From assembly GCA_030705825.1 (NCBI GenBank), contig JAUZPR010000005.1, forward strand, positions 1 through 63,059: 63,059 nucleotides of DNA. The letters run 5' to 3'. Both the position numbers and the translations under genes were made by a program. Positions 1-63,059 of the stretch are shown piece after piece. The stretch is from Bacillota bacterium (lineage in GTDB: Bacteria; Bacillota; Clostridia; Acetivibrionales; JANLFN01). How positions within the stretch are numbered: the first letter of the stretch is position 1; every line of letters starts with the position of its first letter. Under the pieces are notes generated by a model. It was not told where the DNA came from and made no database searches. It saw only the letters and a program-made list of their open reading frames with translations.

Positions 1-85
1 TATTGCTTTTCGACTGTACACTGTCAATTGTACACTGTACACTTACATTTCAACTGTACACTGTCCACTGTCAACTATCAACTTG
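1..85 (-). repeat. Heptad-phased tandem array (about 11 units, ACAGTTG/ACAGTGT-like on the minus strand), cut by the window edge
   Basis: On the + strand CTGT/TTGT recurs at 14,21,28,35 and again at 54,61,68,75,82 (7-nt spacing, one phase slip). The first two units encode the last codons and TGA stop of ORF 71..286. Confidence 0.8.
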
Positions 86-286
86 AACACGGCTTCCCGG
101 CTGCAGCTTGGGATTTAAATATGCTTTCGGGGAAGTACTTATTATTCTGCTGATAACATATCCATCGTTCTGATCTCTGGATACCTGCACCTTTACACCC
201 AGATAGTCCATTTCCATTGTTTCCTGAGGTCTATATCCGGCGTCTCCAAAAATTACGTCCATAGGCATAATTGTATATAATATCAC
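71..286 (-). CDS. YlzJ-like small protein
   Basis: 71-aa ORF overlapping the stop of the upstream ClpP-like gene by 4 nt. Size and position after tepA match Bacillus ylzJ. Confidence 0.55.
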
Positions 287-1053
287 TGTATTTCACTTCT
301 TTCTGTCTTGGCAGATAAATTGTTTTTCCTGTTCTCTTCAATATAGTCGTAAAGCTTTTTTAACGCATCTTCAAGTCCACCCGTTTCATTGATCAGACCG
401 TTTTTAACTGCTTCTTGACCAAATAGAACAGTGCCTACATCATTGGCAAGCTCACCTGTTTTTAGCATCAGTTCTCTGAACTTGTCTCTTGAAATTGTAG
501 AATTTTTTGAAACAAATTGTACTACCCTCTCCTGCATTTTATCAAAATACTCATATGTTTGAGGTACACCTACAATCATGCCATTTAATCTAATAGGATG
601 TATTGTCATTGTTGCCGATGGTGCAATAAAGGAGTAATCTGTAGAAACAGCCATAGGAACTCCTATGCTGTGTCCTCCTCCCAAAACTAACGATACAGTA
701 GGTTTGGACATGCTTGCTATCATTTCTGCAATAGCAAGACCAGCTTCAACATCCCCTCCTACCGTATTCAAAATAAGCAGTAGTCCGTCAATTGACATAT
801 CTTCCTCTATTGCAACCAGCTGTGGAATCACATGTTCATATTTTGTAGTTTTGTTTTGAGGCGGCAGGATTATATGACCCTCTATCTGCCCTATTATAGT
901 CAGACAGTGTATGTTTCCTTTCGGATTTGAAACAACTGAAGTTCCAAGTTCCTTTATTGCTTCTATCCCATCATTTTTTTCCTTGTTTTCACATTGCTGA
1001 TCTATTTCATTAACCGGGGTTCCGCCGAAGGTAACTTTGTTATTCCCTGTCAA
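283..1053 (-). CDS. tepA: ClpP-family serine protease-like protein (TepA / translocation-enhancing protein type)
   Basis: 256 aa. ClpP-fold segments [28 protein letters not shown] and GGGHSIG. Followed by a ylzJ-like ORF, as in Bacillus. Confidence 0.7.
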
Positions 1054-1229
1054 ACCATCACATCCTTATCAATAAGCTGTCAACATATTTATTATTGATA
1101 AATTAGCAAAAAAAATTCTATTTTAAATTATTTTCAGCGAATTTATGACAAGAGACCAAAATATGACCAATTTCTGCTATAATAAAATTAAATTAGCGTT
1201 TTAATTTTTATATTCGGCTGGGTGATTTT

Positions 1230-1937
1230 ATGTATAAAATATTGGTCATTGAAGACGATGAAGCTTTAAGAAAGCTTGTTTGTCAATACCTTGATAAATA
1301 CGGATACATTACCGTAAAGGCAACTGATTTTCATAATATTGATTCATATATAGAAAAAACAGAAGCCGATCTAGTACTTCTTGATATAAATCTTCCCTAT
1401 TTTGACGGTTATTTTTTATGCAGGTTGATCCGTAAAAAATCAAAGGTTCCGATAATAATACTATCTGCAAGAAACGGCGAAATGGATCAGGTTCTTGCCC
1501 TGGAACTAGGTGCAGACGATTACCTTGTAAAACCATTTAACTTTGAAATAATGCACGCCAAGATTAAAGCAGCCCTTCGCAGAGCACACGGGGAATACTC
1601 AATAAAAGATGACTCCTCCCTCAGCAATAACGGTCTTGAAATTAATGAGCAGACCTTTAAAATTTCTTTTGGAAGCAAGTCAGCCGATCTTAGCAAAAAC
1701 GAATTCAAGCTACTTAAAGTTCTTATACAGAGCAAGGACAAGATTGTAAGCAGGGAGTCAATCCTTGAAGCCCTATGGGATGACAGCAGCTTTGTAGATG
1801 ACAATACTCTAACTGTTAATGTGACAAGGATTAAAGGGAAACTGCAGGAGTTGGGAATTACAAACGCAATAAAAACAAAAAGAGGTGCGGGTTATCTCTT
1901 CAATTCGGATTTTTCTGAAGGAGAAAAGAATGACTAG
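1230..1937 (+). CDS. OmpR-family response regulator (BceR-like)
   Basis: Receiver domain (LVIEDDE..., DLVLLDINLP) plus winged-helix C-terminus (TLTVNVTRIKGKL...RGAGY). Overlaps the kinase start by ATGA. Confidence 0.85.
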   Translation: MYKILVIEDDEALRKLVCQYLDKYGYITVKATDFHNIDSYIEKTEADLVLLDINLPYFDGYFLCRLIRKKSKVPIIILSARNGEMDQVLALELGADDYLVKPFNFEIMHAKIKAALRRAHGEYSIKDDSSLSNNGLEINEQTFKISFGSKSADLSKNEFKLLKVLIQSKDKIVSRESILEALWDDSSFVDDNTLTVNVTRIKGKLQELGITNAIKTKRGAGYLFNSDFSEGEKND

Positions 1938-2946
1938 AAAATTGTTTTTTAGCTTTATCAAAGATAAGACATCTTTCATTTTTCTTTATTTTGCAAACAG
2001 TATTTTTCTTATAGTTTTCTTTGAACTATCTACAAACGGCAGGTCAGAAATAATTTACCCTTTATTTATATCACTTTTCTTCTTTATTCTGTTATTGACA
2101 AATGACTGGTTCAAGTATAAGTCCTTTAACGAAAGTCTGATTAAAAGCACAGTCAATCCGCACATTGAGCTACAAGCAAATACATATGAACAGACTGCAG
2201 TGTCTGATACCATAAGAGCCATTCATTCAGGTTATTTAACCTCTATTGACAATCTGAAGCTTGATTTGCAAAACCGGAAACACTTTATTTCACAGTGGAT
2301 TCATAATATGAAAACACCCGTATCTGTAATAGATCTTATAATACAAAAAAGCTTATCCGAAAATGATAATCCAGAGGACGCTATAAAAAACATAAAAATG
2401 GAAAATGAAAAACTTTTTAATGGTCTCGAACAGGTATTGAGTTATCTAAGACTTGAAGAGTTTTCTACGGATTATGAGCCTGAAGTTGTTGATTTAGCTG
2501 TATTGATGAAAAATGTTATCAACAACAGAAAAACACAATTCATATACAGTAATGTATTCCCCAGGTTTGGAACAAGTCCTGAAAAGGTTCTTGTTCTTAC
2601 AGACCATAAATGGAATGAAATCCTTGTAGACCAAATACTATCGAATGCGATAAAATACTCCTTTGCTGAAGATAAGCCCAAAAATATCTATATAAACTTA
2701 AAGCAAGACATAGCTGCAACTATTCTGACTATAAGGGATGAGGGCATAGGTATTCCCCCCTATGACCTTGACAGGATATTTGAACCCTTCTTTACCGGCG
2801 AAAATGGGAGAAAATCCAGAAATTCAACAGGTATAGGTCTTTATATATGCTCCCTGATAGCAGAAAAGCTTGGTCATAAAATTGAAATTCAATCATCTGA
2901 AGGTTATGGAACAACTGTAACAATTTCCTACCTTTCAAAAATGTAA
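1930..2946 (+). CDS. Intramembrane-sensing histidine kinase (BceS-like)
   Basis: Two N-terminal TM segments with a very short loop, H-box WIHNMKTPVS, N/G boxes (LSNAIKYS, GIGLYI). Start moved to ATG 1930, which has AAGGAG 6 nt upstream; the track start 1885 lies inside the regulator gene. Confidence 0.8.
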   Translation: MTRKLFFSFIKDKTSFIFLYFANSIFLIVFFELSTNGRSEIIYPLFISLFFFILLLTNDWFKYKSFNESLIKSTVNPHIELQANTYEQTAVSDTIRAIHSGYLTSIDNLKLDLQNRKHFISQWIHNMKTPVSVIDLIIQKSLSENDNPEDAIKNIKMENEKLFNGLEQVLSYLRLEEFSTDYEPEVVDLAVLMKNVINNRKTQFIYSNVFPRFGTSPEKVLVLTDHKWNEILVDQILSNAIKYSFAEDKPKNIYINLKQDIAATILTIRDEGIGIPPYDLDRIFEPFFTGENGRKSRNSTGIGLYICSLIAEKLGHKIEIQSSEGYGTTVTISYLSKM

Positions 2947-3036
2947 GCTTTCCAAAAGGTAATTCAATGGTACATGACTCTCTTTTACTTTAAACTAAAA
3001 ACGAAAACATTAATTTGATTTTTTTGGAGGTTTTAT

Positions 3037-3801
3037 ATGAACGTTTTAAGTGCAGTAAACTTGCAAAAGGTTTATGGTGGAAGAGATGAAGCTAATACAA
3101 CAAAGGCTTTAAACGGTCTTAACCTGAAAATTGAGAGCGGTGAGTTCATCGGTGTAATGGGTCCTTCAGGCAGCGGAAAAACAACACTTCTTAACATATT
3201 GAGCGGAATAGATAAACCTACGTCAGGAACAGTTGAAATAAGCGGTAAAAACCTGATAGAAATGGATAATGACCAACTTGCAGTTTTTAGAAGGCAAAAG
3301 CTTGGCTTTGTTTTTCAGGATTTCAATCTTATTGACAGCCTTACAATAAAGGAAAATATAATACTCCCTCTTATTCTTGATAAGAGAAGTCCTGAACAAA
3401 TGGAAGCAAGAGCAAACGCTGTAATGTCTCTATTTGAGATAGACGGGATAGCAGACAAATATCCTTACAACGTTTCTGGAGGCCAGCAGCAGAGAACAGC
3501 TGTCAGCCGTGCAATAATAAATCATCCTGATATTGTCTTTGCAGATGAACCCACTGGTAATCTTGATTCAAAATCTTCAACATCTGTTATGAAATGTCTT
3601 GAAAGAATGAATACCGAAAATAATTCTACAATTCTTATGGTTACACATGATTCCTTTGCCGCAAGCTACTGTAAAAAAATAATCTTCATAAAGGACGGCA
3701 CCATAAATATGGAAATTGTTCGCAAGGGTACACGGAAGGAATTTTTCGACCGGATTCTCGATTGCCTTGCAGTGCTTGGGGGTGAGCGCAATGACATTTA
3801 G
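3037..3801 (+). CDS. ABC transporter ATP-binding protein (BceA-like)
   Basis: Walker A GPSGSGKTT, signature VSGGQQQR, Walker B IVFADEPTGNLD. Confidence 0.9.
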   Translation: MNVLSAVNLQKVYGGRDEANTTKALNGLNLKIESGEFIGVMGPSGSGKTTLLNILSGIDKPTSGTVEISGKNLIEMDNDQLAVFRRQKLGFVFQDFNLIDSLTIKENIILPLILDKRSPEQMEARANAVMSLFEIDGIADKYPYNVSGGQQQRTAVSRAIINHPDIVFADEPTGNLDSKSSTSVMKCLERMNTENNSTILMVTHDSFAASYCKKIIFIKDGTINMEIVRKGTRKEFFDRILDCLAVLGGERNDI

Positions 3802-5740
3802 GGATATTGCGGTTAAGAACCTTAAGTCGCATATAAGAAAATATCTGGCTTACTTTTTATGTAGCAGTTTTTCGGTGATGGTCATATTCATGTTCTCTAC
3901 CCTGATTTTTAACAAGCAGCTTACTGACTTCTGCAAAATGATAAACGTATCTTTCATTACTTATTTTTCACTTGTAGCGGTTATTATTTTTGCGATATTT
4001 TTTATCAATTATGCACATACAACCTTTATCAGATCCAGATATAAAGAATTTGCCCTGTATATGACACTAGGGATGACTAAAAAGGATATTAACAGGATTA
4101 TTCTTGTAGAAAACAGCTTGATTTTGATTTTTTCAATGCTTATAGGCTTTATTTCAGGAGTATTGTTTTCAAGGCTGTTTCAGATGATTTTAATGAAGCT
4201 TATCAATCTAAAGAAAGTTGATTTTGCCTTTGACTTTAGAAGCTTTCTTATTACATTTTTAACATTTACTTTAATATATGTAACAGTGATTATTCTCAGT
4301 CGCCTTTCAACAAGAAAACTTGAGATATCTGAATTACTCAAACACAGCAGGAAGATAAAATCGGAAAAAAGCTCCATAATAATAGGTATAACCGGTATAG
4401 CTATAATAATAGTTTCATCTATAACATTACTTTTTATTGCAAATAACAGGGACCTTAACAATATGCTTACCTTTATGTCATACTTTATTATAGCCTTTAC
4501 AGGAGTATATCTTACCATTTCCAACTTTGGACCGCTTGCAGTAAAAATCATAAAACGCAGAAAAGGCTTGTACTACAAAAATTTGTTGAGTATAAATGAA
4601 ATTGACTCGAAATTCTCTCAAAATAAAAAAATATTATTGGTTTTGTGTGTGTTAAGTTCAATTATAATATTCTCTGTGGCTTCACCTTTTGCGTTGTATC
4701 AGCAATCCCACAATATTGCACTTAATACCTCCCCAAGCCATATTGAATATGCTTCAGTAGCAGGTGTCAATGAAATAAACCGGAACGATCTGGATACCAT
4801 TTTAAAGAATTCAGATACAATGTTTACCGGAGAAAAATCGATTGAATTCCTTAAGCTTGATTATAAAGGCGGTGGAGACAAATATGACCTGCTGGGAATC
4901 AAACCTGTTGTATCTGCCAGCACATATAACAGCTTTTTAGATAAGCAACTGGTTGTTCCTGAAGGTAAAGCTGTAAATATTATCACTGCATGGGAACCAG
5001 GTTATCATGGACTCCCTTCCGGAAGTCGGATAGAATTTGTATCAGGGAATAAATCGTTCACGTATGAAATTCAAACTTCCTCAAAGGGAACCTTCATTGC
5101 AGATGGTAATGTTTTTCCCTCCAGCTCTGGAATAATTCTGAATGATAAGGATTACGAGCGTATAAAAGCAGCATCAGCTTCAGATGTTATTGGTTCATTC
5201 AAGGTTTTTATGTTTGAAGATTGGAAGAAAACCGGAAACGTTATTGAAAACCTTAAAAAGGTCTTTACCGGGTCTAATTCCAAATTATCAAACCCGGTTG
5301 CCGCAAACATGTTCAAACTTTCTTCAACCCTTGACACCTATGGAAACCTAAAAAAAGTATATTCTGTAATGCTGTTCATATTCAGTTTTATGGGACTACT
5401 GTTTATAATAACCTCGGGAAGCGTACTGTATTTCAAACAATATACCGAGCTTGCTGAGACAAAAGCCAAGTTCGGTAAATTGTATAAAATAGGTATACAG
5501 AAAAAAGAAATTAAAACTATAATATCCCGCGAACTTCTTATGACTTTCTTTAGTCCTTTGGTTTTTGGAGCTATCGTAGGTTATTCGGCAATGTATCTTA
5601 TGACATTTATGGTAGGCGGCAGTTTTATTCTTGCTCCTTTTATGGAGTTTGCATCCTTGGCTATAATTGCATACTTTTTGTTCCAGGTAGTCTTTTATTT
5701 GATAACACGGAAGAAGTATGTCAGAGAAATAACCGGTTAA
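3791..5740 (+). CDS. FtsX-family ABC permease with large extracellular domain (BceB-like)
   Basis: About 650 aa with multiple TM helices and a roughly 200-aa hydrophilic insert (about residues 330-540). Start at ATG 3791 (GGGGTGAG upstream) overlaps the ATPase stop. Confidence 0.8.
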   Translation: MTFRDIAVKNLKSHIRKYLAYFLCSSFSVMVIFMFSTLIFNKQLTDFCKMINVSFITYFSLVAVIIFAIFFINYAHTTFIRSRYKEFALYMTLGMTKKDINRIILVENSLILIFSMLIGFISGVLFSRLFQMILMKLINLKKVDFAFDFRSFLITFLTFTLIYVTVIILSRLSTRKLEISELLKHSRKIKSEKSSIIIGITGIAIIIVSSITLLFIANNRDLNNMLTFMSYFIIAFTGVYLTISNFGPLAVKIIKRRKGLYYKNLLSINEIDSKFSQNKKILLVLCVLSSIIIFSVASPFALYQQSHNIALNTSPSHIEYASVAGVNEINRNDLDTILKNSDTMFTGEKSIEFLKLDYKGGGDKYDLLGIKPVVSASTYNSFLDKQLVVPEGKAVNIITAWEPGYHGLPSGSRIEFVSGNKSFTYEIQTSSKGTFIADGNVFPSSSGIILNDKDYERIKAASASDVIGSFKVFMFEDWKKTGNVIENLKKVFTGSNSKLSNPVAANMFKLSSTLDTYGNLKKVYSVMLFIFSFMGLLFIITSGSVLYFKQYTELAETKAKFGKLYKIGIQKKEIKTIISRELLMTFFSPLVFGAIVGYSAMYLMTFMVGGSFILAPFMEFASLAIIAYFLFQVVFYLITRKKYVREITG

Positions 5741-5757
5741 TCTGTTAAACAAATTTT

Positions 5758-5798
5758 AAGGGTGGAACATATCAATTATGTAGTATGCTCCACCCCTT
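5758..5798. terminator. Hairpin between convergent bceB-like and dpaB genes (probable bidirectional terminator)
   Basis: AAGGGTGGAACAT ... ATGCTCCACCCCTT imperfect inverted repeat flanked by A/T-rich runs. Confidence 0.5.
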
Positions 5799-5817
5799 AT
5801 GATTTTTATACATTGTA

Positions 5818-6396
5818 TTAAACTAAAAGCGGCTGCAGTTGGTTGCCTTTAAGTGCTTCCTGAATGGTAGGAATAATCTGGTCAAATTGTGCAATGAGAG
5901 AATTGCACTTCTTTATCGGGTCATCCTGCCCGAATGGTACGAAGAACACATATTTCATATTTAACAGTGTACCAAGATTTTTAGCATTATTACTGAGTCC
6001 ATCATTTGTTGAAATTGTTATAATTAATGGTCGTTGATTCCGCAAATGAGCCTTGCAGGCCATTGTTACAGGTGTATCTATTATTGCATTTGCAAGCTTG
6101 CTCAAAGTATTCCCGGTACATGGCGCAACTACAAGAACATCAAAAAGCTTTTTAGGGCCTATTGGTTCTGCATCAATAATTGTTGTTATAATGTCATGTC
6201 CTGTTAACTTCATTACTTTATCTTTAAAATCTCCGGCAGCGCCGAATCTGGTATCAAACTCACTTACAGAGTATGAAAATATACATTGTACATCTGCACC
6301 CTCTGCTACTATTTTCTCGATTTCCTCTAGAAGCCTGTCGAAGGTGCAAAATGAACCTGAAACAGCTATCCCTATTTTTAGACCCTCCAAAAGCAT
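5818..6396 (-). CDS. dpaB: Dipicolinate synthase subunit B
   Basis: 192-aa flavoprotein-fold protein (IGIAVSGSFCTF, APCTGNTLSKLANAI) directly after the subunit A gene. Confidence 0.85.
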   Translation of the reverse strand: MLLEGLKIGIAVSGSFCTFDRLLEEIEKIVAEGADVQCIFSYSVSEFDTRFGAAGDFKDKVMKLTGHDIITTIIDAEPIGPKKLFDVLVVAPCTGNTLSKLANAIIDTPVTMACKAHLRNQRPLIITISTNDGLSNNAKNLGTLLNMKYVFFVPFGQDDPIKKCNSLIAQFDQIIPTIQEALKGNQLQPLLV

Positions 6397-6399
6397 AAG

Positions 6400-7272
6400 T
6401 CATACCCCCAATTCATCAATTATGTTATATACGGTATCTTTTATGAATTTTGCTGCAGTTACGGGAGCAACTTTTCCCGGAAGTGACAAAGCCCATATTG
6501 CCTTAAGTCCCAGCAACTTTGCTTTTTCAAAATCCACTCCTCCCGGTTTAGAAGCAAGGTCTATTATAAGACAATCCTTTCTTACCAGGTTCAGCATATC
6601 CTGACCTAAAACAATACTTGGAATTGTATTAATAATTACATCCATTTTATGAAGGAAGTTTGAAAGCTCATTAATATTAACAGGATTATAGCCAAAGCTT
6701 CTTATGGAAGCCAGATCGGAGTGTTTTCTCGCTTCTGCATATACATTTGCACCTATACCATTCAACATTTTTGCAAGTATTTTGCCTATCCTGCCATATC
6801 CTAAAATAAGTACATCAGAGTCATGCAATGTAATAGGCAGCTCCTCCATTGCAATTTGTATGGCACCCTCCGCAGTTGGTATTGTATTGAGAATTGCCAT
6901 CTCTTCCCTTTGCAGTATATCGATGGAATAGACATTGCACACCTGTGCAAGCTGCGCTATCTTGTCACTTATCCGCCCAGCAATAAATAACTGGTTTTTG
7001 TTCATAATCTTAAAGATATCATGTATGTATATTTTATCCGGATTGAATTGTGCGTTAATGGTTTCGTTATCATTTGAACATGGTATGGGTCCTATTATTA
7101 CATCAGAATCGTCTATAGCATCCTTAAGATCAGGGCACTCATCCATCCCCAACTCAAAACCGGCATTTTTGAAACCATATATGTTAACTGAATTACCTTC
7201 CTGGGCAATAAGATTAGCTAATTTCACGTTTCTTAAATCTCCCCCGAGGATGGTAAACTTTTTGTTATTCAT
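6400..7272 (-). CDS. dpaA: Dipicolinate synthase subunit A
   Basis: 290 aa with Rossmann motif ILGYGRIGK. Gene order M16 peptidase-dpaA-dpaB matches the Bacillus spoVF region. Confidence 0.85.
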   Translation of the reverse strand: MNNKKFTILGGDLRNVKLANLIAQEGNSVNIYGFKNAGFELGMDECPDLKDAIDDSDVIIGPIPCSNDNETINAQFNPDKIYIHDIFKIMNKNQLFIAGRISDKIAQLAQVCNVYSIDILQREEMAILNTIPTAEGAIQIAMEELPITLHDSDVLILGYGRIGKILAKMLNGIGANVYAEARKHSDLASIRSFGYNPVNINELSNFLHKMDVIINTIPSIVLGQDMLNLVRKDCLIIDLASKPGGVDFEKAKLLGLKAIWALSLPGKVAPVTAAKFIKDTVYNIIDELGV

Positions 7273-7481
7273 ACCTTTAACCCTCCAGTTATATAATAAA
7301 TGTTTATGTAAATTTTATTTTATATTGGTATAAAGAAAAATTTTAATTAAATACGTTACATTCTACATTTATTAAAAGTCTTTTGACATTTATATATTTT
7401 ATGTATCGCACATTTCCCTAGTGCTTGAACAAAAAACATAAAGCATAAAGTTTCCGAGAAATTATAGACCTGGATATAGAT

Positions 7482-7511
7482 AAAAAAAAGGAACCGGTTT
7501 TGACCGATTCC
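7482..7511 (-). terminator. Intrinsic terminator after the M16 peptidase gene
   Basis: Minus strand GGAATCGG-TCAAAA-CCGGTTCC followed by U8. Confidence 0.7.
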
Positions 7512-7539
7512 TTAAGACTGGTATTATATAGAATTGAAT

Positions 7540-8793
7540 TTAAATATAATTTTTAAAGTTAATTTCTCCCTTGATATTTCCTACAGCGGTAAAGCCGATA
7601 TTATTTATATCAAGAACCTGTTCAAGTACATTGTTTACCCTTTCCATATTGATTTGTTCTATCTTGAACAAAATTTCTTCCGGGGTATTTATTTTACCCA
7701 GCAAAAGCTCTGACTTTCCTATACTGTTCATTCTGCTGCTTGTACTTTCAAGTCCCAGAATATAATTGCCTTTTAGCTGTTCTTTTGACTTGGCAAGCTC
7801 CTCAGGCTTTATTCCGTCTTTTTTTATTTCCTTAATCTCTTTAATGATCATTTTTAATACCTGATTTACGTGTTCAGGTTTCATTCCTGCATATACGGTA
7901 AATAATCCTGCATTTTTATATGACGATGGATAGGAATATATGGAATATACAAGCCCTTTTGCTTCTCTTATTTTCTGAAAAAGCCGTGAACTCATGCCTC
8001 CGCCCAGAATATTGTTAACTGCAAGCAAGGTGTATAGTTCATCATTTCCGTGTTCTATACCTTTAAATCCCATACAAATATGGACCTGTTCGGTTTCCTT
8101 GCTTTTTATTCTTGTGTTTGGCATAAATTCAGCATTTTCGTTGGTTTCTCCTTTAGTACACTTTCCCTTCCATGAACTGAAGGCTTTTGTGAGAAGCTCC
8201 AGTAAAACGTCATCATCGTAATTTCCTGCCACAGCTATAACTGTATTTTGCGGAGTATAATTGCAGGCAATATAGTTTTTGATTTTCTCTCTGTCCACAT
8301 TTTCAAGGCATTCCTTGGTACCCAGTATGGGATACCCAAGAGGGTTCCCGTCCCATACCGTTTCAGACAGGATATCGTGTACCAGTTCCTCGGGAGAATC
8401 CTCGTACATACCTATCTCTTCAAGTATTACCTTTCTCTCTACATCCATATCGGTTTTAGAGAACTTTGAATTGAAAAACATGTCTGAAAGAATATCTATA
8501 GCTATATCAATATGTGTATCAAGCGTTTTAGTATAATAGCACGTACATTCCTTACCTGTAAATGCATTAATCTGCCCGCCGATATTATCAATGATCTCCG
8601 CAATTTCTTTTGCAGTCCTGTTCCTCGTACCCTTGAAAAGCATATGCTCAATAAAGTGAGAAATACCATTGTTAGTGGTATTCTCATTTCTTGAACCTGT
8701 AGCAACCCAAATACCCACTGATACAGATCTCATATATGGTATTTTTTCACATACAATCCTGACTCCGTTTTTTAGAACGATTTTTTTATACAT
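7540..8793 (-). CDS. M16-family zinc peptidase (YmxG/MlpA-like)
   Basis: 417 aa with inverted zinc motif HFIEHMLFKG (HxxEH). Located downstream of pnp as in Bacillus. Confidence 0.85.
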   Translation of the reverse strand: MYKKIVLKNGVRIVCEKIPYMRSVSVGIWVATGSRNENTTNNGISHFIEHMLFKGTRNRTAKEIAEIIDNIGGQINAFTGKECTCYYTKTLDTHIDIAIDILSDMFFNSKFSKTDMDVERKVILEEIGMYEDSPEELVHDILSETVWDGNPLGYPILGTKECLENVDREKIKNYIACNYTPQNTVIAVAGNYDDDVLLELLTKAFSSWKGKCTKGETNENAEFMPNTRIKSKETEQVHICMGFKGIEHGNDELYTLLAVNNILGGGMSSRLFQKIREAKGLVYSIYSYPSSYKNAGLFTVYAGMKPEHVNQVLKMIIKEIKEIKKDGIKPEELAKSKEQLKGNYILGLESTSSRMNSIGKSELLLGKINTPEEILFKIEQINMERVNNVLEQVLDINNIGFTAVGNIKGEINFKNYI

Positions 8794-8820
8794 ATATCCT
8801 CCGGTCTTTCTATATCAGGA

Positions 8821-10941
8821 TTATTTTGCTTCTTCAGGGTTAGGACTTGTTTCTGCTGCCATGGCATCTTTTCTGGAAAGGTTGATTCTTCCCTGCTTGT
8901 CAATCTCAACTACTTTAACCAGGATCTCGTCACCAACATTGACTACATCCTCAACCTTTGCAACTCTCTTTGTATCAAGCTTTGAAATATGGACAAGTCC
9001 TTCCTTGCCCGGAAGGATTTCTACAAATGCACCGAAGGTCATGATTCTTACAACCTTGCCCATGTATACCTGTCCTACTTCGGCATCCTTTGCTATTCCT
9101 TCTATTATCTTAATAGCCTTCATTCCGGCTTTTGCATCAGTACAAGCGACATAAACCTTTCCTGTTTCTTCAATATCAATTTTAACGCCGGTTTCGGCAA
9201 TTATTTTATTGATCATTTTTCCGCCAGGTCCGATAACATCTCTTATCTTGTCAGGATCGATGCTGGTTGTATATATTTTGGGTGCGTATTGCGAAAGCTC
9301 CTTCTTAGGCTCTGCAATAGCCTTAAGAATAACATCGTTTATTATTTGCATTCTGCCTTTATTAGTAAGTTCGAATGCTTGTTTGATTATTTCTTCGGTC
9401 AAGCCTTCTACCTTAATATCCATTTGAATAGCTGTAATTCCGTTTTTGGTACCTGCTACCTTGAAGTCCATGTCACCGAAGAAGTCCTCTATACCTTGAA
9501 TATCCATGAAGGTTACAAACCTGTCGGGGTTATTCTCATCAATAACCAATCCTGACGATATTCCGGCTACAGGGTTTTTAATGGGCACACCGGCATCCAT
9601 AAGAGCAAGTGTACTTCCGCAAACGCTTCCTTGTGAGGTTGATCCGTTTGACATCAATACTTCTGAAACAAGTCTTATAGTATATGGGAATTCTTCCTGA
9701 TTTGGTATAACAGGTTCCAGTGCCCTTTCTGCAAGAGCTCCGTGGCCTATTTCCCTTCTTCCGGGTCCTCTTGAAGTCTTGGCTTCACCGACACTGTATC
9801 CGGGGAAATTATAATGGTGCATATATCTCTTTGTTTCTTCAAGTTCAAGCCCGTCAAGCATCTGAACATCGCCTAAAGCACCAAGTGTTACAGTTGTAAG
9901 AACTTGTGTCTGTCCTCTCTGGAACAGCCCTGAACCATGTGTTCTCGGAAGAATTGATACACCGGCGCTGAGAGGCCTGATTTGATCCAGGCTCCTGCCG
10001 TCAACTCTTTTATGTTCTTCCAGAATATATTCTCTTACTACCTTCTTTTCAAGCTTGTAAATTGCATCATTAAGCATCCTGTCGCTTTCCGGATAGGTTT
10101 CGGCAAAATGTTCCTTTACTTCCTCTGTAAGCTTTGTGATGTTTTGATCTCTTACAGATTTATCATCAGTTAAAACTGCAGTTCTCATTTTATCATAGGC
10201 AAATTCCTTAACTGCTTTAAATACATCAGCGGGAACATCCGCAGATATATATTCAAATTTCGGTTTGCCTATCTCTTTAACTATGCTGTTGATGAATTCA
10301 ACAATTTTAATTATCTCATTATGGCCGTCTCTGATAGCTTTAAGCATTACATCATCCGGAACTTCGTTTGCGCCGGCTTCAATCATTGTAACCTTATCCT
10401 TTGTACCGGCAAGAGTAACATACATCTGACTCTTTTCCCTCTGTACCGAATTCGGATTTATTACAACGTTCCCATCAACAAGTCCTAAAACTACTCCACC
10501 GATAGGACCCTTGAACGGAATATCGGAAATGGACAAAGCAATTGAAGTACCTATCATGGCAGCAATTTCAGGAGAATTGTCCTGATCCACCGACATAACG
10601 GTATTAACAACAACAACATCATTTCTCAAATCCTTTGGAAAGAGCGGACGAATTGGTCTGTCAATAACCCTTGATGTAAGAATTGCCTTTTCTGTGGGTT
10701 TTCCTTCCCTTTTGATAAACCCTCCGGGTATTTTTCCGACTGAATAAAGTCTTTCTTCATAGTCAACACTCAGCGGGAAAAAGTCAATACCATCTCTTGG
10801 CTGTGCAGATGCAGTGGCAGTTGACAGAACAACTGTTTCTCCATATCGTACGAGACATGAACCATTTGCAAATTGAGCCAGCTTGCCGGTTTCAACCGTT
10901 AAATTCCTTCCGGCAAGTTCTGTAGTAAATGTTTTTTGCAT
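8821..10941 (-). CDS. pnp: Polyribonucleotide nucleotidyltransferase (PNPase)
   Basis: 706 aa with two RNase PH domains ([17 protein letters not shown]), then KH and S1 domains ([18 protein letters not shown]). Confidence 0.97.
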
Positions 10942-11079
10942 ATATTATCCTCCATGTTTTATATTTACTACAGACGTATATAACGACGTACGGCAGGTTT
11001 AAAATCAAGGCTTAGGTTGAGGTTAAGGCAAGAACTGAATTAATTGACAATTATTTAATTAAGGTTTCACATTTATTCA

Positions 11080-11124
11080 CTGACAACTGTCATCTGTCAA
11101 TTGTCAACTGTCAACTGCCTTTCA
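11080..11124 (-). repeat. Heptad-phased array (GACAGTT x5-6 on the minus strand) in the rpsO-pnp intergenic leader
   Basis: CTGT/TTGT/CTGC on + at 11087,11094,11101,11108,11115. Closed by CACTGA/TCAGTG and embedded in a longer imperfect inverted repeat (about 10992-11031 versus 11125-11150). Confidence 0.8.
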
Positions 11125-11280
11125 GTGCTTACCTTAGCCTTAACCCTGCCTGTTCTTTTCTGTCACTTCATATACAATCTGCAGTATTATACTTTTTAAT
11201 TTTCATCTCTATTTTTATCGAATTACATAATTATTAAACATTAATATCGCTCTGAAAATATTTACAATAACTATAAAAGC

Positions 11281-11304
11281 AAAAATGAGCGGAAAGCTCC
11301 GCCC
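11281..11304 (-). terminator. Intrinsic terminator after rpsO
   Basis: Minus strand GGGCGGA-GCTT-TCCGCTC followed by ATTTTT, immediately after the rpsO stop. Confidence 0.6.
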
Positions 11305-11311
11305 ATTTTAA

Positions 11312-11575
11312 TTATTTTCTGAGATTAAGTTTTTCAATTATGGCACGATATCTTTCAATATCGCATTTCATCAGATAATTGAGTAAACCTCTTCTTTGTC
11401 CAACCATTTTTAAAAGTCCTCTTCTTGAATGGTGATCCTTTTTGTGTGTCTGAAGATGATCATTCAAATGATTGATTCTTTCTGTCAAAATAGCGATTTG
11501 AACTTCCGGCGAACCGGTGTCGTTATCGTGAAGCTTGTACTTCTCGATAATTTCCTGTTTTAATTCCTTAACCAT
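11312..11575 (-). CDS. rpsO: 30S ribosomal protein S15
   Basis: 87 aa, TGSPEVQIA...[23 protein letters not shown]. Confidence 0.97.
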
Positions 11576-11731
11576 TAAAAAAATTCCTCCTTGTTGTTAA
11601 TCGCCGCAGGCCAGGTATCCGGTCGGAGTCTTCCGAAAACCGAGCGTACGGTTAAATTACATGTTGTATTTTAGCATATTGTAAGTAAATTGTAAATAAA
11701 ATGATTAAATAATTGCATTCAAGCAGTAAAG

Positions 11732-12961
11732 TCAGTTGATATTTATATCCAAGCATAAAATATGCTTATTGCCTGATGAATCAGAAAATGCTTCTGAAAC
11801 TGTTTTGCATAAATTGCCTGTTGCCATTGAAATATAAGGTTCTGAGATATATTGCTGTAATGTGGTGCCGTGTATCATAAAATAATAATCCTTATATGAA
11901 TGATCGGTTCCTTTTACAGCCGGTTCAAATATACATCTTTTCGATAAAAAACACTTATCACTTGTATCATAAATGGTATTGGTCTTTTGTATTCCCTTTT
12001 CATCCAGAATATATGCACATTCTATAAAATCCAGTTCCTTAACTACCTGTCCAAGTTTATGATCATACTCGCAGGGCTCTGTTGATTTCAGTTCTTTTGC
12101 AATTCCTCTTCCCAATACCTCCAATTTATACTTTTGAACCATTTCATGCTTTGTTTTATTTATGGAGTAGACTTTGAATTTATCACCAGTCCTCTTTGTT
12201 TTCAATACCAGATCATTCAAATTAATGCTATTGAAAACCATAGGCTTTGAATAATAATACCCCTGTATTATATCTACGCCATACTGTAAAACAGAAACCG
12301 CTTCCTCTTCACTTTCAACACCTTCCGCTACAACAAACGCTCCAACTTTTCTAGCAAGCTCTGAAAGAGATTTGAAGACCTCCTGCTTATAAAATTCAAC
12401 GTTTATGTTCTTGATTAAAGCTTTATCAATCTTAATAATATCGGGTTTTACCAGAGCAAACCTGTCCATATTTGAATGTCCGGATCCAATATCATCCAAA
12501 GCTATTATAAAACCATAATCCCTATAAGTATTAATAAACTTCATCAAACTTTTAGTATCGTTCACTTTTGATTCTTTAATCTCAATTACCACATTCTCAG
12601 GTTTTATCGAATAATCACATATCAGGTTATAAAAATTCCCTGAGCCTACAACATTCTTGTCTATTATCGAAGTGTCCAGATTTATAAAAAGCTTTGTATT
12701 ATTTGTGTTGTTATCAATTGATGTGAATACTTCAATAATTTTCCTTCTGCAAAGCCTGTCCAATTCAAGAACCAAATCATTTTCTTCGGCAATTTCGAAC
12801 AGAATATCCGGCGGAATAATAGATTCACCCACTATTCCCCTTGATAAAGCTTCAAAACCAATTATCTTGTTTTTCTTTATAGAGACTATAGGCTGAAAAT
12901 GAACGATAATATTTTCTTTGTCAATTAATTCCCTGATATTAAAATCATATGTCACATTCAC
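11732..12961 (-). CDS. EAL-domain c-di-GMP phosphodiesterase with C-terminal Cache/PDC-like sensor domain
   Basis: N-terminal EAL domain (FEALSR, DDIGSGHSNM, EGVESEEE). The C-terminal roughly 150 aa carry a Cache-like motif (YISEPYISMATGNLCKTVS...LCLDI). GTG start with AGGAAG RBS, 10 nt after the MCP stop. Confidence 0.8.
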   Translation of the reverse strand: MNVTYDFNIRELIDKENIIVHFQPIVSIKKNKIIGFEALSRGIVGESIIPPDILFEIAEENDLVLELDRLCRRKIIEVFTSIDNNTNNTKLFINLDTSIIDKNVVGSGNFYNLICDYSIKPENVVIEIKESKVNDTKSLMKFINTYRDYGFIIALDDIGSGHSNMDRFALVKPDIIKIDKALIKNINVEFYKQEVFKSLSELARKVGAFVVAEGVESEEEAVSVLQYGVDIIQGYYYSKPMVFNSINLNDLVLKTKRTGDKFKVYSINKTKHEMVQKYKLEVLGRGIAKELKSTEPCEYDHKLGQVVKELDFIECAYILDEKGIQKTNTIYDTSDKCFLSKRCIFEPAVKGTDHSYKDYYFMIHGTTLQQYISEPYISMATGNLCKTVSEAFSDSSGNKHILCLDININ

Positions 12962-12971
12962 CGTATCTTCC

Positions 12972-14516
12972 TCATAATCCCGTATCCAGCTTAAGATCTA
13001 TTCCTATTACTCCAACTATTTTTCCTTCTTTATCTCTTATAGGTGATGAATAAGTTATACATGGATTTTTTGTGATTGCTGATATATATACTGAAGATAT
13101 AAAGTCTTCTCCCTTCATACTTGACTTAAACCAATCCCTGACACCGGCATTGGCAATTCCTGCTTCCGGAATTGAATATATGAATCTTCCTCTTATATCA
13201 TTAGACCATGCTGCCTCTATGTATTCAACGCTTTGAACCAATTCATCCAGAAGTCTTGTATGTGTATTTTGGTCCAATTCAATAAAACCGGGAATTTCAT
13301 AGTACTTATCCATTAAGACCTTGAACTCGGAAATTTTTTGTTCAATGGCTTCCTTGTTTTTATTATTGTATTGTTCCAGATCCGAACTATCGAACAAGCT
13401 TGCAAGATTCATTGATGAATTATTAAGCCTGTCCCCCATCTTGGAGAGGTCTCTGATATTATGCTTGTGAGTATGTATGGATTCTTTAACTTCTTCGACC
13501 TTTTGTGTTGTAACTTCTACTATGTTTTCTACTGAATGGATCTTGGTTTCAACACTCTTGGTCAATTCAGCCTCCTCTTTTGACAAAAGATTGATTTTCT
13601 GGATCATTTCCATAACACTCTTAAATGATGAATCTATGTTTCCAAGATTGCTTTCAACACTTTTAGAGGTCTCGACACCACTCATTACAACTGTTTTATT
13701 TTCCTTTACAACCGAATACATATCTTCAATTTCACTTTGTACATTATTAATCAGTCCGTTTATATTATTTACAGATTCTGCAGTATTCATGGATAATTTT
13801 CTTATTTCATCAGCCACTACCGAGAATCCTCTGCCTGCTTCGCCTGCACGTGCAGACTCAATCGAAGCATTCAAAGCCAGCAGGTGTGTTTGCTTTGAAA
13901 TATTCTCAACAGTTTCAAGAATATTAACAATTTGTTTAGAGGTTTCATTCAGCCTCTCCATGCAACTCATTGTCTTTTCAGTAGATTCTTTAATCATGTC
14001 AACAGTCTTTACAACATCATATATTTCAGTCAGACTTCTTTTTATAATTTGATTAGATTCAACACTTATCATCTCTGCTTCACTCGACGTATCTCCAACA
14101 TTCTCCAAAAGAGTCATGGCATTTTTAACAACTTCAACAGTATCCGCCATGTTTTCCTCTACCTGCTTTTCATAGTCAGTCATCTCTTTAGCATCGGAAT
14201 AAAGATTGTTTATAAAATTATCACTGTCTTCGATAGTAATAAGCAGCTGTTCTGATACAGACGATACCTGGCTTGATGCTGCCTGAACCTCAAAGTTGAA
14301 TTTCTTAAGTCTGCCCTTTGTTGAATCGTATTTATTTTTCATTTCCTTCCGGAATGATACATGTATTTTAAAAAGTGTCGCAGTACCCACTGCAACAAGC
14401 ACCAGAATTCCGGCAATATCTAACCACACATTCTGTTTTCTTAATAAAAACATAAGAATTATTGTACATACAGGAATAATTGTTGATACGAATTTAAACC
14501 AAAACTGTTTTTTCAT
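12972..14516 (-). CDS. Methyl-accepting chemotaxis protein with C-terminal Cache/PDC-like domain
   Basis: Two N-terminal TM helices, conserved signalling hairpin [30 protein letters not shown], then a C-terminal Cache-like module (RDWF...[20 protein letters not shown]...GVIGIDL). Confidence 0.85.
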
Positions 14517-14538
14517 AAGACCTCTCTCCTAAATTCAA

Positions 14539-14566
14539 ATTATAATGAATTCTTCATTGAATTCAA
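14539..14566 (-). promoter_or_regulatory. Candidate sigma-A promoter for the MCP-EAL operon
   Basis: Minus strand TTGAAT, 16 nt, TATAAT, about 25 nt upstream of the AGGAGAGAGG RBS and ATG 14516. Confidence 0.4.
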
Positions 14567-14811
14567 AATTTCAAAGATAGGGACATCCAGGTCCCTTTTT
14601 CAGCCATTCCATCTTTGGTTTAATGACAAAAACAAAAGAGTGCTTAAAGAATATCTCTTAAGCACCCTTGGCTAAGTTTTCTATTTATTAATTTAATAAA
14701 TAATAACACAAAGTACTTAATTTTACAATACTTGTTTTACGTTAATTAATGAACCTTTGATTATGCTGAGGAATATTATGTTAATAAAGTTGATGTTATG
14801 GAGGAGTAACT

Positions 14812-15012
14812 ATGTACCAAATCCCAAATCTTTATGGTAGTCAGGGTGCTATGCCCATGAATATGCCTGCATTTCAACTTGCTCATGCTTATGTTCCTGT
14901 TCAACAAATGACCTGCATATATCCACCTATGGTGGGTTTGAAGCAGGGTACTATCTTCCCTGAACTTGATAGACCTTACGGTGTTGAACCTGAGTATACG
15001 GTTGATGCATAA
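14812..15012 (+). CDS. cotJA: Spore coat-associated protein CotJA
   Basis: 66 aa (AHAYVPVQ...GTIFPELDRPY), GGAGG RBS, first gene of a cotJABC arrangement. Confidence 0.8.
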   Translation: MYQIPNLYGSQGAMPMNMPAFQLAHAYVPVQQMTCIYPPMVGLKQGTIFPELDRPYGVEPEYTVDA

Positions 15013-15025
15013 AGGAGGCAGAAAT

Positions 15026-15280
15026 ATGGATATGGATTGCGAAAGAGCCATAAGAGAGGTTATGGCTGCAGATTTTACCTGTTATGATCTTGCACTTTAT
15101 CTTAATACACACCCTTTTGATACGCGTGCTCTGGCTGTTTATTACAGTTCGGTACAGAGAGCTCGCAGTCTAAGGGAAAACTACGAAAGAATGTGTGGAC
15201 CGTTAACTGCACAGGCAAGTACCAGGACCTTGAATTGCTGGGAATGGGCGCTTACCCCCTGGCCCTGGGAATGGCAGTAA
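15026..15280 (+). CDS. cotJB: Spore coat protein CotJB
   Basis: 84 aa from ATG 15026 (AAGGAGG at 15012-15018), motif DLALYLNTHPFD. The track start 14966 overlaps cotJA and lacks an RBS. Confidence 0.8.
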   Translation: MDMDCERAIREVMAADFTCYDLALYLNTHPFDTRALAVYYSSVQRARSLRENYERMCGPLTAQASTRTLNCWEWALTPWPWEWQ

Positions 15281-15285
15281 AAATA

Positions 15286-15317
15286 AGTTGACAGTTGGCA
15301 GAGGACAGTGGACAGTT
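15286..15317 (+). repeat. Heptad-phased array (AGTT core, 5 units) just after the cotJB stop
   Basis: AGTT/AGAG/AGTG at 15286,15293,15300,15307,15314. Confidence 0.75.
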
Positions 15318-15361
15318 ATTTTAGAAAGATAATAAAAGACGGTTGTAAGCTCAATAACTTT

Positions 15362-15407
15362 AATCTATAACCTATAACTGTAAACTGTACACTGTACACT
15401 GTACATT
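15362..15407 (+). repeat. Heptad-phased array in inverted orientation (AACTGTA/CACTGTA, about 7 units) just before the cotJC RBS
   Basis: AATC/AACC/AACT/AACT/CACT/CACT/CATT at 15362..15404 in 7-nt steps. Partially complementary to 15286..15317. Confidence 0.75.
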
Positions 15408-15427
15408 AATAACAAGGAGGTAAAGAT

Positions 15428-16015
15428 ATGTGGATTTATGAGAAAAAACTTGAATATCCGATTAAAATTAGAACGTGTAATCCAACAATGGCAAAATATA
15501 TAATCACTCAATACGGCGGTCCCGATGGAGAACTTGGTGCTTCGTTACGATACCTGAGCCAGAGGTTCAGCATGCCTACTAACGAGGCCAAAGCGACTTT
15601 GAATGACATAGGCACTGAAGAACTTGCTCACCTTGAAATGGTTGGCTCAATGGTTTATCAACTGATAAGGGGCGTCCCTGTAAAAGAGCTCGAAAAGTAT
15701 GGCTTAGGCTCTTATTTCACTCAGCATGACCATGCCATATACCCTGTTGACGCTTCTGGCGTACCCTATTCTGCTGCCTCCTTCCAATCGATGGGTGATC
15801 CGGTTGCCGACCTGACTGAGGACCTGGCGGCAGAACAAAAAGCAAGGGCTACTTATGAAAATCTCATTAACCTGACAGATGACCCTGATGTAATAGATCC
15901 TTTAAGGTTCCTTAGAGCAAGAGAAATAGTGCATTTCCAGCGCTTCGGTGAGACGCTTGATAAAGTCCAGGATGAGCTGGGCAAGAAAAAATACTTTGTA
16001 AACAAACCTTATTAA
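15428..16015 (+). CDS. cotJC: Manganese-catalase-family spore coat protein CotJC
   Basis: 195 aa, YGGPDGELGASLRYLSQRF...EELAHLEMV...EIVHFQRF, AAGGAGG RBS. Confidence 0.9.
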   Translation: MWIYEKKLEYPIKIRTCNPTMAKYIITQYGGPDGELGASLRYLSQRFSMPTNEAKATLNDIGTEELAHLEMVGSMVYQLIRGVPVKELEKYGLGSYFTQHDHAIYPVDASGVPYSAASFQSMGDPVADLTEDLAAEQKARATYENLINLTDDPDVIDPLRFLRAREIVHFQRFGETLDKVQDELGKKKYFVNKPY

Positions 16016-16016
16016 T

Positions 16017-16050
16017 TTTAAAGGCTGGAGAAACCTCTCCAGCCTTTATA
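16017..16050. terminator. Bidirectional terminator between cotJC and the TPR gene
   Basis: Perfect 11-bp stem AAGGCTGGAGA / TCTCCAGCCTT with 4-nt loop, flanked by T and A runs. Confidence 0.75.
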
Positions 16051-16066
16051 CCCACAATTTAATAAT

Positions 16067-17413
16067 CTATTCAAATAACTGCCAAAAATATTTCCATGTG
16101 CCTCCAGTATTAAGTAAAATTAAGTATTCATCCGTTTGACTATTCATTCCTGTCATTGTTATGTTCTCATGAACTTTTAAAATTACGGTTTTTATTGTAT
16201 TATCTATACTTCCTACAGCAATTATCTGTTCATTTGATATACTTACATTTAAATTACTATCAATCTCTTTATCGTTTTTGTACATACTCCCTATATCAAT
16301 TATATCTGATTTATATTGGGAATCATAAATATTACAATTATCAGCACTTAAGCTATCATAAATGTTTCCACCAAATAAATCATTTAATATTTTTAAAGCT
16401 TTTTCTTTAATACTATTGTCTTCATCAATATTTCCGGTTGTATTTACTTCCGTAAATTTCATACCTTTAAATATATTATCAGACAATATATCATAATTCA
16501 TAAACTTAGTTCCAAATAGTTTAATTACGTCTGGATCACCGAACTTATTGTAGAATTCATCAGAATTAATTATTTTTTTTAAAGCTTGTTCATTTACAGC
16601 CTGAAATAAATAAGACTTATCTATTTCGACTGCATCTTTAAGGCTTTGCATAGATTCGCTTGTTTTATCAAGCGTTGCCAGAACAATGCACTTTTTATAT
16701 GTTGCTTCAGCATAATTAGGATTTAATTTAATTGCGTTATTGTACGAGTTAAGTGCCTCTTCAAATTTTCCAAGATAATATAATGCATCACCATTATCTT
16801 TATATAATGGAGCATATTTAGGAATCAAGGTAATAGCTTTATTAAAATACTGCAGTGCTTCTTTATAGTTCTTTGAATTCAAATAAATTCTTCCTATTCT
16901 ATGATATACATATCCTAAGTTGGGGTTTAATTGCAGAGCTTTCTTGTAATTTGTAAGTGCATCTTTATAATTTTCCAATGCCTCCAATGATTGTCCTTTG
17001 TTACCATAGGCCTCAGCATATTTTGGCTTCAATTTAATTGCAATATCGTAATTCTTAATTGCTTCCTTGAATTCTTCCAGACAATATAGTGCATTCCCCT
17101 TCCAATAATATACATCAGGGTATTTGGGAGATAACTGAATTGCTTTATCATAACAGGTGATTGCTTCGTTAAAATCATTATACCCCCAATATATAGCTAG
17201 TCCTTTATATAGGTATGCATCTATATATTTAGAATCTAAAGAAATTGCCAAATTAAAATTTTTTAATGCATCATCATATTTGTACTGCTTATAATATTTC
17301 ATTCCTAAATTAAAATAGTCTTTTGCCTTTATTGTAGTTTTCGCAGAAACAGGACTAAGCGAAAAGATAAAAAATGATAATGAAATTAATAGCATTAATA
17401 ACCTTTTATTCAA
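16067..17413 (-). CDS. Secreted tetratricopeptide-repeat protein with uncharacterised C-terminal domain
   Basis: Signal peptide MNKRLLMLLISLSFFIFSLSPVSA, about 7 TPR units (AxxxYxKALxLxPxY pattern), then a roughly 170-aa C-terminus with no recognisable motif. Confidence 0.7.
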   Translation of the reverse strand: MNKRLLMLLISLSFFIFSLSPVSAKTTIKAKDYFNLGMKYYKQYKYDDALKNFNLAISLDSKYIDAYLYKGLAIYWGYNDFNEAITCYDKAIQLSPKYPDVYYWKGNALYCLEEFKEAIKNYDIAIKLKPKYAEAYGNKGQSLEALENYKDALTNYKKALQLNPNLGYVYHRIGRIYLNSKNYKEALQYFNKAITLIPKYAPLYKDNGDALYYLGKFEEALNSYNNAIKLNPNYAEATYKKCIVLATLDKTSESMQSLKDAVEIDKSYLFQAVNEQALKKIINSDEFYNKFGDPDVIKLFGTKFMNYDILSDNIFKGMKFTEVNTTGNIDEDNSIKEKALKILNDLFGGNIYDSLSADNCNIYDSQYKSDIIDIGSMYKNDKEIDSNLNVSISNEQIIAVGSIDNTIKTVILKVHENITMTGMNSQTDEYLILLNTGGTWKYFWQLFE

Positions 17414-17590
17414 TTATCTCACTACCTTTACAAAATATAATATTATAAAATTATATATGTAACTGATAAATATATCAATCATAATTGAAACGTCATACAT
17501 GCACTGGTATAATGGCTTTTTAATAAAACAATTTTATGTAAATTATGCGGCAGGAAAGTAAAACCCTAATAGTTAAAAACTAATAACCCC

Positions 17591-17621
17591 AAAAAATAAA
17601 AGGCTGGATTCTCCAACCTTT
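17591..17621 (-). terminator. Intrinsic terminator after the DinB-family gene
   Basis: Minus strand AAAGGTTGGA-GAAT-CCAGCCTTT followed by a T-rich run. Confidence 0.6.
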
Positions 17622-17628
17622 TATATTT

Positions 17629-18087
17629 CTACTTTCCTTCTATATCCGCAACCCTTTTTCTGAAATGTTCAATATGTATTCCAAGGTGCTTATAATAGTC
17701 GATAACCAGTTCCTCCAACGTAATTGTCTCTTCTCCAACCACCCATACGTTTTCTAAAGACGTTTGATTCATGTTATTTATAACATTTAAAATCAAATAA
17801 TTATAATTGCGCCATAAATCAATAAGCGTATTCCAATCAAGCATTTGATAATTTTGTGCTTTCAACCACTCTTCACCCTTGTATGCCGGGAAATCAAGAA
17901 GATCACCAAATTGCAGTCTTACAAATCTCTGGTGGTTATTTGAAGCCGAATCAATCAAATGCCCTATTATATCTTTAAGGGACCACTTTTCATCAGACAG
18001 CCTTATTCCGGTTTCTTCCGGTTCAGTATTTAAAAGTTCAGTATGAAACGAGTCAATAGTAAATTTATATTTTTCAATTTCAAACAC
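17629..18087 (-). CDS. DinB-family (DinB_2-like) metal-dependent protein
   Basis: 152 aa with a four-helix-bundle His pattern (HLIDSASNNHQRF ... HLGIHIEH). Confidence 0.6.
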   Translation of the reverse strand: MFEIEKYKFTIDSFHTELLNTEPEETGIRLSDEKWSLKDIIGHLIDSASNNHQRFVRLQFGDLLDFPAYKGEEWLKAQNYQMLDWNTLIDLWRNYNYLILNVINNMNQTSLENVWVVGEETITLEELVIDYYKHLGIHIEHFRKRVADIEGK

Positions 18088-18091
18088 TACT

Positions 18092-18445
18092 TTAACCCTC
18101 TTTCTTGATCTTGTTCTTTTTGACTACTTCAAGGTAAGAATGATCTATCATTTCCAGTATTTCTTTCTCAACCTGTTTTCCGTCATCCAAAAGAACCGTA
18201 TTCCAAAATCTCTTGTTTCTGTTTGGTACATGATATCCGGGAATAACACTGTCAGGATATTTCTGTCTCAAGAGCACCGCCAGGGTTGGATCGCATTTTA
18301 GTGTTATTTTAAGTCTATCTTTTTCGTATATTTCAGCAAATATTCTCCCGTCTACCTTTATTACCGAGGGCCATTGACCAAATGGGAAAACAAGCTCAGC
18401 TCCCTTTTTTGACAGACAATAATCGATTATTTTTTTAACAGACAT
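18092..18445 (-). CDS. MmcQ/YjbR-family protein
   Basis: 117 aa, typical length with a YjbR-like N-terminus (IIDYCLSKKGAELVFPFG) and a ...PGYH..N.R.WNTV motif. Confidence 0.6.
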   Translation of the reverse strand: MSVKKIIDYCLSKKGAELVFPFGQWPSVIKVDGRIFAEIYEKDRLKITLKCDPTLAVLLRQKYPDSVIPGYHVPNRNKRFWNTVLLDDGKQVEKEILEMIDHSYLEVVKKNKIKKEG

Positions 18446-18677
18446 AGAACCTCCTGAAATAATAAAGAAAAACCCAAAAGAAACGTTAGTCCTAAATATA
18501 TTAATAATATATTTAATAAGTTTTAATGTAAATACAATTTATATATTTTTACATTAATGATAATTTACCGATAATTCTTTGATTTAACATAAAACTGTAT
18601 TATAATATTATTATGAGAAATTAGCTTGCCTAATTGTTTTGTTTTCTTGTTGGTGTTTTAGTTAAGGGGAGTAAAAT

Positions 18678-21002
18678 ATGGATAATCGCTTAAATGCGAG
18701 GCCAAAAATCGCTTTTTTTCAATCCGATCTGGAGGGTGCTTTTTCCGACACACTCAGTAAAATTGCTATTGCCTTATCTGAAATATTCGATGTAAATTTG
18801 TATATTTTCCCCGGAAAACCTTTAAAGCCCGTTGATAGCTATGATTACCAATATAACGTCATATATAATTATGCAACCAAAAACTCTGTAGACGCAATAA
18901 TTCTGGCATCAGGCACCTTGGGCAAATATGCTTCGAATACTGAATTAAAGCAATTTGTCTCTAAATTCAAATCCATTCCTGTCATAAGTACTGCAGTTAA
19001 AGTCAATGGTGTACCAAGTATTACAATGGACAACTATTATGGACTTAAGCAGGGAATCAACCACTTGATAAAAGATCACGGCAAACGTAATATTGCTTTT
19101 ATCGGAGGGCCTAAAAAAAGTCATGAGGCAGAGTCCAGGTATTTGGCCTATATTGATGCTTTAAAGGAAAATGATATAAAATTTGATCCAAGTTTGGTTT
19201 ATGAAGGTGATTTTTCTTCAATTTCAGCTGTTGAAGCCATACATACTTTTATTGATATAAATAAAAAATATTTTGATGCTCTGGTTGCTTCAAATGATAA
19301 CATGGCTCTGACTGCCATTACGGAACTGAACGCAAGAAATATCAAGGTTCCTCAGGATATATGTGTAATCGGGTATGACAACACTAATGAATCACAGAAC
19401 TCATCCCCTGCTTTAACAACTGTCAGGCAGCCCTTGTTTGAAATGGTAAAGAAAGCCTTTCAAATGGCATTACAAATGATAAATGGTACTGTCATAAATA
19501 ATGATATTGTTATGTCATCTGAATTAATTATAAGAGAATCCTGCGGCTGTTCATCAAAAATAATGAATACTGCAGCCGGATCTACTGTTCCGGGTATAAC
19601 CCATGAAAAAAACGATCCCAGATACTTAGCTGATAAATTTATTGAAGCCCATATTGAAAACCTGCATAATACATCAATAATAATAAAGGGTTTTTATGAT
19701 TTTGTATTCCAGTTTATTGATTCAGTCCATAAAAACGCCTGTACCTCAGACAATCTGGATACTTTATTCAAAGCTTTTAAAAATATTTTTAATTTTAATA
19801 AAATTCCTGAAGACAATATCACTAAAATTCATGATATTGTCTCAGACCTTACTGATAATATCCGTAGTATTGAAGGTTTTGTTAAAAACCAGAAGGTTTG
19901 GAATGATTTCATTAACGCACTGCATATTTTTATTACCGATTCAGTAATCAAATGCAAAAACAGCAGATGGATGTTATACCATTATGATATCCAATACTTG
20001 AGGCAAACATTAAACCGAATGATTTCAACCCTTACAAGCATTGAAGATCTTTTAAAATCAACTGTACCTGGTTTGAAGCATCTTGGTATAAAAAGAATGT
20101 ATATATATCTTTATAATCATGAAATAGTACATAATTTTGATTGTATATGGAAAAAACCCGACAAGCTTAATTTGGCATTTGCTTATGAAAAGGAAAGGAT
20201 TCTTGACTTAAATAACATCCAAAGACAGATTCCCAGTGATAGATTGTTGAATAATGAATTGATTCAAATTAAAGAGAAGCATACCATATTGATTAATCCA
20301 ATTTTCTTTATGGAGGAGCAGCTAGGCTTGATTTTATGCGAGCTTGATACCACCGACAAGTATTTGTTTGAATCCATAGTACTGGAAATCAGCTGTGCAA
20401 TCAAGCTGTCCCTGTTAATTAACAATTACAAGAAAACTACAGAAAAACTTATGGTTACAAAAAAGAGTCTTGAAGAACGTGGAAAAAACCTTAACACTCT
20501 ATCTTATACCGATTCTCTTACGAATCTTTATAACCGTCGTGGTTTTCTAAACATTGCAAGGCAAAGCCTCGACCTTGCTAAGAACATGGGACGTTCAGGG
20601 CATTTGTTTTTCCTTGATATTGACAGGTTAAAAGTAATTAATGATGCCTACGGACATGATGAAGGCGATAAAGCCATAAAGGCAGTAGCAGATATTTTAC
20701 GCAGAACATTCAGGAATTCAGACGTTATTTCAAGGCTTGGCGGAGATGAATTTACCATTTTGACAATTGATACTTATTCAGATTTGGTACCTGCCATTAA
20801 AAACAGGTTTGAAAATAATTTTAATTTATATAATCTAAATTCCGGCAACCCTTACAAATTGTCAGTAAGTATGGGAGTCTTACCCTTTAATACAGAAGAA
20901 AACATAACGGTTGAATATCTACTTAAAATTGCTGATACCCGTTTATATGAACAAAAAGTGCTTAAGAAAAACCATAGAATTGCTGAGCATACCGATGTAT
21001 AA
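18678..21002 (+). CDS. Cytoplasmic LacI-type sugar-binding (PBP1) domain, GAF-like middle region and GGDEF diguanylate cyclase
   Basis: No signal peptide, TM segment or HTH. PBP1 motifs (VASNDNMALTAI...VIGYDNT...LTTVRQP). C-terminal GGDEF (LYNRRGF, RLGGDEF) with intact I-site RNSD five residues upstream. Confidence 0.8.
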   Translation: MDNRLNARPKIAFFQSDLEGAFSDTLSKIAIALSEIFDVNLYIFPGKPLKPVDSYDYQYNVIYNYATKNSVDAIILASGTLGKYASNTELKQFVSKFKSIPVISTAVKVNGVPSITMDNYYGLKQGINHLIKDHGKRNIAFIGGPKKSHEAESRYLAYIDALKENDIKFDPSLVYEGDFSSISAVEAIHTFIDINKKYFDALVASNDNMALTAITELNARNIKVPQDICVIGYDNTNESQNSSPALTTVRQPLFEMVKKAFQMALQMINGTVINNDIVMSSELIIRESCGCSSKIMNTAAGSTVPGITHEKNDPRYLADKFIEAHIENLHNTSIIIKGFYDFVFQFIDSVHKNACTSDNLDTLFKAFKNIFNFNKIPEDNITKIHDIVSDLTDNIRSIEGFVKNQKVWNDFINALHIFITDSVIKCKNSRWMLYHYDIQYLRQTLNRMISTLTSIEDLLKSTVPGLKHLGIKRMYIYLYNHEIVHNFDCIWKKPDKLNLAFAYEKERILDLNNIQRQIPSDRLLNNELIQIKEKHTILINPIFFMEEQLGLILCELDTTDKYLFESIVLEISCAIKLSLLINNYKKTTEKLMVTKKSLEERGKNLNTLSYTDSLTNLYNRRGFLNIARQSLDLAKNMGRSGHLFFLDIDRLKVINDAYGHDEGDKAIKAVADILRRTFRNSDVISRLGGDEFTILTIDTYSDLVPAIKNRFENNFNLYNLNSGNPYKLSVSMGVLPFNTEENITVEYLLKIADTRLYEQKVLKKNHRIAEHTDV

Positions 21003-21025
21003 CCGACTAATTAAGGAGTCTTTTT

Positions 21026-23344
21026 ATGATTAATGATAAAAACAAAAGACTTACTATAGGTTTCTTTGTGGGAGGAAGGAACTCATCATATTCCGATCTG
21101 CTTTGCAGAGGTGCTATTGAGACAGCTGAAGAAAATGATGTTAATCTGGTAATTTTTCCCGGCAGAGCTTTGAAACCTGAGCTTTATTCTGATTACATGT
21201 TCAGATATGAATATCAGTTCAATGTCATATATGATTATGCCAGCAGCAAGAACCTGGATGCTCTTATACTTTCATCAGGTATGCTGAACAGTTACACTTC
21301 AAGTGAGGCATACAGTGAATTCTGTTCAAGATACAAACCCCTTCCCATGGTAAGCATAGCCTCTCCGGTCGAGGGTCTTCCCTGCGTTTTGATAGATAAC
21401 AGCTATGGTTTAAAACAGGGTATCCATCATTTGATACAAATTCACAACAGAAGAAGAATAGCTTTTATTTGTGGTCCGGAAAAAAACGGTGAAGCAGATG
21501 AAAGATACAATGCTTATGTTACTACGTTAAGAGAGAACGGAATTCCATTCGATCCGGATTTGGTTTGTCCGGGGGACTTTACCCGTTTTTCTGCTAAATA
21601 TGCAATACGACTGCTTAAGGATATAAGAAAAACAAAATTCGATGCTGTTGTGGCTGCTAATGATGATATGGCTATGGCTGCTCTTGAGGAATTAATATCG
21701 AGAAATATATCGGTTCCTGAAGACGTGAGTGTTATTGGTTTCGATGACTTTCCTGAAACAAGTTATTCAATACCAAGTCTGACTACTGTCCATCAGCCTA
21801 TTTATGAACAGGCAAGACTTGCAGTAAACATGGCATTGGATCTATTGAATGGTAAACCTGTAAATAATGAAGATCTAACTACGCAACTTGTAATAAGAGA
21901 GTCATGCGGATGTAATTCCAATGCCGTTAAAACTTTTTCAATAACGGAAAGCACTTCGGTAACGGGAGTTAATCCTGATATTTTATCTATTATTAATAAT
22001 TTCACAGAAGCAAATTACAAAAATATTTCTTCCGGAGTTTTTTGCGAAAATGGAATCAGGAATTTTATTCAAAAACTTTTTAATTATATAAGCAATGAGA
22101 AATTTGATGACTCATGTATAAATCAATTTGTACTTGAATTTAAAGCTTCAATCAATATGTCCGAAATTAATGACACGAACATTATGTTGATTCAGAACCT
22201 TGTCACCGTTTTAAGGAAGAATGTGACTTCCTTTAGTATGAGCGATTGTACTCTTACAAGCATTGAAGAATTATTTTCACTTCTCCAGAAACTAATTTCA
22301 GACTTGATTGTCAAATACTATGCAAATCATCTTGTATCTCATCATTATAATATTCAGTATCTGAGGATGCTGCTGAATAGAATGATATACAGTATTCATA
22401 AAAATGAAGAACAGTTAAATCCCATTAAAATTTATCTTAAAAAGCTAGGATTGGAAAGTTGCTATATTTTCCTTTATGATTATGAACTCACCCATATAAA
22501 AGGTGATGAATGGGTTAATCCTGAATTTTTCAACCTTGTAATGGGATATGATAAGTCGGGCATTTTTGATATTAATAAAATCAATACCCGTATTTGCTGT
22601 AGTGATGTATTAAACGCAGATCTCATTCCCGAGGACAGAAGATATACTCTTTTTATCAACCCTCTATTTTTCCTTGAAGAACAGATTGGTGTTATAATTT
22701 GTGAATCCAATCTTAACGATTATCATATTTTTGATACACTGGTAGTGGAATTAAGCTGCGCAATAAAGCTTTCCAGCCTGGCAAAAGCTAATGAGGAGCT
22801 GGAGAATCAGCTTATAGATTCAGTCATAGAACTTGAGCATTATAATCAGGTTTTGGACAGTCTTTCTCAAACAGATGAATTGACTAACCTTTATAACCGA
22901 CGTGGTTTTCTAAACCTGGCAGCGCAAAGTCTTGAACTTGCCAGAAACATGGGAAAAACCGGCCATCTTTTCTTCGCTGATATGGACGGACTGAAGAAAA
23001 TAAATGATAATTATGGACATAATGAAGGAGACAGTGCTTTGATAGCTGTAGCAGAAATATTAAGAAAAACCTTCAGAAAATCCAATATAATAGCAAGGCT
23101 TGGTGGTGATGAGTTTACCGTATTTTCGTTTGATACCAGCAATAAACTTATTCCAACAATTCAATCTAAACTTAATAAATACATAGATGAATATAACCAC
23201 AGTTCCGGAAAGCCCTATAAAATTTCAGTAAGTATAGGAGTTGTACCCTTTTCCTTTGAAGACAATGTTACAATAGAAAGCCTGATGCGTCAGGCAGACA
23301 GACTTTTGTACAAACAAAAAAATCTTAAGAAAAAATCAAGGTAA
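21026..23344 (+). CDS. Paralogous cytoplasmic PBP1 / GAF-like / GGDEF diguanylate cyclase
   Basis: Same architecture and length (772 versus 774 aa), collinear with the upstream gene. RLGGDEF is intact but the I-site position reads RKSN. Confidence 0.8.
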   Translation: MINDKNKRLTIGFFVGGRNSSYSDLLCRGAIETAEENDVNLVIFPGRALKPELYSDYMFRYEYQFNVIYDYASSKNLDALILSSGMLNSYTSSEAYSEFCSRYKPLPMVSIASPVEGLPCVLIDNSYGLKQGIHHLIQIHNRRRIAFICGPEKNGEADERYNAYVTTLRENGIPFDPDLVCPGDFTRFSAKYAIRLLKDIRKTKFDAVVAANDDMAMAALEELISRNISVPEDVSVIGFDDFPETSYSIPSLTTVHQPIYEQARLAVNMALDLLNGKPVNNEDLTTQLVIRESCGCNSNAVKTFSITESTSVTGVNPDILSIINNFTEANYKNISSGVFCENGIRNFIQKLFNYISNEKFDDSCINQFVLEFKASINMSEINDTNIMLIQNLVTVLRKNVTSFSMSDCTLTSIEELFSLLQKLISDLIVKYYANHLVSHHYNIQYLRMLLNRMIYSIHKNEEQLNPIKIYLKKLGLESCYIFLYDYELTHIKGDEWVNPEFFNLVMGYDKSGIFDINKINTRICCSDVLNADLIPEDRRYTLFINPLFFLEEQIGVIICESNLNDYHIFDTLVVELSCAIKLSSLAKANEELENQLIDSVIELEHYNQVLDSLSQTDELTNLYNRRGFLNLAAQSLELARNMGKTGHLFFADMDGLKKINDNYGHNEGDSALIAVAEILRKTFRKSNIIARLGGDEFTVFSFDTSNKLIPTIQSKLNKYIDEYNHSSGKPYKISVSIGVVPFSFEDNVTIESLMRQADRLLYKQKNLKKKSR

Positions 23345-23357
23345 TTAAGTATTTATA

Positions 23358-24518
23358 TTATTTTTTGTTAAAGCTTATATCAATATCAACAATTTCAGGA
23401 TAATTTCCTGTGCGAATAGGCGGACCCCAGGTTCCGTATCCTGATGATACAATTACATTATAACTGCCTTTTTTCATGATGCCCCAGTCGAGTTCATAAG
23501 TCAATTTCGTGATCAGGCCCAAGGGAAATATTTGACCTTTATGCGTATGCCCCGATAATTGAATATCTATTCCGCAATTTTGAGCCTCTTCCAGGTTATA
23601 AGGCTGATGGTCAAGCATTATTAAAGGCATATCTTTATCAAGATTATCTACAAGCTGTTTAATGGAAGCTCTTTTCCCTCCACGTTCTTCTACAGACTTA
23701 TCTTCTCTACCAATAACATAAAAGCTGTCCTCCACCTTGTCTACTTTATCCCTAAGCACATTTATTCCGGTTTTTTCAAGAACTTCAGTCAATTTATCTG
23801 CTTGACCGCTGTAGTATTCATGATTGCCCATTACTGCAAAAACTCCGTAACTTGTTTTAATCCCTGACAAGGACGCAGCCAGATAATTTTCCAATTCCCC
23901 GCTTATACCTTCATCCACCAAATCACCTACAACAAAAACAATCTGCGGATGTAAGGCAATAATCCGCCTTTTTAAACCATCAACCTCGGACTTGCCGGAA
24001 TTCAATCCAAGATGTATGTCTGAAACCATAACGGCATGGATATACTTCAAGGATGAGTTTTTATTGATGTTGACACTATATTTTTGTACTCTTGGGTTGT
24101 TTGCATTCCATGTACCGTAAACAAGAATGGAAATAACTATAATAAACACTGCAATGACACAAATAACCGAAGTATATTTATATTCCTTTATACCGGCAGG
24201 AATAAAATGAAAAAACCTGTCTGCTAATCTTATTAAATTAATAAAAATAATTATCATTAGAGAATAAAGAATAAAAGCCAGCCAGTAAGAACCGGTTAAA
24301 TTCAATATCTTGCCTATAGGGGCAGGAAGAAATTTGGATGGTATTCTGGCTAATAAATATGACAGGGATATAATCCAGAATAATATCCAAAACATCCACC
24401 TGTAAAGTGATTTGGGATTTTTACCGAATATTTTTAAGCCGTTTCGTCCTATGTAATAGTTTAGCAGCAGATATAATGCCGCTGCTGCCAATATAGTCAA
24501 CAAATACAAATATCTCAT
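23358..24518 (-). CDS. Membrane-anchored metallophosphoesterase (YkuE/YaeI-like)
   Basis: N-terminal TM helices, then calcineurin-like motifs SDIHLG, GDLVDEG, GNHEY, GHTH. Confidence 0.8.
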   Translation of the reverse strand: MRYLYLLTILAAAALYLLLNYYIGRNGLKIFGKNPKSLYRWMFWILFWIISLSYLLARIPSKFLPAPIGKILNLTGSYWLAFILYSLMIIIFINLIRLADRFFHFIPAGIKEYKYTSVICVIAVFIIVISILVYGTWNANNPRVQKYSVNINKNSSLKYIHAVMVSDIHLGLNSGKSEVDGLKRRIIALHPQIVFVVGDLVDEGISGELENYLAASLSGIKTSYGVFAVMGNHEYYSGQADKLTEVLEKTGINVLRDKVDKVEDSFYVIGREDKSVEERGGKRASIKQLVDNLDKDMPLIMLDHQPYNLEEAQNCGIDIQLSGHTHKGQIFPLGLITKLTYELDWGIMKKGSYNVIVSSGYGTWGPPIRTGNYPEIVDIDISFNKK

Positions 24519-24559
24519 ATGTAAAGACTCTATTCTCCTTGCTTTGTAACAATTGGTAG

Positions 24560-27500
24560 CTACATATATATAGTACCCAATTTAACAAGATTTTCAACTT
24601 CTTTTTCAGGCAATGGTTTGCTCAGAAGATAGCCCTGAACAATGTCACAATCGTTGTTACTTAGGAATTCGAACTGTTCCCTGGTTTCCACGCCTTCAGC
24701 AATAACAGATATGTCCATGACATGGGCTATTGCAATTACCGCCTTTGTTATAGCCTCCTGATTGTTGTCCTTCCCTATGTCATTTATAAATGCCTTATCT
24801 ATTTTCAACATATCAATAGGTATTCTTTTTAGATAATTCAAGGAAGAATACCCTGTACCGAAATCATCCAGTGATACTTTGATTCCCATGGCTTTTAAAG
24901 TATTAAGTGACCGTACGACAGATTCCAGATCCTGTATGGCTATACTTTCCGTAATTTCCAATTCAAGAAATTTAGGTTCGAGATCTGTTTCCTTCAGAAC
25001 ATCCTTTATGGTCGAAACTATATCGCATTGATAAAATTGTTTTACCGAAAGATTGACAGATATATTCACACGACCATATCCCTGATCTTGCCAATCCTTA
25101 ACCTTCTTACATGCTTTTCTAAGCACCCATTCCCCTATAGGAATTATCAAACCTGTTTCTTCCGCTATTGGTATGAATTTTGCCGGAGGAATCATTCCCA
25201 GCTTGGGATGGTTCCACCTGAGCAGTGCTTCAAGACTGACTATTTTACCTGTGTTTATATCCACCTGAGGCTGATAATGTATATCGAGCTCATCCCTTAC
25301 AATAGCATGCCTCAGACTTCCTTCCATTTCATAGCGTTCCTGGTACCTTACATTAAGAGATTCACTAAATACCTGATAGTTATTCTTACCAAGTTCCTTT
25401 GCATGATACATGGCCGTATCTGCATTCTTGAGCAGTGTCTGCTGATCATCTCCGTCATCCGGATAAACCGTTATACCAATACTTGCAGTAATGTAAAACT
25501 CACATCCGTCGAGAACAACCGGCTGCTGAAGCTGCTGTACTATTCTCTGTGAAATAAGTTTTGCCTCATCAACACTGGTTATCTTTTGCTGAAGTATAAC
25601 AAATTCATCACCGCTGAGTCTGGCAATAGTATCACTTTCTCTTATGCACGATTTGATAAGTTCTCCTATGTATTTAAGAAGTATATCTCCCGAAGCGTGC
25701 CCCAGTGTATCGTTAATTGTCTTGAAATTATCCAGGTCAAGGAAAAGCAGCGCTCCCTTGTATCCGTACCTTCTGGCCTGGTTAAGTGAAACATTTAAGC
25801 GATCGGAAAACAAAGTACGGTTTGGAAGACCTGTTAAAGAATCATAAAACGCCATAACCTGTATTTTTTCTTCTGCTTTCTTCCTATCGGTTATGTCTGT
25901 ATGGGATCCTGCTATTCTTATTGGTTTTCCGCTCTTATCTCGTATTGCCTGCCCACGGGTGAGGAACCACTTGTACTCGCCTGATTTGCTTCTGATTCTG
26001 TACTCTATTCTAAAATTAGGTATTACAGCCTCAAGATAATCATCCACTGTTTTCATAACCGGGTCATACTCATCCGGATGCAGCAAATCAAACCATGCAC
26101 TTGATTTATTTTTTATTTCCCAGTCCTCATAGCCCAAAATTTCCTTCCATCTTGATGAAAAATACATTTCATCGGTAATAACATTCCAATCCCAAAGGCC
26201 GTCGTTTGCGCCTTCAAAAGCCAGCCTGTACCTTTCCTCACTTGCAGTCAGGGCTTCCTGACTTGCTTGAAGCTGGATATACTGCTGCTTCAGTTCCTCT
26301 TCTGCAGCTGCAAGTTCCTCATGAGTAGCCTCAAGTTCGTCATAACTGTTCTGAAGCTTCATCTCCGCTTCCTTACGTTCTGTTATATCGTTTCCGGTAG
26401 TTAAAATTACTTCTACATTGCCATCTGAATCGTATATGATATTGTTGTTCCAAAGGACTGTAAGAATTTTTCCGTTTTTGCACATGATTTGAGTTTCATG
26501 GGCTTTATTCAATTCACTCATCACAATTTTTTCGTAAGCCTTTTTAGTAGATTCATAAATATTTTCAGGTATAAGAAAATCCAGCCAGCTTTTTCCCTTT
26601 ATTTCTTCTGTAGAATAGCCGGTAAGGTTTTCGGCAAATTTGTTCATCCTGATTATCTCACCGTTCTTATCGCCGACAATAATTATGATATTGGCTTCTC
26701 TAACTATACTGTCTGAAAAATCACGTTCCTTTTTGAGGAGAATTTCTGCGTTGACTTGTGCCGTGATATCATGGAATACAATAACCGTACCCTTGATTTG
26801 CCGGTTATTCTTAATGGGAAGAACTGATATTGATACAACATATTCAGTATCATTACCATCAGACAACTTTAACATCTTTTTTTTGAAATTTATCTCTTCC
26901 CCTTTTAGCAGGCTTTCCATAGGTATTTCCACCAACGAGTGTGTTTCTTCGGAATATAGCTTCAAAACTTCATTTATTTTTTTACCTATCAGTAAGGTAT
27001 CATCAAGATTCAGATACATTTGTGCCGTAAGATTTGCATAAATAATCCTGCCTTCATTATCTGCCGTAATTACTGAATCATCAATGCTTGATAATGTAGT
27101 TTGCAGCCACTCATGCTCTCTGAACAATTCCTTGTTTATCTTTAAAATCTTTCGTCTAAGAAAGCGTATTATGTATCTCAACGATATTAAAGAAACAAGA
27201 ACAAGCACACCTATAATAATTAAAATATTGCGCGTCGAAGCATAATAGTCCTCAGAGTGCGAAAGGAAATATTTCTGGTATAATTCTTCATATACACCGC
27301 TTCCCTTCAGGTCCTTAATCCTTTTGTTTATATACGTTACCAGGCCAGGACTGTCCTTGCTTACAGCATAAGCTAAATCTTCCGGAAAAAGTTTACCTTG
27401 TTGAAGGGTTATCAAACCCTTTGCATTTTCTAAAATCAAAGCATAATTTACAGCATTTTCATCCTCGAACAAAACCTCAATTTGATTAGAAACTAGTGCT

Positions 27501-27997
27501 CTTGTTGCACTTTCAATGTCTGGATATGTTTTATAAGTTTTAATACCAAGTTTATTTTTTAAAATACTTTCGGAGTTATGTGATCTCACTACGCCAATAC
27601 TGAAGTTCGACAGAGTATTCAAATTTACCTTTTTATAATTTTTGCGGGTGAAAATTCCAATATAAGTCTTAAGTACGGGATTTGAGAATAGAACATCGCT
27701 TTTTCTTGTATCATTGATTTCAATAAGTCCGCATGTATCGGCCATACCGGCTTTAATACTGCTGTATACGTCATCCCAGTTCCCTGTATATTCTTTTACT
27801 CCATAATCATAGCCGTTGAAAACAAGGGTTGTTAAATCAGCATCAAATCCTGTGGGATTATTATTGGATGAGTAACTATACGGGGGATAATTATTTTCGG
27901 CATAATAAGTAATATCCTTTTTCTGAGCATATATGGAACCTATGTTTAAAAGAAAAACCAATATTGCGGAAATCAGAATTTTAGATTTGAAATTCAT
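24560..27997 (-). CDS. Multidomain c-di-GMP protein: periplasmic solute-binding domain, TM, three PAS domains, GGDEF, EAL
   Basis: Signal peptide from MNFKSK (GGGGGA RBS before ATG 27997). SBP family-3-like domain and one TM. PAS repeats separated by a coiled coil. GGDEF variant RLSGDEF with I-site RESD. EAL domain (LEALLRW, DDFGTGYSS, EGVETREQ). Confidence 0.85.
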   Translation of the reverse strand: MNFKSKILISAILVFLLNIGSIYAQKKDITYYAENNYPPYSYSSNNNPTGFDADLTTLVFNGYDYGVKEYTGNWDDVYSSIKAGMADTCGLIEINDTRKSDVLFSNPVLKTYIGIFTRKNYKKVNLNTLSNFSIGVVRSHNSESILKNKLGIKTYKTYPDIESATRALVSNQIEVLFEDENAVNYALILENAKGLITLQQGKLFPEDLAYAVSKDSPGLVTYINKRIKDLKGSGVYEELYQKYFLSHSEDYYASTRNILIIIGVLVLVSLISLRYIIRFLRRKILKINKELFREHEWLQTTLSSIDDSVITADNEGRIIYANLTAQMYLNLDDTLLIGKKINEVLKLYSEETHSLVEIPMESLLKGEEINFKKKMLKLSDGNDTEYVVSISVLPIKNNRQIKGTVIVFHDITAQVNAEILLKKERDFSDSIVREANIIIIVGDKNGEIIRMNKFAENLTGYSTEEIKGKSWLDFLIPENIYESTKKAYEKIVMSELNKAHETQIMCKNGKILTVLWNNNIIYDSDGNVEVILTTGNDITERKEAEMKLQNSYDELEATHEELAAAEEELKQQYIQLQASQEALTASEERYRLAFEGANDGLWDWNVITDEMYFSSRWKEILGYEDWEIKNKSSAWFDLLHPDEYDPVMKTVDDYLEAVIPNFRIEYRIRSKSGEYKWFLTRGQAIRDKSGKPIRIAGSHTDITDRKKAEEKIQVMAFYDSLTGLPNRTLFSDRLNVSLNQARRYGYKGALLFLDLDNFKTINDTLGHASGDILLKYIGELIKSCIRESDTIARLSGDEFVILQQKITSVDEAKLISQRIVQQLQQPVVLDGCEFYITASIGITVYPDDGDDQQTLLKNADTAMYHAKELGKNNYQVFSESLNVRYQERYEMEGSLRHAIVRDELDIHYQPQVDINTGKIVSLEALLRWNHPKLGMIPPAKFIPIAEETGLIIPIGEWVLRKACKKVKDWQDQGYGRVNISVNLSVKQFYQCDIVSTIKDVLKETDLEPKFLELEITESIAIQDLESVVRSLNTLKAMGIKVSLDDFGTGYSSLNYLKRIPIDMLKIDKAFINDIGKDNNQEAITKAVIAIAHVMDISVIAEGVETREQFEFLSNNDCDIVQGYLLSKPLPEKEVENLVKLGTIYM

Positions 27998-28134
27998 TTT
28001 ATTCCCCCACACTAGTAAGCCGTGCTAATTGTTTTCAATATGGTTGCAAAAATATTAATTATTATATTTATAATTATAAAGTATTAAATCCATATTTCAA
28101 CATTTTTTTACAATTATCCGTATTTTAGCTAACC

Positions 28135-28148
28135 CGAACATATGTTTG
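28135..28148. promoter_or_regulatory. Candidate LexA operator (Gram-positive Cheo/SOS box)
   Basis: CGAACATATGTTTG versus consensus CGAAC-N4-GTTCG (differs at the 3' end). Overlaps the -35 of the promoter below. Confidence 0.55.
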
Positions 28149-28174
28149 CTTTATTTAAATCCCTATGTTATAAT
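28146..28174 (+). promoter_or_regulatory. Candidate sigma-A promoter of the radical-SAM operon
   Basis: TTGCTT, 17 nt, TGTTATAAT (extended -10), about 30 nt upstream of the GGAGG RBS. Confidence 0.5.
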
Positions 28175-28205
28175 TTAGAAGTAAATTATAGCTGGAGGTA
28201 AAACC

Positions 28206-29486
28206 ATGGATATAATGGATAAGCTTCAGATATTATCTGCTGCTGCAAAATATGATGTTTCATGCTCTTCCAGTGGAAGCAGCAGAAAAAACATGCCCGG
28301 CGGTCTGGGAAATGGACACCAAAGCGGTATTTGCCACAGTTTTTCCGAGGACGGAAGGTGCATATCGTTATTGAAAATCTTATTTTCCAACGACTGTATT
28401 TTCAATTGTGCTTATTGTGTAAACAGGTCAACCAACGATTTACCGAGAGCATCCTTCACTCCTGAAGAAGTTGTGCAACTCACCATGAATTTTTACAGAA
28501 GAAATTATATAGAAGGTCTTTTTTTAAGTTCTGCAGTAGTTAAAAACCCTGATCATACTATGGAACTAATGGTAAATACTATTGAAAAGCTAAGGCTGGA
28601 ATACCGCTTTAACGGATATATCCACTTAAAGGTCATTCCTGGTGCAAATCCTAGCTTAATATCAAAAGCCGGGCTTTATGCAGACAGGTTGAGTGTTAAT
28701 ATTGAACTGCCATCCAATAAGAGTTTAAAGCTTCTTGCACCTCAAAAAAACACCGATTCAATATTAAAACCCATGAATTTAATTAAGACCGGGATTATTC
28801 AAAGAGCCGAGGAACACAAGAGTTTCAGGAGAGTCCCGGCTTTTGCACCGGCAGGCCAGTCTACACAGCTTATAGTTGGTGCTACACCTGAAAATGATTT
28901 AAGCATTTTGAGACTTTCCGAAGGCCTTTATAACAGATATAAGCTTAAAAGGGTATATTATTCGGCATATGTCCCTGTTTCTTCAAAGTCGCTTATTCTT
29001 CCGAATTCAGCTCCTCCTTTGCTGCGTGAGCACAGACTGTATCAAGCCGATTGGCTGCTAAGGTTTTACGGCTTCAAGGCTGATGAAATCTTAAATGAAA
29101 GTTTTCAGAATCTTGATATTTCTCTTGACCCCAAATCCGATTGGGCACTCAGAAATCCAGGGATTTTTCCGTTGGAAATCAATAAGGCAGATTATCAAAT
29201 GATACTGAGAATTCCCGGTATCGGTGTAAAAACTGCTCAAAGAATAGTAGCAGCAAGGCGTGTTCAGAAACTTGACTATGATGACTTGAAAAAGATGGGT
29301 GCGGTACTAAAAAGAGCCCGGTACTTTATCACCTGCAAAGGAAAATATCATGGTGGAATCAATCTTGATTCCGAGCTTGTAAGATATGGTTTATCAGCAA
29401 GTTTTAAATTGGAAGAAGCCAATAACTCAAATTGGGAACAAATATCGATGTTTCAGCCGGTTCCCGCATTAAGTGCATCATATTAA
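28206..29486 (+). CDS. Putative DNA modification/repair radical SAM protein (TIGR03916-type)
   Basis: CIFNCAYC (CxxxCxxC) cluster motif and C-terminal helix-hairpin-helix LRIPGIGVKTAQRIV. Paired with the TIGR03915-like gene. Confidence 0.75.
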   Translation: MDIMDKLQILSAAAKYDVSCSSSGSSRKNMPGGLGNGHQSGICHSFSEDGRCISLLKILFSNDCIFNCAYCVNRSTNDLPRASFTPEEVVQLTMNFYRRNYIEGLFLSSAVVKNPDHTMELMVNTIEKLRLEYRFNGYIHLKVIPGANPSLISKAGLYADRLSVNIELPSNKSLKLLAPQKNTDSILKPMNLIKTGIIQRAEEHKSFRRVPAFAPAGQSTQLIVGATPENDLSILRLSEGLYNRYKLKRVYYSAYVPVSSKSLILPNSAPPLLREHRLYQADWLLRFYGFKADEILNESFQNLDISLDPKSDWALRNPGIFPLEINKADYQMILRIPGIGVKTAQRIVAARRVQKLDYDDLKKMGAVLKRARYFITCKGKYHGGINLDSELVRYGLSASFKLEEANNSNWEQISMFQPVPALSASY

Positions 29487-29504
29487 GCTGATTGGAGAAT
29501 TACT

Positions 29505-30245
29505 ATGATTTATATATACGACGGTTCCTTCAATGGTCTTTTAACCGCAGTGTTCGAAGCCTATTACAGACACGAAGAGCCTGCTGAAATAAGAACTGTA
29601 ATAAATCATCAGATAAATATTCTGGATGATACATCATATATTGCTACAGATACTGATAAAGCCTCCAGGGTTTATGAGGCCATTGTACTTAAGATTTCTG
29701 AATATTGTCTTCAGGATATTTACTACACATATCTTTCGAACTTTGAAGATTCAGGCACTTTAGTTTACAGGTATCTAAAGCTTGGCTTTTCCGTCGGTAA
29801 AAAGCTTAACATGTATCAGGCCCACGAAAGCGTTATTGCTGTAAGAAACATAGTCTACAAGGTTATGGGAGAAAGGCACCGGTTACTTGGACTCTTAAGA
29901 TTCTCCAAACTTGACTGCGGAGTATATTATGCTCCTGTATCACCCGATCATAATGTTTTAGAGCTTCTTGCCCCACATTTTGCAGAAAGGATGGGAGATC
30001 AGGATTGGATTATTCATGATACAAAAAGAAAAACCGCTGCAGTTTGTAAGTCGGGTACTTGGTATATGACCGACTTTGATAGCAATCAGTACGATATGGT
30101 CAAAGAAAATGAGGCTGATTATCAAGCCTTTTGGAGCAGTTATTACAAGAATATAAACATAACTGAAAGAAGTAATATAAATCTTCAAAAAAGAAACATG
30201 CCGGTACGCTACTGGAAGTATCTGACTGAAAAGCAGGTAAACTAG
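29505..30245 (+). CDS. TIGR03915-family putative DNA repair protein (partner of the radical SAM enzyme)
   Basis: 246 aa starting 19 nt after the radical SAM gene. N-terminus YDGSFNGLLTAVFEAY is typical of this family. No fused uracil-DNA-glycosylase domain. Confidence 0.65.
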   Translation: MIYIYDGSFNGLLTAVFEAYYRHEEPAEIRTVINHQINILDDTSYIATDTDKASRVYEAIVLKISEYCLQDIYYTYLSNFEDSGTLVYRYLKLGFSVGKKLNMYQAHESVIAVRNIVYKVMGERHRLLGLLRFSKLDCGVYYAPVSPDHNVLELLAPHFAERMGDQDWIIHDTKRKTAAVCKSGTWYMTDFDSNQYDMVKENEADYQAFWSSYYKNINITERSNINLQKRNMPVRYWKYLTEKQVN

Positions 30246-30246
30246 A

Positions 30247-30316
30247 AGTTAATAGTTGAGAGTTGAGAGTTGAGAGTTCAAAAACCATTACAACTTTCAT
30301 CTCTCAACATGCAACT
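30247..30316. repeat. Two opposed heptad-phased arrays (AGTTGAG x5, then inverted) between convergent genes
   Basis: AGTT at 30247,54,61,68,75. AACT/ATCT/AACA/AACT at 30292,99,306,313. GTTGAGAG pairs with CTCTCAAC. Confidence 0.8.
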
Positions 30317-30320
30317 GATC

Positions 30321-30959
30321 TTAATCCGGCAGCTGCCGTTTATATTCATCGTTTGATACCTGGTCCATATCATCGACTATTCCCTGTTTATCAGTATCAT
30401 TTGTATAATAATCTTCATAATACTGCTCATTAGTGCCAATGTCCTGGGGAGTATCACTTGATCCGTATTTCATAAGATCATTCCACTGATCCATGCCCTC
30501 AAACTCGTAATCGTCTCCGGCAAAAAACCGATAGCTGGTACGTTGCAGCTGTTCCTGCTCATATGGCAGTTTACGTTTCATAAGCATGGTATCATCCGAT
30601 TTTATCTCTTCGCATTCGATACACAAACTAGTATAGGGAATGATTTCAAGCCTACCTTCGCCTATATCCCTTCCGCAGTAAGTGCAAACACCGTATAAGC
30701 CCTTATCGATTCTGCTCAATGCTTCGTGTATCTGATATAATTTATCTTCAACATGTACAACAAGAGCATTGTTATGCTCCAATTCATACAACTGTGTTCC
30801 AATTTCAGCAGGATGATTATCATAATTTGAGAGTTCGGTCGGATCCATCATGTTTTGCTCCGAAAGTCCATTTTCCTTCATCTGATCAAGCAGAGCATCA
30901 TAATGTTCTTCTTCTTTAAGAAGCTTATTTTTGAAATGCATGAGCATATCCTTATCCAT
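30321..30959 (-). CDS. DksA/TraR C4 zinc-finger protein (YteA-like)
   Basis: CTYCGRDIGEGRLEIIPYTSLCIEC four-Cys finger. ATG 30959 has GGAGG 8 nt upstream and overlaps the upstream gene by 8 nt. Confidence 0.7.
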   Translation of the reverse strand: MDKDMLMHFKNKLLKEEEHYDALLDQMKENGLSEQNMMDPTELSNYDNHPAEIGTQLYELEHNNALVVHVEDKLYQIHEALSRIDKGLYGVCTYCGRDIGEGRLEIIPYTSLCIECEEIKSDDTMLMKRKLPYEQEQLQRTSYRFFAGDDYEFEGMDQWNDLMKYGSSDTPQDIGTNEQYYEDYYTNDTDKQGIVDDMDQVSNDEYKRQLPD

Positions 30960-31269
30960 AAACATTTCCTCCAGTCTTTTCCAAATTCTGCTGCACAATT
31001 TTCACAATTTCAGCAATAAAGTTTCCTATTACCGGCAGATTCCACTTTACGGCAAGTTGCAGGAAATATATAGCTGCAGCTCCGAGAAGTAAAAAACCTA
31101 TTGCGATTCCAAAACCTCTGGCAATACCACTCAGGAAATTTGCAAAGAGCATTTTTTTCGGATGTTCAATATAATAAACATAGTCAACAAACTTGAATTT
31201 CTCCATATTTAAAGCAATGTGATCTATCTTCTTTTTTATATCGTATAGTACGCCCTTATGTTCCGCCAT
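30952..31269 (-). CDS. Small membrane protein (DUF5665-like)
   Basis: 105 aa with two hydrophobic helices (FLSGIARGFGIAIGFLLLGAAAIYFL). Translationally coupled to the zinc-finger gene. Confidence 0.55.
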   Translation of the reverse strand: MAEHKGVLYDIKKKIDHIALNMEKFKFVDYVYYIEHPKKMLFANFLSGIARGFGIAIGFLLLGAAAIYFLQLAVKWNLPVIGNFIAEIVKIVQQNLEKTGGNVYG

Positions 31270-31715
31270 CGTTTGTGAATCCTCCCCATGTTTATGTTGT
31301 CCACATTATATAAGTTTATAATGGAAAGAATTCAAAGTTTATTTTTGAAAAAGAACTAATTCTTAAATCAATTTTTCTTTCGAAATCATATAATCACAGT
31401 TATATATATCCTTTTGGAGTGTACCTGTTATATCCATAAGTCTGAACTTTATGGTCTCCATAATATCCTTTAATTCAATATTACTGCATTCTACACATCT
31501 TTCGTCGAGATAATCAAGCAAATCTCCTGCTTTTTTATATATTACCAAAAGGTCCTGCTTCAATTCCGTTCCAACTATGATTGCCGTATTGCATTCCTCC
31601 TTAATTAAACAACCTCGTTAGGATTTTAATTTTAAACAATCCGTTGAAAGTTATTCCTCATTAATATAATATATTTATGTTGTAAATTTATATTTAACAA
31701 ATAAGGAGGTTATTT

Positions 31716-32504
31716 ATGGAATATACAGCTGATATAGGAGTTTTTGGAGGTTCAGGCTTTTATTCCTTTCTTGAAAACGTTACAGAAATTGAAATTGATA
31801 CTCCATATGGAAAACCCAGTGACAAAATAGCTTTAGCAACTTTTGAAGGAAAAAAGATAGCATTTCTTCCAAGGCATGGGAAAAATCATCAATACCCGCC
31901 GCACATGGTTCCCTACAGAGCAAACCTTTATGCCATGAAACAGCTCGGTGTCAAGAAAATAATAGGCCCAACCGCTTCCGGCAGCCTTCAGGCTGAAATT
32001 AAACCTGGTGATTTTGTTGTCTGCGACCAGTTTATCGACAGAACAACAGGAAGAAAGGATACTTTCTTTGACGGTCCTGAAACACAGCATCCAAGCTCTG
32101 CACACCCATACTGTCCATCTCTCAGGAAGCTTGCAATTGAGAGCGGAAAAGAACTGGGCATTACCATGCACGAAAAGGGTACTGTTGTAGTTATACAGGG
32201 ACCCAGATTTTCAACCGTTGCTGAAAGCCGCTGGTTTAACAAAATGGGATGGGAAGTTATAAATATGACCCAGTATCCTGAATGTTACCTTGCCAGAGAA
32301 CTTGGCATATGCTATGTTAACATAGCTTTAATTACAGATTACGATGCAGGTCTGGAAGGAAGAAATGACATACAGCCTGTATCCCATGAAGAGGTTTTGA
32401 AGGTATTTGAAGAAAATAATGAGAAAATAAAGAATTTATTGTTCGGACTGATAAGAAAAATAGATATAAACAACACAGCCTGCTCATGTAACAATCCATT
32501 CTGA
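31716..32504 (+). CDS. mtnP: S-methyl-5'-thioadenosine phosphorylase
   Basis: 262 aa of the PNP/MTAP family (IGVFGGSGFY, LPRHG..H...P, GPTASGSL, INMT). Confidence 0.85.
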   Translation: MEYTADIGVFGGSGFYSFLENVTEIEIDTPYGKPSDKIALATFEGKKIAFLPRHGKNHQYPPHMVPYRANLYAMKQLGVKKIIGPTASGSLQAEIKPGDFVVCDQFIDRTTGRKDTFFDGPETQHPSSAHPYCPSLRKLAIESGKELGITMHEKGTVVVIQGPRFSTVAESRWFNKMGWEVINMTQYPECYLARELGICYVNIALITDYDAGLEGRNDIQPVSHEEVLKVFEENNEKIKNLLFGLIRKIDINNTACSCNNPF

Positions 32505-32512
32505 TAAAAGCG

Positions 32513-32546
32513 GGTAGAATGGTGGAATGGGTAATAGGTGGAATAG
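32513..32546 (+). repeat. 8-nt tandem repeat (GGTAGAAT GGTGGAAT GGGTAATA GGTGGAAT)
   Basis: Four contiguous degenerate 8-mers starting 9 nt after the mtnP stop. Confidence 0.7.
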
Positions 32547-32554
32547 GATTTGAG

Positions 32555-32590
32555 AACTCACCCCTGCCCCTCTCTTTCCAAAGAGAGGGG
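32555..32590. repeat. Partial copy of the CCCCTGCCCCTC hairpin module found in the murI-flanking repeats
   Basis: AACTCACCCCTGCCCCTCTCTT-TCCA-AAGAGAGGGG compared with AACTCCCCTGCCCCTCAATCTTGAGGGG at 44798 and 46099. 10-bp perfect stem. Confidence 0.6.
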
Positions 32591-32714
32591 TACTTTGTAT
32601 AACTCCCTATCTATCTTACCCTCACTTCGAGGGGAAGGATAAGCATTGCTACGAAGATTTTTTAACTCCCTTCCCACAATGCTCTGGGGAAAGGGCTGGG
32701 GATGAGGGTTTGAC

Positions 32715-32739
32715 AAAAACGGGCGGCCAATGGCCGCCC
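32715..32739 (-). terminator. Intrinsic terminator of aroB
   Basis: Minus strand GGGCGGCC-ATT-GGCCGCCC (8 GC pairs) followed by GTTTTTG. Confidence 0.75.
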
Positions 32740-32745
32740 CTACTG

Positions 32746-32791
32746 AACTCCGAACTTCTAACTCCGAACTTCTAACTCCGAACCCCTACTC
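32746..32791 (-). repeat. Heptad-phased array (14-nt unit AACTCCGAACTTCT x2.5 on +; GGAGTTA/GAAGTTC on the aroB strand)
   Basis: AACT at 32746,53,60,67,74 and AACC at 32781. Lies between the aroB stop (32797) and its terminator. Confidence 0.85.
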
Positions 32792-32796
32792 TTGTT

Positions 32797-33873
32797 CTAC
32801 CTTAATTCACCCAGCACCTTCTTTATCAATTGCTCGTCATCTACAATAAGCTGTAGCACCCCGCCTATCGATTTTGGAAGTATAAAAGTGAGTTTGTTGT
32901 CTTTTATTTTTTTATCATAGAACATCTGCTTATAAACCCTGTCAACATCAAGCCCTTCAAGTCTCACAGGAAGGCCTGCCTTTTTCAGCAGACTAATAAC
33001 CTTCTCAAGTTCACTTGCATTAACCATACCCATATAGCCGGCCAGCTTGAATGCTCCTACAAATCCTATTGCTATGCATTCTCCGTGCAGCAGTTCGAAA
33101 TTCATTACACTTTCAATTGCATGACCTATGGTGTGTCCAAAATTAAGAATTTCCCTTAGCCCGTTTTCCTTCTCATCTTTTTCTACTATACCGGCTTTAA
33201 TCGAACAGTTGACTTTTGTCAGGTATTTCATAACATCTTCATTGACTTTAAATATCTTATCGATGTTATCATCAATATATTCAAAAAATTCCATGTCCAG
33301 TATTATCCCGTGCTTTACAACCTCTGCCAGACCGGCTTTAAGCTCGCGTTCCGGAAGTGTTTTTAGCGAATTCACATTTATATATACAAATTTCGGCTGA
33401 TAGAAAGAACCTATTATATTTTTGCTTCCTTCAAAATCAACTCCAACCTTCCCGCCTACGCTGCTATCGGCCTGTGCAAGCAGCGTTGTGGGAACCTGCA
33501 CGAAATTTATACCTCTCAGGAAGGTAGCTGCTGCAAAGCCTGTTATATCGCCTACGACTCCCCCGCCTAACGCTACAAGCGTTGCTTTTCTGTCCAGTTT
33601 CAGGCTCATAAGATACTGGTAGATTTTTTGAATAGTCATCAAATTCTTGCTTTTCTCGCCCGCATCTATCACATACTTGTATACCGGATTCTTACAGGAC
33701 TCTAACGCACTCATCAAGTCAGCGCATTGAAATTTATCAACATTGCTGTCGGTAATAACTACAATAGTACCTGAAATCTTTGCACTTTCCAGACATTTTT
33801 CAATTGAGCCGTAATCCGTTTCAATATAAATGGGATAGGTTCTATCACCCAAATTTACATTTTGTTTTATCAT
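32797..33873 (-). CDS. aroB: 3-dehydroquinate synthase
   Basis: GGGVVGD nucleotide loop and metal ligands HG..IA. Start set at ATG 33873 (AGGAG RBS), 20 nt after the ileS stop. Confidence 0.9.
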   Translation of the reverse strand: MIKQNVNLGDRTYPIYIETDYGSIEKCLESAKISGTIVVITDSNVDKFQCADLMSALESCKNPVYKYVIDAGEKSKNLMTIQKIYQYLMSLKLDRKATLVALGGGVVGDITGFAAATFLRGINFVQVPTTLLAQADSSVGGKVGVDFEGSKNIIGSFYQPKFVYINVNSLKTLPERELKAGLAEVVKHGIILDMEFFEYIDDNIDKIFKVNEDVMKYLTKVNCSIKAGIVEKDEKENGLREILNFGHTIGHAIESVMNFELLHGECIAIGFVGAFKLAGYMGMVNASELEKVISLLKKAGLPVRLEGLDVDRVYKQMFYDKKIKDNKLTFILPKSIGGVLQLIVDDEQLIKKVLGELR

Positions 33874-33892
33874 AAATACTCCTATAACCGGT

Positions 33893-36800
33893 TTATTTGC
33901 TCTTAACAATGGTTATAACCATTTTCTCGCCATTTATATTCCATTCTTTTTTATAGCCTTCGATGCTGCCCTCGGTAATTTCTTCGGCCAGAACGTCATT
34001 TGTGATTTCAGAAGCATTCCGTTGCATTATGCCTTTGATTGTATCATTACCGTCAAAGAACACCTTGATATGGTCCATTACCTCAAAATCCGCTTCTTTT
34101 CTCATTGTCTGGATTTTACTGATTATCTCGCGTACAAAGCCTTCCTCTATAAGCTCGGGACTCAGGTTAGTATCGAGTACTACAGTAACCTCCTTGTCTG
34201 CTTCAGATACGAAACCCTGTTTCTGGGTAACCTCGGTTAAAACATCGGTTTCAGCCAATTCTACTTTATTACCATCGACCAGGATTTTTGCTGTCTCTCC
34301 CTTACCAAAAGGTACAAGCAGCAAATCCGATTCAATTTCACTGAGGACCTTTCCTATCTGTGGTACCAGCTTGCCGTATTTCGGGCCCAGGGTTTTAAGC
34401 TGGGGTTTGAATTTATATGCCGTAAAGGCCTTGGTATCATTGGTAAACTCGATTTGCTTGATGTTAAGCTCATCCTCTACAAGTTCAATATACATTTGGG
34501 GCATTGTAAAGCCCGATTTTACATACATTTTACCTATAGGCTGCCTGTTCTTTATATTGGCAGTATTTCTACAGGCACGTCCAAGTACGACCAATTTGAG
34601 GACATTTTCCATGTTTTCTTCAAGTTCCCTGTTGATGATCTTTTCATTGCTTACAGGGAAATCACAAAGATGTATGCTGATAGGTGCATTCCTGTCAATA
34701 TTCCTTACAAGGTTACCATATATTTCTTCAGCCATAAAAGGTATGAACGGTGCCGAAAGCTTTGCAACAGTAGTCAGAACAGTATATAAAGTCATATATG
34801 CATTGATCTTGTCCTGTTCCATTCCCTTTGTCCAGAAGCGCTCCCTGCTTCTTCTTACATACCAGTTGCTGAGTTCATCGGTGAAATCCTGGATTGCTCT
34901 TGCCGATTCAGTAATCCTATACCCTTCAAGTCCCTTGTCAACGGCAGCGATCAAGGAATTAAGCTTTGAAAGTATCCATTTGTCAAGTACAGCCAGTTTT
35001 TCAAAATCCAATTTATAATTAAGAGGATTGAATTTGTCTATGTTTGCATAAAGTACATAGAATGCGTAAGTGTTCCACAGGGTTCCCATGAACTTTCTCT
35101 GTGCGTCACTTACTGCATCCTCATAGAAACGGCTTGGCAGCCATGGTGCGCTTGTCGTATAGAAATACCAACGAACGGCATCCGCGCCCTGTTTATCCAG
35201 CACGACCCACGGATCTACGACATTTCCCTTGTGCTTGCTCATTTTCTGTCCTTCCTTGTCCTGTACAAGTCCAAGAACTATTACGTTCTTAAAGGCAGGT
35301 TTGTCAAACAAAAGTGATGAAATAGTGTGCAGTACATAGAACCAGCCTCTTGTCTGGTCAAGCGCTTCACTGATAAAATCCGCAGGATAATTATCTGCAA
35401 AAATCTCCTTGTTTTCAAAAGGATAGTGCCACTGTGCATAAGGCATGGAACCGGAATCGTACCAACAGTCTATAACCTCGCTAACCCTCTTCATCTTTCC
35501 GCCGCATTTTTCACACTTAAGATAAACATTGTCTATATAAGGCTTGTGAAGCTCAATATCATCGGGCACATTTTCTCCCATTTCCTTAAGCTCTGCCCTG
35601 CTTCCTATAACATGCCTGTGACCGCATTTGCATTCCCATATTGGTAGTGGAGTACCCCAGTACCTTTCTCTGCTAAGTCCCCAGTCCACATTATTTTCAA
35701 GGAAATTGCCAAAACGTCCTTCTCCTATGCTTTCAGGATACCAGTTGATTTTTTTGTTGTTTTCAATAAGCTTGTTTCTTATTTCAGTAGTTTTTATAAA
35801 CCAGGTATCGCGAGCATAATACAAAAGCGGTGTGTCACATCTCCAGCAGAACGGGTATGAGTGCTCGTAATCAAGGACCTTGTAGAGCAGGTTTCTGCCT
35901 TCAAGATGCTTGATTATATCGGGATCCGCATCCTTAACAAATACACCCTTCCAGGGAGTTACCGAGTCAACAAATTTTCCTTCTTCATTTACCAGCTGCA
36001 CAAACGGGAGATCATTATTTCTTCCGGTTCTGGCATCGTCTTCACCGAAAGCAGGTGCAGTGTGAACTATACCTGTACCGTCGGTAAGTGTTACGTAATC
36101 TGCTGTTACAACATAATATGCTCTCTTTTTGGGTTCAGTGAAATTGAATAATGGCTCATAGTCCATTCCTACAAGATCCTTACCCTTACATTTATCCAAT
36201 ACCTTGTATTCTTCCTTCAGCACTGTTGGAGCAAGTGCTTCAGCCAGAATATATACTTCATCTCCGCACTGTGCTTTGATGTAAGTTTCAGCAGGATTAA
36301 CAGCAAGTGCAACGTTTGAAGGCAGCGTCCAGGGAGTTGTTGTCCATGCCAGCAGGTATACCTGATTTTGGCCTTTTACAGGGAATTTAACATAAATAGA
36401 TGGTTCCTTTACATCCTTGTACCCTTGTGCAACCTCATGGCTTGACAATGCTGTTCCGCATCTCGGGCAGTAAGGTACTATTTTGTGTCCCTTGTACAGG
36501 AGGCCTTTGTCCCAAACCTGCTTCAAGGACCACCAGACAGATTCTATATAATTGTTGTCATAGGTTATATAAGGGTTTTCCATGTCTGCCCAGTAACCTA
36601 CCCTGTCACTCATTTTTTCCCATTCTTTTTTATAAGTCCAGACACTCTGCTTGCATTTCTGGATAAACGGTTCAACCCCGTAATCCTCGATCTGCGGCTT
36701 TCCGTTTATACCCAAAAGCTTTTCAACCTCAAGCTCAACAGGTAGTCCGTGAGTATCCCAGCCGGCCTTTCTTAGCACCTTGTAGCCCTTCATGGTTTTG

Positions 36801-37012
36801 TACCTTGGTATGATATCTTTAATTACTCTCGTAAGAATATGGCCTATATGAGGTCTTCCGTTTGCTGTAGGAGGCCCGTCATAGAATGTGAAGGTCGGAC
36901 CGCCTTCCCTGTTTTTAACACTCTTTTCGAAAATATCATTCTCTTTCCAGTACTTCAATACTTCCTGTTCTCTGTCAACAAAATTCAAATTCGTAGAAAC
37001 CTTTTCGTACAA
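33893..37012 (-). CDS. ileS: Isoleucine--tRNA ligase (long, type-2-like form)
   Basis: 1039 aa, HIGH motif PHIGH, KMSKS variant KMSKH, Cys clusters CPRC and CWRC. Confidence 0.97.
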   Translation of the reverse strand: MYEKVSTNLNFVDREQEVLKYWKENDIFEKSVKNREGGPTFTFYDGPPTANGRPHIGHILTRVIKDIIPRYKTMKGYKVLRKAGWDTHGLPVELEVEKLLGINGKPQIEDYGVEPFIQKCKQSVWTYKKEWEKMSDRVGYWADMENPYITYDNNYIESVWWSLKQVWDKGLLYKGHKIVPYCPRCGTALSSHEVAQGYKDVKEPSIYVKFPVKGQNQVYLLAWTTTPWTLPSNVALAVNPAETYIKAQCGDEVYILAEALAPTVLKEEYKVLDKCKGKDLVGMDYEPLFNFTEPKKRAYYVVTADYVTLTDGTGIVHTAPAFGEDDARTGRNNDLPFVQLVNEEGKFVDSVTPWKGVFVKDADPDIIKHLEGRNLLYKVLDYEHSYPFCWRCDTPLLYYARDTWFIKTTEIRNKLIENNKKINWYPESIGEGRFGNFLENNVDWGLSRERYWGTPLPIWECKCGHRHVIGSRAELKEMGENVPDDIELHKPYIDNVYLKCEKCGGKMKRVSEVIDCWYDSGSMPYAQWHYPFENKEIFADNYPADFISEALDQTRGWFYVLHTISSLLFDKPAFKNVIVLGLVQDKEGQKMSKHKGNVVDPWVVLDKQGADAVRWYFYTTSAPWLPSRFYEDAVSDAQRKFMGTLWNTYAFYVLYANIDKFNPLNYKLDFEKLAVLDKWILSKLNSLIAAVDKGLEGYRITESARAIQDFTDELSNWYVRRSRERFWTKGMEQDKINAYMTLYTVLTTVAKLSAPFIPFMAEEIYGNLVRNIDRNAPISIHLCDFPVSNEKIINRELEENMENVLKLVVLGRACRNTANIKNRQPIGKMYVKSGFTMPQMYIELVEDELNIKQIEFTNDTKAFTAYKFKPQLKTLGPKYGKLVPQIGKVLSEIESDLLLVPFGKGETAKILVDGNKVELAETDVLTEVTQKQGFVSEADKEVTVVLDTNLSPELIEEGFVREIISKIQTMRKEADFEVMDHIKVFFDGNDTIKGIMQRNASEITNDVLAEEITEGSIEGYKKEWNINGEKMVITIVKSK

Positions 37013-37114
37013 TTACATCTCCTCCAATCCAAATATAGCTATAATTAAATATACTTATTATACTTTTGACCACAACTTGTGAAGTTAAGCTTGTCTTTTA
37101 ATAAAAGAAAGTTC

Positions 37115-37406
37115 TTAAAATAAAAAAGCCCTCCAATCCCTGTAAGGGACGGAGAGCATATACGCTCACGCGGTACCACCCAAATTTATTACTTCAAAAT
37201 AATCACTCTATAAGGGACATTTCTTAATATAAAGAATTAATCCCTTTAAATTTTAACGGATTTTTCCGGCGTCCCTTACTTTTTTTCAGGAAGCAACTCA
37301 TGGATGATTTTCAAAGGCAGCCCCTGCAGGATTTCCACCATCACCTGCTCTCTATAAAGTTAAAACCCTTTACTCTTTCCAGTCATCGTCTTTAGGCTAT
37401 GCAATT
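37115..37406 (-). promoter_or_regulatory. T-box riboswitch leader, isoleucine specifier
   Basis: Minus strand T-box sequence AAATTTGGGTGGTACCGCG (complement of 37169..37181). Stem I AGAGAG element. Specifier loop GAAAAUCAUCC with the Ile codon AUC. Terminator CTCCGTCCC/GGGATTGGAG plus U-run. Confidence 0.9.
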
Positions 37407-37412
37407 ATTTGA

Positions 37413-37442
37413 ATTATACAATAGCTGAAATGTTGCTGTCAA
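37413..37442 (-). promoter_or_regulatory. Consensus sigma-A promoter for the ileS leader, overlapping the divIVA stop codon
   Basis: Minus strand TTGACA, 18 nt, TGTATAAT. The divIVA TGA lies inside the -35 hexamer. Confidence 0.6.
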
Positions 37443-37903
37443 GCATCTTCCGAAAACATCTGCTTGAGTACTTCCATCTGTGACATAAGAAGTGTTTCTG
37501 CTTTTGATTTGAATATATGAAGTTTTTTTCTGACCTCTTCGTATTCATATTTTACTTTTATTACTTCCTGGTTTGCGTCATTTATAAGCCGTTGGGCTTT
37601 CAACTCAGCGTCTTTAATAATATTTTCCGCTTTTTCGTATGCGTTCTTTTTTATATCTTCACTGGTCTGCTGAGCTACTATCAATGTGTTCTGAAGCGAT
37701 TCCTCAATAGTCTTGTAATGCTGTATTCCTTCATTCAAAACGGCTATTCTGTCCTTCAACTCAATATTCTCATGAATATATGCGCTGTAATCCTCAATTA
37801 CCTTATCCAATGCATCATTTACCTGATCCTCATTGTAACCTGTAAAGGATTTTTTAAATTCAATATTCTGCAAATCATTGGGAGTATAATTCATAATTTT
37901 CAC
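37439..37903 (-). CDS. divIVA: Cell-division protein DivIVA
   Basis: TPNDLQNIEFKKSFTGYNEDQVNDAL N-terminal domain plus coiled coil. Confidence 0.9.
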   Translation of the reverse strand: MKIMNYTPNDLQNIEFKKSFTGYNEDQVNDALDKVIEDYSAYIHENIELKDRIAVLNEGIQHYKTIEESLQNTLIVAQQTSEDIKKNAYEKAENIIKDAELKAQRLINDANQEVIKVKYEYEEVRKKLHIFKSKAETLLMSQMEVLKQMFSEDA

Positions 37904-37941
37904 CCCTTGTAAATTTTAACCGTTTGAATATATTTAAATTT

Positions 37942-38733
37942 TTATAGCATTCTCTCCAATTTTATACCTATTCTGCCCTTTTTAGTCATTCCTCCTACTG
38001 ATTTTACTACAACACGGCCTTTTCCCTTAATTGAAATGGTATCGCTTTCCTTTACTATTTTGGAAGTACTGCTGACAGCCTCCCAGTTAAGGCTAACCTT
38101 TTCGGCTTTGATGAATTCCGTCATTTTACTTCTGGAAATTCCAAAACCAACGCTGGCTATACTGTCCAATCTAAGTGAAGCCACTGTTGAACTGATTTCC
38201 TTAACCTTGGGCTCGGGAACGCTTATCTCGGAAACATTGGTAATTTCCGTATCAAGTTCCGAATTACCGGCTTTAGTCAGGTTTGTTCTTATGTACTCTG
38301 CTATATCTTCCATTACAAGTACACTGCATGAATCTTCCCTGACAAAGATATCTCCTATTTTTTCACGTTTGATACCAAGTGCCATAAGTGCTCCGAGAAA
38401 ATCTCTGTGTGTAAGGATGTTTCTGCTTTTAATTGCAATGTTTAGAAGCTTGACAGGAGGCCTTTTATCGCAATCATCCTCGGATACAACGTCATTTGGA
38501 CTTAAAACCGCTATAGCCCGTTCAGCACCCGGATAGCCACTGAAAAAAGTAAGCTTGACTCCAGGCTGCGAAGACAGTGCCTTTTCCACCAGCTTCTGTT
38601 GATGTGGATCAAGGAAATCCGTAAACATGACAGTTCCCGAGGTTTCTGTTTTTTCAGCCCTGTCTAGAATCTTTGACAAAAGCATTCTATCATCTGAATT
38701 ATTGAATTTTTTAAGTAAATCTTTTTTATCCAT
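37942..38733 (-). CDS. ylmH: YlmH-like RNA-binding (S4 domain) protein
   Basis: 263 aa with a C-terminal S4-like segment (LRLDSIASVGFGISRSKMTEFIKAEKVSLN). Conserved position. Confidence 0.8.
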   Translation of the reverse strand: MDKKDLLKKFNNSDDRMLLSKILDRAEKTETSGTVMFTDFLDPHQQKLVEKALSSQPGVKLTFFSGYPGAERAIAVLSPNDVVSEDDCDKRPPVKLLNIAIKSRNILTHRDFLGALMALGIKREKIGDIFVREDSCSVLVMEDIAEYIRTNLTKAGNSELDTEITNVSEISVPEPKVKEISSTVASLRLDSIASVGFGISRSKMTEFIKAEKVSLNWEAVSSTSKIVKESDTISIKGKGRVVVKSVGGMTKKGRIGIKLERML

Positions 38734-38741
38734 AATAATTT

Positions 38742-39026
38742 TTAAAATAATGTATTAACTAATAATGCTCTGGCAATTATGCCTTTCAACAAATCCAAGA
38801 GCAGGAAAACTATAATAGGAGATAAATCTACCATAGTGTTTCTGCCTAATGCCGATCTTTCAAGCAGCGCTCTAACAGGTGCAAGTACAGGTTCCGTAAT
38901 TTGATAAAGCAGTCTTACCAACTGGTTGTTTTTCAAATTCGGTATCCATGAAATAATACACCTGATAAATACAGCTATCTCCAACAGCTCAATTAGTCGT
39001 ATTATTGCGGTATAAACAGTTAGCAT
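38742..39026 (-). CDS. YggT-family membrane protein
   Basis: 94 aa, two TM helices, ISWIP...P..L motif. Confidence 0.8.
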   Translation of the reverse strand: MLTVYTAIIRLIELLEIAVFIRCIISWIPNLKNNQLVRLLYQITEPVLAPVRALLERSALGRNTMVDLSPIIVFLLLDLLKGIIARALLVNTLF

Positions 39027-39038
39027 CTAAATCCTCCG

Positions 39039-39497
39039 TTATTTTACCCAGGGAAATACTCCCTTGTTGCGGAGTTCTTCCTTAAAGTCCCCCATAATGT
39101 CTACATTGTTTGGTGCAATCAGGAATATACCGGCAGAAACCTTCTGGATGCTTCCTTCAAGGGCATAAATAGAGCCGCTTAAAAAGTCTATGATCCTCTG
39201 AGCGGTTTCCTTCTCGACTTCCTCGAGATTTACGATAACAGGCTTCTTGCTTCTCAAATGGTCGCAAATATCCTGTGCATCGTCCATGTTTTCCGGCTGC
39301 ATGATAACTACCTTGATTTGAGCCTGTGAATGGATATTGACCACCTTGTTCTGCTGCTGACGCTTTAAAGGTGTTTGCATGAATTGAGGTTTTTGATAAT
39401 CGTCCTTTTCTTCTTCCTTTTCGTCAAGTATCTCTTCTTCCTCTTCCTCAGCTTCCCATCCCACAAAATTCAGCATTTTGTTGAATAACTTAGCCAT
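39039..39497 (-). CDS. sepF: Cell-division protein SepF
   Basis: Acidic linker then conserved C-terminal domain (PVIVNLE...AQRIIDFLSG..YAL.G.I). Confidence 0.9.
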   Translation of the reverse strand: MAKLFNKMLNFVGWEAEEEEEEILDEKEEEKDDYQKPQFMQTPLKRQQQNKVVNIHSQAQIKVVIMQPENMDDAQDICDHLRSKKPVIVNLEEVEKETAQRIIDFLSGSIYALEGSIQKVSAGIFLIAPNNVDIMGDFKEELRNKGVFPWVK

Positions 39498-39547
39498 TGT
39501 AAATTACCTCCTGTTCATCATTCGTTTAATGTATAATAAAATTTATT

Positions 39548-40255
39548 TCATGCTATATAATTCCGTCTTCCGAAAATAGCAGTTCCAATCCTTACTATAT
39601 TTGCTCCTTCCTCTATGGCAACTTCGAAATCATTACTCATACCCATGGAAAGAAAAGCCATATCTATATTATCAATATTTTCCTTATTTATGTCAATAAA
39701 TATTTTATGTAATTCTCTAAATACCGGCCTTACAGACTCAGGGTCTTCAGAAAAAGGAGCTATCGTCATAAGGCCCTTCACTTTTACATTCCTGTAAACT
39801 GCTGCTTCTTTAAGGAATTGCCTTACCTCTTCCGGAGCAATTCCGGACTTTGTTTCCTCTCCTGCAACATTTACCTGCACCAGTATATCAATAACTCGTC
39901 CGGCCTTTTCGGCCTTTTTATGAATTTCCTCGAGCAATTCAATACTATCAACAGAATGTATCATGGTGACCTTGTCGATAATATATTTTACCTTGTTGCT
40001 CTGCAAATGGCCTATAAGATGCCAATTGCAAGGTTCATTTATATTATCGTACTTTTTTAACAATTCCTGAACCCTATTTTCACCTAAATCTGAAATTCCT
40101 GCATTAATTGCCTTAATTATTCTTTCTTCCTCAACTGTTTTAGTTACAGCTATGATCCTTATATCTTCGGGCTTCCTGCCGCTTTTTACTGCAGCAGTTC
40201 CAACTCTTTTTCTAATATCCTCGATATTATTTTTTATATATTCTTCATCACTCAT
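39548..40255 (-). CDS. YggS-family pyridoxal-phosphate homeostasis protein
   Basis: 235 aa, AVTKT (PLP lysine), WHLIGHLQSNK, SMGMS. Confidence 0.9.
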   Translation of the reverse strand: MSDEEYIKNNIEDIRKRVGTAAVKSGRKPEDIRIIAVTKTVEEERIIKAINAGISDLGENRVQELLKKYDNINEPCNWHLIGHLQSNKVKYIIDKVTMIHSVDSIELLEEIHKKAEKAGRVIDILVQVNVAGEETKSGIAPEEVRQFLKEAAVYRNVKVKGLMTIAPFSEDPESVRPVFRELHKIFIDINKENIDNIDMAFLSMGMSNDFEVAIEEGANIVRIGTAIFGRRNYIA

Positions 40256-41529
40256 TGGTTTATCATCTGGCCTTCCTTTATATTTGTCGGGTTTACTATG
40301 TAGGTATCATAAAGAGCAATACTGTCTTCCTTCTGTCCTTCAAAATTCTCAATTATTGCATTTTCCTTGTTTTTACCTGTAATTTTAACCTGTTTTAATG
40401 TTGCATAATTAGCATCCAACACAAAAATATCAGCTTTTCCATTACTTAAATCAATGTTTTTCAGGCTTGAAACAGGAACCTCCAAACCGCTGTATGAGCT
40501 TTTTATCAAATCTGCATTGATTCTTCTCAAACCCGAGATCTGATTGGTATATTGATCGGTCGATACAGACAAAATGCATTTTCCCGACTCTTCATTTGAT
40601 TTATATTCAACCGAAGCAGATACAACCTGTGCAATATCGTTCATACGTACCTTTACACTGTCCCCGATTTTAAAGCTTCCCGCATCCTGTGCATCAAGCA
40701 CAAATACCATATGGTATTCAAAGTCCTTTATTATTTTTGCGAAGGGTTTTCCTGCCTGAACAATAATATTCGCATTTTTTACAGGTTTTCCTGCTTTTAT
40801 ACTATTTATTGTTTTCACTGCAAGCTGGCTTATGGCCTCAGGGTTTAATACAGCTTCGTTTCCGTCTGTACTATATGAAATAATCCCTGGATACTTTGAA
40901 ATTATTTCCCTTGTATTCTGCTTTAATTGGTCATTCAGGTTCTTTTTCTGCTGATACAATGAATTTAAGAAAGCGTCTGGAGTTCCTCCGTTACCCATAA
41001 TCTGCGTCTTTTTCTGAATCAATGAATTTATATCATCGGTATACTGTTTGATTCCGCTCATGTCATCATTATTGCTTGAACCAATGATGGATGTTACATC
41101 CTTATCTATATCCGAATCAAGCTTCTTAATGTCATCAGAGAAAAAATTCTGGTTTTTATTTCTTTCCTTCAGAGCTTGCGTTATACGTAAATCCAAAGTC
41201 TTGATATTGCTTAATATTTTTTCCGACGAATCGTTCAAAATTGTGGCAACACCGAAGTTATAGGGGACTTTTTCGCCTTCCTCAGCTTCACGTATACATT
41301 TTCCGTTAAAGGGCGATATAAGGACTTCTTCGTTTCTCACAACGATACCGTCAACATTTATGCTGTCCTCGATTGTACCCATTCTGATCAAATCGGTGTG
41401 AATGCTGCTTCCGCCCATCCAGTGGAACAATGAAGGAATATAGACTATAAGGAATAGTGCTACTATAAAACTTCCGATTTTAAGTTTTCTGTTTTTACCT
41501 TTTCTTTTGTTCTTTTCCTGTTCTTCCAT
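40252..41529 (-). CDS. Membrane-anchored HlyD/membrane-fusion-like protein, function unknown
   Basis: N-terminal basic tail and one TM, long coiled-coil middle, beta-rich C-terminus. Start at ATG 41529 (AGGTGG RBS). The family assignment is tentative. Confidence 0.4.
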   Translation of the reverse strand: MEEQEKNKRKGKNRKLKIGSFIVALFLIVYIPSLFHWMGGSSIHTDLIRMGTIEDSINVDGIVVRNEEVLISPFNGKCIREAEEGEKVPYNFGVATILNDSSEKILSNIKTLDLRITQALKERNKNQNFFSDDIKKLDSDIDKDVTSIIGSSNNDDMSGIKQYTDDINSLIQKKTQIMGNGGTPDAFLNSLYQQKKNLNDQLKQNTREIISKYPGIISYSTDGNEAVLNPEAISQLAVKTINSIKAGKPVKNANIIVQAGKPFAKIIKDFEYHMVFVLDAQDAGSFKIGDSVKVRMNDIAQVVSASVEYKSNEESGKCILSVSTDQYTNQISGLRRINADLIKSSYSGLEVPVSSLKNIDLSNGKADIFVLDANYATLKQVKITGKNKENAIIENFEGQKEDSIALYDTYIVNPTNIKEGQMINQ

Positions 41530-41577
41530 TTGTCCACCTATGAAAGTACTTATCAACAAGTCCTTTTGGGATAATAT

Positions 41578-42870
41578 TTATAAATTAATAATGCCTCTGT
41601 CCATCATATTCTGAATTGCTATGAGCACCCCCAGCTTCACATGCTCGTAAACAAGGCCTCCCTGCATATAAGCAATATACGGTTCTTTAATAGGGGCATC
41701 TGCGCTCAGTTCTATGGATGATCCTTGAATAAAAGCACCTGCAGCCATTATTACAGGTGAATCGTAACCTGGCATATCCCATGGCTCGGGAGTAACAAAA
41801 GAATCTACTGCAGAGCCCTTTTGTATACCCTGGCAAAAAGCTATAAGACTATCCGGGTTTCCGAATTTAACAGCCTGAATAATATCACTGCGCTTTTCCT
41901 CTGTAAACGGGGAAGTTTCAAAACCCAGCATCTTCATTAATGCAGCGCAGAATACTGCTCCTTTGAGGCTCTCACCGACTACATGCGGTGCCATAAACAA
42001 CCCCTGGAACATCAGTCTGTTATTTCCAAGAGATGAACCTACCTTTTTACCCACACCAGGTGTAGTCAACCTTTCAGCCGCTTTTTTTACATACAGGCTT
42101 TTCCCTGCAATATATCCACCGGTTGGAGCAAGTCCTCCGCCCGGATTCTTTATCAATGATCCTGCTACAATGTCGGCACCGGCTTCTGTAGGTTCCCGGT
42201 CCTCAACAAATTCTCCATAGCAGTTGTCAACCATAACAATTACATCTTTATTAATATTTTTTATAATATTTATAGCTTTTTCAATATCAACTATTTTGAT
42301 TGAAGGTCTCCAGCAATATCCTCTGGACCTTTGTATCATTACCATTTTTGTCTTGTCGGTGATTACGTCAGGCAAAGCATTATAATCAATAGAATTGTCG
42401 TTGGTCAGTTCAAGCTGTCTGTAAGTAATTCCAAATTCCTTAAGGGAACCTCCGCCTTCTCCTCTTATGCCTATGACTTCTTCAAGCGTGTCATACGGCT
42501 TACCGGTTATGGATAACAGCTGGTCGCCAGGTCTTAGATTACCAAACAAACATAAGGCAAGTGCATGTGTGCCCGATACTATCTGATGCCGAACAAGTGC
42601 ATCTTCAGCCTTGAAAACGCTTGCATAAACCGAATCCAACACTTCCCTGCCCCTGTCATCATACCCGTAACCCGTGGTTCCTGCAAAATGAGTATCGCTT
42701 AGATTATTATCCTGCATTGCTTTAATAACTTTAAGCTGGTTATATTCTGCGTTTGTATTTATATTGTCAATTATTTCTCTTATATCTTTTTCGACCGCTT
42801 TGGAAATTTCAATAACACTTTCACTTATGGAAAATTCATTTATTAGCATATTCTGCGCCTTGATATTCAT
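41578..42870 (-). CDS. PLP-dependent Cys/Met-metabolism-fold enzyme (YnbB / aluminium-resistance family)
   Basis: 430 aa, GYGYDDRGRE, SGTHAL and IKNPGGGLAP motifs typical of the YnbB family. Confidence 0.7.
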   Translation of the reverse strand: MNIKAQNMLINEFSISESVIEISKAVEKDIREIIDNINTNAEYNQLKVIKAMQDNNLSDTHFAGTTGYGYDDRGREVLDSVYASVFKAEDALVRHQIVSGTHALALCLFGNLRPGDQLLSITGKPYDTLEEVIGIRGEGGGSLKEFGITYRQLELTNDNSIDYNALPDVITDKTKMVMIQRSRGYCWRPSIKIVDIEKAINIIKNINKDVIVMVDNCYGEFVEDREPTEAGADIVAGSLIKNPGGGLAPTGGYIAGKSLYVKKAAERLTTPGVGKKVGSSLGNNRLMFQGLFMAPHVVGESLKGAVFCAALMKMLGFETSPFTEEKRSDIIQAVKFGNPDSLIAFCQGIQKGSAVDSFVTPEPWDMPGYDSPVIMAAGAFIQGSSIELSADAPIKEPYIAYMQGGLVYEHVKLGVLIAIQNMMDRGIINL

Positions 42871-43138
42871 GTATTAACCCCTTATATTTAAATGTTTTAA
42901 AAGTGCAAGGTATATTTTATTACATTAAAGGTACATAATTCAATATATTGCTCAATTATATTTTAGCCTATGCCTGTCCCTAATCATATAGGCTTATTTT
43001 ACTATTGTTCCTGAAATATTGGCCATAAACACATAAATCAGGTAAAATTCTTATTGTTTATTGTAAATTCCCATAACTGAAATATAATAATGGGAGAAAG
43101 TTTAAATACTAAAACTTAAATCAAACTTCGGAGTAAAT

Positions 43139-44044
43139 ATGATATTAAAGTACATTGTTGATGATTCAACAGCCGGATACACCGTAAAGCAAATATTAAA
43201 ATCAAGACTTTCACTTTCTACAAGACTGATAAATAAACTGAAATATCAGGATAAGATCCTGTGCAATTCAGTGTCGGTACACATAAATCATGTTGTTCAA
43301 AAAGGTTTTACCGTAGAAGTGTTAATAGAACTTGATGAAGAAAATAACTATATAGTCCCGGAAAATATTCCGGTAGATATAATCTATGAGGACGAGGCAA
43401 TAATTGCAGTTAACAAACAGCCCGGTATTGTTGTTCATCCTACATGCAGCCATCCCTCCGGAACAATAGCAAACGGACTTGTGAAATATTACAATGAAAA
43501 GGATATCTTTATAAAAATCCGGCCGGTAAGCAGGCTTGACAGGGATACTTCAGGCGTTATCATATTTGCAAAAAACCCTTATATCCAGGAATCACTTATA
43601 AAGCAGATGGGGTCTAACGGTTTTGAAAAAGAATACTATGGAATTGCGTCTGGCATTCTTGAGAACCGCTTCGGAACTATTGACCGGCCTATTGAAAGGA
43701 AACCCGGAAGTATAATGTTAAGGCATGTTTCAGAAACCGGCTCACCTTCTGTTACTAATTATGAAGTAATTGAATATCTTAATAATGCAACTTTTGTTAA
43801 ATTCCATCCTATAACAGGAAGGACACATCAAATAAGGGTTCACTGTCAATCCATAGGACATCCACTTATTGGAGATTTCCTCTATTCCGAAGAACAAACT
43901 TCTTCCGTCCAGACTGTAATAGAAAGACAAGCTCTCCATTCTTACAGGGTAAGCTTTTTTCATCCTATCACTTCCAAAAAGATAGAACTTTACGCTCCTA
44001 TACCCCCTGATTTTAATACTGCTTTGGAAATATTGAGAAAATAG
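43139..44044 (+). CDS. RluA-family 23S rRNA pseudouridine synthase (RluD-like)
   Basis: S4-like N-terminus, catalytic SRLDRDTSGVIIFAK, HQIRVH motif. Confidence 0.9.
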   Translation: MILKYIVDDSTAGYTVKQILKSRLSLSTRLINKLKYQDKILCNSVSVHINHVVQKGFTVEVLIELDEENNYIVPENIPVDIIYEDEAIIAVNKQPGIVVHPTCSHPSGTIANGLVKYYNEKDIFIKIRPVSRLDRDTSGVIIFAKNPYIQESLIKQMGSNGFEKEYYGIASGILENRFGTIDRPIERKPGSIMLRHVSETGSPSVTNYEVIEYLNNATFVKFHPITGRTHQIRVHCQSIGHPLIGDFLYSEEQTSSVQTVIERQALHSYRVSFFHPITSKKIELYAPIPPDFNTALEILRK

Positions 44045-44166
44045 CCTTGCTTTGTTTACAGTAATTTACATTAATGGTATTATATATATTATTCCACAAT
44101 AGTAGCTGCTTATAAGTATATATACTGCAATTAACTGTAACTTCACTTAACATAGGAGGAAAAAGT

Positions 44167-44739
44167 ATGGAGGTATTAAAGGAAAGGTATACAATTACCG
44201 AACTCAGCCAGCTTCTTAATGTTACAACTCACGCCTTACGTTTTTATGAAAAGGAATTCAATCTTTCAATTCCCAAGGATAACCGCGGCAGGCGTTTCTA
44301 CCCGACTGAATTTGCCAACGTAATGTATCAGATAAAGAACATGAGGGATGAAGGACTTGAAATAAAGGCAATAAAAAAGATACTTGATTCTGAAGGTATT
44401 GTGGGAGAACCACCTCCGGTAGTATTGGATAACGATACAACCAGCATTATGCCTGTTCAGAATAATCATAAAAATACTGATATAAGTCAATATTTCAATG
44501 ATTTCAGAGACCAGATTACCGGTTCCATTACAGCAGAAGCAGCCGCAACTAAAGAGGTTATCACCAGGGAGATAAGCAGAACAAAACTCGAATTGGGTGC
44601 TTGCGTTGAAAACAGTGTGCGAAAGCTGGAATTCAAAATGGACAGGCACTTTCAGGATGTCGACAAGATGCTTGGCCAATGGAGGGAGAAAAACAAAGGG
44701 AGTGCGGTAAAACGGTTTTTTAACAAAGTAATTAAATAA
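44167..44739 (+). CDS. MerR-family transcriptional regulator
   Basis: N-terminal HTH YTITELSQLLNVTTHALRFYEKE. The C-terminal half is uncharacterised. Confidence 0.8.
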   Translation: MEVLKERYTITELSQLLNVTTHALRFYEKEFNLSIPKDNRGRRFYPTEFANVMYQIKNMRDEGLEIKAIKKILDSEGIVGEPPPVVLDNDTTSIMPVQNNHKNTDISQYFNDFRDQITGSITAEAAATKEVITREISRTKLELGACVENSVRKLEFKMDRHFQDVDKMLGQWREKNKGSAVKRFFNKVIK

Positions 44740-44750
44740 AACTTGAGTTT

Positions 44751-44774
44751 AAAAAAGCGCATATGCGCTTTTTT
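44751..44774 (+). terminator. Intrinsic terminator after the MerR-family gene
   Basis: AAAAAAGCGCAT / ATGCGCTTTTTT perfect palindrome with a U-run. Confidence 0.85.
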
Positions 44775-44794
44775 TAATAAATAAAATTAAATAT

Positions 44795-44882
44795 ATCAAC
44801 TCCCCTGCCCCTCAATCTTGAGGGGATTCCATAGAAAGCTGGCAATGCTGGCGCATTGCCAGCTTTAAAGAGTATCTTTACC
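44795..44882 (+). repeat. 88-bp structured repeat, copy 1 (left flank of murI)
   Basis: Differs at only about 6-7 of 88 positions from 46096..46183. Contains hairpins CCCCTC-AATCTT-GAGGGG and a 14-bp perfect stem AAAGCTGGCAATGC/GCATTGCCAGCTTT. Confidence 0.9.
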
Positions 44883-45151
44883 ATTTCTAATAAGATTATT
44901 TTATATGAGTCAAGGTACAGCCCCTGACTCATATAAAGTTTCTTACCCTGCTCAAAAGGATTATATTATATCTATGTTCAAATATTTAAAAATTTAATAT
45001 TTAGCGAATGTATTCCTGTTTTGTACACTCCCATAATTATTGAATCTACATAAGAAAATGTTTAGCATAGATGGATTACATAACAAATGAAATAGAATTT
45101 CACATGTGTTAAAATAATATATAGATTTTAGTTATTGGGGGAATAGAAGAA

Positions 45152-45934
45152 GTGAAAATAGGTTTTTTTGATTCAGGTATCGGAGGTATTACTGTACTGT
45201 ACGATACATTAAAAGTGCTACCTGATGAAGATTACATATATTATGCAGATACATTAAATGTTCCATATGGGCCAAAACCCAAAGATGAAGTTAAAAAGTA
45301 TATTTTTAGTGCTATAGATTTTATTATGGAACAGGGAGTCAAGGCCATAGTTATTGCTTGTAATACTGCTACAACCGTAGCAATTGAAGAGTTACGGACT
45401 AAATACAGTATTCCGATCATTGGTATGGAACCTGCTGTAAAACCTGCTGTTGAGATAAATAGAGATATAGATAAACGAGTTCTGGTAACTGCGACAGCAT
45501 TGACTCTGAAGGAGGAAAAACTGCATAACCTTATTGCCAAATTAGATAGCGAGCATGTTATTGATTTTTTACCTCTTCCAGGACTGGTCCAATTTGCAGA
45601 AAAACTTGAATTTGATGAAAAAATAGTATTACCTTATCTTAAAGAACAGTTCTTTGATTATGATTTAAATAATTATGGAACTGTTGTTTTAGGATGTACT
45701 CATTTTTCTTACTTTAAGGACATGTTTAGAAAATTATTTCCATCAGATGTTAGTATAATCGATGGAAACATTGGTACTGCAAAAAATCTAAAAAGAATTT
45801 TAAAGGAAATGAATTTATTAAATGAAGGCAATGGTAGTATTACTTTCTATAATTTAGAAGTTAAGGCTGAGGATGAGGTAGAAATAGATAAATATAACAA
45901 ACTATTTAATAGACTTGATACCATTAATGAATGA
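45152..45934 (+). CDS. murI: Glutamate racemase
   Basis: GTG start. FDSGIGG, IACNTAT and GCTHFSY catalytic-Cys motifs. Confidence 0.9.
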   Translation: MKIGFFDSGIGGITVLYDTLKVLPDEDYIYYADTLNVPYGPKPKDEVKKYIFSAIDFIMEQGVKAIVIACNTATTVAIEELRTKYSIPIIGMEPAVKPAVEINRDIDKRVLVTATALTLKEEKLHNLIAKLDSEHVIDFLPLPGLVQFAEKLEFDEKIVLPYLKEQFFDYDLNNYGTVVLGCTHFSYFKDMFRKLFPSDVSIIDGNIGTAKNLKRILKEMNLLNEGNGSITFYNLEVKAEDEVEIDKYNKLFNRLDTINE

Positions 45935-46095
45935 AATTAAAACTCACCCCATATTATTAACGTCCCTTTTTACCTGTTTGATATTACAGCATATTTGCCC
46001 TCATTCAGTTCATCGTTATCGTTAATTTGCCTGTCCTGCCGTCTCATATGATATTTGGGCATATTCTATATCTCCCATCATAATAGATTCAGGTA

Positions 46096-46183
46096 ATCAA
46101 CTCCCCTGCCACTCAATCTTGAGGGGATTTCTTAGAAAGCTGGCAATGCTGACGCATTGCCAGCTTTAAAGAGTGTCTTTACC
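46096..46183 (+). repeat. 88-bp structured repeat, copy 2 (right flank of murI)
   Basis: Direct repeat of 44795..44882. The only change in the 14-bp stem-loop is in its loop (TGGC to TGAC). Confidence 0.9.
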
Positions 46184-46232
46184 GACACTACTCTATAATA
46201 TCTTTGTTCATTAAATTATCACCTTAAATTAC

Positions 46233-46265
46233 AAAAAAGCCTTTATCTTTGATAAAAGCTTTTTT
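46233..46265. terminator. Bidirectional intrinsic terminator (serves spo0A from the right)
   Basis: AAAAGCCTTTATC-TTT-GATAAAAGCTTTT with A-run and T-run flanks. Confidence 0.75.
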
Positions 46266-46287
46266 ATCAATATTGTTAAATTTTCAT

Positions 46288-46367
46288 CGACTGTCAATTG
46301 CCAACTATCAACTGTCATCTGCCTTGTTGTCAACTGTACATTGTCAATTGTACACTGTCAACTGTCA
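46288..46367 (-). repeat. Heptad-phased array (about 11 units, TGACAGT/GTACAGT on the spo0A strand) filling the spo0A 3' UTR
   Basis: + strand CTGT/TTGC/CTAT/CTGT/CTGC at 46291..46319 and TTGT/CTGT at 46327..46362, in 7-nt steps with one phase slip. Starts at the spo0A stop and ends about 20 nt before the terminator. Confidence 0.85.
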
Positions 46368-47171
46368 TCAGCTTACTTTAAGTTCAAGTCTCAGTTTATC
46401 TGCCACCATTGCAATAAATTCAGAATTTGTCGGTTTGCCTTTTCCAATGTTTACGGTGTAGCCAAAGAGTGAGTCTATTGTATCAACCTGTCCTCTGCTC
46501 CATGCTACTTCTATAGCATGCCTGATTGCCCTTTCAACTCTGCTGGGGGTAGTGTTGTATTCTCTGGCTATTGTCGGATATAACTGCTTCGTAATGGAAT
46601 TTATTATATCAAGGTCCTTTATGACCATGATTATCGCATCTCTAAGGTACTGATACCCTTTAATATGGGCCGGTACACCTATTTCATGCATAATATTGGT
46701 TACTTCGGCTTCTATGTTTTTAGGAGAAGATATGTAGTGTACGTTTTTAATTTCACTTGTATAATCGGATCTTATAACAGACGGCTGCTTTATATCTTTC
46801 AACTGTCTGATCCTGGAAACAAGAACATCCATGTCAAATGGTTTTACAACATAATATTCTGCACCGAGTGCCAGAGCCCTTTGTGTTATTTTATCCTGTC
46901 CGACTGCAGAAAGTATTATGAACAGCGGCCTTTTTGCCAACTGGACGGAATTAACCTTTTCCAGCACACCAAGGCCGTCAAGGTGGGGCATGATTATATC
47001 CAGTATAGCTATATCCGGCATTTTGTTTGTAATCAGCTCATAAGCTTCCATACCATCCCTTGCAACGCCCACTACTTCGATATCATTCTGGTTGTTCAGA
47101 TATTCGCATAAAATGTCGCCGAACTCTCTATTATCATCGGCTATAACAACCTGAATCTTCTTGTTAACCAA
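46368..47171 (-). CDS. spo0A: Sporulation master regulator Spo0A
   Basis: Receiver domain ([20 protein letters not shown]) and Spo0A-specific C-terminal domain ([43 protein letters not shown]). TTG start with a GGGGGA RBS. Confidence 0.97.
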
Positions 47172-47225
47172 AATAAATTCCCCCTTAATAATTCCGTAAA
47201 CTTTATGTTCTCATTATATTTAGCT

Positions 47226-47232
47226 TTCGACA
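47226..47232 (-). promoter_or_regulatory. Perfect 0A box (TGTCGAA) upstream of spo0A
   Basis: Minus strand TTTTTGTCGAAAGC about 55 nt upstream of the start codon. Matches the Spo0A-binding consensus TGNCGAA. Confidence 0.5.
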
Positions 47233-47372
47233 AAAATTCAAGTATAAATTGTTAATATTTAGTATTATGTAATTAATATTCCAATTATTTATCACAAACG
47301 CTAACATGTAAAACATCTTAAAGTAATTGATTTCAGGCTATTTTTGGGTTTTTATACAACTCCTGATATTGT

Positions 47373-47410
47373 AAAAAAAAGTAATTGTTCGAGGAACAAT
47401 CACTTTTTTT
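47373..47410 (-). terminator. Intrinsic terminator after spoIVB
   Basis: Minus strand GTGATTGTTC-CTC-GAACAATTAC followed by U8. Confidence 0.75.
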
Positions 47411-47421
47411 ATTACCCTTAA

Positions 47422-48744
47422 TTACCCGGCAGCAGCTATATTTAAATTCTTATTTCCCATGATATTTTTATACATCCATTCCATAAATATTCCGTAACCT
47501 CTGGTCGGATCATTGACCAGTACATGTGTTACTGCTCCTACTATCCTTCCGTTTTGAATAATTGGACTTCCTGACATTCCCTGTACTATTCCTCCGGTCT
47601 TATCAAGCAGTCTCTTATCTGTTATCTTTATAACCATACCTTTTGAGCTGCTTGAATTCTGCAGTATAACCCTTTGAATCTCAATCCCGTATTCTTCTAC
47701 CTTCTCACCGTCGATATTGCATAATATCGATGCTGGTCCTTCCTTTACCTGGGATCGCATTGCCATCGGATACTCTTTTCCCTTAAGCATTCCTGTCGCA
47801 TTGCTGTTTAATATACCGTAAATTCCCGATTCACAGTTGTTGGTTATATACCCCAGCTTTTTCCCATCCAGGAACATTCCTTTCAATTCACCCGGAGATC
47901 CTGTTTTGCCTTTTCTTATATCCATAATTGTTGATTTAATTACCTCGCCGCTTTCAACAGGGAGTATTGTGCCGGTATCAATATCGGCAATTCCGTGTCC
48001 AAGGGCTCCAAACCTTTTTGTTTCCGGATCATAAAATGTTATTGTCCCTATACCTGCGCTGCTGTCCCTGACCCATAAGCCTATATGATATTTTTTATCT
48101 TCATTAGATAAAACCGGCTTTATTTCGGTATCAATAAAAGTGCTTCCCCGTCGGTATTTAATCTTGAGCGGATTTCCACCGCTTTTGTCTACTTCAGAAA
48201 TCAATTCTTCAATTGTGTCCAGCTTTTTCCCATTAATTGCTATAAGAAAATCTCCCGGCCTGATACCAACTTCTTTTCCAGGCTGGGGATTTCGTCCGTC
48301 CTTTGTATTTACATCCGAAATTCCAATTACCAGAATACCATTGATATTAAGCTTGACACCTATTGTATTACCGCATGCCACTACCATTTTATTTGGAACC
48401 ACATCAACATGTATTGTTCTTACAGGAAGCAGTCCGAAAAGCTTAAGATTTATATTTACGAACCCATTCTTTTCGGATTTTATAGTAAGCGGCTCTTCAA
48501 GTTGATAGTGTCCCCCTGTTGTTTTACTTTCCATACTGGTAAGGGAAATAATACCGTTCTTGTCAGGCATCATATCAACACAAAACAGGCTTCTGAAATC
48601 ATATACATATTCTTCGCCTTCAAGCAGGGTCAAATTACCGGGAAGTGAATAAAGCATTCTAATATATCCAAATAACATAACAGAAATACAAACAAGTAAA
48701 AAAACAATGAATTTTACATTTCTATTCCTTATTAGTTTTATCAT
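47422..48744 (-). CDS. spoIVB: SpoIVB signalling serine peptidase (S55)
   Basis: TM anchor, PDZ (GIRPGDFLIAINGK) and S55 domain (GTITFYDPETKRFGALGH, GMSGSPI). Start at ATG 48744. Confidence 0.95.
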   Translation of the reverse strand: MIKLIRNRNVKFIVFLLVCISVMLFGYIRMLYSLPGNLTLLEGEEYVYDFRSLFCVDMMPDKNGIISLTSMESKTTGGHYQLEEPLTIKSEKNGFVNINLKLFGLLPVRTIHVDVVPNKMVVACGNTIGVKLNINGILVIGISDVNTKDGRNPQPGKEVGIRPGDFLIAINGKKLDTIEELISEVDKSGGNPLKIKYRRGSTFIDTEIKPVLSNEDKKYHIGLWVRDSSAGIGTITFYDPETKRFGALGHGIADIDTGTILPVESGEVIKSTIMDIRKGKTGSPGELKGMFLDGKKLGYITNNCESGIYGILNSNATGMLKGKEYPMAMRSQVKEGPASILCNIDGEKVEEYGIEIQRVILQNSSSSKGMVIKITDKRLLDKTGGIVQGMSGSPIIQNGRIVGAVTHVLVNDPTRGYGIFMEWMYKNIMGNKNLNIAAAG

Positions 48745-48890
48745 ATGCACACTCCGGAAGAAAAATAAAGTCACGCTGCCTTCACAGCAACGTGACACTT
48801 TCTGAATTTTCAGATATTAATTTTACCTTTTGGAAAGTTAATTATTCAAGAAGATAAATACATGACAGGAAAATTTAAAAATGAAATGAA

Positions 48891-50615
48891 TCAGGATAAA
48901 TTGGTCTTAAAACTTCCGGCGTTTACCAGCATTTCTTCAGCATGCTTGAGAGTGATTTCGGAAATATTCGTACCTCCGATAATTCTCGCGATTTCACTTT
49001 TTATTTCATTTCCCTTAAGCTTTTTTACATGAGTTTCGGTACTATCCTGTGTGGAATTTTTTTCAATAAGATAATGATTATCAGCCATACAACCAATCTG
49101 AGCAAGATGTGTAACACATATTACCTGATGGCTGCGTGAAATGAAGGACAGCTTTTCTCCTACCTTTTGAGCGGCTATACCGCTTATTCCTATGTCAATC
49201 TCATCAAAAATAAGCACAGGAACACTGTCCACATCAGCCAGGATTGTTTTTATTGCCAGCATTATTCTGGACATTTCTCCGCCTGAAGCTATCTTGGATA
49301 GCGGCTTCAATATTTCGCCCGCATTTGGAGATATAAGAAATTCAACTTCACTAAGTCCGGTTGATGTATACTGTCTCTCACCTTTTTCATTAGTGTTGTC
49401 ATTAAAAATCATATTGACCTTGAATTTTGAGTTTTTCATTTCAAGTTCGTTTAACTGGCTTCCTATTTTGTCTTCCAGGATTAGGGCTGCATTGTTTCTT
49501 TCATTATGTAAAAAGCGGGCCTTTTCCAGCAAAGTTTCATCCAACTCCAGGAGCTGTTTTTCAAGTTCTTTTGCCTTTTCTTCACTTTGCAGAACTTCAT
49601 TCAGCTCTTCTTCGGTCTTTTTACAATAGGAAATCACTTCATCAATACTGTTTCCATATTTCTTTTTTAGCCTGTAAATAAGGTCAAGCCGTTCTTCTAT
49701 CCTTTCAAGAAGAGCAGGATCATATTCCACTTCATCTCGTTCATTTCTTACTTCCTCAATAATATCTCCCAACTGATACATGATTTCTTCAAGCTTTCCG
49801 GAGAGTGAACCGTATTTTTCATCCAATCTGGCAATACCGTTCAATTCTTTCAGTGCCTGGTTAATGTTATCATTAGCAGAATTTTTGATATTGTTTCCAG
49901 AGAATAAAATTTCATATGTATTTGACAGGGCATCTATGATTTTTTCGGCACTTGAATTAAGCACACGCTGCTTGTTGAGTTCTTCCTCTTCACCGGGCTT
50001 TAGGCTGGCTTTTTTTATTTCATCTATCTGGAATTTCAATATATCGATTTTTCTTTCCCGGTCCTGGGAATTGCCTGATAATTCAATAAGTTTTGTCTTT
50101 AGTTCTCTATACTTTGCCAGCAGTGAATTATATTCCTTTCTGGCCGAAATCAACCTGCTCCCCCCGAAGGAATCCAGAAGCTCTATATGTGAAGAGGTTC
50201 TTAGAAGTGACTGGTTGTCGTACTGTCCGTGCATATCGATTATATGCTGGCTAACTTCCTTCAGCATTGAAACTGTTGCAAGCTTTCCGTTTATCCTGCA
50301 GGTATTTTTTCCTGTAATCGTAAATTCGCGTGAGAGTATGAGAGTTCCATCCTCATCAGGTTCCATACCAAGAGGCTCAAGAATCATGGACAGCTTATCC
50401 CTGTCCAGCTGGAAAACCGCCTCTACAGAAGCCTTTTCCCTGCCGGTTCTGATTATATCCTTGGAAACCCTTACACCAAGGATAGCATTAATTGAATCAA
50501 TAATAATTGATTTGCCGGCACCGGTTTCTCCGGTCATTATATTCAGGCCCTCACCAAACTCAATGTTTACGCAGTCAATCAATGCGACATTATGAATCTC
50601 CAACTGCTGAAGCAT
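48891..50615 (-). CDS. recN: DNA repair protein RecN
   Basis: SMC-like protein: Walker A GETGAGKS, long coiled coil, signature SGGEMSR, Walker B LIFDEID. Confidence 0.97.
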   Translation of the reverse strand: MLQQLEIHNVALIDCVNIEFGEGLNIMTGETGAGKSIIIDSINAILGVRVSKDIIRTGREKASVEAVFQLDRDKLSMILEPLGMEPDEDGTLILSREFTITGKNTCRINGKLATVSMLKEVSQHIIDMHGQYDNQSLLRTSSHIELLDSFGGSRLISARKEYNSLLAKYRELKTKLIELSGNSQDRERKIDILKFQIDEIKKASLKPGEEEELNKQRVLNSSAEKIIDALSNTYEILFSGNNIKNSANDNINQALKELNGIARLDEKYGSLSGKLEEIMYQLGDIIEEVRNERDEVEYDPALLERIEERLDLIYRLKKKYGNSIDEVISYCKKTEEELNEVLQSEEKAKELEKQLLELDETLLEKARFLHNERNNAALILEDKIGSQLNELEMKNSKFKVNMIFNDNTNEKGERQYTSTGLSEVEFLISPNAGEILKPLSKIASGGEMSRIMLAIKTILADVDSVPVLIFDEIDIGISGIAAQKVGEKLSFISRSHQVICVTHLAQIGCMADNHYLIEKNSTQDSTETHVKKLKGNEIKSEIARIIGGTNISEITLKHAEEMLVNAGSFKTNLS

Positions 50616-50645
50616 TGCACTACCCCTATCGTACTTTATTTATAT

Positions 50646-51104
50646 TTATTGCTCTTCCTTAACTATTTTCTCAAATTTATCAGTAATTTCTTCGGCAATT
50701 TTTTCTGCTCTGCAAATTATCATTATAGTATCATCACCTGCTACAGTGCCTACTATTTCAGGCCAACCCATTGAATCGATGGCTGAAGCGGCTGCATGAG
50801 CCATTCCCGGCAGAGTTTTTACAATGACGATATTATTTGCATAGTCGCTGGAAACAAAGGTTTCAGCAAAAATTCTCATAAGCTTGTAGGAAGTTACATT
50901 TTCAGCTTTCATCAAAGCAGAATACCTTGAACGTCCGTCGGGAGTCATGCTCTTTACAAGCCTCAGTTCCTTAATATCCCTTGAAATTGTAGCCTGTGTG
51001 ACATCCATCCCTGCTTCCTTCAGCTTGTCTGCAATTTCCTCCTGAGTCTCTATTACATTCTTTTCAATTATCTCCAATATTTTAGCATGTCTATTATACT
51101 TCAT
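50646..51104 (-). CDS. argR: Arginine repressor
   Basis: Winged helix (TQATISRDIKEL) and a C-terminal hexamerisation domain with GTVAGDDTI. Confidence 0.95.
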   Translation of the reverse strand: MKYNRHAKILEIIEKNVIETQEEIADKLKEAGMDVTQATISRDIKELRLVKSMTPDGRSRYSALMKAENVTSYKLMRIFAETFVSSDYANNIVIVKTLPGMAHAAASAIDSMGWPEIVGTVAGDDTIMIICRAEKIAEEITDKFEKIVKEEQ

Positions 51105-51972
51105 CTTCTCTTAAACATTCTCCCCTCTGATAAATCTTATTTCTTAATACGTTAAAGAAATTCCGTTCATAAAGTCTTACTATTTTTGCTCTGTATGAAG
51201 AACGCCTTATTTCAACAATATCTCCCGCCTTTATCTCATAACCCTTCTGACCGTCAACTGTAATAACGGCATCCTGACAGTATTTTTTATCCACCAGGGC
51301 TTTTACAACTCTGTCCCCTGTTGCTATTATGGGTCTTGAATAAAGGATATGCGGACAAATAGGATTAAGAATTATCAGGTCAACTTCAGGTTCAACCATC
51401 GGACCTCCCGCTGAAAGCGAATATGCCGTAGAACCTGTAGGGGTGGAAATTATCATTCCGTCCCCTGGAAATGAATCTACAAATAGATTGTTTAAATAGG
51501 TTTTTATATGTAATATGCCTGAAACGGCACTTCTTGATATCACAATATCATTTAAGGCATATTCCTTTACAAAACCGTTTGCAGTATTAAAATCCGCTTC
51601 AAGCATCATTCGTTCTTCTATGGAATATTCGTTTCTAAAAAGCTTGTCTATTGCATTTTTAATATCACTTTTATCGATTTCAGCGAGGAATCCCAGATTC
51701 CCCAGGTTTACACCAAGCACCGGAATATCATTTTTAAAGGCTTTTCTTGCGGCCTTAAGAAAAGTACCGTCCCCGCCAAGGCATATGATCATATCGGTTT
51801 TACTGAATATTTCTGTCTCGGATTTTCCAGCTTCCTTTAAATTTATCAATTGTGCAACATCTTCGGGCATCATTATGTTTCCGCCGTTTTTAATTATGGC
51901 TTCCACTACTTCGGCTGTATGTTTAAGCTGCGTATCCTTATCTCTATTTATATATAAACCTATATTTCTCAT
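51094..51972 (-). CDS. nadK: NAD+ kinase
   Basis: GGDGTFL, NLGNLGFL and TPTGSTAYSLSAGGP motifs. Overlaps argR by 11 nt. Confidence 0.95.
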   Translation of the reverse strand: MRNIGLYINRDKDTQLKHTAEVVEAIIKNGGNIMMPEDVAQLINLKEAGKSETEIFSKTDMIICLGGDGTFLKAARKAFKNDIPVLGVNLGNLGFLAEIDKSDIKNAIDKLFRNEYSIEERMMLEADFNTANGFVKEYALNDIVISRSAVSGILHIKTYLNNLFVDSFPGDGMIISTPTGSTAYSLSAGGPMVEPEVDLIILNPICPHILYSRPIIATGDRVVKALVDKKYCQDAVITVDGQKGYEIKAGDIVEIRRSSYRAKIVRLYERNFFNVLRNKIYQRGECLREDEV

Positions 51973-52137
51973 TAAATATTCCAGTGAAAGAGAGACACAC
52001 TTTTTAAAGCAGTGTCCTGTTCCATCCTCTCTTGTTAATCAAAATGTTATGAAAGCTTAATTATTTTAATTATATCAAAAATTACCTGATTTATAAACAA
52101 GATAAAAAATCAGTTTGGCAATCTGAATTCTGTATTG

Positions 52138-52183
52138 AAAAAAGAAAAACGCCCGAGGTTATTTTAAACCTTCATGGGCGTTT
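52138..52183 (-). terminator. Intrinsic terminator overlapping the tlyA 3' end
   Basis: Minus strand AAACGCCCATGAAGG...CCTCGGGCGTTT followed by a T-rich run. Confidence 0.6.
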
Positions 52184-52962
52184 GATACTGTTTCAGATAT
52201 GATTTTTTCTATATTATCAATACTTTCTCCTGATTTGGCCAGGTATGCAAGATATTCGATGTTTCCTTCCGGTCCTTTGATAGGAGAATAAGCCAGGCCC
52301 TTTACTTTCAAACCCAGTTCCACTGAAAAATTCAAAACAGAAGTAATGACCTCAATATGAGTTTCGGGTTCCCGTACCACTCCATGCTTTCCTACCTTTT
52401 CCCTGCCGGCTTCAAACTGTGGTTTAATGAGACTTACTATTTCTCCATTTTCACCTGTCAGCTCTTTTGCCACGGGCAAAACCTTTTTTAATGATATAAA
52501 AGATACGTCTATACTTGCAAAATTAAGTATTTCTCCGATTTGCTCAGGCTTTACATACCGTATGTTTGTCCGTTCCATACATACAACGCGGCTGTCATTC
52601 CTCAAGTTCCAGGCAAGCTGGCCATATCCCACATCAACTGCATATACCTTTTCTGCACCTCTTTGTAGCATGCAGTCTGTAAAGCCTCCTGTAGATGCCC
52701 CGATATCAATGCACTTTTTGCCCTGCAGATTCAAGCCAAAGGAGTCGATGGCCTTTTGAAGCTTCAGCCCGCCTCTGCTGACAAAAGGCAACGGATTTTC
52801 CTTAATGCTGATATTTATATCCTGGTTGAATTTAACACCGGGCTTGTCGGCCCGTTCTCCATCAACCAGCACACAACCCGCCATAACTGCGCCCTGAGCC
52901 TTTTCCCTGCTTGGGAAGAAACCTCTTTTATATAAAATTACATCCAATCTTTCCTTATCCAA
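52159..52962 (-). CDS. tlyA: TlyA-family rRNA 2'-O-methyltransferase
   Basis: S4 domain (RLDVILYKRGFFPSREKAQ) and FtsJ-like SAM motif DIGASTGGFTD. Confidence 0.9.
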   Translation of the reverse strand: MDKERLDVILYKRGFFPSREKAQGAVMAGCVLVDGERADKPGVKFNQDINISIKENPLPFVSRGGLKLQKAIDSFGLNLQGKKCIDIGASTGGFTDCMLQRGAEKVYAVDVGYGQLAWNLRNDSRVVCMERTNIRYVKPEQIGEILNFASIDVSFISLKKVLPVAKELTGENGEIVSLIKPQFEAGREKVGKHGVVREPETHIEVITSVLNFSVELGLKVKGLAYSPIKGPEGNIEYLAYLAKSGESIDNIEKIISETVSNAHEGLK

Positions 52963-52980
52963 ACAATTCCTCCAAAAGAC

Positions 52981-54846
52981 TTATTTTCTCATTATTCTTT
53001 TAACTTCGGATACAACTGTTTCATAATCCAGGCCATACTTCCTGTATAGTTTGCTTCTTGCACCATGTTCTATGAATTTGTCCGGGAAGCCGAGAAGTTT
53101 TACTTTGGGGTATAAGCCTGTCCTGTTTAGAACCTCTATGACTCCGCTTCCAAAACCCCCAACTGTTGAGTTGTCTTCGATTGTTACAATTCTGCTTGTT
53201 TTTGCTGCTGATGTTATTATAAGTTTCTCGTCCAGCGGCTTGCAGAATCTGGCATTTATAACCTCTGCCGAAATACCCTCCCGGCTTAATTCATCTGCGG
53301 CTTTAAGAGCAATGGAAACCATGGTACCTACCGCAACTATTGAAACATCCTTGCCGTCCCTTACCTTAACACCTTTCCCGAACTTAACCGGCTTCTCCTC
53401 AATTACTTTTTCCTGTCCTGCACCTCTGGGATATCTTATTGCTATCGGTCCGTTATGTTCAAGCACTGCGTAATCAAGCATTTCCCTAAATTCACAGTAG
53501 TCGCAGGGAGCAAGTATGGTTATATTCGGTATGTCTCTTAAAAATGAAAGGTCAAAAAGTCCCTGATGAGTTTCCCCGTCATCTCCGATCAGTCCTGCCC
53601 TGTCAACGGCAAATACCACATGAAGGTTCTGTATTGCAACATCATGCAGCACCTGGTCAAATGCTCTCTGCAGGAAGGTTGAATAAACAGCGAAAACGGG
53701 AACCAACCCATTAGCTGCCATTCCTGCCGCAAGAGTTACAGCATGCTGTTCTGCTATTCCCACATCAAAAAACCTGTTCCTGTATTTTGTTGAAAATGGT
53801 ACAAGACCTGTTCCGTCACGCATAGCTGCAGTAATTGCAACCAACCTTGGTTCCTTTCCGGCAAGCCTTACCAACTCTTCTCCGAAAACATTCGAAAAGC
53901 TTGGCATACTCTCTACTTTAGCCTCACCGGTCTCTATTTCAAAAGGCTGTACTCCGTGGAACGCATACGGTTTTTCCTCTGCATAGGAATAGCCTTTTCC
54001 TTTTTGAGTACAAACATGTATGAATACAGGTCCTTTCATGAGCTTGGCTCTTGAAAAAACCTTTACAAGCTCCTGGATATTATGTCCATCAATGGGTCCT
54101 AGATATTTAAAGCCCAGTTCCTCAAAAATTATTCCGGGCATTACAAGGTATTTAATCAAACCCTTGGTCCGGGTAATCGCCCTGGCTGTTGCCTTTCCTA
54201 CTCCCGGGATTTTTTTGAGAAATTGGTCTACGTCCTCACGCATTTTGAAATAAAAGGGTTGTGTTCTGATTCTGCTGAGATATCTTGACATTCCACCTAC
54301 GTTTTTTGAAATTGACATCTCATTATCATTCAAAATCACTATCATTTTATTTGTTGACCTTCCAGCATCATTCAGTGCTTCAAAAGCCATTCCCCCGGTC
54401 AGTGCACCATCTCCTATAACTGCTATCACTTCATATTTTTCATCCTTAATATCACGTGCCCTTGCAAAGCCAAGAGCCGCTGATATTGAAGTACTGCTGT
54501 GACCGGTATCAAAGCAGTCATGCTCGCTTTCATTTCTCTTAGGAAATCCGGCTATTCCCTCATGCTGCCTCAATGTGCAAAACTTTTCTCTTCTGCCGGT
54601 TATTATTTTATGTACATAGGATTGATGACCCACATCCCATACTATTCTGTCATCAGGCGTATTAAATACCTTATGCAGGGCAAGCGTCAATTCAACAACG
54701 CCAAGATTGGATGCAAGATGTCCTCCTGTTTTGGAAACATTCTCTATTAAATACTCCCTGATTTCATCAGAAAGCTCTGTTAATTCCGTAATATCAAGTT
54801 TTTTTACATCTGCCGGGGAGTTAATCCCTTCAAGTAATCCACCCAC
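52981..54846 (-). CDS. dxs: 1-deoxy-D-xylulose-5-phosphate synthase
   Basis: GHSSTSISAALG and the TPP motif GDGALTGGMAFEALN. GTG start 18 nt after the oapA-like stop. Confidence 0.97.
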   Translation of the reverse strand: MGGLLEGINSPADVKKLDITELTELSDEIREYLIENVSKTGGHLASNLGVVELTLALHKVFNTPDDRIVWDVGHQSYVHKIITGRREKFCTLRQHEGIAGFPKRNESEHDCFDTGHSSTSISAALGFARARDIKDEKYEVIAVIGDGALTGGMAFEALNDAGRSTNKMIVILNDNEMSISKNVGGMSRYLSRIRTQPFYFKMREDVDQFLKKIPGVGKATARAITRTKGLIKYLVMPGIIFEELGFKYLGPIDGHNIQELVKVFSRAKLMKGPVFIHVCTQKGKGYSYAEEKPYAFHGVQPFEIETGEAKVESMPSFSNVFGEELVRLAGKEPRLVAITAAMRDGTGLVPFSTKYRNRFFDVGIAEQHAVTLAAGMAANGLVPVFAVYSTFLQRAFDQVLHDVAIQNLHVVFAVDRAGLIGDDGETHQGLFDLSFLRDIPNITILAPCDYCEFREMLDYAVLEHNGPIAIRYPRGAGQEKVIEEKPVKFGKGVKVRDGKDVSIVAVGTMVSIALKAADELSREGISAEVINARFCKPLDEKLIITSAAKTSRIVTIEDNSTVGGFGSGVIEVLNRTGLYPKVKLLGFPDKFIEHGARSKLYRKYGLDYETVVSEVKRIMRK

Positions 54847-54863
54847 TAAACTAAATCCCGCCT

Positions 54864-55508
54864 TTAGACATTCTTATGATGCTTGCTGCTTTTTTTCTTC
54901 TTTTTATTTCTGACAAAGAACTTTGTAATAACTGCGATTTTATATACTATGTAATTACTGTTATGAATAGCTATGGTTTTACCTATGGCTTTTCCCCCAA
55001 CAGTCAATGATGCTACCATTCCAGTTATGATCAAACCTGCCACGGTGGTTTCGGAAGCATTTCCCTGGCCGGCAATTTTTACAATTATATAGGCACTTGC
55101 CGTTCCGCTTATAACTCCGGCTATATCCCCAACAACATCATTACAGAAGCTTGCCACCTTATTTGCATGCTTTATCATAAGTATTGCCTGTTTTGCACCA
55201 TAAACCTTTCTAGATGCCATTGCGTGAAAAGGTGCCTCATCGGCAGCAGTTACGGCAATTCCTATTATATCAAATATAATTCCCACAAATATAATTGCAA
55301 AGACAATAATTAAAGCAATAACTGTATCTGTATTTTTAAGACCTGATGATACAAAAGATAAAAACGCCGACAGAAAAAAAGACGCAACTGTTATTAAAAT
55401 ATACCATTTTGCGTTCTCTGCAGCTGAACCTAACATCTTTACTCTGAATTTTACTCTTCTTTCTTCTTTTTCAACCTTGTGATTTTTTTCGTCTTCACGA
55501 TCACTCAA
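54864..55508 (-). CDS. oapA: OLE-associated membrane protein OapA (candidate)
   Basis: About 4 TM helices with buried acidic residues (IIFDIIGIAV, FCNDVVGDIAGV) and lysine-rich tails. Sits between the OLE-like RNA and dxs as in Bacillus halodurans. The start is uncertain: TTG 55508 or ATG 55436. Confidence 0.65.
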   Translation of the reverse strand: MSDREDEKNHKVEKEERRVKFRVKMLGSAAENAKWYILITVASFFLSAFLSFVSSGLKNTDTVIALIIVFAIIFVGIIFDIIGIAVTAADEAPFHAMASRKVYGAKQAILMIKHANKVASFCNDVVGDIAGVISGTASAYIIVKIAGQGNASETTVAGLIITGMVASLTVGGKAIGKTIAIHNSNYIVYKIAVITKFFVRNKKKKKSSKHHKNV

Positions 55509-55546
55509 AACTTTTTCACCTTTATCAATTTATGTATGGTAAAACC

Positions 55547-56152
55547 GGGTGGTAATATATTGAGTAAATTTTGCGGCTTAGGTCAGGCAGGATTTCCCCG
55601 GTTTCTACTGAAACGTCGCCGTTCCAGCGGTTTCCCTTTAAAGCATCCGCCGCATAGTTACCCTTTGCGGGGCCTGATTACCACTTAGTCCACACTGCAA
55701 TCCCCAATATATCTCTTAACAGAACAGTCTAGGAGATTTCCTCTTCAGTCTGACTGCTTCCTAGCCTCTTTTGCAAGCTTGGTTTCAAATAGCAATAATG
55801 GTTGTATATTGGCCAATATACAGCCATCCGATCCATTATCCGCCAAGTTCACTCAAGGCAGGCTACACTGTTCACAGCATCTTGCGATACCGCCTAACAG
55901 GTTTAATCCCTTCTCGTGGGGGATGTCGGATAAAGCAAGCTTTACCCGGCTTTCATCCAAAAGTAAGGGTCTCCACGGTAGAGGGGTCAACGCCCGCATG
56001 CCATTGCAGATCGCCCCTAAACCTTAACTCCCAGCATCGACCCACTACTGGGCGTAGCAAGCCGACACAAGGAACTTCATCGATGTGCCCTTTGACGGCT
56101 TTTTAGGCCCGTCTTCAGAAACAGCAGTCCTGACTAGAATACTGTACCACCC
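55547..56152 (-). ncRNA. ole: OLE (ornate, large, extremophilic) RNA, candidate
   Basis: 805-nt gap with no minus-strand ORF of 60 aa or more, visibly G+C-rich relative to flanks, many local helices. An 8-nt terminal complement (GGGUGGUA / UACCACCC) encloses 606 nt. Canonical ispA-OLE-oapA-dxs synteny. Confidence 0.75.
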
Positions 56153-56183
56153 TGTTATACACTCTAAGTAAGTACGGATATTG

Positions 56184-56192
56184 ATTATATCA
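56184..56192 (-). promoter_or_regulatory. Candidate extended -10 element upstream of the OLE-like RNA
   Basis: Minus strand TGATATAAT about 30 nt upstream of the 5' closing helix. The -35 is weak. Confidence 0.3.
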
Positions 56193-56312
56193 CAAAAGGG
56201 TGATACATAAAACATCTTATATAAGCCGATTTAACCTTAAATATGACGGATATAGCCGACAATGCATTTTACTGCTTTTATTCTTACGGCACATATCATA
56301 TGATGTAAATCA

Positions 56313-57221
56313 CTAATTGTTTCTTGAGCACAGCTTAAAGATGAGTGTTCTTAGGAATTCAGCACTGGCTCCGAAACCCTGCAGGCACTTGTCTGCTTCG
56401 GTTGTTACTTCATTAAGCAGCCTTTTGGATTCTTCCATCCCATAGATAGTTATATATGTAGATTTTAATTTTTTTGCATCGCTTCCTGTTTGCTTTCCCA
56501 TGGAAGCCAGATCGCCTTCAACATCCAGAATATCATCACGTATCTGGAATGCCAGACCTGTTTTATCTCCGAATTTTTCAATCAGGCTCATTTGTTCTTC
56601 AGATGCACCTGACAGAATGGCAGCTGCAACAGCAGGTGCTTTAAGAAGCGCACCTGTTTTACATTTATGCATGTAATGAAGAGTTTCCTTTTGTATTATT
56701 TTATTCTCAGATTCCAGGTCAACGACCTGTCCGCCTATCATGCCTGAAGTTCCTGCAGCCTCTGCAATGGCATGCATTGCAGTAAGTTTTTGAACCATAT
56801 TGCCTTCAGTTTTTAAAGCATGCTCCATCATTACTTCATATGCCGTATTCAAAAGTGCATCTCCTGCAAGAATAGCGGTTGCTTCTCCGAACACCTTATG
56901 GTTTGTCAGCCTTCCCCGTCTGTAATTGTCATCGTCCATGGCTGGAAGGTCGTCATGTATCAGCGAATATGTATGTATCATTTCAATTGCACATGCAAAA
57001 GGCAAAACATCCTTCTGATTTCCTCCCAGCATCTCGCACACAGCAAGACATATAACCGGACGGATGCGTTTTCCTCCTGCGAAGATACTGTATCTCATCG
57101 CTTCATATATGTTCTTTTCGGGTGTATCCTTTTTAGGTATTAGCCGTTCCAGTTCTTCATTGACAATTTCAATCCATGAGCCTATTTTAGCGTTGTATTC
57201 TTCTTCATTTAAGTACTGCAT
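56313..57221 (-). CDS. ispA: Farnesyl/geranyl diphosphate synthase
   Basis: First and second Asp-rich motifs LIHDDLPAMDDD and FQIRDDILD. Confidence 0.95.
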   Translation of the reverse strand: MQYLNEEEYNAKIGSWIEIVNEELERLIPKKDTPEKNIYEAMRYSIFAGGKRIRPVICLAVCEMLGGNQKDVLPFACAIEMIHTYSLIHDDLPAMDDDNYRRGRLTNHKVFGEATAILAGDALLNTAYEVMMEHALKTEGNMVQKLTAMHAIAEAAGTSGMIGGQVVDLESENKIIQKETLHYMHKCKTGALLKAPAVAAAILSGASEEQMSLIEKFGDKTGLAFQIRDDILDVEGDLASMGKQTGSDAKKLKSTYITIYGMEESKRLLNEVTTEADKCLQGFGASAEFLRTLIFKLCSRNN

Positions 57222-57222
57222 T

Positions 57223-57465
57223 CTATTCCTCCGTTGTAGAATTCAAGGTCATTGGTACTTCCTTGATTTGGCCTGCTTCATCTTCTATAAGCATTGTTAT
57301 TTTCTTTTCAACTTCATCCAGCCTTTTAGTGCAATATCTGGACAGTTCAATTCCCCGCTGAAAAATATCTATTGATTCATCAAGCGGAAGCTCGCCTTTT
57401 TCAAGCTTATTTACTATGTCCTCAAGCTCTTTTACGGCTTCTTCAAAATTCTTCCCATTGCTCAT
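57223..57465 (-). CDS. xseB: Exodeoxyribonuclease VII small subunit
   Basis: 80 aa, FEEAVKELEDIVNKLEKGELPLDESI. Confidence 0.95.
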   Translation of the reverse strand: MSNGKNFEEAVKELEDIVNKLEKGELPLDESIDIFQRGIELSRYCTKRLDEVEKKITMLIEDEAGQIKEVPMTLNSTTEE

Positions 57466-58676
57466 TTATTTTTACCTGCTTCCATATTATTTACAATACA
57501 ATTTATTTTACCGTCATTGACATTAATTTCAACAGACTGGTCCTTTTGTACATCAGATATGGATTTTACTATCTTTCCGTCTTGAGTTCGTCTTACCACG
57601 CTGTAGCCCCTGGTCATTATACCCAGCGGGCTCATTGCATCCAGCTTTCCAATCAGTGTTGCAAGCTTGGATTGTGACCTTTCCCTATTTGCCTCAACAC
57701 CTCTTATCAAATATTTGTTGAGCTGATCCAGCCTCATCCGCTCCTGGTAAACCCTGTTGAATGGCTGTTTAAAAGCGGTGCTTTCGGTCATCCGGTGAAG
57801 CTTGTCCCTTTTGCGCTCAATATTTTTGACAAATGAAACTTCCATTCTCTTTTTCATGGCATCAAGCTGTTTACAGAGCATTACCCTGTCTGGGACAGCC
57901 AGTTCGGCGGCAGCTGAAGGAGTCGGAGCCCTTAGGTCCGAAACAAAGTCTGCTATTGTAAAATCGGTTTCATGCCCTACGGCTGATATTACGGGGATTT
58001 TTGAAGCAAATATGCTTCTGGCAACCAATTCGTCATTGAAGGCCCATAATTCTTCAAGTGAACCTCCCCCACGAGCGACGATTATTATATCGGCGAGCTC
58101 ATTATCATTAATGAGCTTGATAGCCCTTGCAATCTGCTTCGGTGCGGCTTCGCCCTGGACCGCAACACCGAATACCTTTACCTCAACCTTGCTGAACCTT
58201 CGGTTCAAAACGTTGCATATATCCCTTATTACGGCACCTGTCGGTGAAGTTACCACACCGATTGTCCTCGGCAAAAAAGGAATTTTCTTTTTGAATTTTT
58301 CATCAAACAAACCTTCTGCCGCCAACTTTTTCTTAAGCTGCTCGAAAGCAAGATGAAGATTTCCGAGGCCATCCGGTGTCATTTCCTCGGCATACAGCTG
58401 ATATTGCCCGTCTCTTTCAAACACCGAAACATAGCCTCTAACTATGACCTTCATCCCATTATCCGGTACAAATTTTAGCCCTGTAGCATGACTTTTAAAC
58501 ATAACGCACTTAAGGACACTGTTTTCATCCTTTAGTGTAAAGTACATGTGTCCGGAATAGTGATTCTTAAAGTTTGATATTTCACCCTTTACCCAAACGT
58601 CCGAAAGTATTATATCCTTCGAAACTATATCCTTTATGTATCTGTTGATTTCACTGATACTGAGTATCCGCTGCAT
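57462..58676 (-). CDS. xseA: Exodeoxyribonuclease VII large subunit
   Basis: OB-fold N-terminus (VWVKGEISNFKNHYSGHMYFTLKD), catalytic core (GGGSLEELWAFNDE) and coiled-coil tail. Start at ATG 58676 with an AGGAAAGG RBS. Confidence 0.95.
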   Translation of the reverse strand: MQRILSISEINRYIKDIVSKDIILSDVWVKGEISNFKNHYSGHMYFTLKDENSVLKCVMFKSHATGLKFVPDNGMKVIVRGYVSVFERDGQYQLYAEEMTPDGLGNLHLAFEQLKKKLAAEGLFDEKFKKKIPFLPRTIGVVTSPTGAVIRDICNVLNRRFSKVEVKVFGVAVQGEAAPKQIARAIKLINDNELADIIIVARGGGSLEELWAFNDELVARSIFASKIPVISAVGHETDFTIADFVSDLRAPTPSAAAELAVPDRVMLCKQLDAMKKRMEVSFVKNIERKRDKLHRMTESTAFKQPFNRVYQERMRLDQLNKYLIRGVEANRERSQSKLATLIGKLDAMSPLGIMTRGYSVVRRTQDGKIVKSISDVQKDQSVEINVNDGKINCIVNNMEAGKNK

Positions 58677-58810
58677 GACCTTTCCTTTCCAACCCTCACC
58701 CCTACCGCTCTCCCATAGCATTAGGCGAATGGAATTATTATAAGCGCTATTATCTTGTACATCATTTATAAATAGCATAAGAACATAATTATGCTTTAAG
58801 TTTCCTATGA

Positions 58811-58835
58811 AAAAGCCGGATTATATCCGGCTTTT
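58811..58835 (-). terminator. Intrinsic terminator after nusB
   Basis: GCCGGA-TTATA-TCCGGC stem with A4/T4 flanks. Confidence 0.8.
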
Positions 58836-58866
58836 AAATGCTTTGTTTTAAATTATTATGCTGCTT

Positions 58867-59298
58867 CTACTGTTCCTCTTGTATGCTGTCTTCGGGGTTT
58901 TTTGAACCTTTTTGTACTTTCCCCAGAATACCGTTTATAAATGCCCCTGCTTCCTCTCCGCTGTACTTCTTTGCAAGTTCGACAGCCTCATTTATCGAAA
59001 CATTATACGGAATATCATCCATGTAACAGATTTCATAAAATCCCAGCCTCAAAATTGCAAGGTCAACCTTAGATATTCTGTTGAGTTTCCAGCCTTTAGC
59101 ATGAGTTTCTATAAGATTGTCCAGATACGCACAATTCTTGAAAACACCATCTACGACTTTTTCTATATATTTTTTGTCCGATTCATTTACAGGTTCCTGT
59201 TCCAGAGCAGTTTTCAACTGTTCGTCCCTGTCTTCCTTCTGTATTTCCAATTGGTACAAGAGCTTCATTGCCAATTCTCTGGACGCTCTTCTTCCCAT
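58867..59298 (-). CDS. nusB: Transcription antitermination factor NusB
   Basis: RRASRELAMKLLYQ..., NEAVELAKKY....FINGILG. Start at ATG 59298 (GGGAGG RBS). Confidence 0.95.
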   Translation of the reverse strand: MGRRASRELAMKLLYQLEIQKEDRDEQLKTALEQEPVNESDKKYIEKVVDGVFKNCAYLDNLIETHAKGWKLNRISKVDLAILRLGFYEICYMDDIPYNVSINEAVELAKKYSGEEAGAFINGILGKVQKGSKNPEDSIQEEQ

Positions 59299-59373
59299 TA
59301 AAGCTATACCTCCCAACCCTCATCCTGTCCTAAATAATATAAAGGCTGAGATTGTTTTGACAACCTCGCCTTT

Positions 59374-59604
59374 CTACCTGTAAGTTCCGGGCGGCAGCAC
59401 CCTGTCCAGGAGATTCTTTATGTAATCCTTGTCTTCGTATATTCTCTTGCCAATATAATAACCTATTCCTACACATATTGCAATAAACAGCGTTCTAAAA
59501 AAGCCCAGCAGCAAAAAGGCAACTGCTATAACCAAACCTACAAGCGCACCATTAATTCCGCCGCGGTGTGAATTGTAAAACTTCAGGAAACCTTCCTTGT
59601 TCAT
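59374..59604 (-). CDS. Small integral membrane protein (DUF2273-like)
   Basis: 76 aa, two TM helices. Conserved position after amaP in Asp23 clusters. Confidence 0.6.
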   Translation of the reverse strand: MNKEGFLKFYNSHRGGINGALVGLVIAVAFLLLGFFRTLFIAICVGIGYYIGKRIYEDKDYIKNLLDRVLPPGTYR

Positions 59605-59621
59605 AACATTACCTCCACACC

Positions 59622-60173
59622 TTATTCTACCCGGGATTTACTGTATCCGGTATAGATATTTTCAACGATCACGCTTACATTGCTTACCGGTACGCCTGAT
59701 GTGTCTTCAACTGATTTTTTAACCTTGGACTGCATGTCCTCAGATAGTGCCGGTATATTAACATCAGGAAGAACAACCGTCTTAATTACAATTGATACAT
59801 TATCCTCATGCTTTGTTACATAAGCTTTGGATTCCCTTATACCGCTCAGCCTTCTGGAAGCTGCCAGCGCTATGTTTTCAATTGAATTAAGTGATATTCT
59901 GATCTCACCTATATTAGTATGCTTTTTGACGGATTTTTTATCCTTATTGCTTTTAAAGCCCGAAAACAGAAATATAATACTGATTCCAAGGAATATTACT
60001 TCAACCACAAACAATAAAATGGAAGAACTTCTTCCAAGTATCAGATTATTGTAAATGTAGTCTGAAACATCATCGAACATTTTCGGGTTCAAAGTAACTA
60101 TAATTGCTATTACGGATATTATTGTAAGACAAAATGCATATACGGCAAGTAAAATTCTAAAAAACAGGTTCAT
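59622..60173 (-). CDS. amaP: Alkaline-shock-response membrane anchor protein AmaP
   Basis: 183 aa with two N-terminal TM helices and a soluble domain. Located downstream of the Asp23-family gene. Confidence 0.65.
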   Translation of the reverse strand: MNLFFRILLAVYAFCLTIISVIAIIVTLNPKMFDDVSDYIYNNLILGRSSSILLFVVEVIFLGISIIFLFSGFKSNKDKKSVKKHTNIGEIRISLNSIENIALAASRRLSGIRESKAYVTKHEDNVSIVIKTVVLPDVNIPALSEDMQSKVKKSVEDTSGVPVSNVSVIVENIYTGYSKSRVE

Positions 60174-60431
60174 AAATATACCCCACCTCTTCCTTTGCCT
60201 TTTTTAACATCTGTTTATTCTTAAGTAAAATGTATTTCTTAATATATTTTGGATAATCTATCCTATTTTCTATATAATAACATTATAATTTATTTTTAAA
60301 TAAAAATAAACCCCGGTTATTAAATCCCATTAATTATACATGCTTGTTGGTTGTATAATACGGTTTCCCGAGGGCTGTATTATTCTATAGTATTGACATT
60401 TAATCGTTACAAGAAACAATTCCCGGAATAA

Positions 60432-60839
60432 TTATTTTACTCTTGGAATATCTTCTGAGGAATCTCTCTTGTCCTTTTCTATATTTACTCCCTGTACATG
60501 TATGTTTACTTCAACTACATTCAAACCGGTCATGGTTTCAACAGATTTTTTTACCTTCTCCTGAATCTCCCAGGCGATATCGGGAATTCTGTAACCATAT
60601 TCTACGATTATATAAAGATCTATTGCAGCCTCTTTTTCTCCGACTTCAACCTTTACTCCCTTTGAAAGATTTTTTCTTCCAAGCATTTCGGCAATACCGC
60701 CTGCAATACCGCCGCTCATTCCTGCCACGCCGGATACTTCAGTTGCAGCTATTCCTGAAATTATTGCAACTACCTCATCAGTTATTCTTATCGAACCCAT
60801 CTCATCCTGCAAATTTGAATTAGCGTTGATTTCTTCCAA
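60432..60839 (-). CDS. Asp23/Gls24-family envelope stress protein
   Basis: 135 aa, IRITDEVVAIISGIAATEVSGV..., VNIHVQGV. Confidence 0.9.
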   Translation of the reverse strand: MEEINANSNLQDEMGSIRITDEVVAIISGIAATEVSGVAGMSGGIAGGIAEMLGRKNLSKGVKVEVGEKEAAIDLYIIVEYGYRIPDIAWEIQEKVKKSVETMTGLNVVEVNIHVQGVNIEKDKRDSSEDIPRVK

Positions 60840-61104
60840 GTCTTTCTACCTCCCTGCCGGTAACCAATGATAATTATCGGTTCCAGTTCGTTTACCTTTA
60901 TAATTAGCAAACAAAATTTGAGCAAATTGCATCATTTTGGAGCAATGTAATTATACCACTATTTTCTGCTGTCTATCAACATTGTATCGATAAGTACCCT
61001 AAATCAACTGTTTTTATTGGTCATACTCTTTACAAGGATGTATTTTTTCAGGGTTTGGAGGCATCCCGCTTTCTCTTGGATTTTAAAAATGGATAAGTTC
61101 ATTA

Positions 61105-61719
61105 CTAAAACATATTCTTTACTCTAATATCGTTTATCTTTACTTTCAACTGTCTTGATGCAATATCCGTTATCTGCGCTACCTGTGATTCGGTAAGGGT
61201 TGGTGCCTGAACTATAACCTCCAGGCTTCCGTCTTCACCGTATATTGTTATTACATCGCTGAACCCCTTTTGCTTGATAAGCAATTCCATATTGGTCTCT
61301 TTTTCCGAGTTGTCTATAAGTTTTATCATTTTATCATAGGCAGCCTTTTTGGAAGCACTGTCTGCATTGTTATCCTGGGTAATAGTTTTTAATGCATCAA
61401 TATCCTTACTTCTTTCGGTATCCCTATCCAGCTTTGTCTGGGCGAAGTAATCCCTTACCTGTTTGGATGCGCTTACAGCCTTTTGATCTGACGAGGATTT
61501 GCTGTCTGTCTTGGAACTTTTATTATTGTTGGAACTGCTTTGCTGCGGTGTGCCGGTTTTGTCCCTGCCATCTACATAGACCGAATCTCCTATTCTGCCA
61601 ACATCTTTACTGTCTGCCGATACACTGCTCTTTTTATAGCTATACTGCAGGTATCCTGCAACAAGTATCATAAGAATCAAGGATAGAATTACAATTTGTT
61701 TTCTTTTGAATACCATCAT
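61105..61719 (-). CDS. spoIIIAH: Stage III sporulation protein AH
   Basis: N-terminal TM, Ser/Lys-rich linker and a C-terminal YscJ/FliF-like domain. Last gene of the spoIIIA block, before asp23/nusB as in Bacillus. Confidence 0.75.
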   Translation of the reverse strand: MMVFKRKQIVILSLILMILVAGYLQYSYKKSSVSADSKDVGRIGDSVYVDGRDKTGTPQQSSSNNNKSSKTDSKSSSDQKAVSASKQVRDYFAQTKLDRDTERSKDIDALKTITQDNNADSASKKAAYDKMIKLIDNSEKETNMELLIKQKGFSDVITIYGEDGSLEVIVQAPTLTESQVAQITDIASRQLKVKINDIRVKNMF

Positions 61720-61906
61720 CTTACTCCCCCCAATGTAATTATTAAATATCTAAACATTTATTAGATGTTTTATACCTTGTACTACAGTTATATATATTCA
61801 TGTCTACATTCTTTTATATCTTTTTTATTTAATTCAACTATCCCATTTCATTATTTTAATGCAGCCATTCATTTGAAACATCGAACGCTTCAACGATTTT
61901 TCAAAT

Positions 61907-62533
61907 TTATTTGCTTCTTTGATACACCTGTATCTTATATACCGGAACATCCAGGGAAACCTGGGCTGCACTGCATAACTCCTCTCTGACCTGGGGATCG
62001 TCTGCACCGTCGGATATAATAATCACGCCTTTAACCTTGGGTTCCAATTCTTTTAGAATAATAGGCTTTTTACTGCCTCCCTGTGCTTCTTCATAAGCAA
62101 TGCTACTTTCATAATTACTCTGGTTTATATCACGTGTTCCTCCTGATGTATCTTTTTCCTGAGTATCGTTATCCGATTTTTTAACATCAACTGCCGGAAC
62201 CGATTCTTTTCCTGAATCATAGGTTATCATTACACTCACCTTACCCGCTCCGGCTATTTGGGAAAGGATACTTTCAAGCTCCTTTTCAAGATACTGCTTT
62301 TCATCCGATACCGTCGCAGCCGTGGGTGTTTCAGTGACTGTATTCTTTGCGTCAGTCAAAGTAGCGGCTTGCTTTTTGGAACCTCCGCCAAACAGTGAGC
62401 TTCCGGCTATTATAATGATTATCCCGATAATAATGGCTATTATTGAGTTTTCAATTATTTTCTTTTTATTTTTACCGTTGACCAGGTTTTGAAAAAACTC
62501 CTTTAATTTATCAAACTGTCCCATGCTTTTCAT
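61907..62533 (-). CDS. spoIIIAG: Stage III sporulation protein AG
   Basis: TM segment IIAIIIGIIIIIAG and conserved C-terminus VKGVIIISDGADDPQVREEL...KIQVY. Confidence 0.8.
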   Translation of the reverse strand: MKSMGQFDKLKEFFQNLVNGKNKKKIIENSIIAIIIGIIIIIAGSSLFGGGSKKQAATLTDAKNTVTETPTAATVSDEKQYLEKELESILSQIAGAGKVSVMITYDSGKESVPAVDVKKSDNDTQEKDTSGGTRDINQSNYESSIAYEEAQGGSKKPIILKELEPKVKGVIIISDGADDPQVREELCSAAQVSLDVPVYKIQVYQRSK

Positions 62534-62549
62534 CTCCTTTCCTTTGTAA

Positions 62550-63059
62550 TCAGTCCGCGGTTGTAATTAATATGCTTTCCTTATCAAGCTGAAAGACCTT
62601 ATTCAGCTTGGTTTCAACCTGTTCCTTAAGTTTGCCGCTTATTTCTTTTTGGCCGGATTGAACCGAAGCTTCCTTTGGTGTATCACCTTCTCTTACTTCA
62701 ATCTTATCAACCTTGCTTACCGGTACTACATCGGACTTGCCATCTGACTGGCTTATCTCCAGAACTACTTTTTCCAATGCTCCGAAGTTTTCGGAATTAT
62801 AATCCTCATTGATGGTGACACTTGATGTTACTGCGGAAATACCTTCAATATCATTAAGGCTTTCTTCAATTTTTTTGTTCAGCTTATCCTTATAAACCTG
62901 GATGATTTGCTGTTTCTGTTTTTCATCAACCAGCTTACTCTGCTCTTCAAGCTCCTTCTGATCAAGAATATTGCTGTCGGCAAGCTGAAAATCCTTTATA
63001 TCTATTCCTTTGCTCAAAAGACTTATGAATGGATTGATTATTGCTATTATCAAAATAAA
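62550..63059 (-). CDS. spoIIIAF: Stage III sporulation protein AF (N-terminus outside the window)
   Basis: Position immediately upstream of spoIIIAG. The reading frame is open to the window edge. The acidic/lysine-rich soluble domain is typical of AF. Confidence 0.6.
   Translation of the reverse strand, partial: FILIIAIINPFISLLSKGIDIKDFQLADSNILDQKELEEQSKLVDEKQKQQIIQVYKDKLNKKIEESLNDIEGISAVTSSVTINEDYNSENFGALEKVVLEISQSDGKSDVVPVSKVDKIEVREGDTPKEASVQSGQKEISGKLKEQVETKLNKVFQLDKESILITTAD

Follow-up and report, generated by a model that had tools for sequence, protein, structure and literature searches.

Heptanucleotide tandem arrays in the intergenic spacers of a clostridial contig carrying spo0A and pnp

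A contig of 63,059 nt (JAUZPR010000005.1, assembly GCA_030705825.1), hereafter the window, was analyzed over its whole length. It holds 58 genes, 44 of which lie on the minus strand, and several of its intergenic spacers carry tandem arrays of 7-nt units, one of them directly behind spo0A. We hold with moderate confidence that these arrays are intergenic heptanucleotide simple sequence repeats (SSRs) which were generated by slippage, mirrored across hairpins and survived only where they were tolerated, and which represent the "long SSR" class in a clostridium. The 7-nt units have been tandemly amplified, with 14- and 21-nt blocks among them; the arrays come and go between related genomes; and where an array persists at one locus, the number and sequence of its units change and its phase stays. 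The array that follows spo0A is not a sporulation- or spo0A-specific control element, and genome annotators should not read it as such.

Array structure and placement in the window

Arrays were detected using Tandem Repeats Finder together with a lag-7 self-match scan (42-nt sliding windows, lags 3 to 15). Lag 7 was the sole lag at which 30 or more self-matches were obtained (21 windows), besides its multiple, lag 14 (2 windows), and all other lags gave 0. Six intergenic sites comprising eight sub-arrays of 4-11 head-to-tail 7-nt units each were delimited and are presented in Table 1; the sites that the initial annotation had listed in addition to spo0A were all found to be real. Higher-order period-14 and period-21 structure was also detected in the arrays by Tandem Repeats Finder, and because such superstructure is typical of block duplication it supports a reading as tandem amplification.

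Table 1. Heptad arrays and associated features of the window
Feature	Position	Strand	Description
Heptad array a1	13..86	-	Five units, 5-nt slip, five units; runs to window edge
Long pnp leader stem-loop	10995..11150	-	Fold z = -5.4; basal stem kept in L172, L175, L176 (alignment)
Heptad array a2	11079..11123	-	GGCAGTT GACAGTT GACAATT GACAGAT GACAGTT GTCAGTG; apical part of pnp leader hairpin
Heptad array a3a	15283..15317	+	ATAAGTT GACAGTT GGCAGAG GACAGTG GACAGTT; 2 nt past cotJB stop
Heptad array a3b	15377..15408	-	TACAGTG/TACAGTT; mRNA strand (A/C)ACTGTA; just 5' of cotJC ribosome-binding site
Heptad array a4a	30244..30278	+	AGAAGTT AATAGTT, then GAGAGTT x3; begins at stop of DUF4130 gene
Heptad array a4b	30290..30317	-	ATCAGTT GCATGTT GAGAGAT GAAAGTT; just past stop of convergent DksA/TraR-type gene
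G+C-rich intrinsic terminator of aroB	32715..32739	-	GGGCGGCCATTGGCCGCCC then T run
Heptad array a5	32744..32790	-	CGGAGTT alternating with AGAAGTT; period 14, 100% matches (Tandem Repeats Finder); 6 nt past aroB TAG stop, 4 nt before aroB terminator
A/U-rich intrinsic terminator hairpin of spo0A	46231..46267	-	MFE fold 46225-46375, z = -4.1
Heptad array a6	46289..46367	-	~11 units: 6, one 8-nt unit, 4; starts directly after spo0A TGA
spo0A CDS	46368..47171	-	Response_reg + Spo0A_C; TGA stop 46368-46370

The array behind spo0A was reported by Tandem Repeats Finder at 46290-46367 with period 7, 11.0 copies and 62% matches, and contains an inner period-14 block at 46327-46365. On the mRNA strand its first part reads GACAGTT GACAGTG TACAATT GACAATG TACAGTT GACAACA and, after the 8-nt unit (a +1 slip), its second part reads GACAGTT GATAGTT GGCAATT GACAGTC. 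This bears out the initial annotation, which had described about 11 heptads with one phase slip, ending about 20 nt before an intrinsic terminator; the distance from the array end to the terminator hairpin was measured as 21 nt. The terminator itself was missed by a simple terminator scanner because its stem is poor in G+C.

With respect to unit composition, a common AGTT-type core had been proposed, and an A-G-T-(T/G) core was indeed found at positions 4-7 of the 51 units (A in 49/51, G in 45/51, T in 46/51 and T or G in 48/51), with AG in register at exact 7-nt spacing in 43. Positions 1-3 are entirely different from array to array (GAC, TAC, GAG, CGG, AGA), and the roughly ten changes visible at the consensus level all fall outside positions 4-6, for which our own rough estimate of chance is about (4/7)^10 = 0.004. 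Related units of the form NNN-A-R-T-K were observed in other clostridial lineages, where 9 of the 14 arrays compared agree in at least 5/7 positions (18% expected). A near-invariant AGT(T/G) core which recurs across lineages is not predicted by slippage of an arbitrary unit. Pattern scans of a viral-contig collection gave 66 loci for ACAGTNN x4, compared with at least 120, 72 and 39 for the composition-matched controls CAATG, TAGCA and AACGT, and 54 and at least 120 for ACAGT at periods 8 and 6, respectively; this collection contains many giant-virus contigs full of diverse tandem repeats, and the scans speak neither for nor against a special status of the AGT core or of the period. A search of Rfam 15 at gathering and E <= 1 thresholds produced no match at any array, the hits being limited to OLE, a T-box and a weak one judged spurious.

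None of the six sites is coding, as had been claimed, except at ylzJ, where array a1 overlaps the final ~5 codons and supplies the TGA stop (71-73); with only 11.6% of the window being non-coding, this placement has p ~2e-6. Arrays occupy 3 of 5 convergent spacers (those at spo0A, aroB and the DUF4130 gene), 2 of 21 co-directional spacers and none of 6 divergent spacers (Fisher p = 0.018), and in six of the eight sub-arrays the array starts within 10 nt of a stop codon. The order stop codon, array, terminator, which had been ascribed to three sites, was seen at spo0A and aroB only; at ylzJ the window ends inside the array. Arrays also adjoin aroB, the DUF4130 gene and a zinc-finger gene of DksA/TraR type, in addition to spo0A, pnp, cotJ and ylzJ; most of these neighbors are housekeeping genes.

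In seven of the eight sub-arrays AGTT reads on the sense strand, a count that agrees with that of the initial annotation. All four unpaired arrays are sense and minus-strand; the only arrays on the plus strand are two, each of which is one half of an inverted pair. By GC skew the minus strand is the leading one, and it also carries most genes, so that the sense-strand bias is confounded with replication direction. Counted over three frames in all arrays, the AGTT strand contains 31 stop codons and its complement 5.

Two of the sites in the window are inverted pairs able to form stem-loops, and such pairs were also found in L176, L177, L006, L159 and L162c; the heptad-armed hairpin of L006 (20122-20252) belongs to Acetivibrio alkalicellulosi DSM 17461. 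At cotJB-cotJC, a3b is the inverted partner of a3a, and the fold pairs ACAGU with ACUGU blocks in a 7-nt register at a z of only -1.4. Arrays a4a and a4b form one hairpin which fills the 75-nt spacer between the two genes (-25.7 kcal/mol, z = -5.0; fold of 30240-30325).

Arrays in related genomes and in the pnp leader

For comparison, 160 related spo0A loci (2.5 Mb in total) were collected. Best Spo0A matches stood at 88% identity among genome contigs and 85% among metagenome contigs, and the loci L162-L165 were mutually 100% identical. Approximately 30 related spo0A loci, with Spo0A protein identities of 60-94%, were inspected for the spo0A array. It was absent from all of them, even where protein identity was as high as 94%, 90% and 88-89%, and therefore it is not a conserved spo0A 3'-UTR element.

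In this comparison the window has 5 arrays in 63 kb versus 12 in the 2.5 Mb of the 160 loci. No arrays were present in the closest loci, L001-L005 and L007-L015, nor in the spo0A loci of the relatives at 94% and 88-89% Spo0A identity. The relative at 90% identity carries three arrays in 19.6 kb, following dxs, tlyA and a Met-gamma-lyase gene, and no array site inside the syntenic block is common to it and the window. These neighbors, like aroB, the DUF4130 gene and the DksA/TraR-type gene of the window, follow no theme of sporulation or stationary phase, and the proposed link to sporulation was rejected on gene content. Array-rich and array-free genomes are interspersed, and the two array-rich genomes, of which the relative was seen in Logan run SRR22746114, have their arrays at different sites; this sporadic distribution was counted in favor of the SSR interpretation. 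One array of L162 lies in antisense orientation.

The other array-adjoining genes of the window had no orthologues among the 160 spo0A loci, and PNPase-anchored loci (L172, L173, L175, L176 and L177) were therefore fetched and compared at the pnp leader. The pnp array is no 3'-UTR element: it was found to lie ~160 nt downstream of the rpsO terminator, within the pnp leader hairpin. The apex of this conserved hairpin carries heptad arrays in five lineages, with position and phase kept and sequence not. Arrays occur at the homologous place in L172, L175 and L176, whose pnp leaders are 84-89% identical overall, as 4.7 direct units in L172, five different direct units in L175 and an inverted pair in L176; with the flanks conserved and the units differing, the repeat is hypervariable within conserved flanks. 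The array is retained between genomes which are only ~72% identical in DNA, and the window and L172 leaders have an identical 17-mer in common (GGCAGTTGACAGTTGAC). Leader hairpins of z = -6.1 were obtained for both L176 and L177. L173 and L177 have a common basal stem, and of the two L177 alone has an apex extended by ~110 nt of complementary heptads; among close relatives the apex ranges from ~45 to ~200 nt.

In the L172, L175 and L176 loci (12-22 kb each) no array other than that of the pnp leader was found, and the syntenic L172 and L175 loci have no array at cotJB-cotJC or at the ylzJ 3' end. Phase conserved over sequence, which the initial annotation had proposed as a check, was observed at one site, the pnp leader; the spo0A, cotJB-cotJC and ylzJ arrays are missing in relatives. 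The conservation of position and phase in the pnp leader means that the array may be functional there. In E. coli the counterpart of this hairpin is a well-understood autoregulatory element. To our knowledge, no function has been established for heptameric repeats in more than 30 years, and the pnp-leader array constitutes a natural experiment, a tractable place to learn whether a repeat of this kind is a binding site, a cleavage target or only something that the cell tolerates.

Known heptameric repeats and a model for array origin

Long SSRs with units of 5-11 bp were reportedly surveyed by Mrazek, Guo and Shah in 2007, who are said to have found heptanucleotides to be the most abundant class in many prokaryotes and to have noted repeats abundant in some genomes and missing in close relatives, for which general expansion by polymerase slippage with no specific function was reportedly proposed. 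Cyanobacterial STRR heptanucleotides are said to go back to Mazel et al. in 1990. We know of no description that places Clostridia or Bacillota among heptamer-rich groups, and a literature search on heptanucleotide repeats in Firmicutes/Clostridia, in which one query was loose, returned nothing relevant.

The structure seen here had been held to match no known repeat class, and this does not stand, as intergenic heptameric SSRs of the same anatomy have been published (PMC4692102, PMC4679880), both papers citing the polymerase-slippage idea of Mrazek 2007. In Xanthomonas (GGGAATC) and Nostoc PCC 7120 (GGGGA(C/T)T), intergenic heptameric SSRs were described by Rehm et al. 2015 (PMC4692102). These are 89-93% intergenic and mostly have ~4 units; their mean distance from the upstream ORF is 28 nt, and they are far nearer to its stop than to the following gene; ~40% are convergent inverted pairs which can fold into stem-loops, divergent spacers are under-represented, genes of all functional classes adjoin them, length and sequence vary between related species, and no function was identified (PMC4692102). 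The window arrays resemble them in having exact 7-nt units, heterogeneous around a conserved core and typically ~4-6 per array, near stop codons and in inverted pairs. They differ in that the unit is A/T-rich with an AGT(T/G) core, no G-quadruplex is possible, and the host is a clostridium; furthermore, the Xanthomonas repeats have no leading- or lagging-strand preference (PMC4692102), whereas all unpaired arrays here are on the leading (sense) strand (n = 4).

Direct repeats of the heptamer TAACTGA were described by MacGregor 2015 in marine Beggiatoaceae, some Cyanobacteria and Bacteroidetes (PMC4679880). They are intergenic, in 2-6 copies and sometimes in long arrays, phylogenetically sporadic, and different between strains by indels of 7 nt or its multiples; stop codons crowd one strand and leave the other open, and the author proposed that this asymmetry is a factor in their placement (PMC4679880). 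The reverse complement, TCAGTTA, has the CAGTT core seen in the window units. The Beggiatoa genome has one uniform unit, in AACTG orientation directly upstream of start codons (PMC4679880), whereas the window units are heterogeneous and mostly in CAGTT orientation just past stop codons, the cotJC-proximal array (15377-15408) being the only one with a Beggiatoa-like layout.

Exact 7-nt units above chance, an intergenic and stop-proximal location, variability between relatives and inverted pairs were all found for the window arrays, and on this basis we favor an origin as SSRs. Slipped-strand mispairing during replication would lengthen and shorten the arrays. Where the DNA forms a hairpin, or lies beside one, intrastrand template switching could copy the units gained by one arm to the other, which would give rise to inverted pairs and heptad-armed hairpins; the frequent association with hairpins was counted for this reading. 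Selection would act as a filter only, since a 7-nt unit would frameshift a coding sequence and would break promoters in divergent spacers. Through such a filter arrays would accumulate in stop-to-terminator, convergent and intercistronic spacers and in the unconstrained apex of an RNA hairpin, and the non-coding placement and the distribution over convergent, co-directional and divergent spacers fit it. At the ends of coding sequences, the tolerated orientation would be the one with stop codons in all three frames, and this tolerance may explain much of the sense-strand bias. The spo0A array would then have no spo0A-specific regulatory role, with any effects on the mRNA (extra structure, spacing) being a by-product.

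Besides the near-invariant core, two observations count against a neutral SSR origin, namely the retention of the pnp-leader array across ~72% DNA identity, with no other array found in the L172, L175 and L176 loci, and the sense orientation of all four unpaired arrays. Placement by the same rules as in Xanthomonas and Nostoc points to a general mechanism rather than a lineage-specific regulator, and with this contig the groups known to have heptameric repeats come to include a spore-forming clostridium related to Acetivibrio.

Alternative explanations for the arrays

The sense-strand AGU(U/G) heptads might instead be phased sites for a multimeric single-strand RNA binder. Candidates are a hexamer like HutP (XAG-N4), several cold-shock domains in a chain (~7 nt each) and trimeric PNPase with its KH/S1 crown, and through such a protein the pnp leader and the 3' UTRs would come under regulated decay or termination. 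We consider this unlikely. What HutP recognizes is the A and the G of each XAG triplet, with triplets spaced by 7 nt and the XAG repeats placed between a stop codon and a terminator (PMC2425495), and the analogy drawn in the initial annotation holds for this XAG-N4 spacing: the AG(T) core recurs at exact 7-nt spacing in 43/51 units, with variable spacers, and between stop codon and terminator. It fails on the two-site geometry. At the Bacillus hut terminator two sets of three XAG, joined by a 12-17-nt linker, lie on either side of the terminator stem (PMC2425495), whereas the window arrays are contiguous, lie 4-21 nt upstream of the stem, are frequently double-stranded and have lost, in many units, the G that HutP needs (AAT replaces AGT in the spo0A array, L162, L175 and L176). 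HutP sites are found upstream of genes to be read through; window arrays often have no downstream gene, and three of the sites lie between convergent genes, where read-through would be useless. A tblastn search of the window found no HutP-like ORF, a weak test because the B. subtilis HutP query was approximate. An RNA binder would be in keeping with the sense orientation of the unpaired arrays and with the pnp leader, where in the window, L172 and L175 the array is a largely direct-repeat apex on the conserved autoregulatory hairpin and has been kept across ~72% DNA identity. Against it, one half of the arrays form inverted pairs for which a double-stranded state is predicted, so that the complement is equally present in RNA, L162 has its antisense array, and the arrays are missing from orthologous 3' UTRs.

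A more far-reaching form of this proposal, which we regard as quite improbable, takes the AGU(U/G) heptads as a phased recognition code for a multimeric RNA binder (the PNPase KH/S1 crown or a HutP- or Csp-like protein), with the pnp apex array as the ancestral functional site and the 3'-UTR arrays (spo0A, aroB, ylzJ and others) as newer copies under the same control of decay or termination. If this were true, bacterial heptamer repeats would be a post-transcriptional regulon.

It is also doubtful that RNA structure has been the object of selection, with the heptads serving as building blocks for longer or new hairpins in which length is what counts. Such a hairpin could be a substrate of RNase III in the pnp leader, a 3' stabilizer or bidirectional terminator between convergent genes, or an intercistronic element between cotJB and cotJC. 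Heptad arms do form long hairpins with strong z values (30240-30325, L176 and L177, as well as L006 and L159), the a4 hairpin is the sole structure in its convergent spacer, and in L177 heptads extend the apex on a basal stem in common with L173. However, the largest arrays (spo0A, ylzJ and aroB) are partnerless direct repeats followed by an ordinary terminator, the fold at cotJ falls short of significance, and the spread of apex lengths among close relatives points to weak constraint. Template switching can likewise make the arms complementary in the absence of selection.

Protein sites at the DNA level, whether sigma-A/RNAP decoys built from tandem -35 hexamers (TTGACA + 1), weak Spo0A boxes (TGTCAAN vs TGTCGAA) or nucleoid-protein sites, are very improbable. 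TTGACA occurs 3-6 times in a1, a2 and a6, a scanner finds -35/-10-like pairs within a6 (10/12 matches), and related units in both orientations across lineages make a double-strand reading conceivable; but TTGACA and the 0A-like box are absent from a3b, a4, a5 and the L176 and L177 arrays, no exact 0A box occurs in the arrays, a 7-bp period puts successive sites on different helix faces, arrays avoid the promoter-bearing divergent spacers, and the spo0A array is missing in relatives. The -35 decoy of the initial annotation fits the TTGACA-type arrays (ylzJ, pnp, spo0A) and not those of GAGAGTT, GGAGTTC or TACAGTG, and the 0A-box and decoy readings, fitting just three of the eight sub-arrays, were rejected.

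We give equally little credence to a mobile-element origin, in which the arrays would be remnants or termini of MITE/REP-like elements with inverted heptad repeats, or else marks left by a transposon that makes 7-bp duplications. As with REP/BIME and MITE, the arrays are dispersed, extragenic, common at 3' ends and between convergent genes, and hairpin-forming; inverted pairs (15283-15408; L006) are MITE-like at ~120-180 bp, occurrence is sporadic and confined to particular lineages, and a1 and a6 have in common a 26-nt stretch (13-38 vs 46333-46358, 96% identity) and the terminal unit ACAGTCGA. Yet only the 7-nt unit recurs, unlike the 20-150-nt consensus of REP and MITE, and copy number varies continuously, unit by unit. 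Cross-matches between sites are confined to the heptad tracts, the flanks and internal spacers being unique within the window, and MITE/REP identity was rejected on this ground; there is no transposase or target-site duplication, and excision footprints do not explain direct arrays of 10-11 units.

CRISPR was rejected, as by the initial annotation, because the units are contiguous and 7 nt long as opposed to 23-50-nt repeats with unique spacers, and phase-variation (contingency) SSRs, which sit in a promoter or in the 5' part of the CDS of a surface or virulence gene, were rejected because the genes concerned here are housekeeping or sporulation genes, with the arrays in their 3' UTRs, in intercistronic spacers or in a leader.

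A separate tandem array, of 8-nt units, was observed at 32513-32544 directly after a stop codon, which indicates that short-unit amplification at 3' ends is not specific to AGTT.

Heptad arrays and their placement

The repeat sites listed in the initial annotation all proved genuine, and the heptad run behind spo0A was confirmed by Tandem Repeats Finder. Self-matches were scored in 42-nt scanning windows at lags 3 to 15 with a cut-off of at least 30 matches, which was reached in 21 windows at lag 7, in two at lag 14 (a multiple of 7) and in none at any other lag. On the minus strand, the spo0A array began directly 3' of the TGA stop (46368-46370) with the units GACAGTT GACAGTG TACAATT GACAATG TACAGTT GACAACA, followed by one 8-nt unit, (A)GGCAGAT, and then by GACAGTT GATAGTT GGCAATT GACAGTC. 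When 51 units were aligned in a single register, position 4 was A in 49/51, position 5 G in 45/51, position 6 T in 46/51 and position 7 T or G in 48/51, and positions 1-3 were specific to each array (GAC, TAC, GAG, CGG, AGA). The ylzJ and spo0A arrays had a 26-nt stretch in common (13-38 and 46333-46358, 96% identical) and were closed by the same terminal unit, ACAGTCGA (13-20 and 46288-46295), a hint that one array may have been copied from another and that their origins are not wholly separate.

Coordinates of heptad arrays and other elements in the window and in related loci (L numbers)
Feature	Locus	Position	Strand	Context
Array after spo0A	window	46290-46367	minus	Tandem Repeats Finder: period 7, 11.0 copies, inner period-14 block
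Array	window	13-86		at/after ylzJ stop
Array	window	11079-11123		rpsO-pnp spacer
Two arrays of opposite orientation	window	15283-15317, 15377-15408		between cotJB and cotJC
Two arrays of opposite orientation	window	30244-30278, 30290-30317		between DUF4130 gene and convergent DksA/TraR-type gene
Array a5	window	32744-32790	minus	after aroB
spo0A terminator hairpin	window	46231-46267		A/U-rich
pnp leader hairpin	window	10995-11150	minus	
pnp leader hairpin	L172	9815-9960		
pnp leader hairpin	L175	9775-9960		
pnp leader hairpin	L176	9660-9960		
8-nt tandem repeat	window	32513-32544	plus	directly 3' of PNP_UDP_1 phosphorylase stop (31716-32504)
88-nt direct repeat	window	44795-44882, 46096-46183		
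Asp/Glu-racemase-family ORF	window	45152-45934		bracketed by 88-nt repeat copies
Heptad tract	L040	18795-19071		
Non-heptad repeat	L017	~7840-8000		downstream of spo0A
OLE RNA	window	55533-56166	minus	between ispA-like gene (56313-57221) and ORF 54864-55508, upstream of dxs
T-box leader	window	37142-37395	minus	upstream of class-I aminoacyl-tRNA synthetase ORF (33893-37012)

Genes next to arrays were assigned by Pfam. The non-coding share of the window is 11.6%, and array sites were non-coding in 6/6 cases; at ylzJ the gene ends within the array, its final codons being the last two units and its TGA falling at a unit junction. Arrays were held by 3/5 convergent, 2/21 co-directional and 0/6 divergent spacers. 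Behind aroB the order was stop, 6 nt, array, 4 nt and a G+C-rich terminator, and behind spo0A it was stop, array, 21 nt and terminator hairpin. The DUF4130/DksA pair was predicted to form a 22-bp-class hairpin taking up the entire 75-nt spacer (z = -5.0); base pairing in a 7-nt register was predicted for the cotJ pair (z = -1.4, not significant). The convergent spacer with array a5 also held about four copies of an 8-nt repeat, GGTGGAAT, directly after a stop codon, so amplification of short units at 3' ends also involves periods other than 7 and units without AGTT.

The pnp leader hairpin

The rpsO gene has its own terminator directly after the stop, and the pnp array lay ~160 nt beyond. This array is not a 3' UTR element but lies towards the top of a long hairpin in the pnp leader (z = -5.4). 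In three PNPase-anchored related loci (L172, L175 and L176; 85-88% PNPase identity) the basal stem was kept almost base for base in alignment, at an overall DNA identity to the window of only ~72%, and apex heptads were present in 3/3. The L172 apex read GGCAGTT GACAGTT GAC-gagag-GACAGTT GACAGTT, its first 17 nt being those of the window; that of L175 read ATTAGTT GGCAATG TACAATG TACAATT TACAGTT; and in L176 an inverted pair, (GAGAATT)n / (AATTCTC)n, made the stem longer. These three loci are 84-89% identical to one another in DNA and their arrays are completely different, so the repeat is hypervariable within strongly conserved flanks. A different basal stem, common to L177 and L173, carried apex arms of (AGAAGTT)n and (AACTTCT)n in L177 and no heptad arms in L173.

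Heptad character at this apex was kept across ~72% DNA identity. The expectation that phase rather than sequence is conserved was therefore borne out at the pnp leader and not at the other sites compared: in syntenic PNPase-anchored loci the cotJB-cotJC spacer was 15 nt with no array, and a terminator directly followed ylzJ, again with no array. The hairpin matched no Rfam family and probably represents this clade's RNase III/PNPase autoregulatory element. The pnp-leader case is of main interest as a handle on the old question of heptamer repeat function.

Related loci and the region downstream of spo0A

The window is one complete contig of 63,059 nt. The nearest Spo0A proteins were 94%, 90% and 88-89% identical to that of the window, and those of the named relatives, Acetivibrio and Pseudobacteroides, 83-84%; DNA identity to all fetched loci was ~70-74%. 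No heptad array followed spo0A in any of the related loci examined, where a terminator was found within ~20-60 nt of the gene instead, which speaks against the array as a spo0A 3' UTR regulator; nor did the suggested link to sporulation find support. By one uniform detector, five period-7 arrays were counted in the 63 kb of the window versus 12 in 2.5 Mb of 160 related loci, and most of the closest loci had none. The 90% relative (L162) was array-rich: its 19.6 kb held three, located behind dxs, tlyA and a Met-gamma-lyase gene, one in the stop-array-G+C terminator layout and another a heptad-armed hairpin. It had no array site in common with the window despite a syntenic block. Similar arrays were sporadic in distant clostridia (L006 Acetivibrio alkalicellulosi, L016, L032 Dethiothermospora, L040 Alkaliphilus and L159), with the units of 9/14 arrays matching GACAGTT in at least 5/7 positions (18% expected).

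The longest tract among the fetched clostridial loci, which were spo0A- or pnp-anchored, was ~280 nt of consecutive heptad arrays in Alkaliphilus pronyensis (L040), comprising four unit families (AAGAGTT/AAGAGTG, ATTGAAA, TAATAAG/GAATAAG and AAAGTTA). The L017 repeat, of a period unrelated to heptads, consisted of GATGACAGGGG(ACGGTTCCTTGACA) units running into a long, perfect palindrome that has (CA)n/(TG)n at its centre. In the window, the copies of the 88-nt direct repeat are 94% identical and each contains a terminator-like hairpin. Several relatives (L166-L171) have a merR-family gene directly convergent to spo0A and lack the racemase-family ORF; the region downstream of the window's spo0A thus appears to have received a ~1.3 kb insertion.

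Orientation and origin of the arrays

Heptanucleotides were reportedly the most abundant class of long SSR in Mrazek et al. (2007), where ~7 nt is said to have been suggested as a length favouring polymerase slippage. That work is cited by both Rehm et al. 2015 (PMC4692102) and MacGregor 2015 (PMC4679880), whose intergenic heptamer repeats contradict the initial view that no known class has this structure. The GGGAATC repeats of Xanthomonas and GGGGA(C/T)T repeats of Nostoc are 89-93% intergenic, with mean distances of 28 nt to the upstream ORF and 160 nt to the next, and mostly comprise about four units that share a conserved core and vary around it; ~40% form convergent inverted pairs, divergent spacers are under-represented, neighbouring genes are of every class, length and sequence differ by species, and no function was found (PMC4692102). 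TAACTGA repeats, with the reverse complement TCAGTTA and thus the CAGTT core of the window units, are sporadically distributed in Beggiatoaceae, cyanobacteria and Bacteroidetes, with inter-strain indels in 7-nt steps and placement that follows the stop-rich versus stop-free strand (PMC4679880). The clostridial arrays are newly found members of this known, functionally unexplained kind of repeat.

With respect to orientation, the AGTT strand (on which units read with the A-G-T-(T/G) core) was indeed the sense strand in 7/8 sub-arrays, as claimed, but the evidence is thinner than it seemed and confounded with replication direction. Both plus-strand arrays were halves of inverted pairs and all four unpaired arrays lay on the minus strand, which by GC skew is the leading strand throughout the window and bears 44/58 genes; L162 had two sense arrays and one antisense. 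In the window and L162 data, transcription, replication and chance are alike compatible with the bias and cannot be separated. Stop codons numbered 31 on the AGTT strand, over all frames, and 5 on the complement, and the stop-rich orientation may contribute to the bias as a simple filter: an array abutting or overlapping a CDS end could slip by 7 nt without a long C-terminal extension only in the observed orientation. An equivalent argument was made for TAACTGA repeats (PMC4679880).

Most economically, the arrays would be heptanucleotide SSRs, and we put this at slightly better than even. They would arise by slippage, be mirrored across hairpins through template switching, and be retained only where a frame-breaking or promoter-breaking insertion does no harm. 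Three observations resist this account: the AGT(T/G) core hardly varies next to positions 1-3, which are free; related units recur in other clostridia; and the pnp-leader array is long-lived, present even in genomes with no other array seen. These observations keep two functional alternatives alive. Selection for hairpin length is one, which we consider unlikely. A phased single-strand binding platform seems similarly doubtful, weakened by half of the arrays being predicted double-stranded, with both complementary sequences in RNA. Its model, HutP, recognises XAG triplets 7 nt apart between stop codon and terminator (PMC2425495), but differs in using two sets of three XAG, 12-17 nt apart, round the terminator stem (PMC2425495). 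DNA-level readings as 0A boxes or as -35 decoys, the latter proposed initially and not supported, fit only subsets of the data and are very improbable, as is a mobile-element origin, for the same reason.

Two further RNA elements were found in the window. One, an ornate large extremophilic (OLE) RNA, was full-length and scored 545 bits, and its ispA-like gene and dxs surroundings are the usual OLE neighbourhood. A T-box leader (126 bits) preceded the 1039-aa class-I aminoacyl-tRNA synthetase ORF.

Follow-up and report, generated by a model that had tools for sequence, protein, structure and literature searches.

The stretch analysed here (63,059 nucleotides, hereafter the window) carries the gene order nusB, xseA, xseB, ispA, an RNA gene, a 214-aa open reading frame (ORF), dxs, tlyA (FtsJ and S4 domains), nadK, argR and recN. 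Pfam assignments confirm this order, of which the part from xseA to recN had been described in an earlier reading made from the letters alone (the sequence-only reading). The window also carries spo0A, spoIVB, spoIIIAF/AH and dpaA/B, and its nearest relatives are Clostridia (Anaerobacterium, Acetivibrio, Pseudoclostridium and Eubacteriales MAGs), which together place the host in Bacillota, the phylum whose anaerobic or extremophilic members host OLE. The closest relative (locus L066) shares this synteny.

On the minus strand, which carries the operon, no ORF of 60 aa or more separates ispA (stop at 56313) from the 214-aa ORF (start at 55508), as the sequence-only reading had noted; the only one there is 56 aa (56215..56045). 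The same reading had called this gap more G+C-rich than its surroundings. Indeed, the G+C content of the OLE interval is 48.4%, compared with 37.1% for the whole window, and sliding windows give 0.47–0.49 inside OLE against 0.33–0.39 in the immediate flanks; the contrast is real but moderate, because neighbouring coding regions reach 0.40–0.46. The gap had further been proposed to hold a probable OLE RNA, and a covariance-model search with the Rfam OLE model RF01071 (gathering threshold 50 bits) bears this out: the model matches 56166..55533 on the minus strand with 544.7 bits (E = 5.6e-157), untruncated and over its whole length (1–616 of 616). The features of the locus are collected in Table 1.

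Table 1. Coordinates of the OLE RNA, its structural elements and the adjoining oapA gene in the window.
Feature	Position	Strand	Basis
Putative proximal OLE promoter TGTGATATAAT	56184..56194	-	cross-locus conservation
OLE RNA gene, full-length type	55533..56166	-	RF01071 match, structure, invariant columns
OLE P1-to-P1 core	56155..55544	-	
P1 5' strand ACAGGGUGGU	56146..56155	-	covariation, GC/AU and UA/CG exchanges
P2, P3, P3.1 5' strands	56145-56134, 56132-56129, 56124-56117	-	RNAalifold consensus, compensatory changes
P4 hairpin, A-rich loop CCUAAAAAG, A-run 56104-56100	56094..56113	-	conserved loop
Two long hairpins: 56074-56028, loop ACGCCCAGU; 56023-55977, loop CAAUGGCAUG	55977..56074	-	covariance model, consensus fold
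Tip of long P9 arm UUGGCCAA, palindromic GGCC 55814-55811	55809..55816	-	conserved in alignment
P3.1, P3, P2 3' strands	55761-55754, 55749-55746, 55732-55724	-	consensus fold mapped to window
P13 hairpin, GNRA tetraloop GUAA 55661-55658, asymmetric bulge just upstream	55650..55670	-	
P14.1 tip, GNRA tetraloop GCGA 55619-55616	55614..55621	-	
P1 3' strand ACCACCCGGU	55544..55553	-	covariation, consensus fold
Ribosome-binding site AAAGGUGA	55516..55523	-	7 nt before oapA TTG, ~10 nt after OLE match end
oapA, 214 aa, TTG start	54864..55508	-	neighbour of OLE, motifs, hydropathy

Architecture of the OLE RNA

OLE RNAs have an ornate fold of ~25 helices. RNAalifold applied to the OLE alignment yielded a consensus structure of 167 pairs, 93 of them with compensatory changes, and 162 of the 167 are canonical in the window copy. 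This copy agrees with 200 of the 201 columns that are invariant in 20 relatives, keeps the block of near-invariant nucleotides typical of OLE (~25% of positions), and its covariance score falls inside the relatives' range (427–551 bits). [quoted passage not shown] The window copy fits neither variant, and the features of the full-length class are present (P7, P8, a long P9 and the P13 OapB site), with all model regions matched.

The ends of the RNA had been singled out as perfectly complementary over 8 nt and enclosing 606 nt. The complement between GGGUGGUA (56152-56145) and UACCACCC (55554-55547) is exact, with GGGUGGUA mostly within the P1 5' strand and UACCACCC mostly within the P1 3' strand. 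In an alignment of 21 OLE loci, 94% of P1 cells are paired, both partners have changed in 5/8 pairs, and none of 500 shuffles reaches the observed covariation score; sliding the 3' partner by 1–3 columns lowers pairing to 33–74%. The 8-nt complement is a real P1 helix, beyond chance. A U-tract that follows the 3' strand of P1 was considered as a 3'-end signal and rejected: such tracts occur in several Clostridia loci, are absent in Bacilli and are unremarkable in AT-rich DNA.

Several elements correspond to sites of described function. P3 and P3.1 measure 4 + 8 = 12 bp in the window copy, the length of the proposed membrane-spanning stem of OLE (PMC12265935). In the L4 region, CCUAAAAA is invariant in 21 OLE sequences, and the L4 A-A contact forms dimer bridge B1 in cryo-EM structures (PMC12286853, PMC12265935). 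Beside this bridge loop, a U->G change at 56099 affects a P4 column that is otherwise invariant in the 20 relatives and L066, and breaks the top pair of P4. The loops of the two long hairpins carry conserved complementary GCC and GGC; complementary L5/L6 loops make a kissing-loop dimer bridge in known OLE RNAs, in which a k-turn is the OapC site (PMC12265935, PMC12286853, PMC9723947). The GAUGAAG and CCGUGGAGACC segments flanking the L5/L6 hairpins are invariant in the alignment and probably constitute this k-turn region (J4a/5 - J6/7), which would take a non-canonical k-turn geometry. The L9.3 palindrome acts as a symmetric kissing loop, bridge B3, and covaries as GGCC/GAUC/AGCU (PMC12286853). 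The dimerisation motifs (A-rich L4, complementary L5/L6 and palindromic L9.3) are thus found and conserved at the sequence level. The GNRA loop of P13 with its bulge is the primary OapB-binding determinant, and the P14.1 GNRA loop a weak secondary OapB site (PMC7936274). Judged by sequence, the published functional motifs (L4, L9.3, P3 + P3.1, P13 and P14.1) are all present in the window copy.

Compared with reference OLE RNAs (Halalkalibacterium (Bacillus) halodurans; Clostridium acetobutylicum / C. botulinum cryo-EM dimers, e.g. PDB 9LCR), the window copy has the same ~630 nt length, the full P1–P15 architecture including P7–P9, and the conserved nucleotides. It shares L4, L5/L6, the L9.3 GGCC, the 12-bp P3 + P3.1 and the P13/P14.1 GNRA loops, and likewise lies between ispA and oapA-dxs, with a probable proximal promoter shortly before P1. 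Of the OLE sequences found, that of L066 is nearest (91% identity); GTDB representatives are 68–85% identical. The window copy differs from the reference RNAs in the G at 56099, and its -10 element stands ~47 nt before the GCAGUAU-equivalent position rather than at the fixed ~29 nt of Bacilli, which implies a longer 5' leader. These differences are within normal family variation, and nothing counts against the OLE identification.

The adjoining membrane protein

From the end of the Rfam OLE match to the oapA TTG start there are 24 nt, and from the oapA stop to the dxs start 17 nt. A protein search returned 4,721 homologues of the 214-aa ORF, and full-length OLE lies directly upstream in all 21 homologue loci scanned (20/20 plus L066), including Bacillaceae. 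The nearest OapA is 72% identical to the window protein. Identity to Bacillaceae homologues is 45–50%, with OLE-adjacent homologues from Alkalihalobacterium, Alkalihalobacillus, Virgibacillus, Gracilibacillus and Ornithinibacillus at 46–49%. Recognizable motifs are FDIIGIAVTAADEAPFHAMAS, CNDVVGD (DxxxD at 124-128), TVGGKAIGK and a poly-Lys C-terminal tail. D124 and D128 of DVVGD do not vary among 37 Clostridia homologues or among 15 sequences including Bacilli; neither the DxxxD motif nor the DEAPFHAM and TVGGKAxGK blocks vary between Clostridia and Bacilli homologues. The oapA frame is intact and retains every residue that is invariant in the family. Clustered positive charges on the cytoplasmic face are a trait of OapA; candidate stretches here are the C-terminal tail RNKKKKKSSKHHKNV, with lysine or arginine at 9 of 24 residues, and the N-terminal 35 residues, with 10. 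Hydropathy agrees with the four transmembrane (TM) segments noted earlier (~35-55, 60-88, 125-147 and 154-175), and a moderate AF2 model (pLDDT 66) places helices at 29-56, 62-97, 103-148 and 151-182.

The Pfam family CNNM (PF01595) scores 20.8 bits on this protein, below its cut-off of 28.4; the Pfam scan found no CBS-pair, CorC_HlyC or other domain, and the NCBIfam scan returned no family. In a Foldseek search of the AF2 model against the PDB, the top four matches were MtCorB entries 7M1T/7M1U (E 0.3–0.8, TM ~0.32, not significant). The same top entries are reported for H. halodurans OapA, and the ranking is consistent with the assignment but is not evidence for it. A PDB sequence-profile search retrieved no OapA or CorB entry; the designed trefoil-knot proteins that it matched to the charged N-terminus were dismissed as spurious.

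OapA is described as CNNM-like, scoring below bona fide CNNM/MpfA proteins (PMC11332333), and as carrying a DxxxD motif of PM1 residues that CNNM domains lack (PMC11332333, PMC9723947). By this published description, the window protein and H. halodurans OapA are both CNNM-like below the Pfam threshold; both adjoin ole downstream and have four predicted TM helices and a basic tail. D124/D128 would correspond to D100/D104 of H. halodurans OapA, the residues mutated in PM1. The window protein differs in a charged N-terminal extension of ~24 aa, which shifts the numbering, in its TTG start and in its poly-Lys C-terminus. The sequence-only reading had taken the ORF for the OapA partner of OLE, and its position after OLE in 21/21 loci, DxxxD motif, four TM segments, sub-threshold CNNM match and lack of the CBS and CorC domains that OapA also lacks support the identification as OapA, the membrane partner of OLE.

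Genes for other OLE partners were sought among the small ORFs of the 63-kb window (S15, YjbR, DinB_2, DUF5665 and similar), and neither OapB (KOW/YbzG) nor OapC (L7Ae/YbxF) was found. Both oapB and oapC sit in translation operons, so their absence from the window is expected. The window also holds no MpfA-type CNNM protein.

Transcription and alternative readings of the locus

The sequence-only reading had suggested that TGATATAAT (56192-56184) might give the RNA its own promoter. With the two preceding bases, this element reads TGTGATATAAT, a TRTG -16 element followed by a perfect -10, with a poor -35. It was not listed by our consensus promoter scan, which requires a -35, because its own is poor. 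In 31 of 51 loci, the 125 nt preceding OLE contain the pattern TGNTA[TC]AAT, compared with 0.0097 expected per 125 nt, and a -16/-10 element also precedes OLE in L066. Experiments in B. halodurans established a proximal OLE promoter (PMC3413148), which the conserved element matches. We consider TGTGATATAAT the probable proximal OLE promoter, with a predicted transcription start near 56178-56175, ~20–25 nt before P1. The ~630-nt RNA would then be transcribed from its own -16/-10 promoter. A terminator scan of the minus strand (54600-56500) found no terminator-like site, and none between ispA and dxs. Read-through from xseA-xseB-ispA into OLE is therefore also probable, and we dropped the idea of OLE as an isolated transcription unit.

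The 24-nt spacing between the OLE match end and the oapA start, with no terminator between them, very probably places both on one primary transcript. Such an arrangement would also be expected if the structured region were mainly a long cis-acting 5' leader of oapA-dxs, like a riboswitch or attenuator, rather than a stand-alone RNA. We regard this as very improbable: no expression platform was found (terminator/antiterminator or RBS-sequestering helix), and conservation follows the pattern expected of sites for protein binding and dimerisation (PMC12286853, PMC7936274). Moreover, the OLE RNA of H. halodurans is one discrete species, abundant and very stable, that works in trans as part of an RNP, and a copy of ole at a distal locus can complement its deletion (PMC3413148). 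It is still less probable that the copy is a decaying, non-functional remnant scoring on residual sequence. The broken P4 pair at 56099, in a column that the 20 relatives and L066 keep invariant, is the observation in its favour; a remnant is at odds with a full-length match scoring within the relatives' range, with the retention of 162/167 pairs and 200/201 invariant columns, with the intact oapA frame and its family-invariant residues, and with the promoter element.

Just as improbable as a remnant is an ordinary CNNM/CorB-type Mg2+/Co2+ transporter that merely adjoins OLE. NCBI records do name homologues of the 214-aa ORF 'Mg2+ and Co2+ transporter CorB', and the protein resembles CNNM/CorB/MpfA proteins weakly in its TM domain (the 20.8-bit Pfam match) and in the top rank of MtCorB in Foldseek. 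However, that Pfam match stays below threshold, the protein has only 214 aa and neither CBS-pair nor CorC_HlyC domain, it has four TM segments instead of three and the DxxxD that CNNM domains lack (PMC11332333), and OLE lies directly upstream in every homologue locus scanned. The OLE/OapA interpretation of the sequence-only reading is supported, and we conclude with high confidence that the interval between ispA and dxs is a functional ole-oapA module.

Proposed role of the ole-oapA module

How the module may work is proposed by homology, from the genetics and biochemistry of H. halodurans OLE and from the C. acetobutylicum and C. botulinum cryo-EM structures (PMC3413148, PMC9723947, PMC7936274, PMC10898510, PMC12286853, PMC12265935). 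The RNA would fold into two domains joined by P3/P3.1 and dimerise by way of three contacts: the A-A bridge of L4, the kissing loops L5/L6 and the palindrome of L9.3. OapA dimers would bind OLE (2:1) and anchor it at the membrane, and OapB (at the GNRA loop of P13) and OapC (at the k-turn), encoded elsewhere in the genome, would also bind the RNA. The resulting RNP would aid adaptation to stresses of membrane and ion balance, namely short-chain alcohols, cold, excess Mg2+ and poor carbon sources. The most plausible biochemical step, in our view, would be that OLE modulates a CNNM-type Mg2+/ion-handling activity of OapA or the way in which OapA couples to other partners. We base this proposal, which is not established for any OLE, on the CNNM similarity of OapA, the Mg2+ phenotypes and the published anticorrelation between OLE and MpfA, a Mg2+ transporter.

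The identification fills an annotation gap, since protein-centred annotation would leave ~800 nt blank here and name the next gene 'CorB Mg2+/Co2+ transporter', where ole and oapA form the core of a membrane-bound RNP that has been connected with the ability to withstand alcohol, cold, Mg2+ and poor carbon sources. To our knowledge, OLE is one of the largest RNAs in bacteria to which no biochemical function has been assigned in any species. One more typical copy does not make the question of function more testable, and the value that the sequence-only reading placed on a new host and variant was overstated: OLE is already known from 2,822 GTDB genomes (PMC11332333) and 8,585 non-redundant sequences (PMC12286853). 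With thousands of copies already counted, the value of another host is small, and the window OLE is an ordinary copy in its family. It adds an extra sequence for covariation analysis, a helix-by-helix coordinate map of the locus, and evidence that -16/-10 promoters immediately preceding OLE are widespread across Clostridia and Bacilli.

We think it unlikely that the OLE of this uncultured Clostridia lineage carries lineage-specific functional differences. Candidate traits are the G at 56099 beside the L4 A-A bridge and the 5' leader of ~20–25 nt with a promoter lacking a -35. If such differences were real, G56099 or the leader could alter dimer stability or expression relative to the OLE RNAs studied so far.

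Identity and setting of the OLE element

Searching the whole window against Rfam 15 yielded an untruncated OLE match (RF01071; model positions 1-616 of 616, 544.7 bits, gathering score 50, E = 5.6e-157) in the gap between ispA and the 214-aa ORF, where the sequence-only reading had placed a probable OLE RNA and proposed a covariance-model search. With P7, P8, a long P9 and the P13 tip in place, the element falls in the full-length OLE class and outside reduced variants 1 and 2 (PMC11332333). Full-length OLE (427–551 bits) also lay directly upstream of the ORF homologue in all 20 loci scanned, out of 65 homologue-encoding loci from GTDB species representatives, and in L066, the nearest metagenome locus (541 bits).

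The surroundings had likewise been read correctly. The minus strand between the ispA stop and the start of the 214-aa ORF holds no ORF of at least 60 aa, its sole ORF being 56 aa long, and G+C content is 48.4% over the OLE interval versus 37.1% for the whole window. Pfam confirmed the proposed xseA-xseB-ispA-[RNA]-ORF-dxs-tlyA...recN arrangement, the full order being nusB, xseA, xseB, ispA, the gap, the 214-aa ORF, dxs, a tlyA-like FtsJ/S4 methyltransferase gene, NAD kinase, argR and recN. Farther out, one flank carries spoIVB and spo0A and the other DUF2273, two asp23 genes, spoIIIAH and spoIIIAF; the sporulation genes fit a spore-forming member of the Clostridia. The best match to the ORF product is 64% identical among GTDB representatives, which do not include the window's own genome, and 72% anywhere (P0006; ENA ERZ28600768, GCA_023397675.1); the latter comes from a locus that has the same gene order and whose OLE is 91% identical to the window copy. 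Anaerobacterium, Acetivibrio and Pseudoclostridium are the named relatives; the host may represent a little-sampled lineage. The element itself is a textbook OLE, of which 2,822 bearer genomes in GTDB (PMC11332333) and 8,585 non-redundant sequences (PMC12286853) have already been counted.

Structure and conservation of the RNA

The terminal segments GGGUGGUA and UACCACCC are exact complements enclosing 606 nt, as originally described. The Rfam consensus structure leaves the first 53 nt unpaired and hence provides no test of this helix. In a MAFFT alignment of 21 OLE loci with flanks (the window copy and 20 relatives), the 8-bp helix was 94% paired, with both-side changes in 5/8 pairs, including GC/AU and UA/CG exchanges. 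None of 500 column shuffles reached the observed covariation, and sliding the 3' partner by 1–3 columns reduced pairing to 33–74%. This helix is the published P1. RNAalifold predicted 167 pairs from the same alignment, 93 of them with compensatory changes; the structure includes P1, P2 and P3 plus P3.1 (4 + 8 = 12 bp), and the total of 12 bp matches the figure given for the proposed membrane-crossing stem (PMC12265935). Canonical pairs form at 162/167 of these positions in the window copy.

The window agrees with its relatives at 200 of the 201 columns invariant in all 20. The sole exception is a U-to-G change at 56099 (minus strand), on the 3' side of the P4/L4 loop (CCUAAAAAU), where L066 has U. 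This window-specific G converts the top G-U pair of P4 to G-G, beside the A-A dimer bridge. All motifs with roles assigned in the literature (PMC12286853, PMC12265935, PMC9723947, PMC7936274) are recognizable in the predicted RNA (see table).

Features of the ole-oapA region and predicted OLE motifs
Feature	Coordinates	Strand	Role or detail
ispA stop	56313	-	
Extended promoter element TGTGATATAAT	56194-56184	-	
TGATATAAT	56192-56184	-	
OLE (RF01071) match	56166..55533	-	
Terminal helix, 5' side	56152-56145	-	
A-rich L4 loop CCUAAAAA	A-run 56104-56100	-	dimer bridge B1
GCC/GGC-complementary loops of two long hairpins	56074-55977	-	
Palindromic GGCC, P9 tip	55814-55811	-	bridge B3
k-turn segments, invariant GAUGAAG and CCGUGGAGACC		-	
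P13 GNRA tetraloop GUAA	55661-55658	-	asymmetric bulge just before
Second GNRA tetraloop GCGA	55619-55616	-	
Terminal helix, 3' side	55554-55547	-	
214-aa ORF (oapA)	55508..54864	-	

The OapA partner and alternative readings

The 214-aa ORF starts at TTG, with a ribosome-binding site (AAAGGUGA) 7 nt upstream, and conserved residues before the first internal Met support this start. It encodes four hydrophobic segments and a DVVGD motif at 124-128. No variation occurs at D124 or D128, or in the blocks DEAPFHAM and TVGGKAxGK, across 37 Clostridia homologues or across a set of 15 sequences that extends to Virgibacillus, Alkalihalobacterium, Alkalihalobacillus, Gracilibacillus, Ornithinibacillus, Thermovenabulum and Thermaerobacter. 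The Pfam CNNM match is sub-threshold (20.8 bits, cut-off 28.4), Pfam found no CBS or CorC domain, and an NCBIfam scan gave no match. OapA is described as having four transmembrane helices, CNNM-like similarity below the MpfA score and a DxxxD motif not found in CNNM domains (PMC11332333); in H. halodurans, the dominant-negative mutant PM1 (D100A + D104A) alters this motif (PMC9723947). An AF2 model was all-helical (pLDDT 66), and its four highest-ranking Foldseek PDB matches were to MtCorB (7M1T/7M1U), which has also been reported as the match of H. halodurans OapA; with E 0.3–0.8 and TM about 0.32 they count only as consistent. A PDB sequence-profile search gave no real match. These OapA-type features and the adjacency to OLE in 21/21 loci identify the ORF product as OapA, the partner originally suggested.

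The three competing explanations are, taken together, improbable. That the ORF is an ordinary CorB transporter lying next to OLE by chance is at odds with its score below the family threshold, lack of cytosolic domains, DxxxD motif and constant OLE neighbour; "CorB transporter" labels on homologues are over-annotations of weak CNNM similarity. The score and pairing of the RNA, its retention of invariant positions and the intact state of the partner gene contradict a decayed OLE remnant. Action purely in cis, as a leader of oapA-dxs, fits poorly: the analysis turned up no expression platform, and in the model species OLE is established as trans-acting. The original description was accurate throughout, and its interpretation as OLE with OapA is supported.

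Expression and proposed function

The suggestion that OLE may have its own promoter is supported. The extended element TGTGATATAAT combines a Gram-positive -16 TRTG motif with a perfect -10; its -35 is poor (TTTTAT, 17-nt spacing), which explains why a consensus promoter scan missed it. Among 51 loci with enough upstream sequence, TGNTA[TC]AAT occurred within 125 nt upstream of OLE in 31 (0.0097 expected per 125 nt, estimated from the remaining sequence of these loci), and the looser TGNTANNNT in 46 (0.14 expected). The distance of the extended -10 element to GCAGUAU is almost fixed in Bacilli loci, at about -29 (-27 to -31), and variable in Clostridia loci (-22 to -95; about -47 in the window), implying 5' leaders of differing length. 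The putative promoter agrees with B. halodurans, where OLE is strongly expressed from a proximal promoter of its own, its 5' ends lying close to where P1 begins, and shares transcripts with its neighbours as well (PMC3413148). A search of the minus strand between ispA and dxs revealed no terminator-like site. The gaps are short, 24 nt from the OLE match to oapA and 17 nt from oapA to dxs. These features make upstream read-through plus a strong internal promoter the likeliest scheme, in which OLE would emerge as a discrete RNA through release or stabilisation. In L066, the ispA-OLE spacer (2690-3340) is a 651-nt AT-rich stretch (32% GC) without an ORF of at least 40 aa, compared with only 146 nt in the window. 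Terminator-like hairpins occur within it, e.g. GTCGGTGGAACCGAC, which precedes a T-run, and CCGTGGGTTTTAACCCACGG; Rfam gave nothing above threshold there.

The ole gene in the window is intact and retains the sequence of every known determinant of protein binding and dimerisation; oapA is likewise intact, and a promoter element is present. No OapB- or OapC-type gene lies within the 63 kb, as expected from the location of these genes in translation operons. By homology (PMC3413148, PMC9723947, PMC7936274, PMC10898510, PMC12286853, PMC12265935), the RNA would dimerise and be bound by OapA dimers, which would tether it to the membrane; P3/P3.1 is the proposed bilayer-spanning part. OapB and OapC would likewise bind the RNA, and the resulting RNP would help cells to grow under stress from alcohol, cold, Mg2+ or poor carbon sources. 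We favor the hypothesis, taken from the literature, that OLE may modulate a CNNM-type Mg2+/ion-handling activity of OapA; it stems from CNNM similarity, Mg2+ phenotypes and MpfA anticorrelation (PMC11332333).

Elsewhere in the window, pnp (PNPase, 706 aa) and rpsO (S15) (8821-11575, minus strand) lie about 45 kb from ole, without a link to it here; PnpA is a candidate OLE-interacting protein in the literature. A 208-aa ORF without a Pfam match (61907-62533, minus strand) separates spoIIIAF and spoIIIAH, the usual place of spoIIIAG, and a 91-aa ORF without a Pfam family (14776-15051, minus strand) adjoins a manganese-catalase-like gene (15428-16015). A T-box leader (RF00230; 37142-37395, minus strand; 126.5 bits, gathering score 93) directly precedes an ileS-like class-I aminoacyl-tRNA synthetase gene (1039 aa, DUF5915 C-terminus; 37012..33893). 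A cyclic-di-GMP signalling cluster (11732-12961, 18678-23344, 24560-28012) encodes an EAL protein, two tandem paralogous periplasmic-binding-domain GGDEF proteins (774 and 772 aa) and a 1150-aa SBP-PAS-GGDEF-EAL protein.
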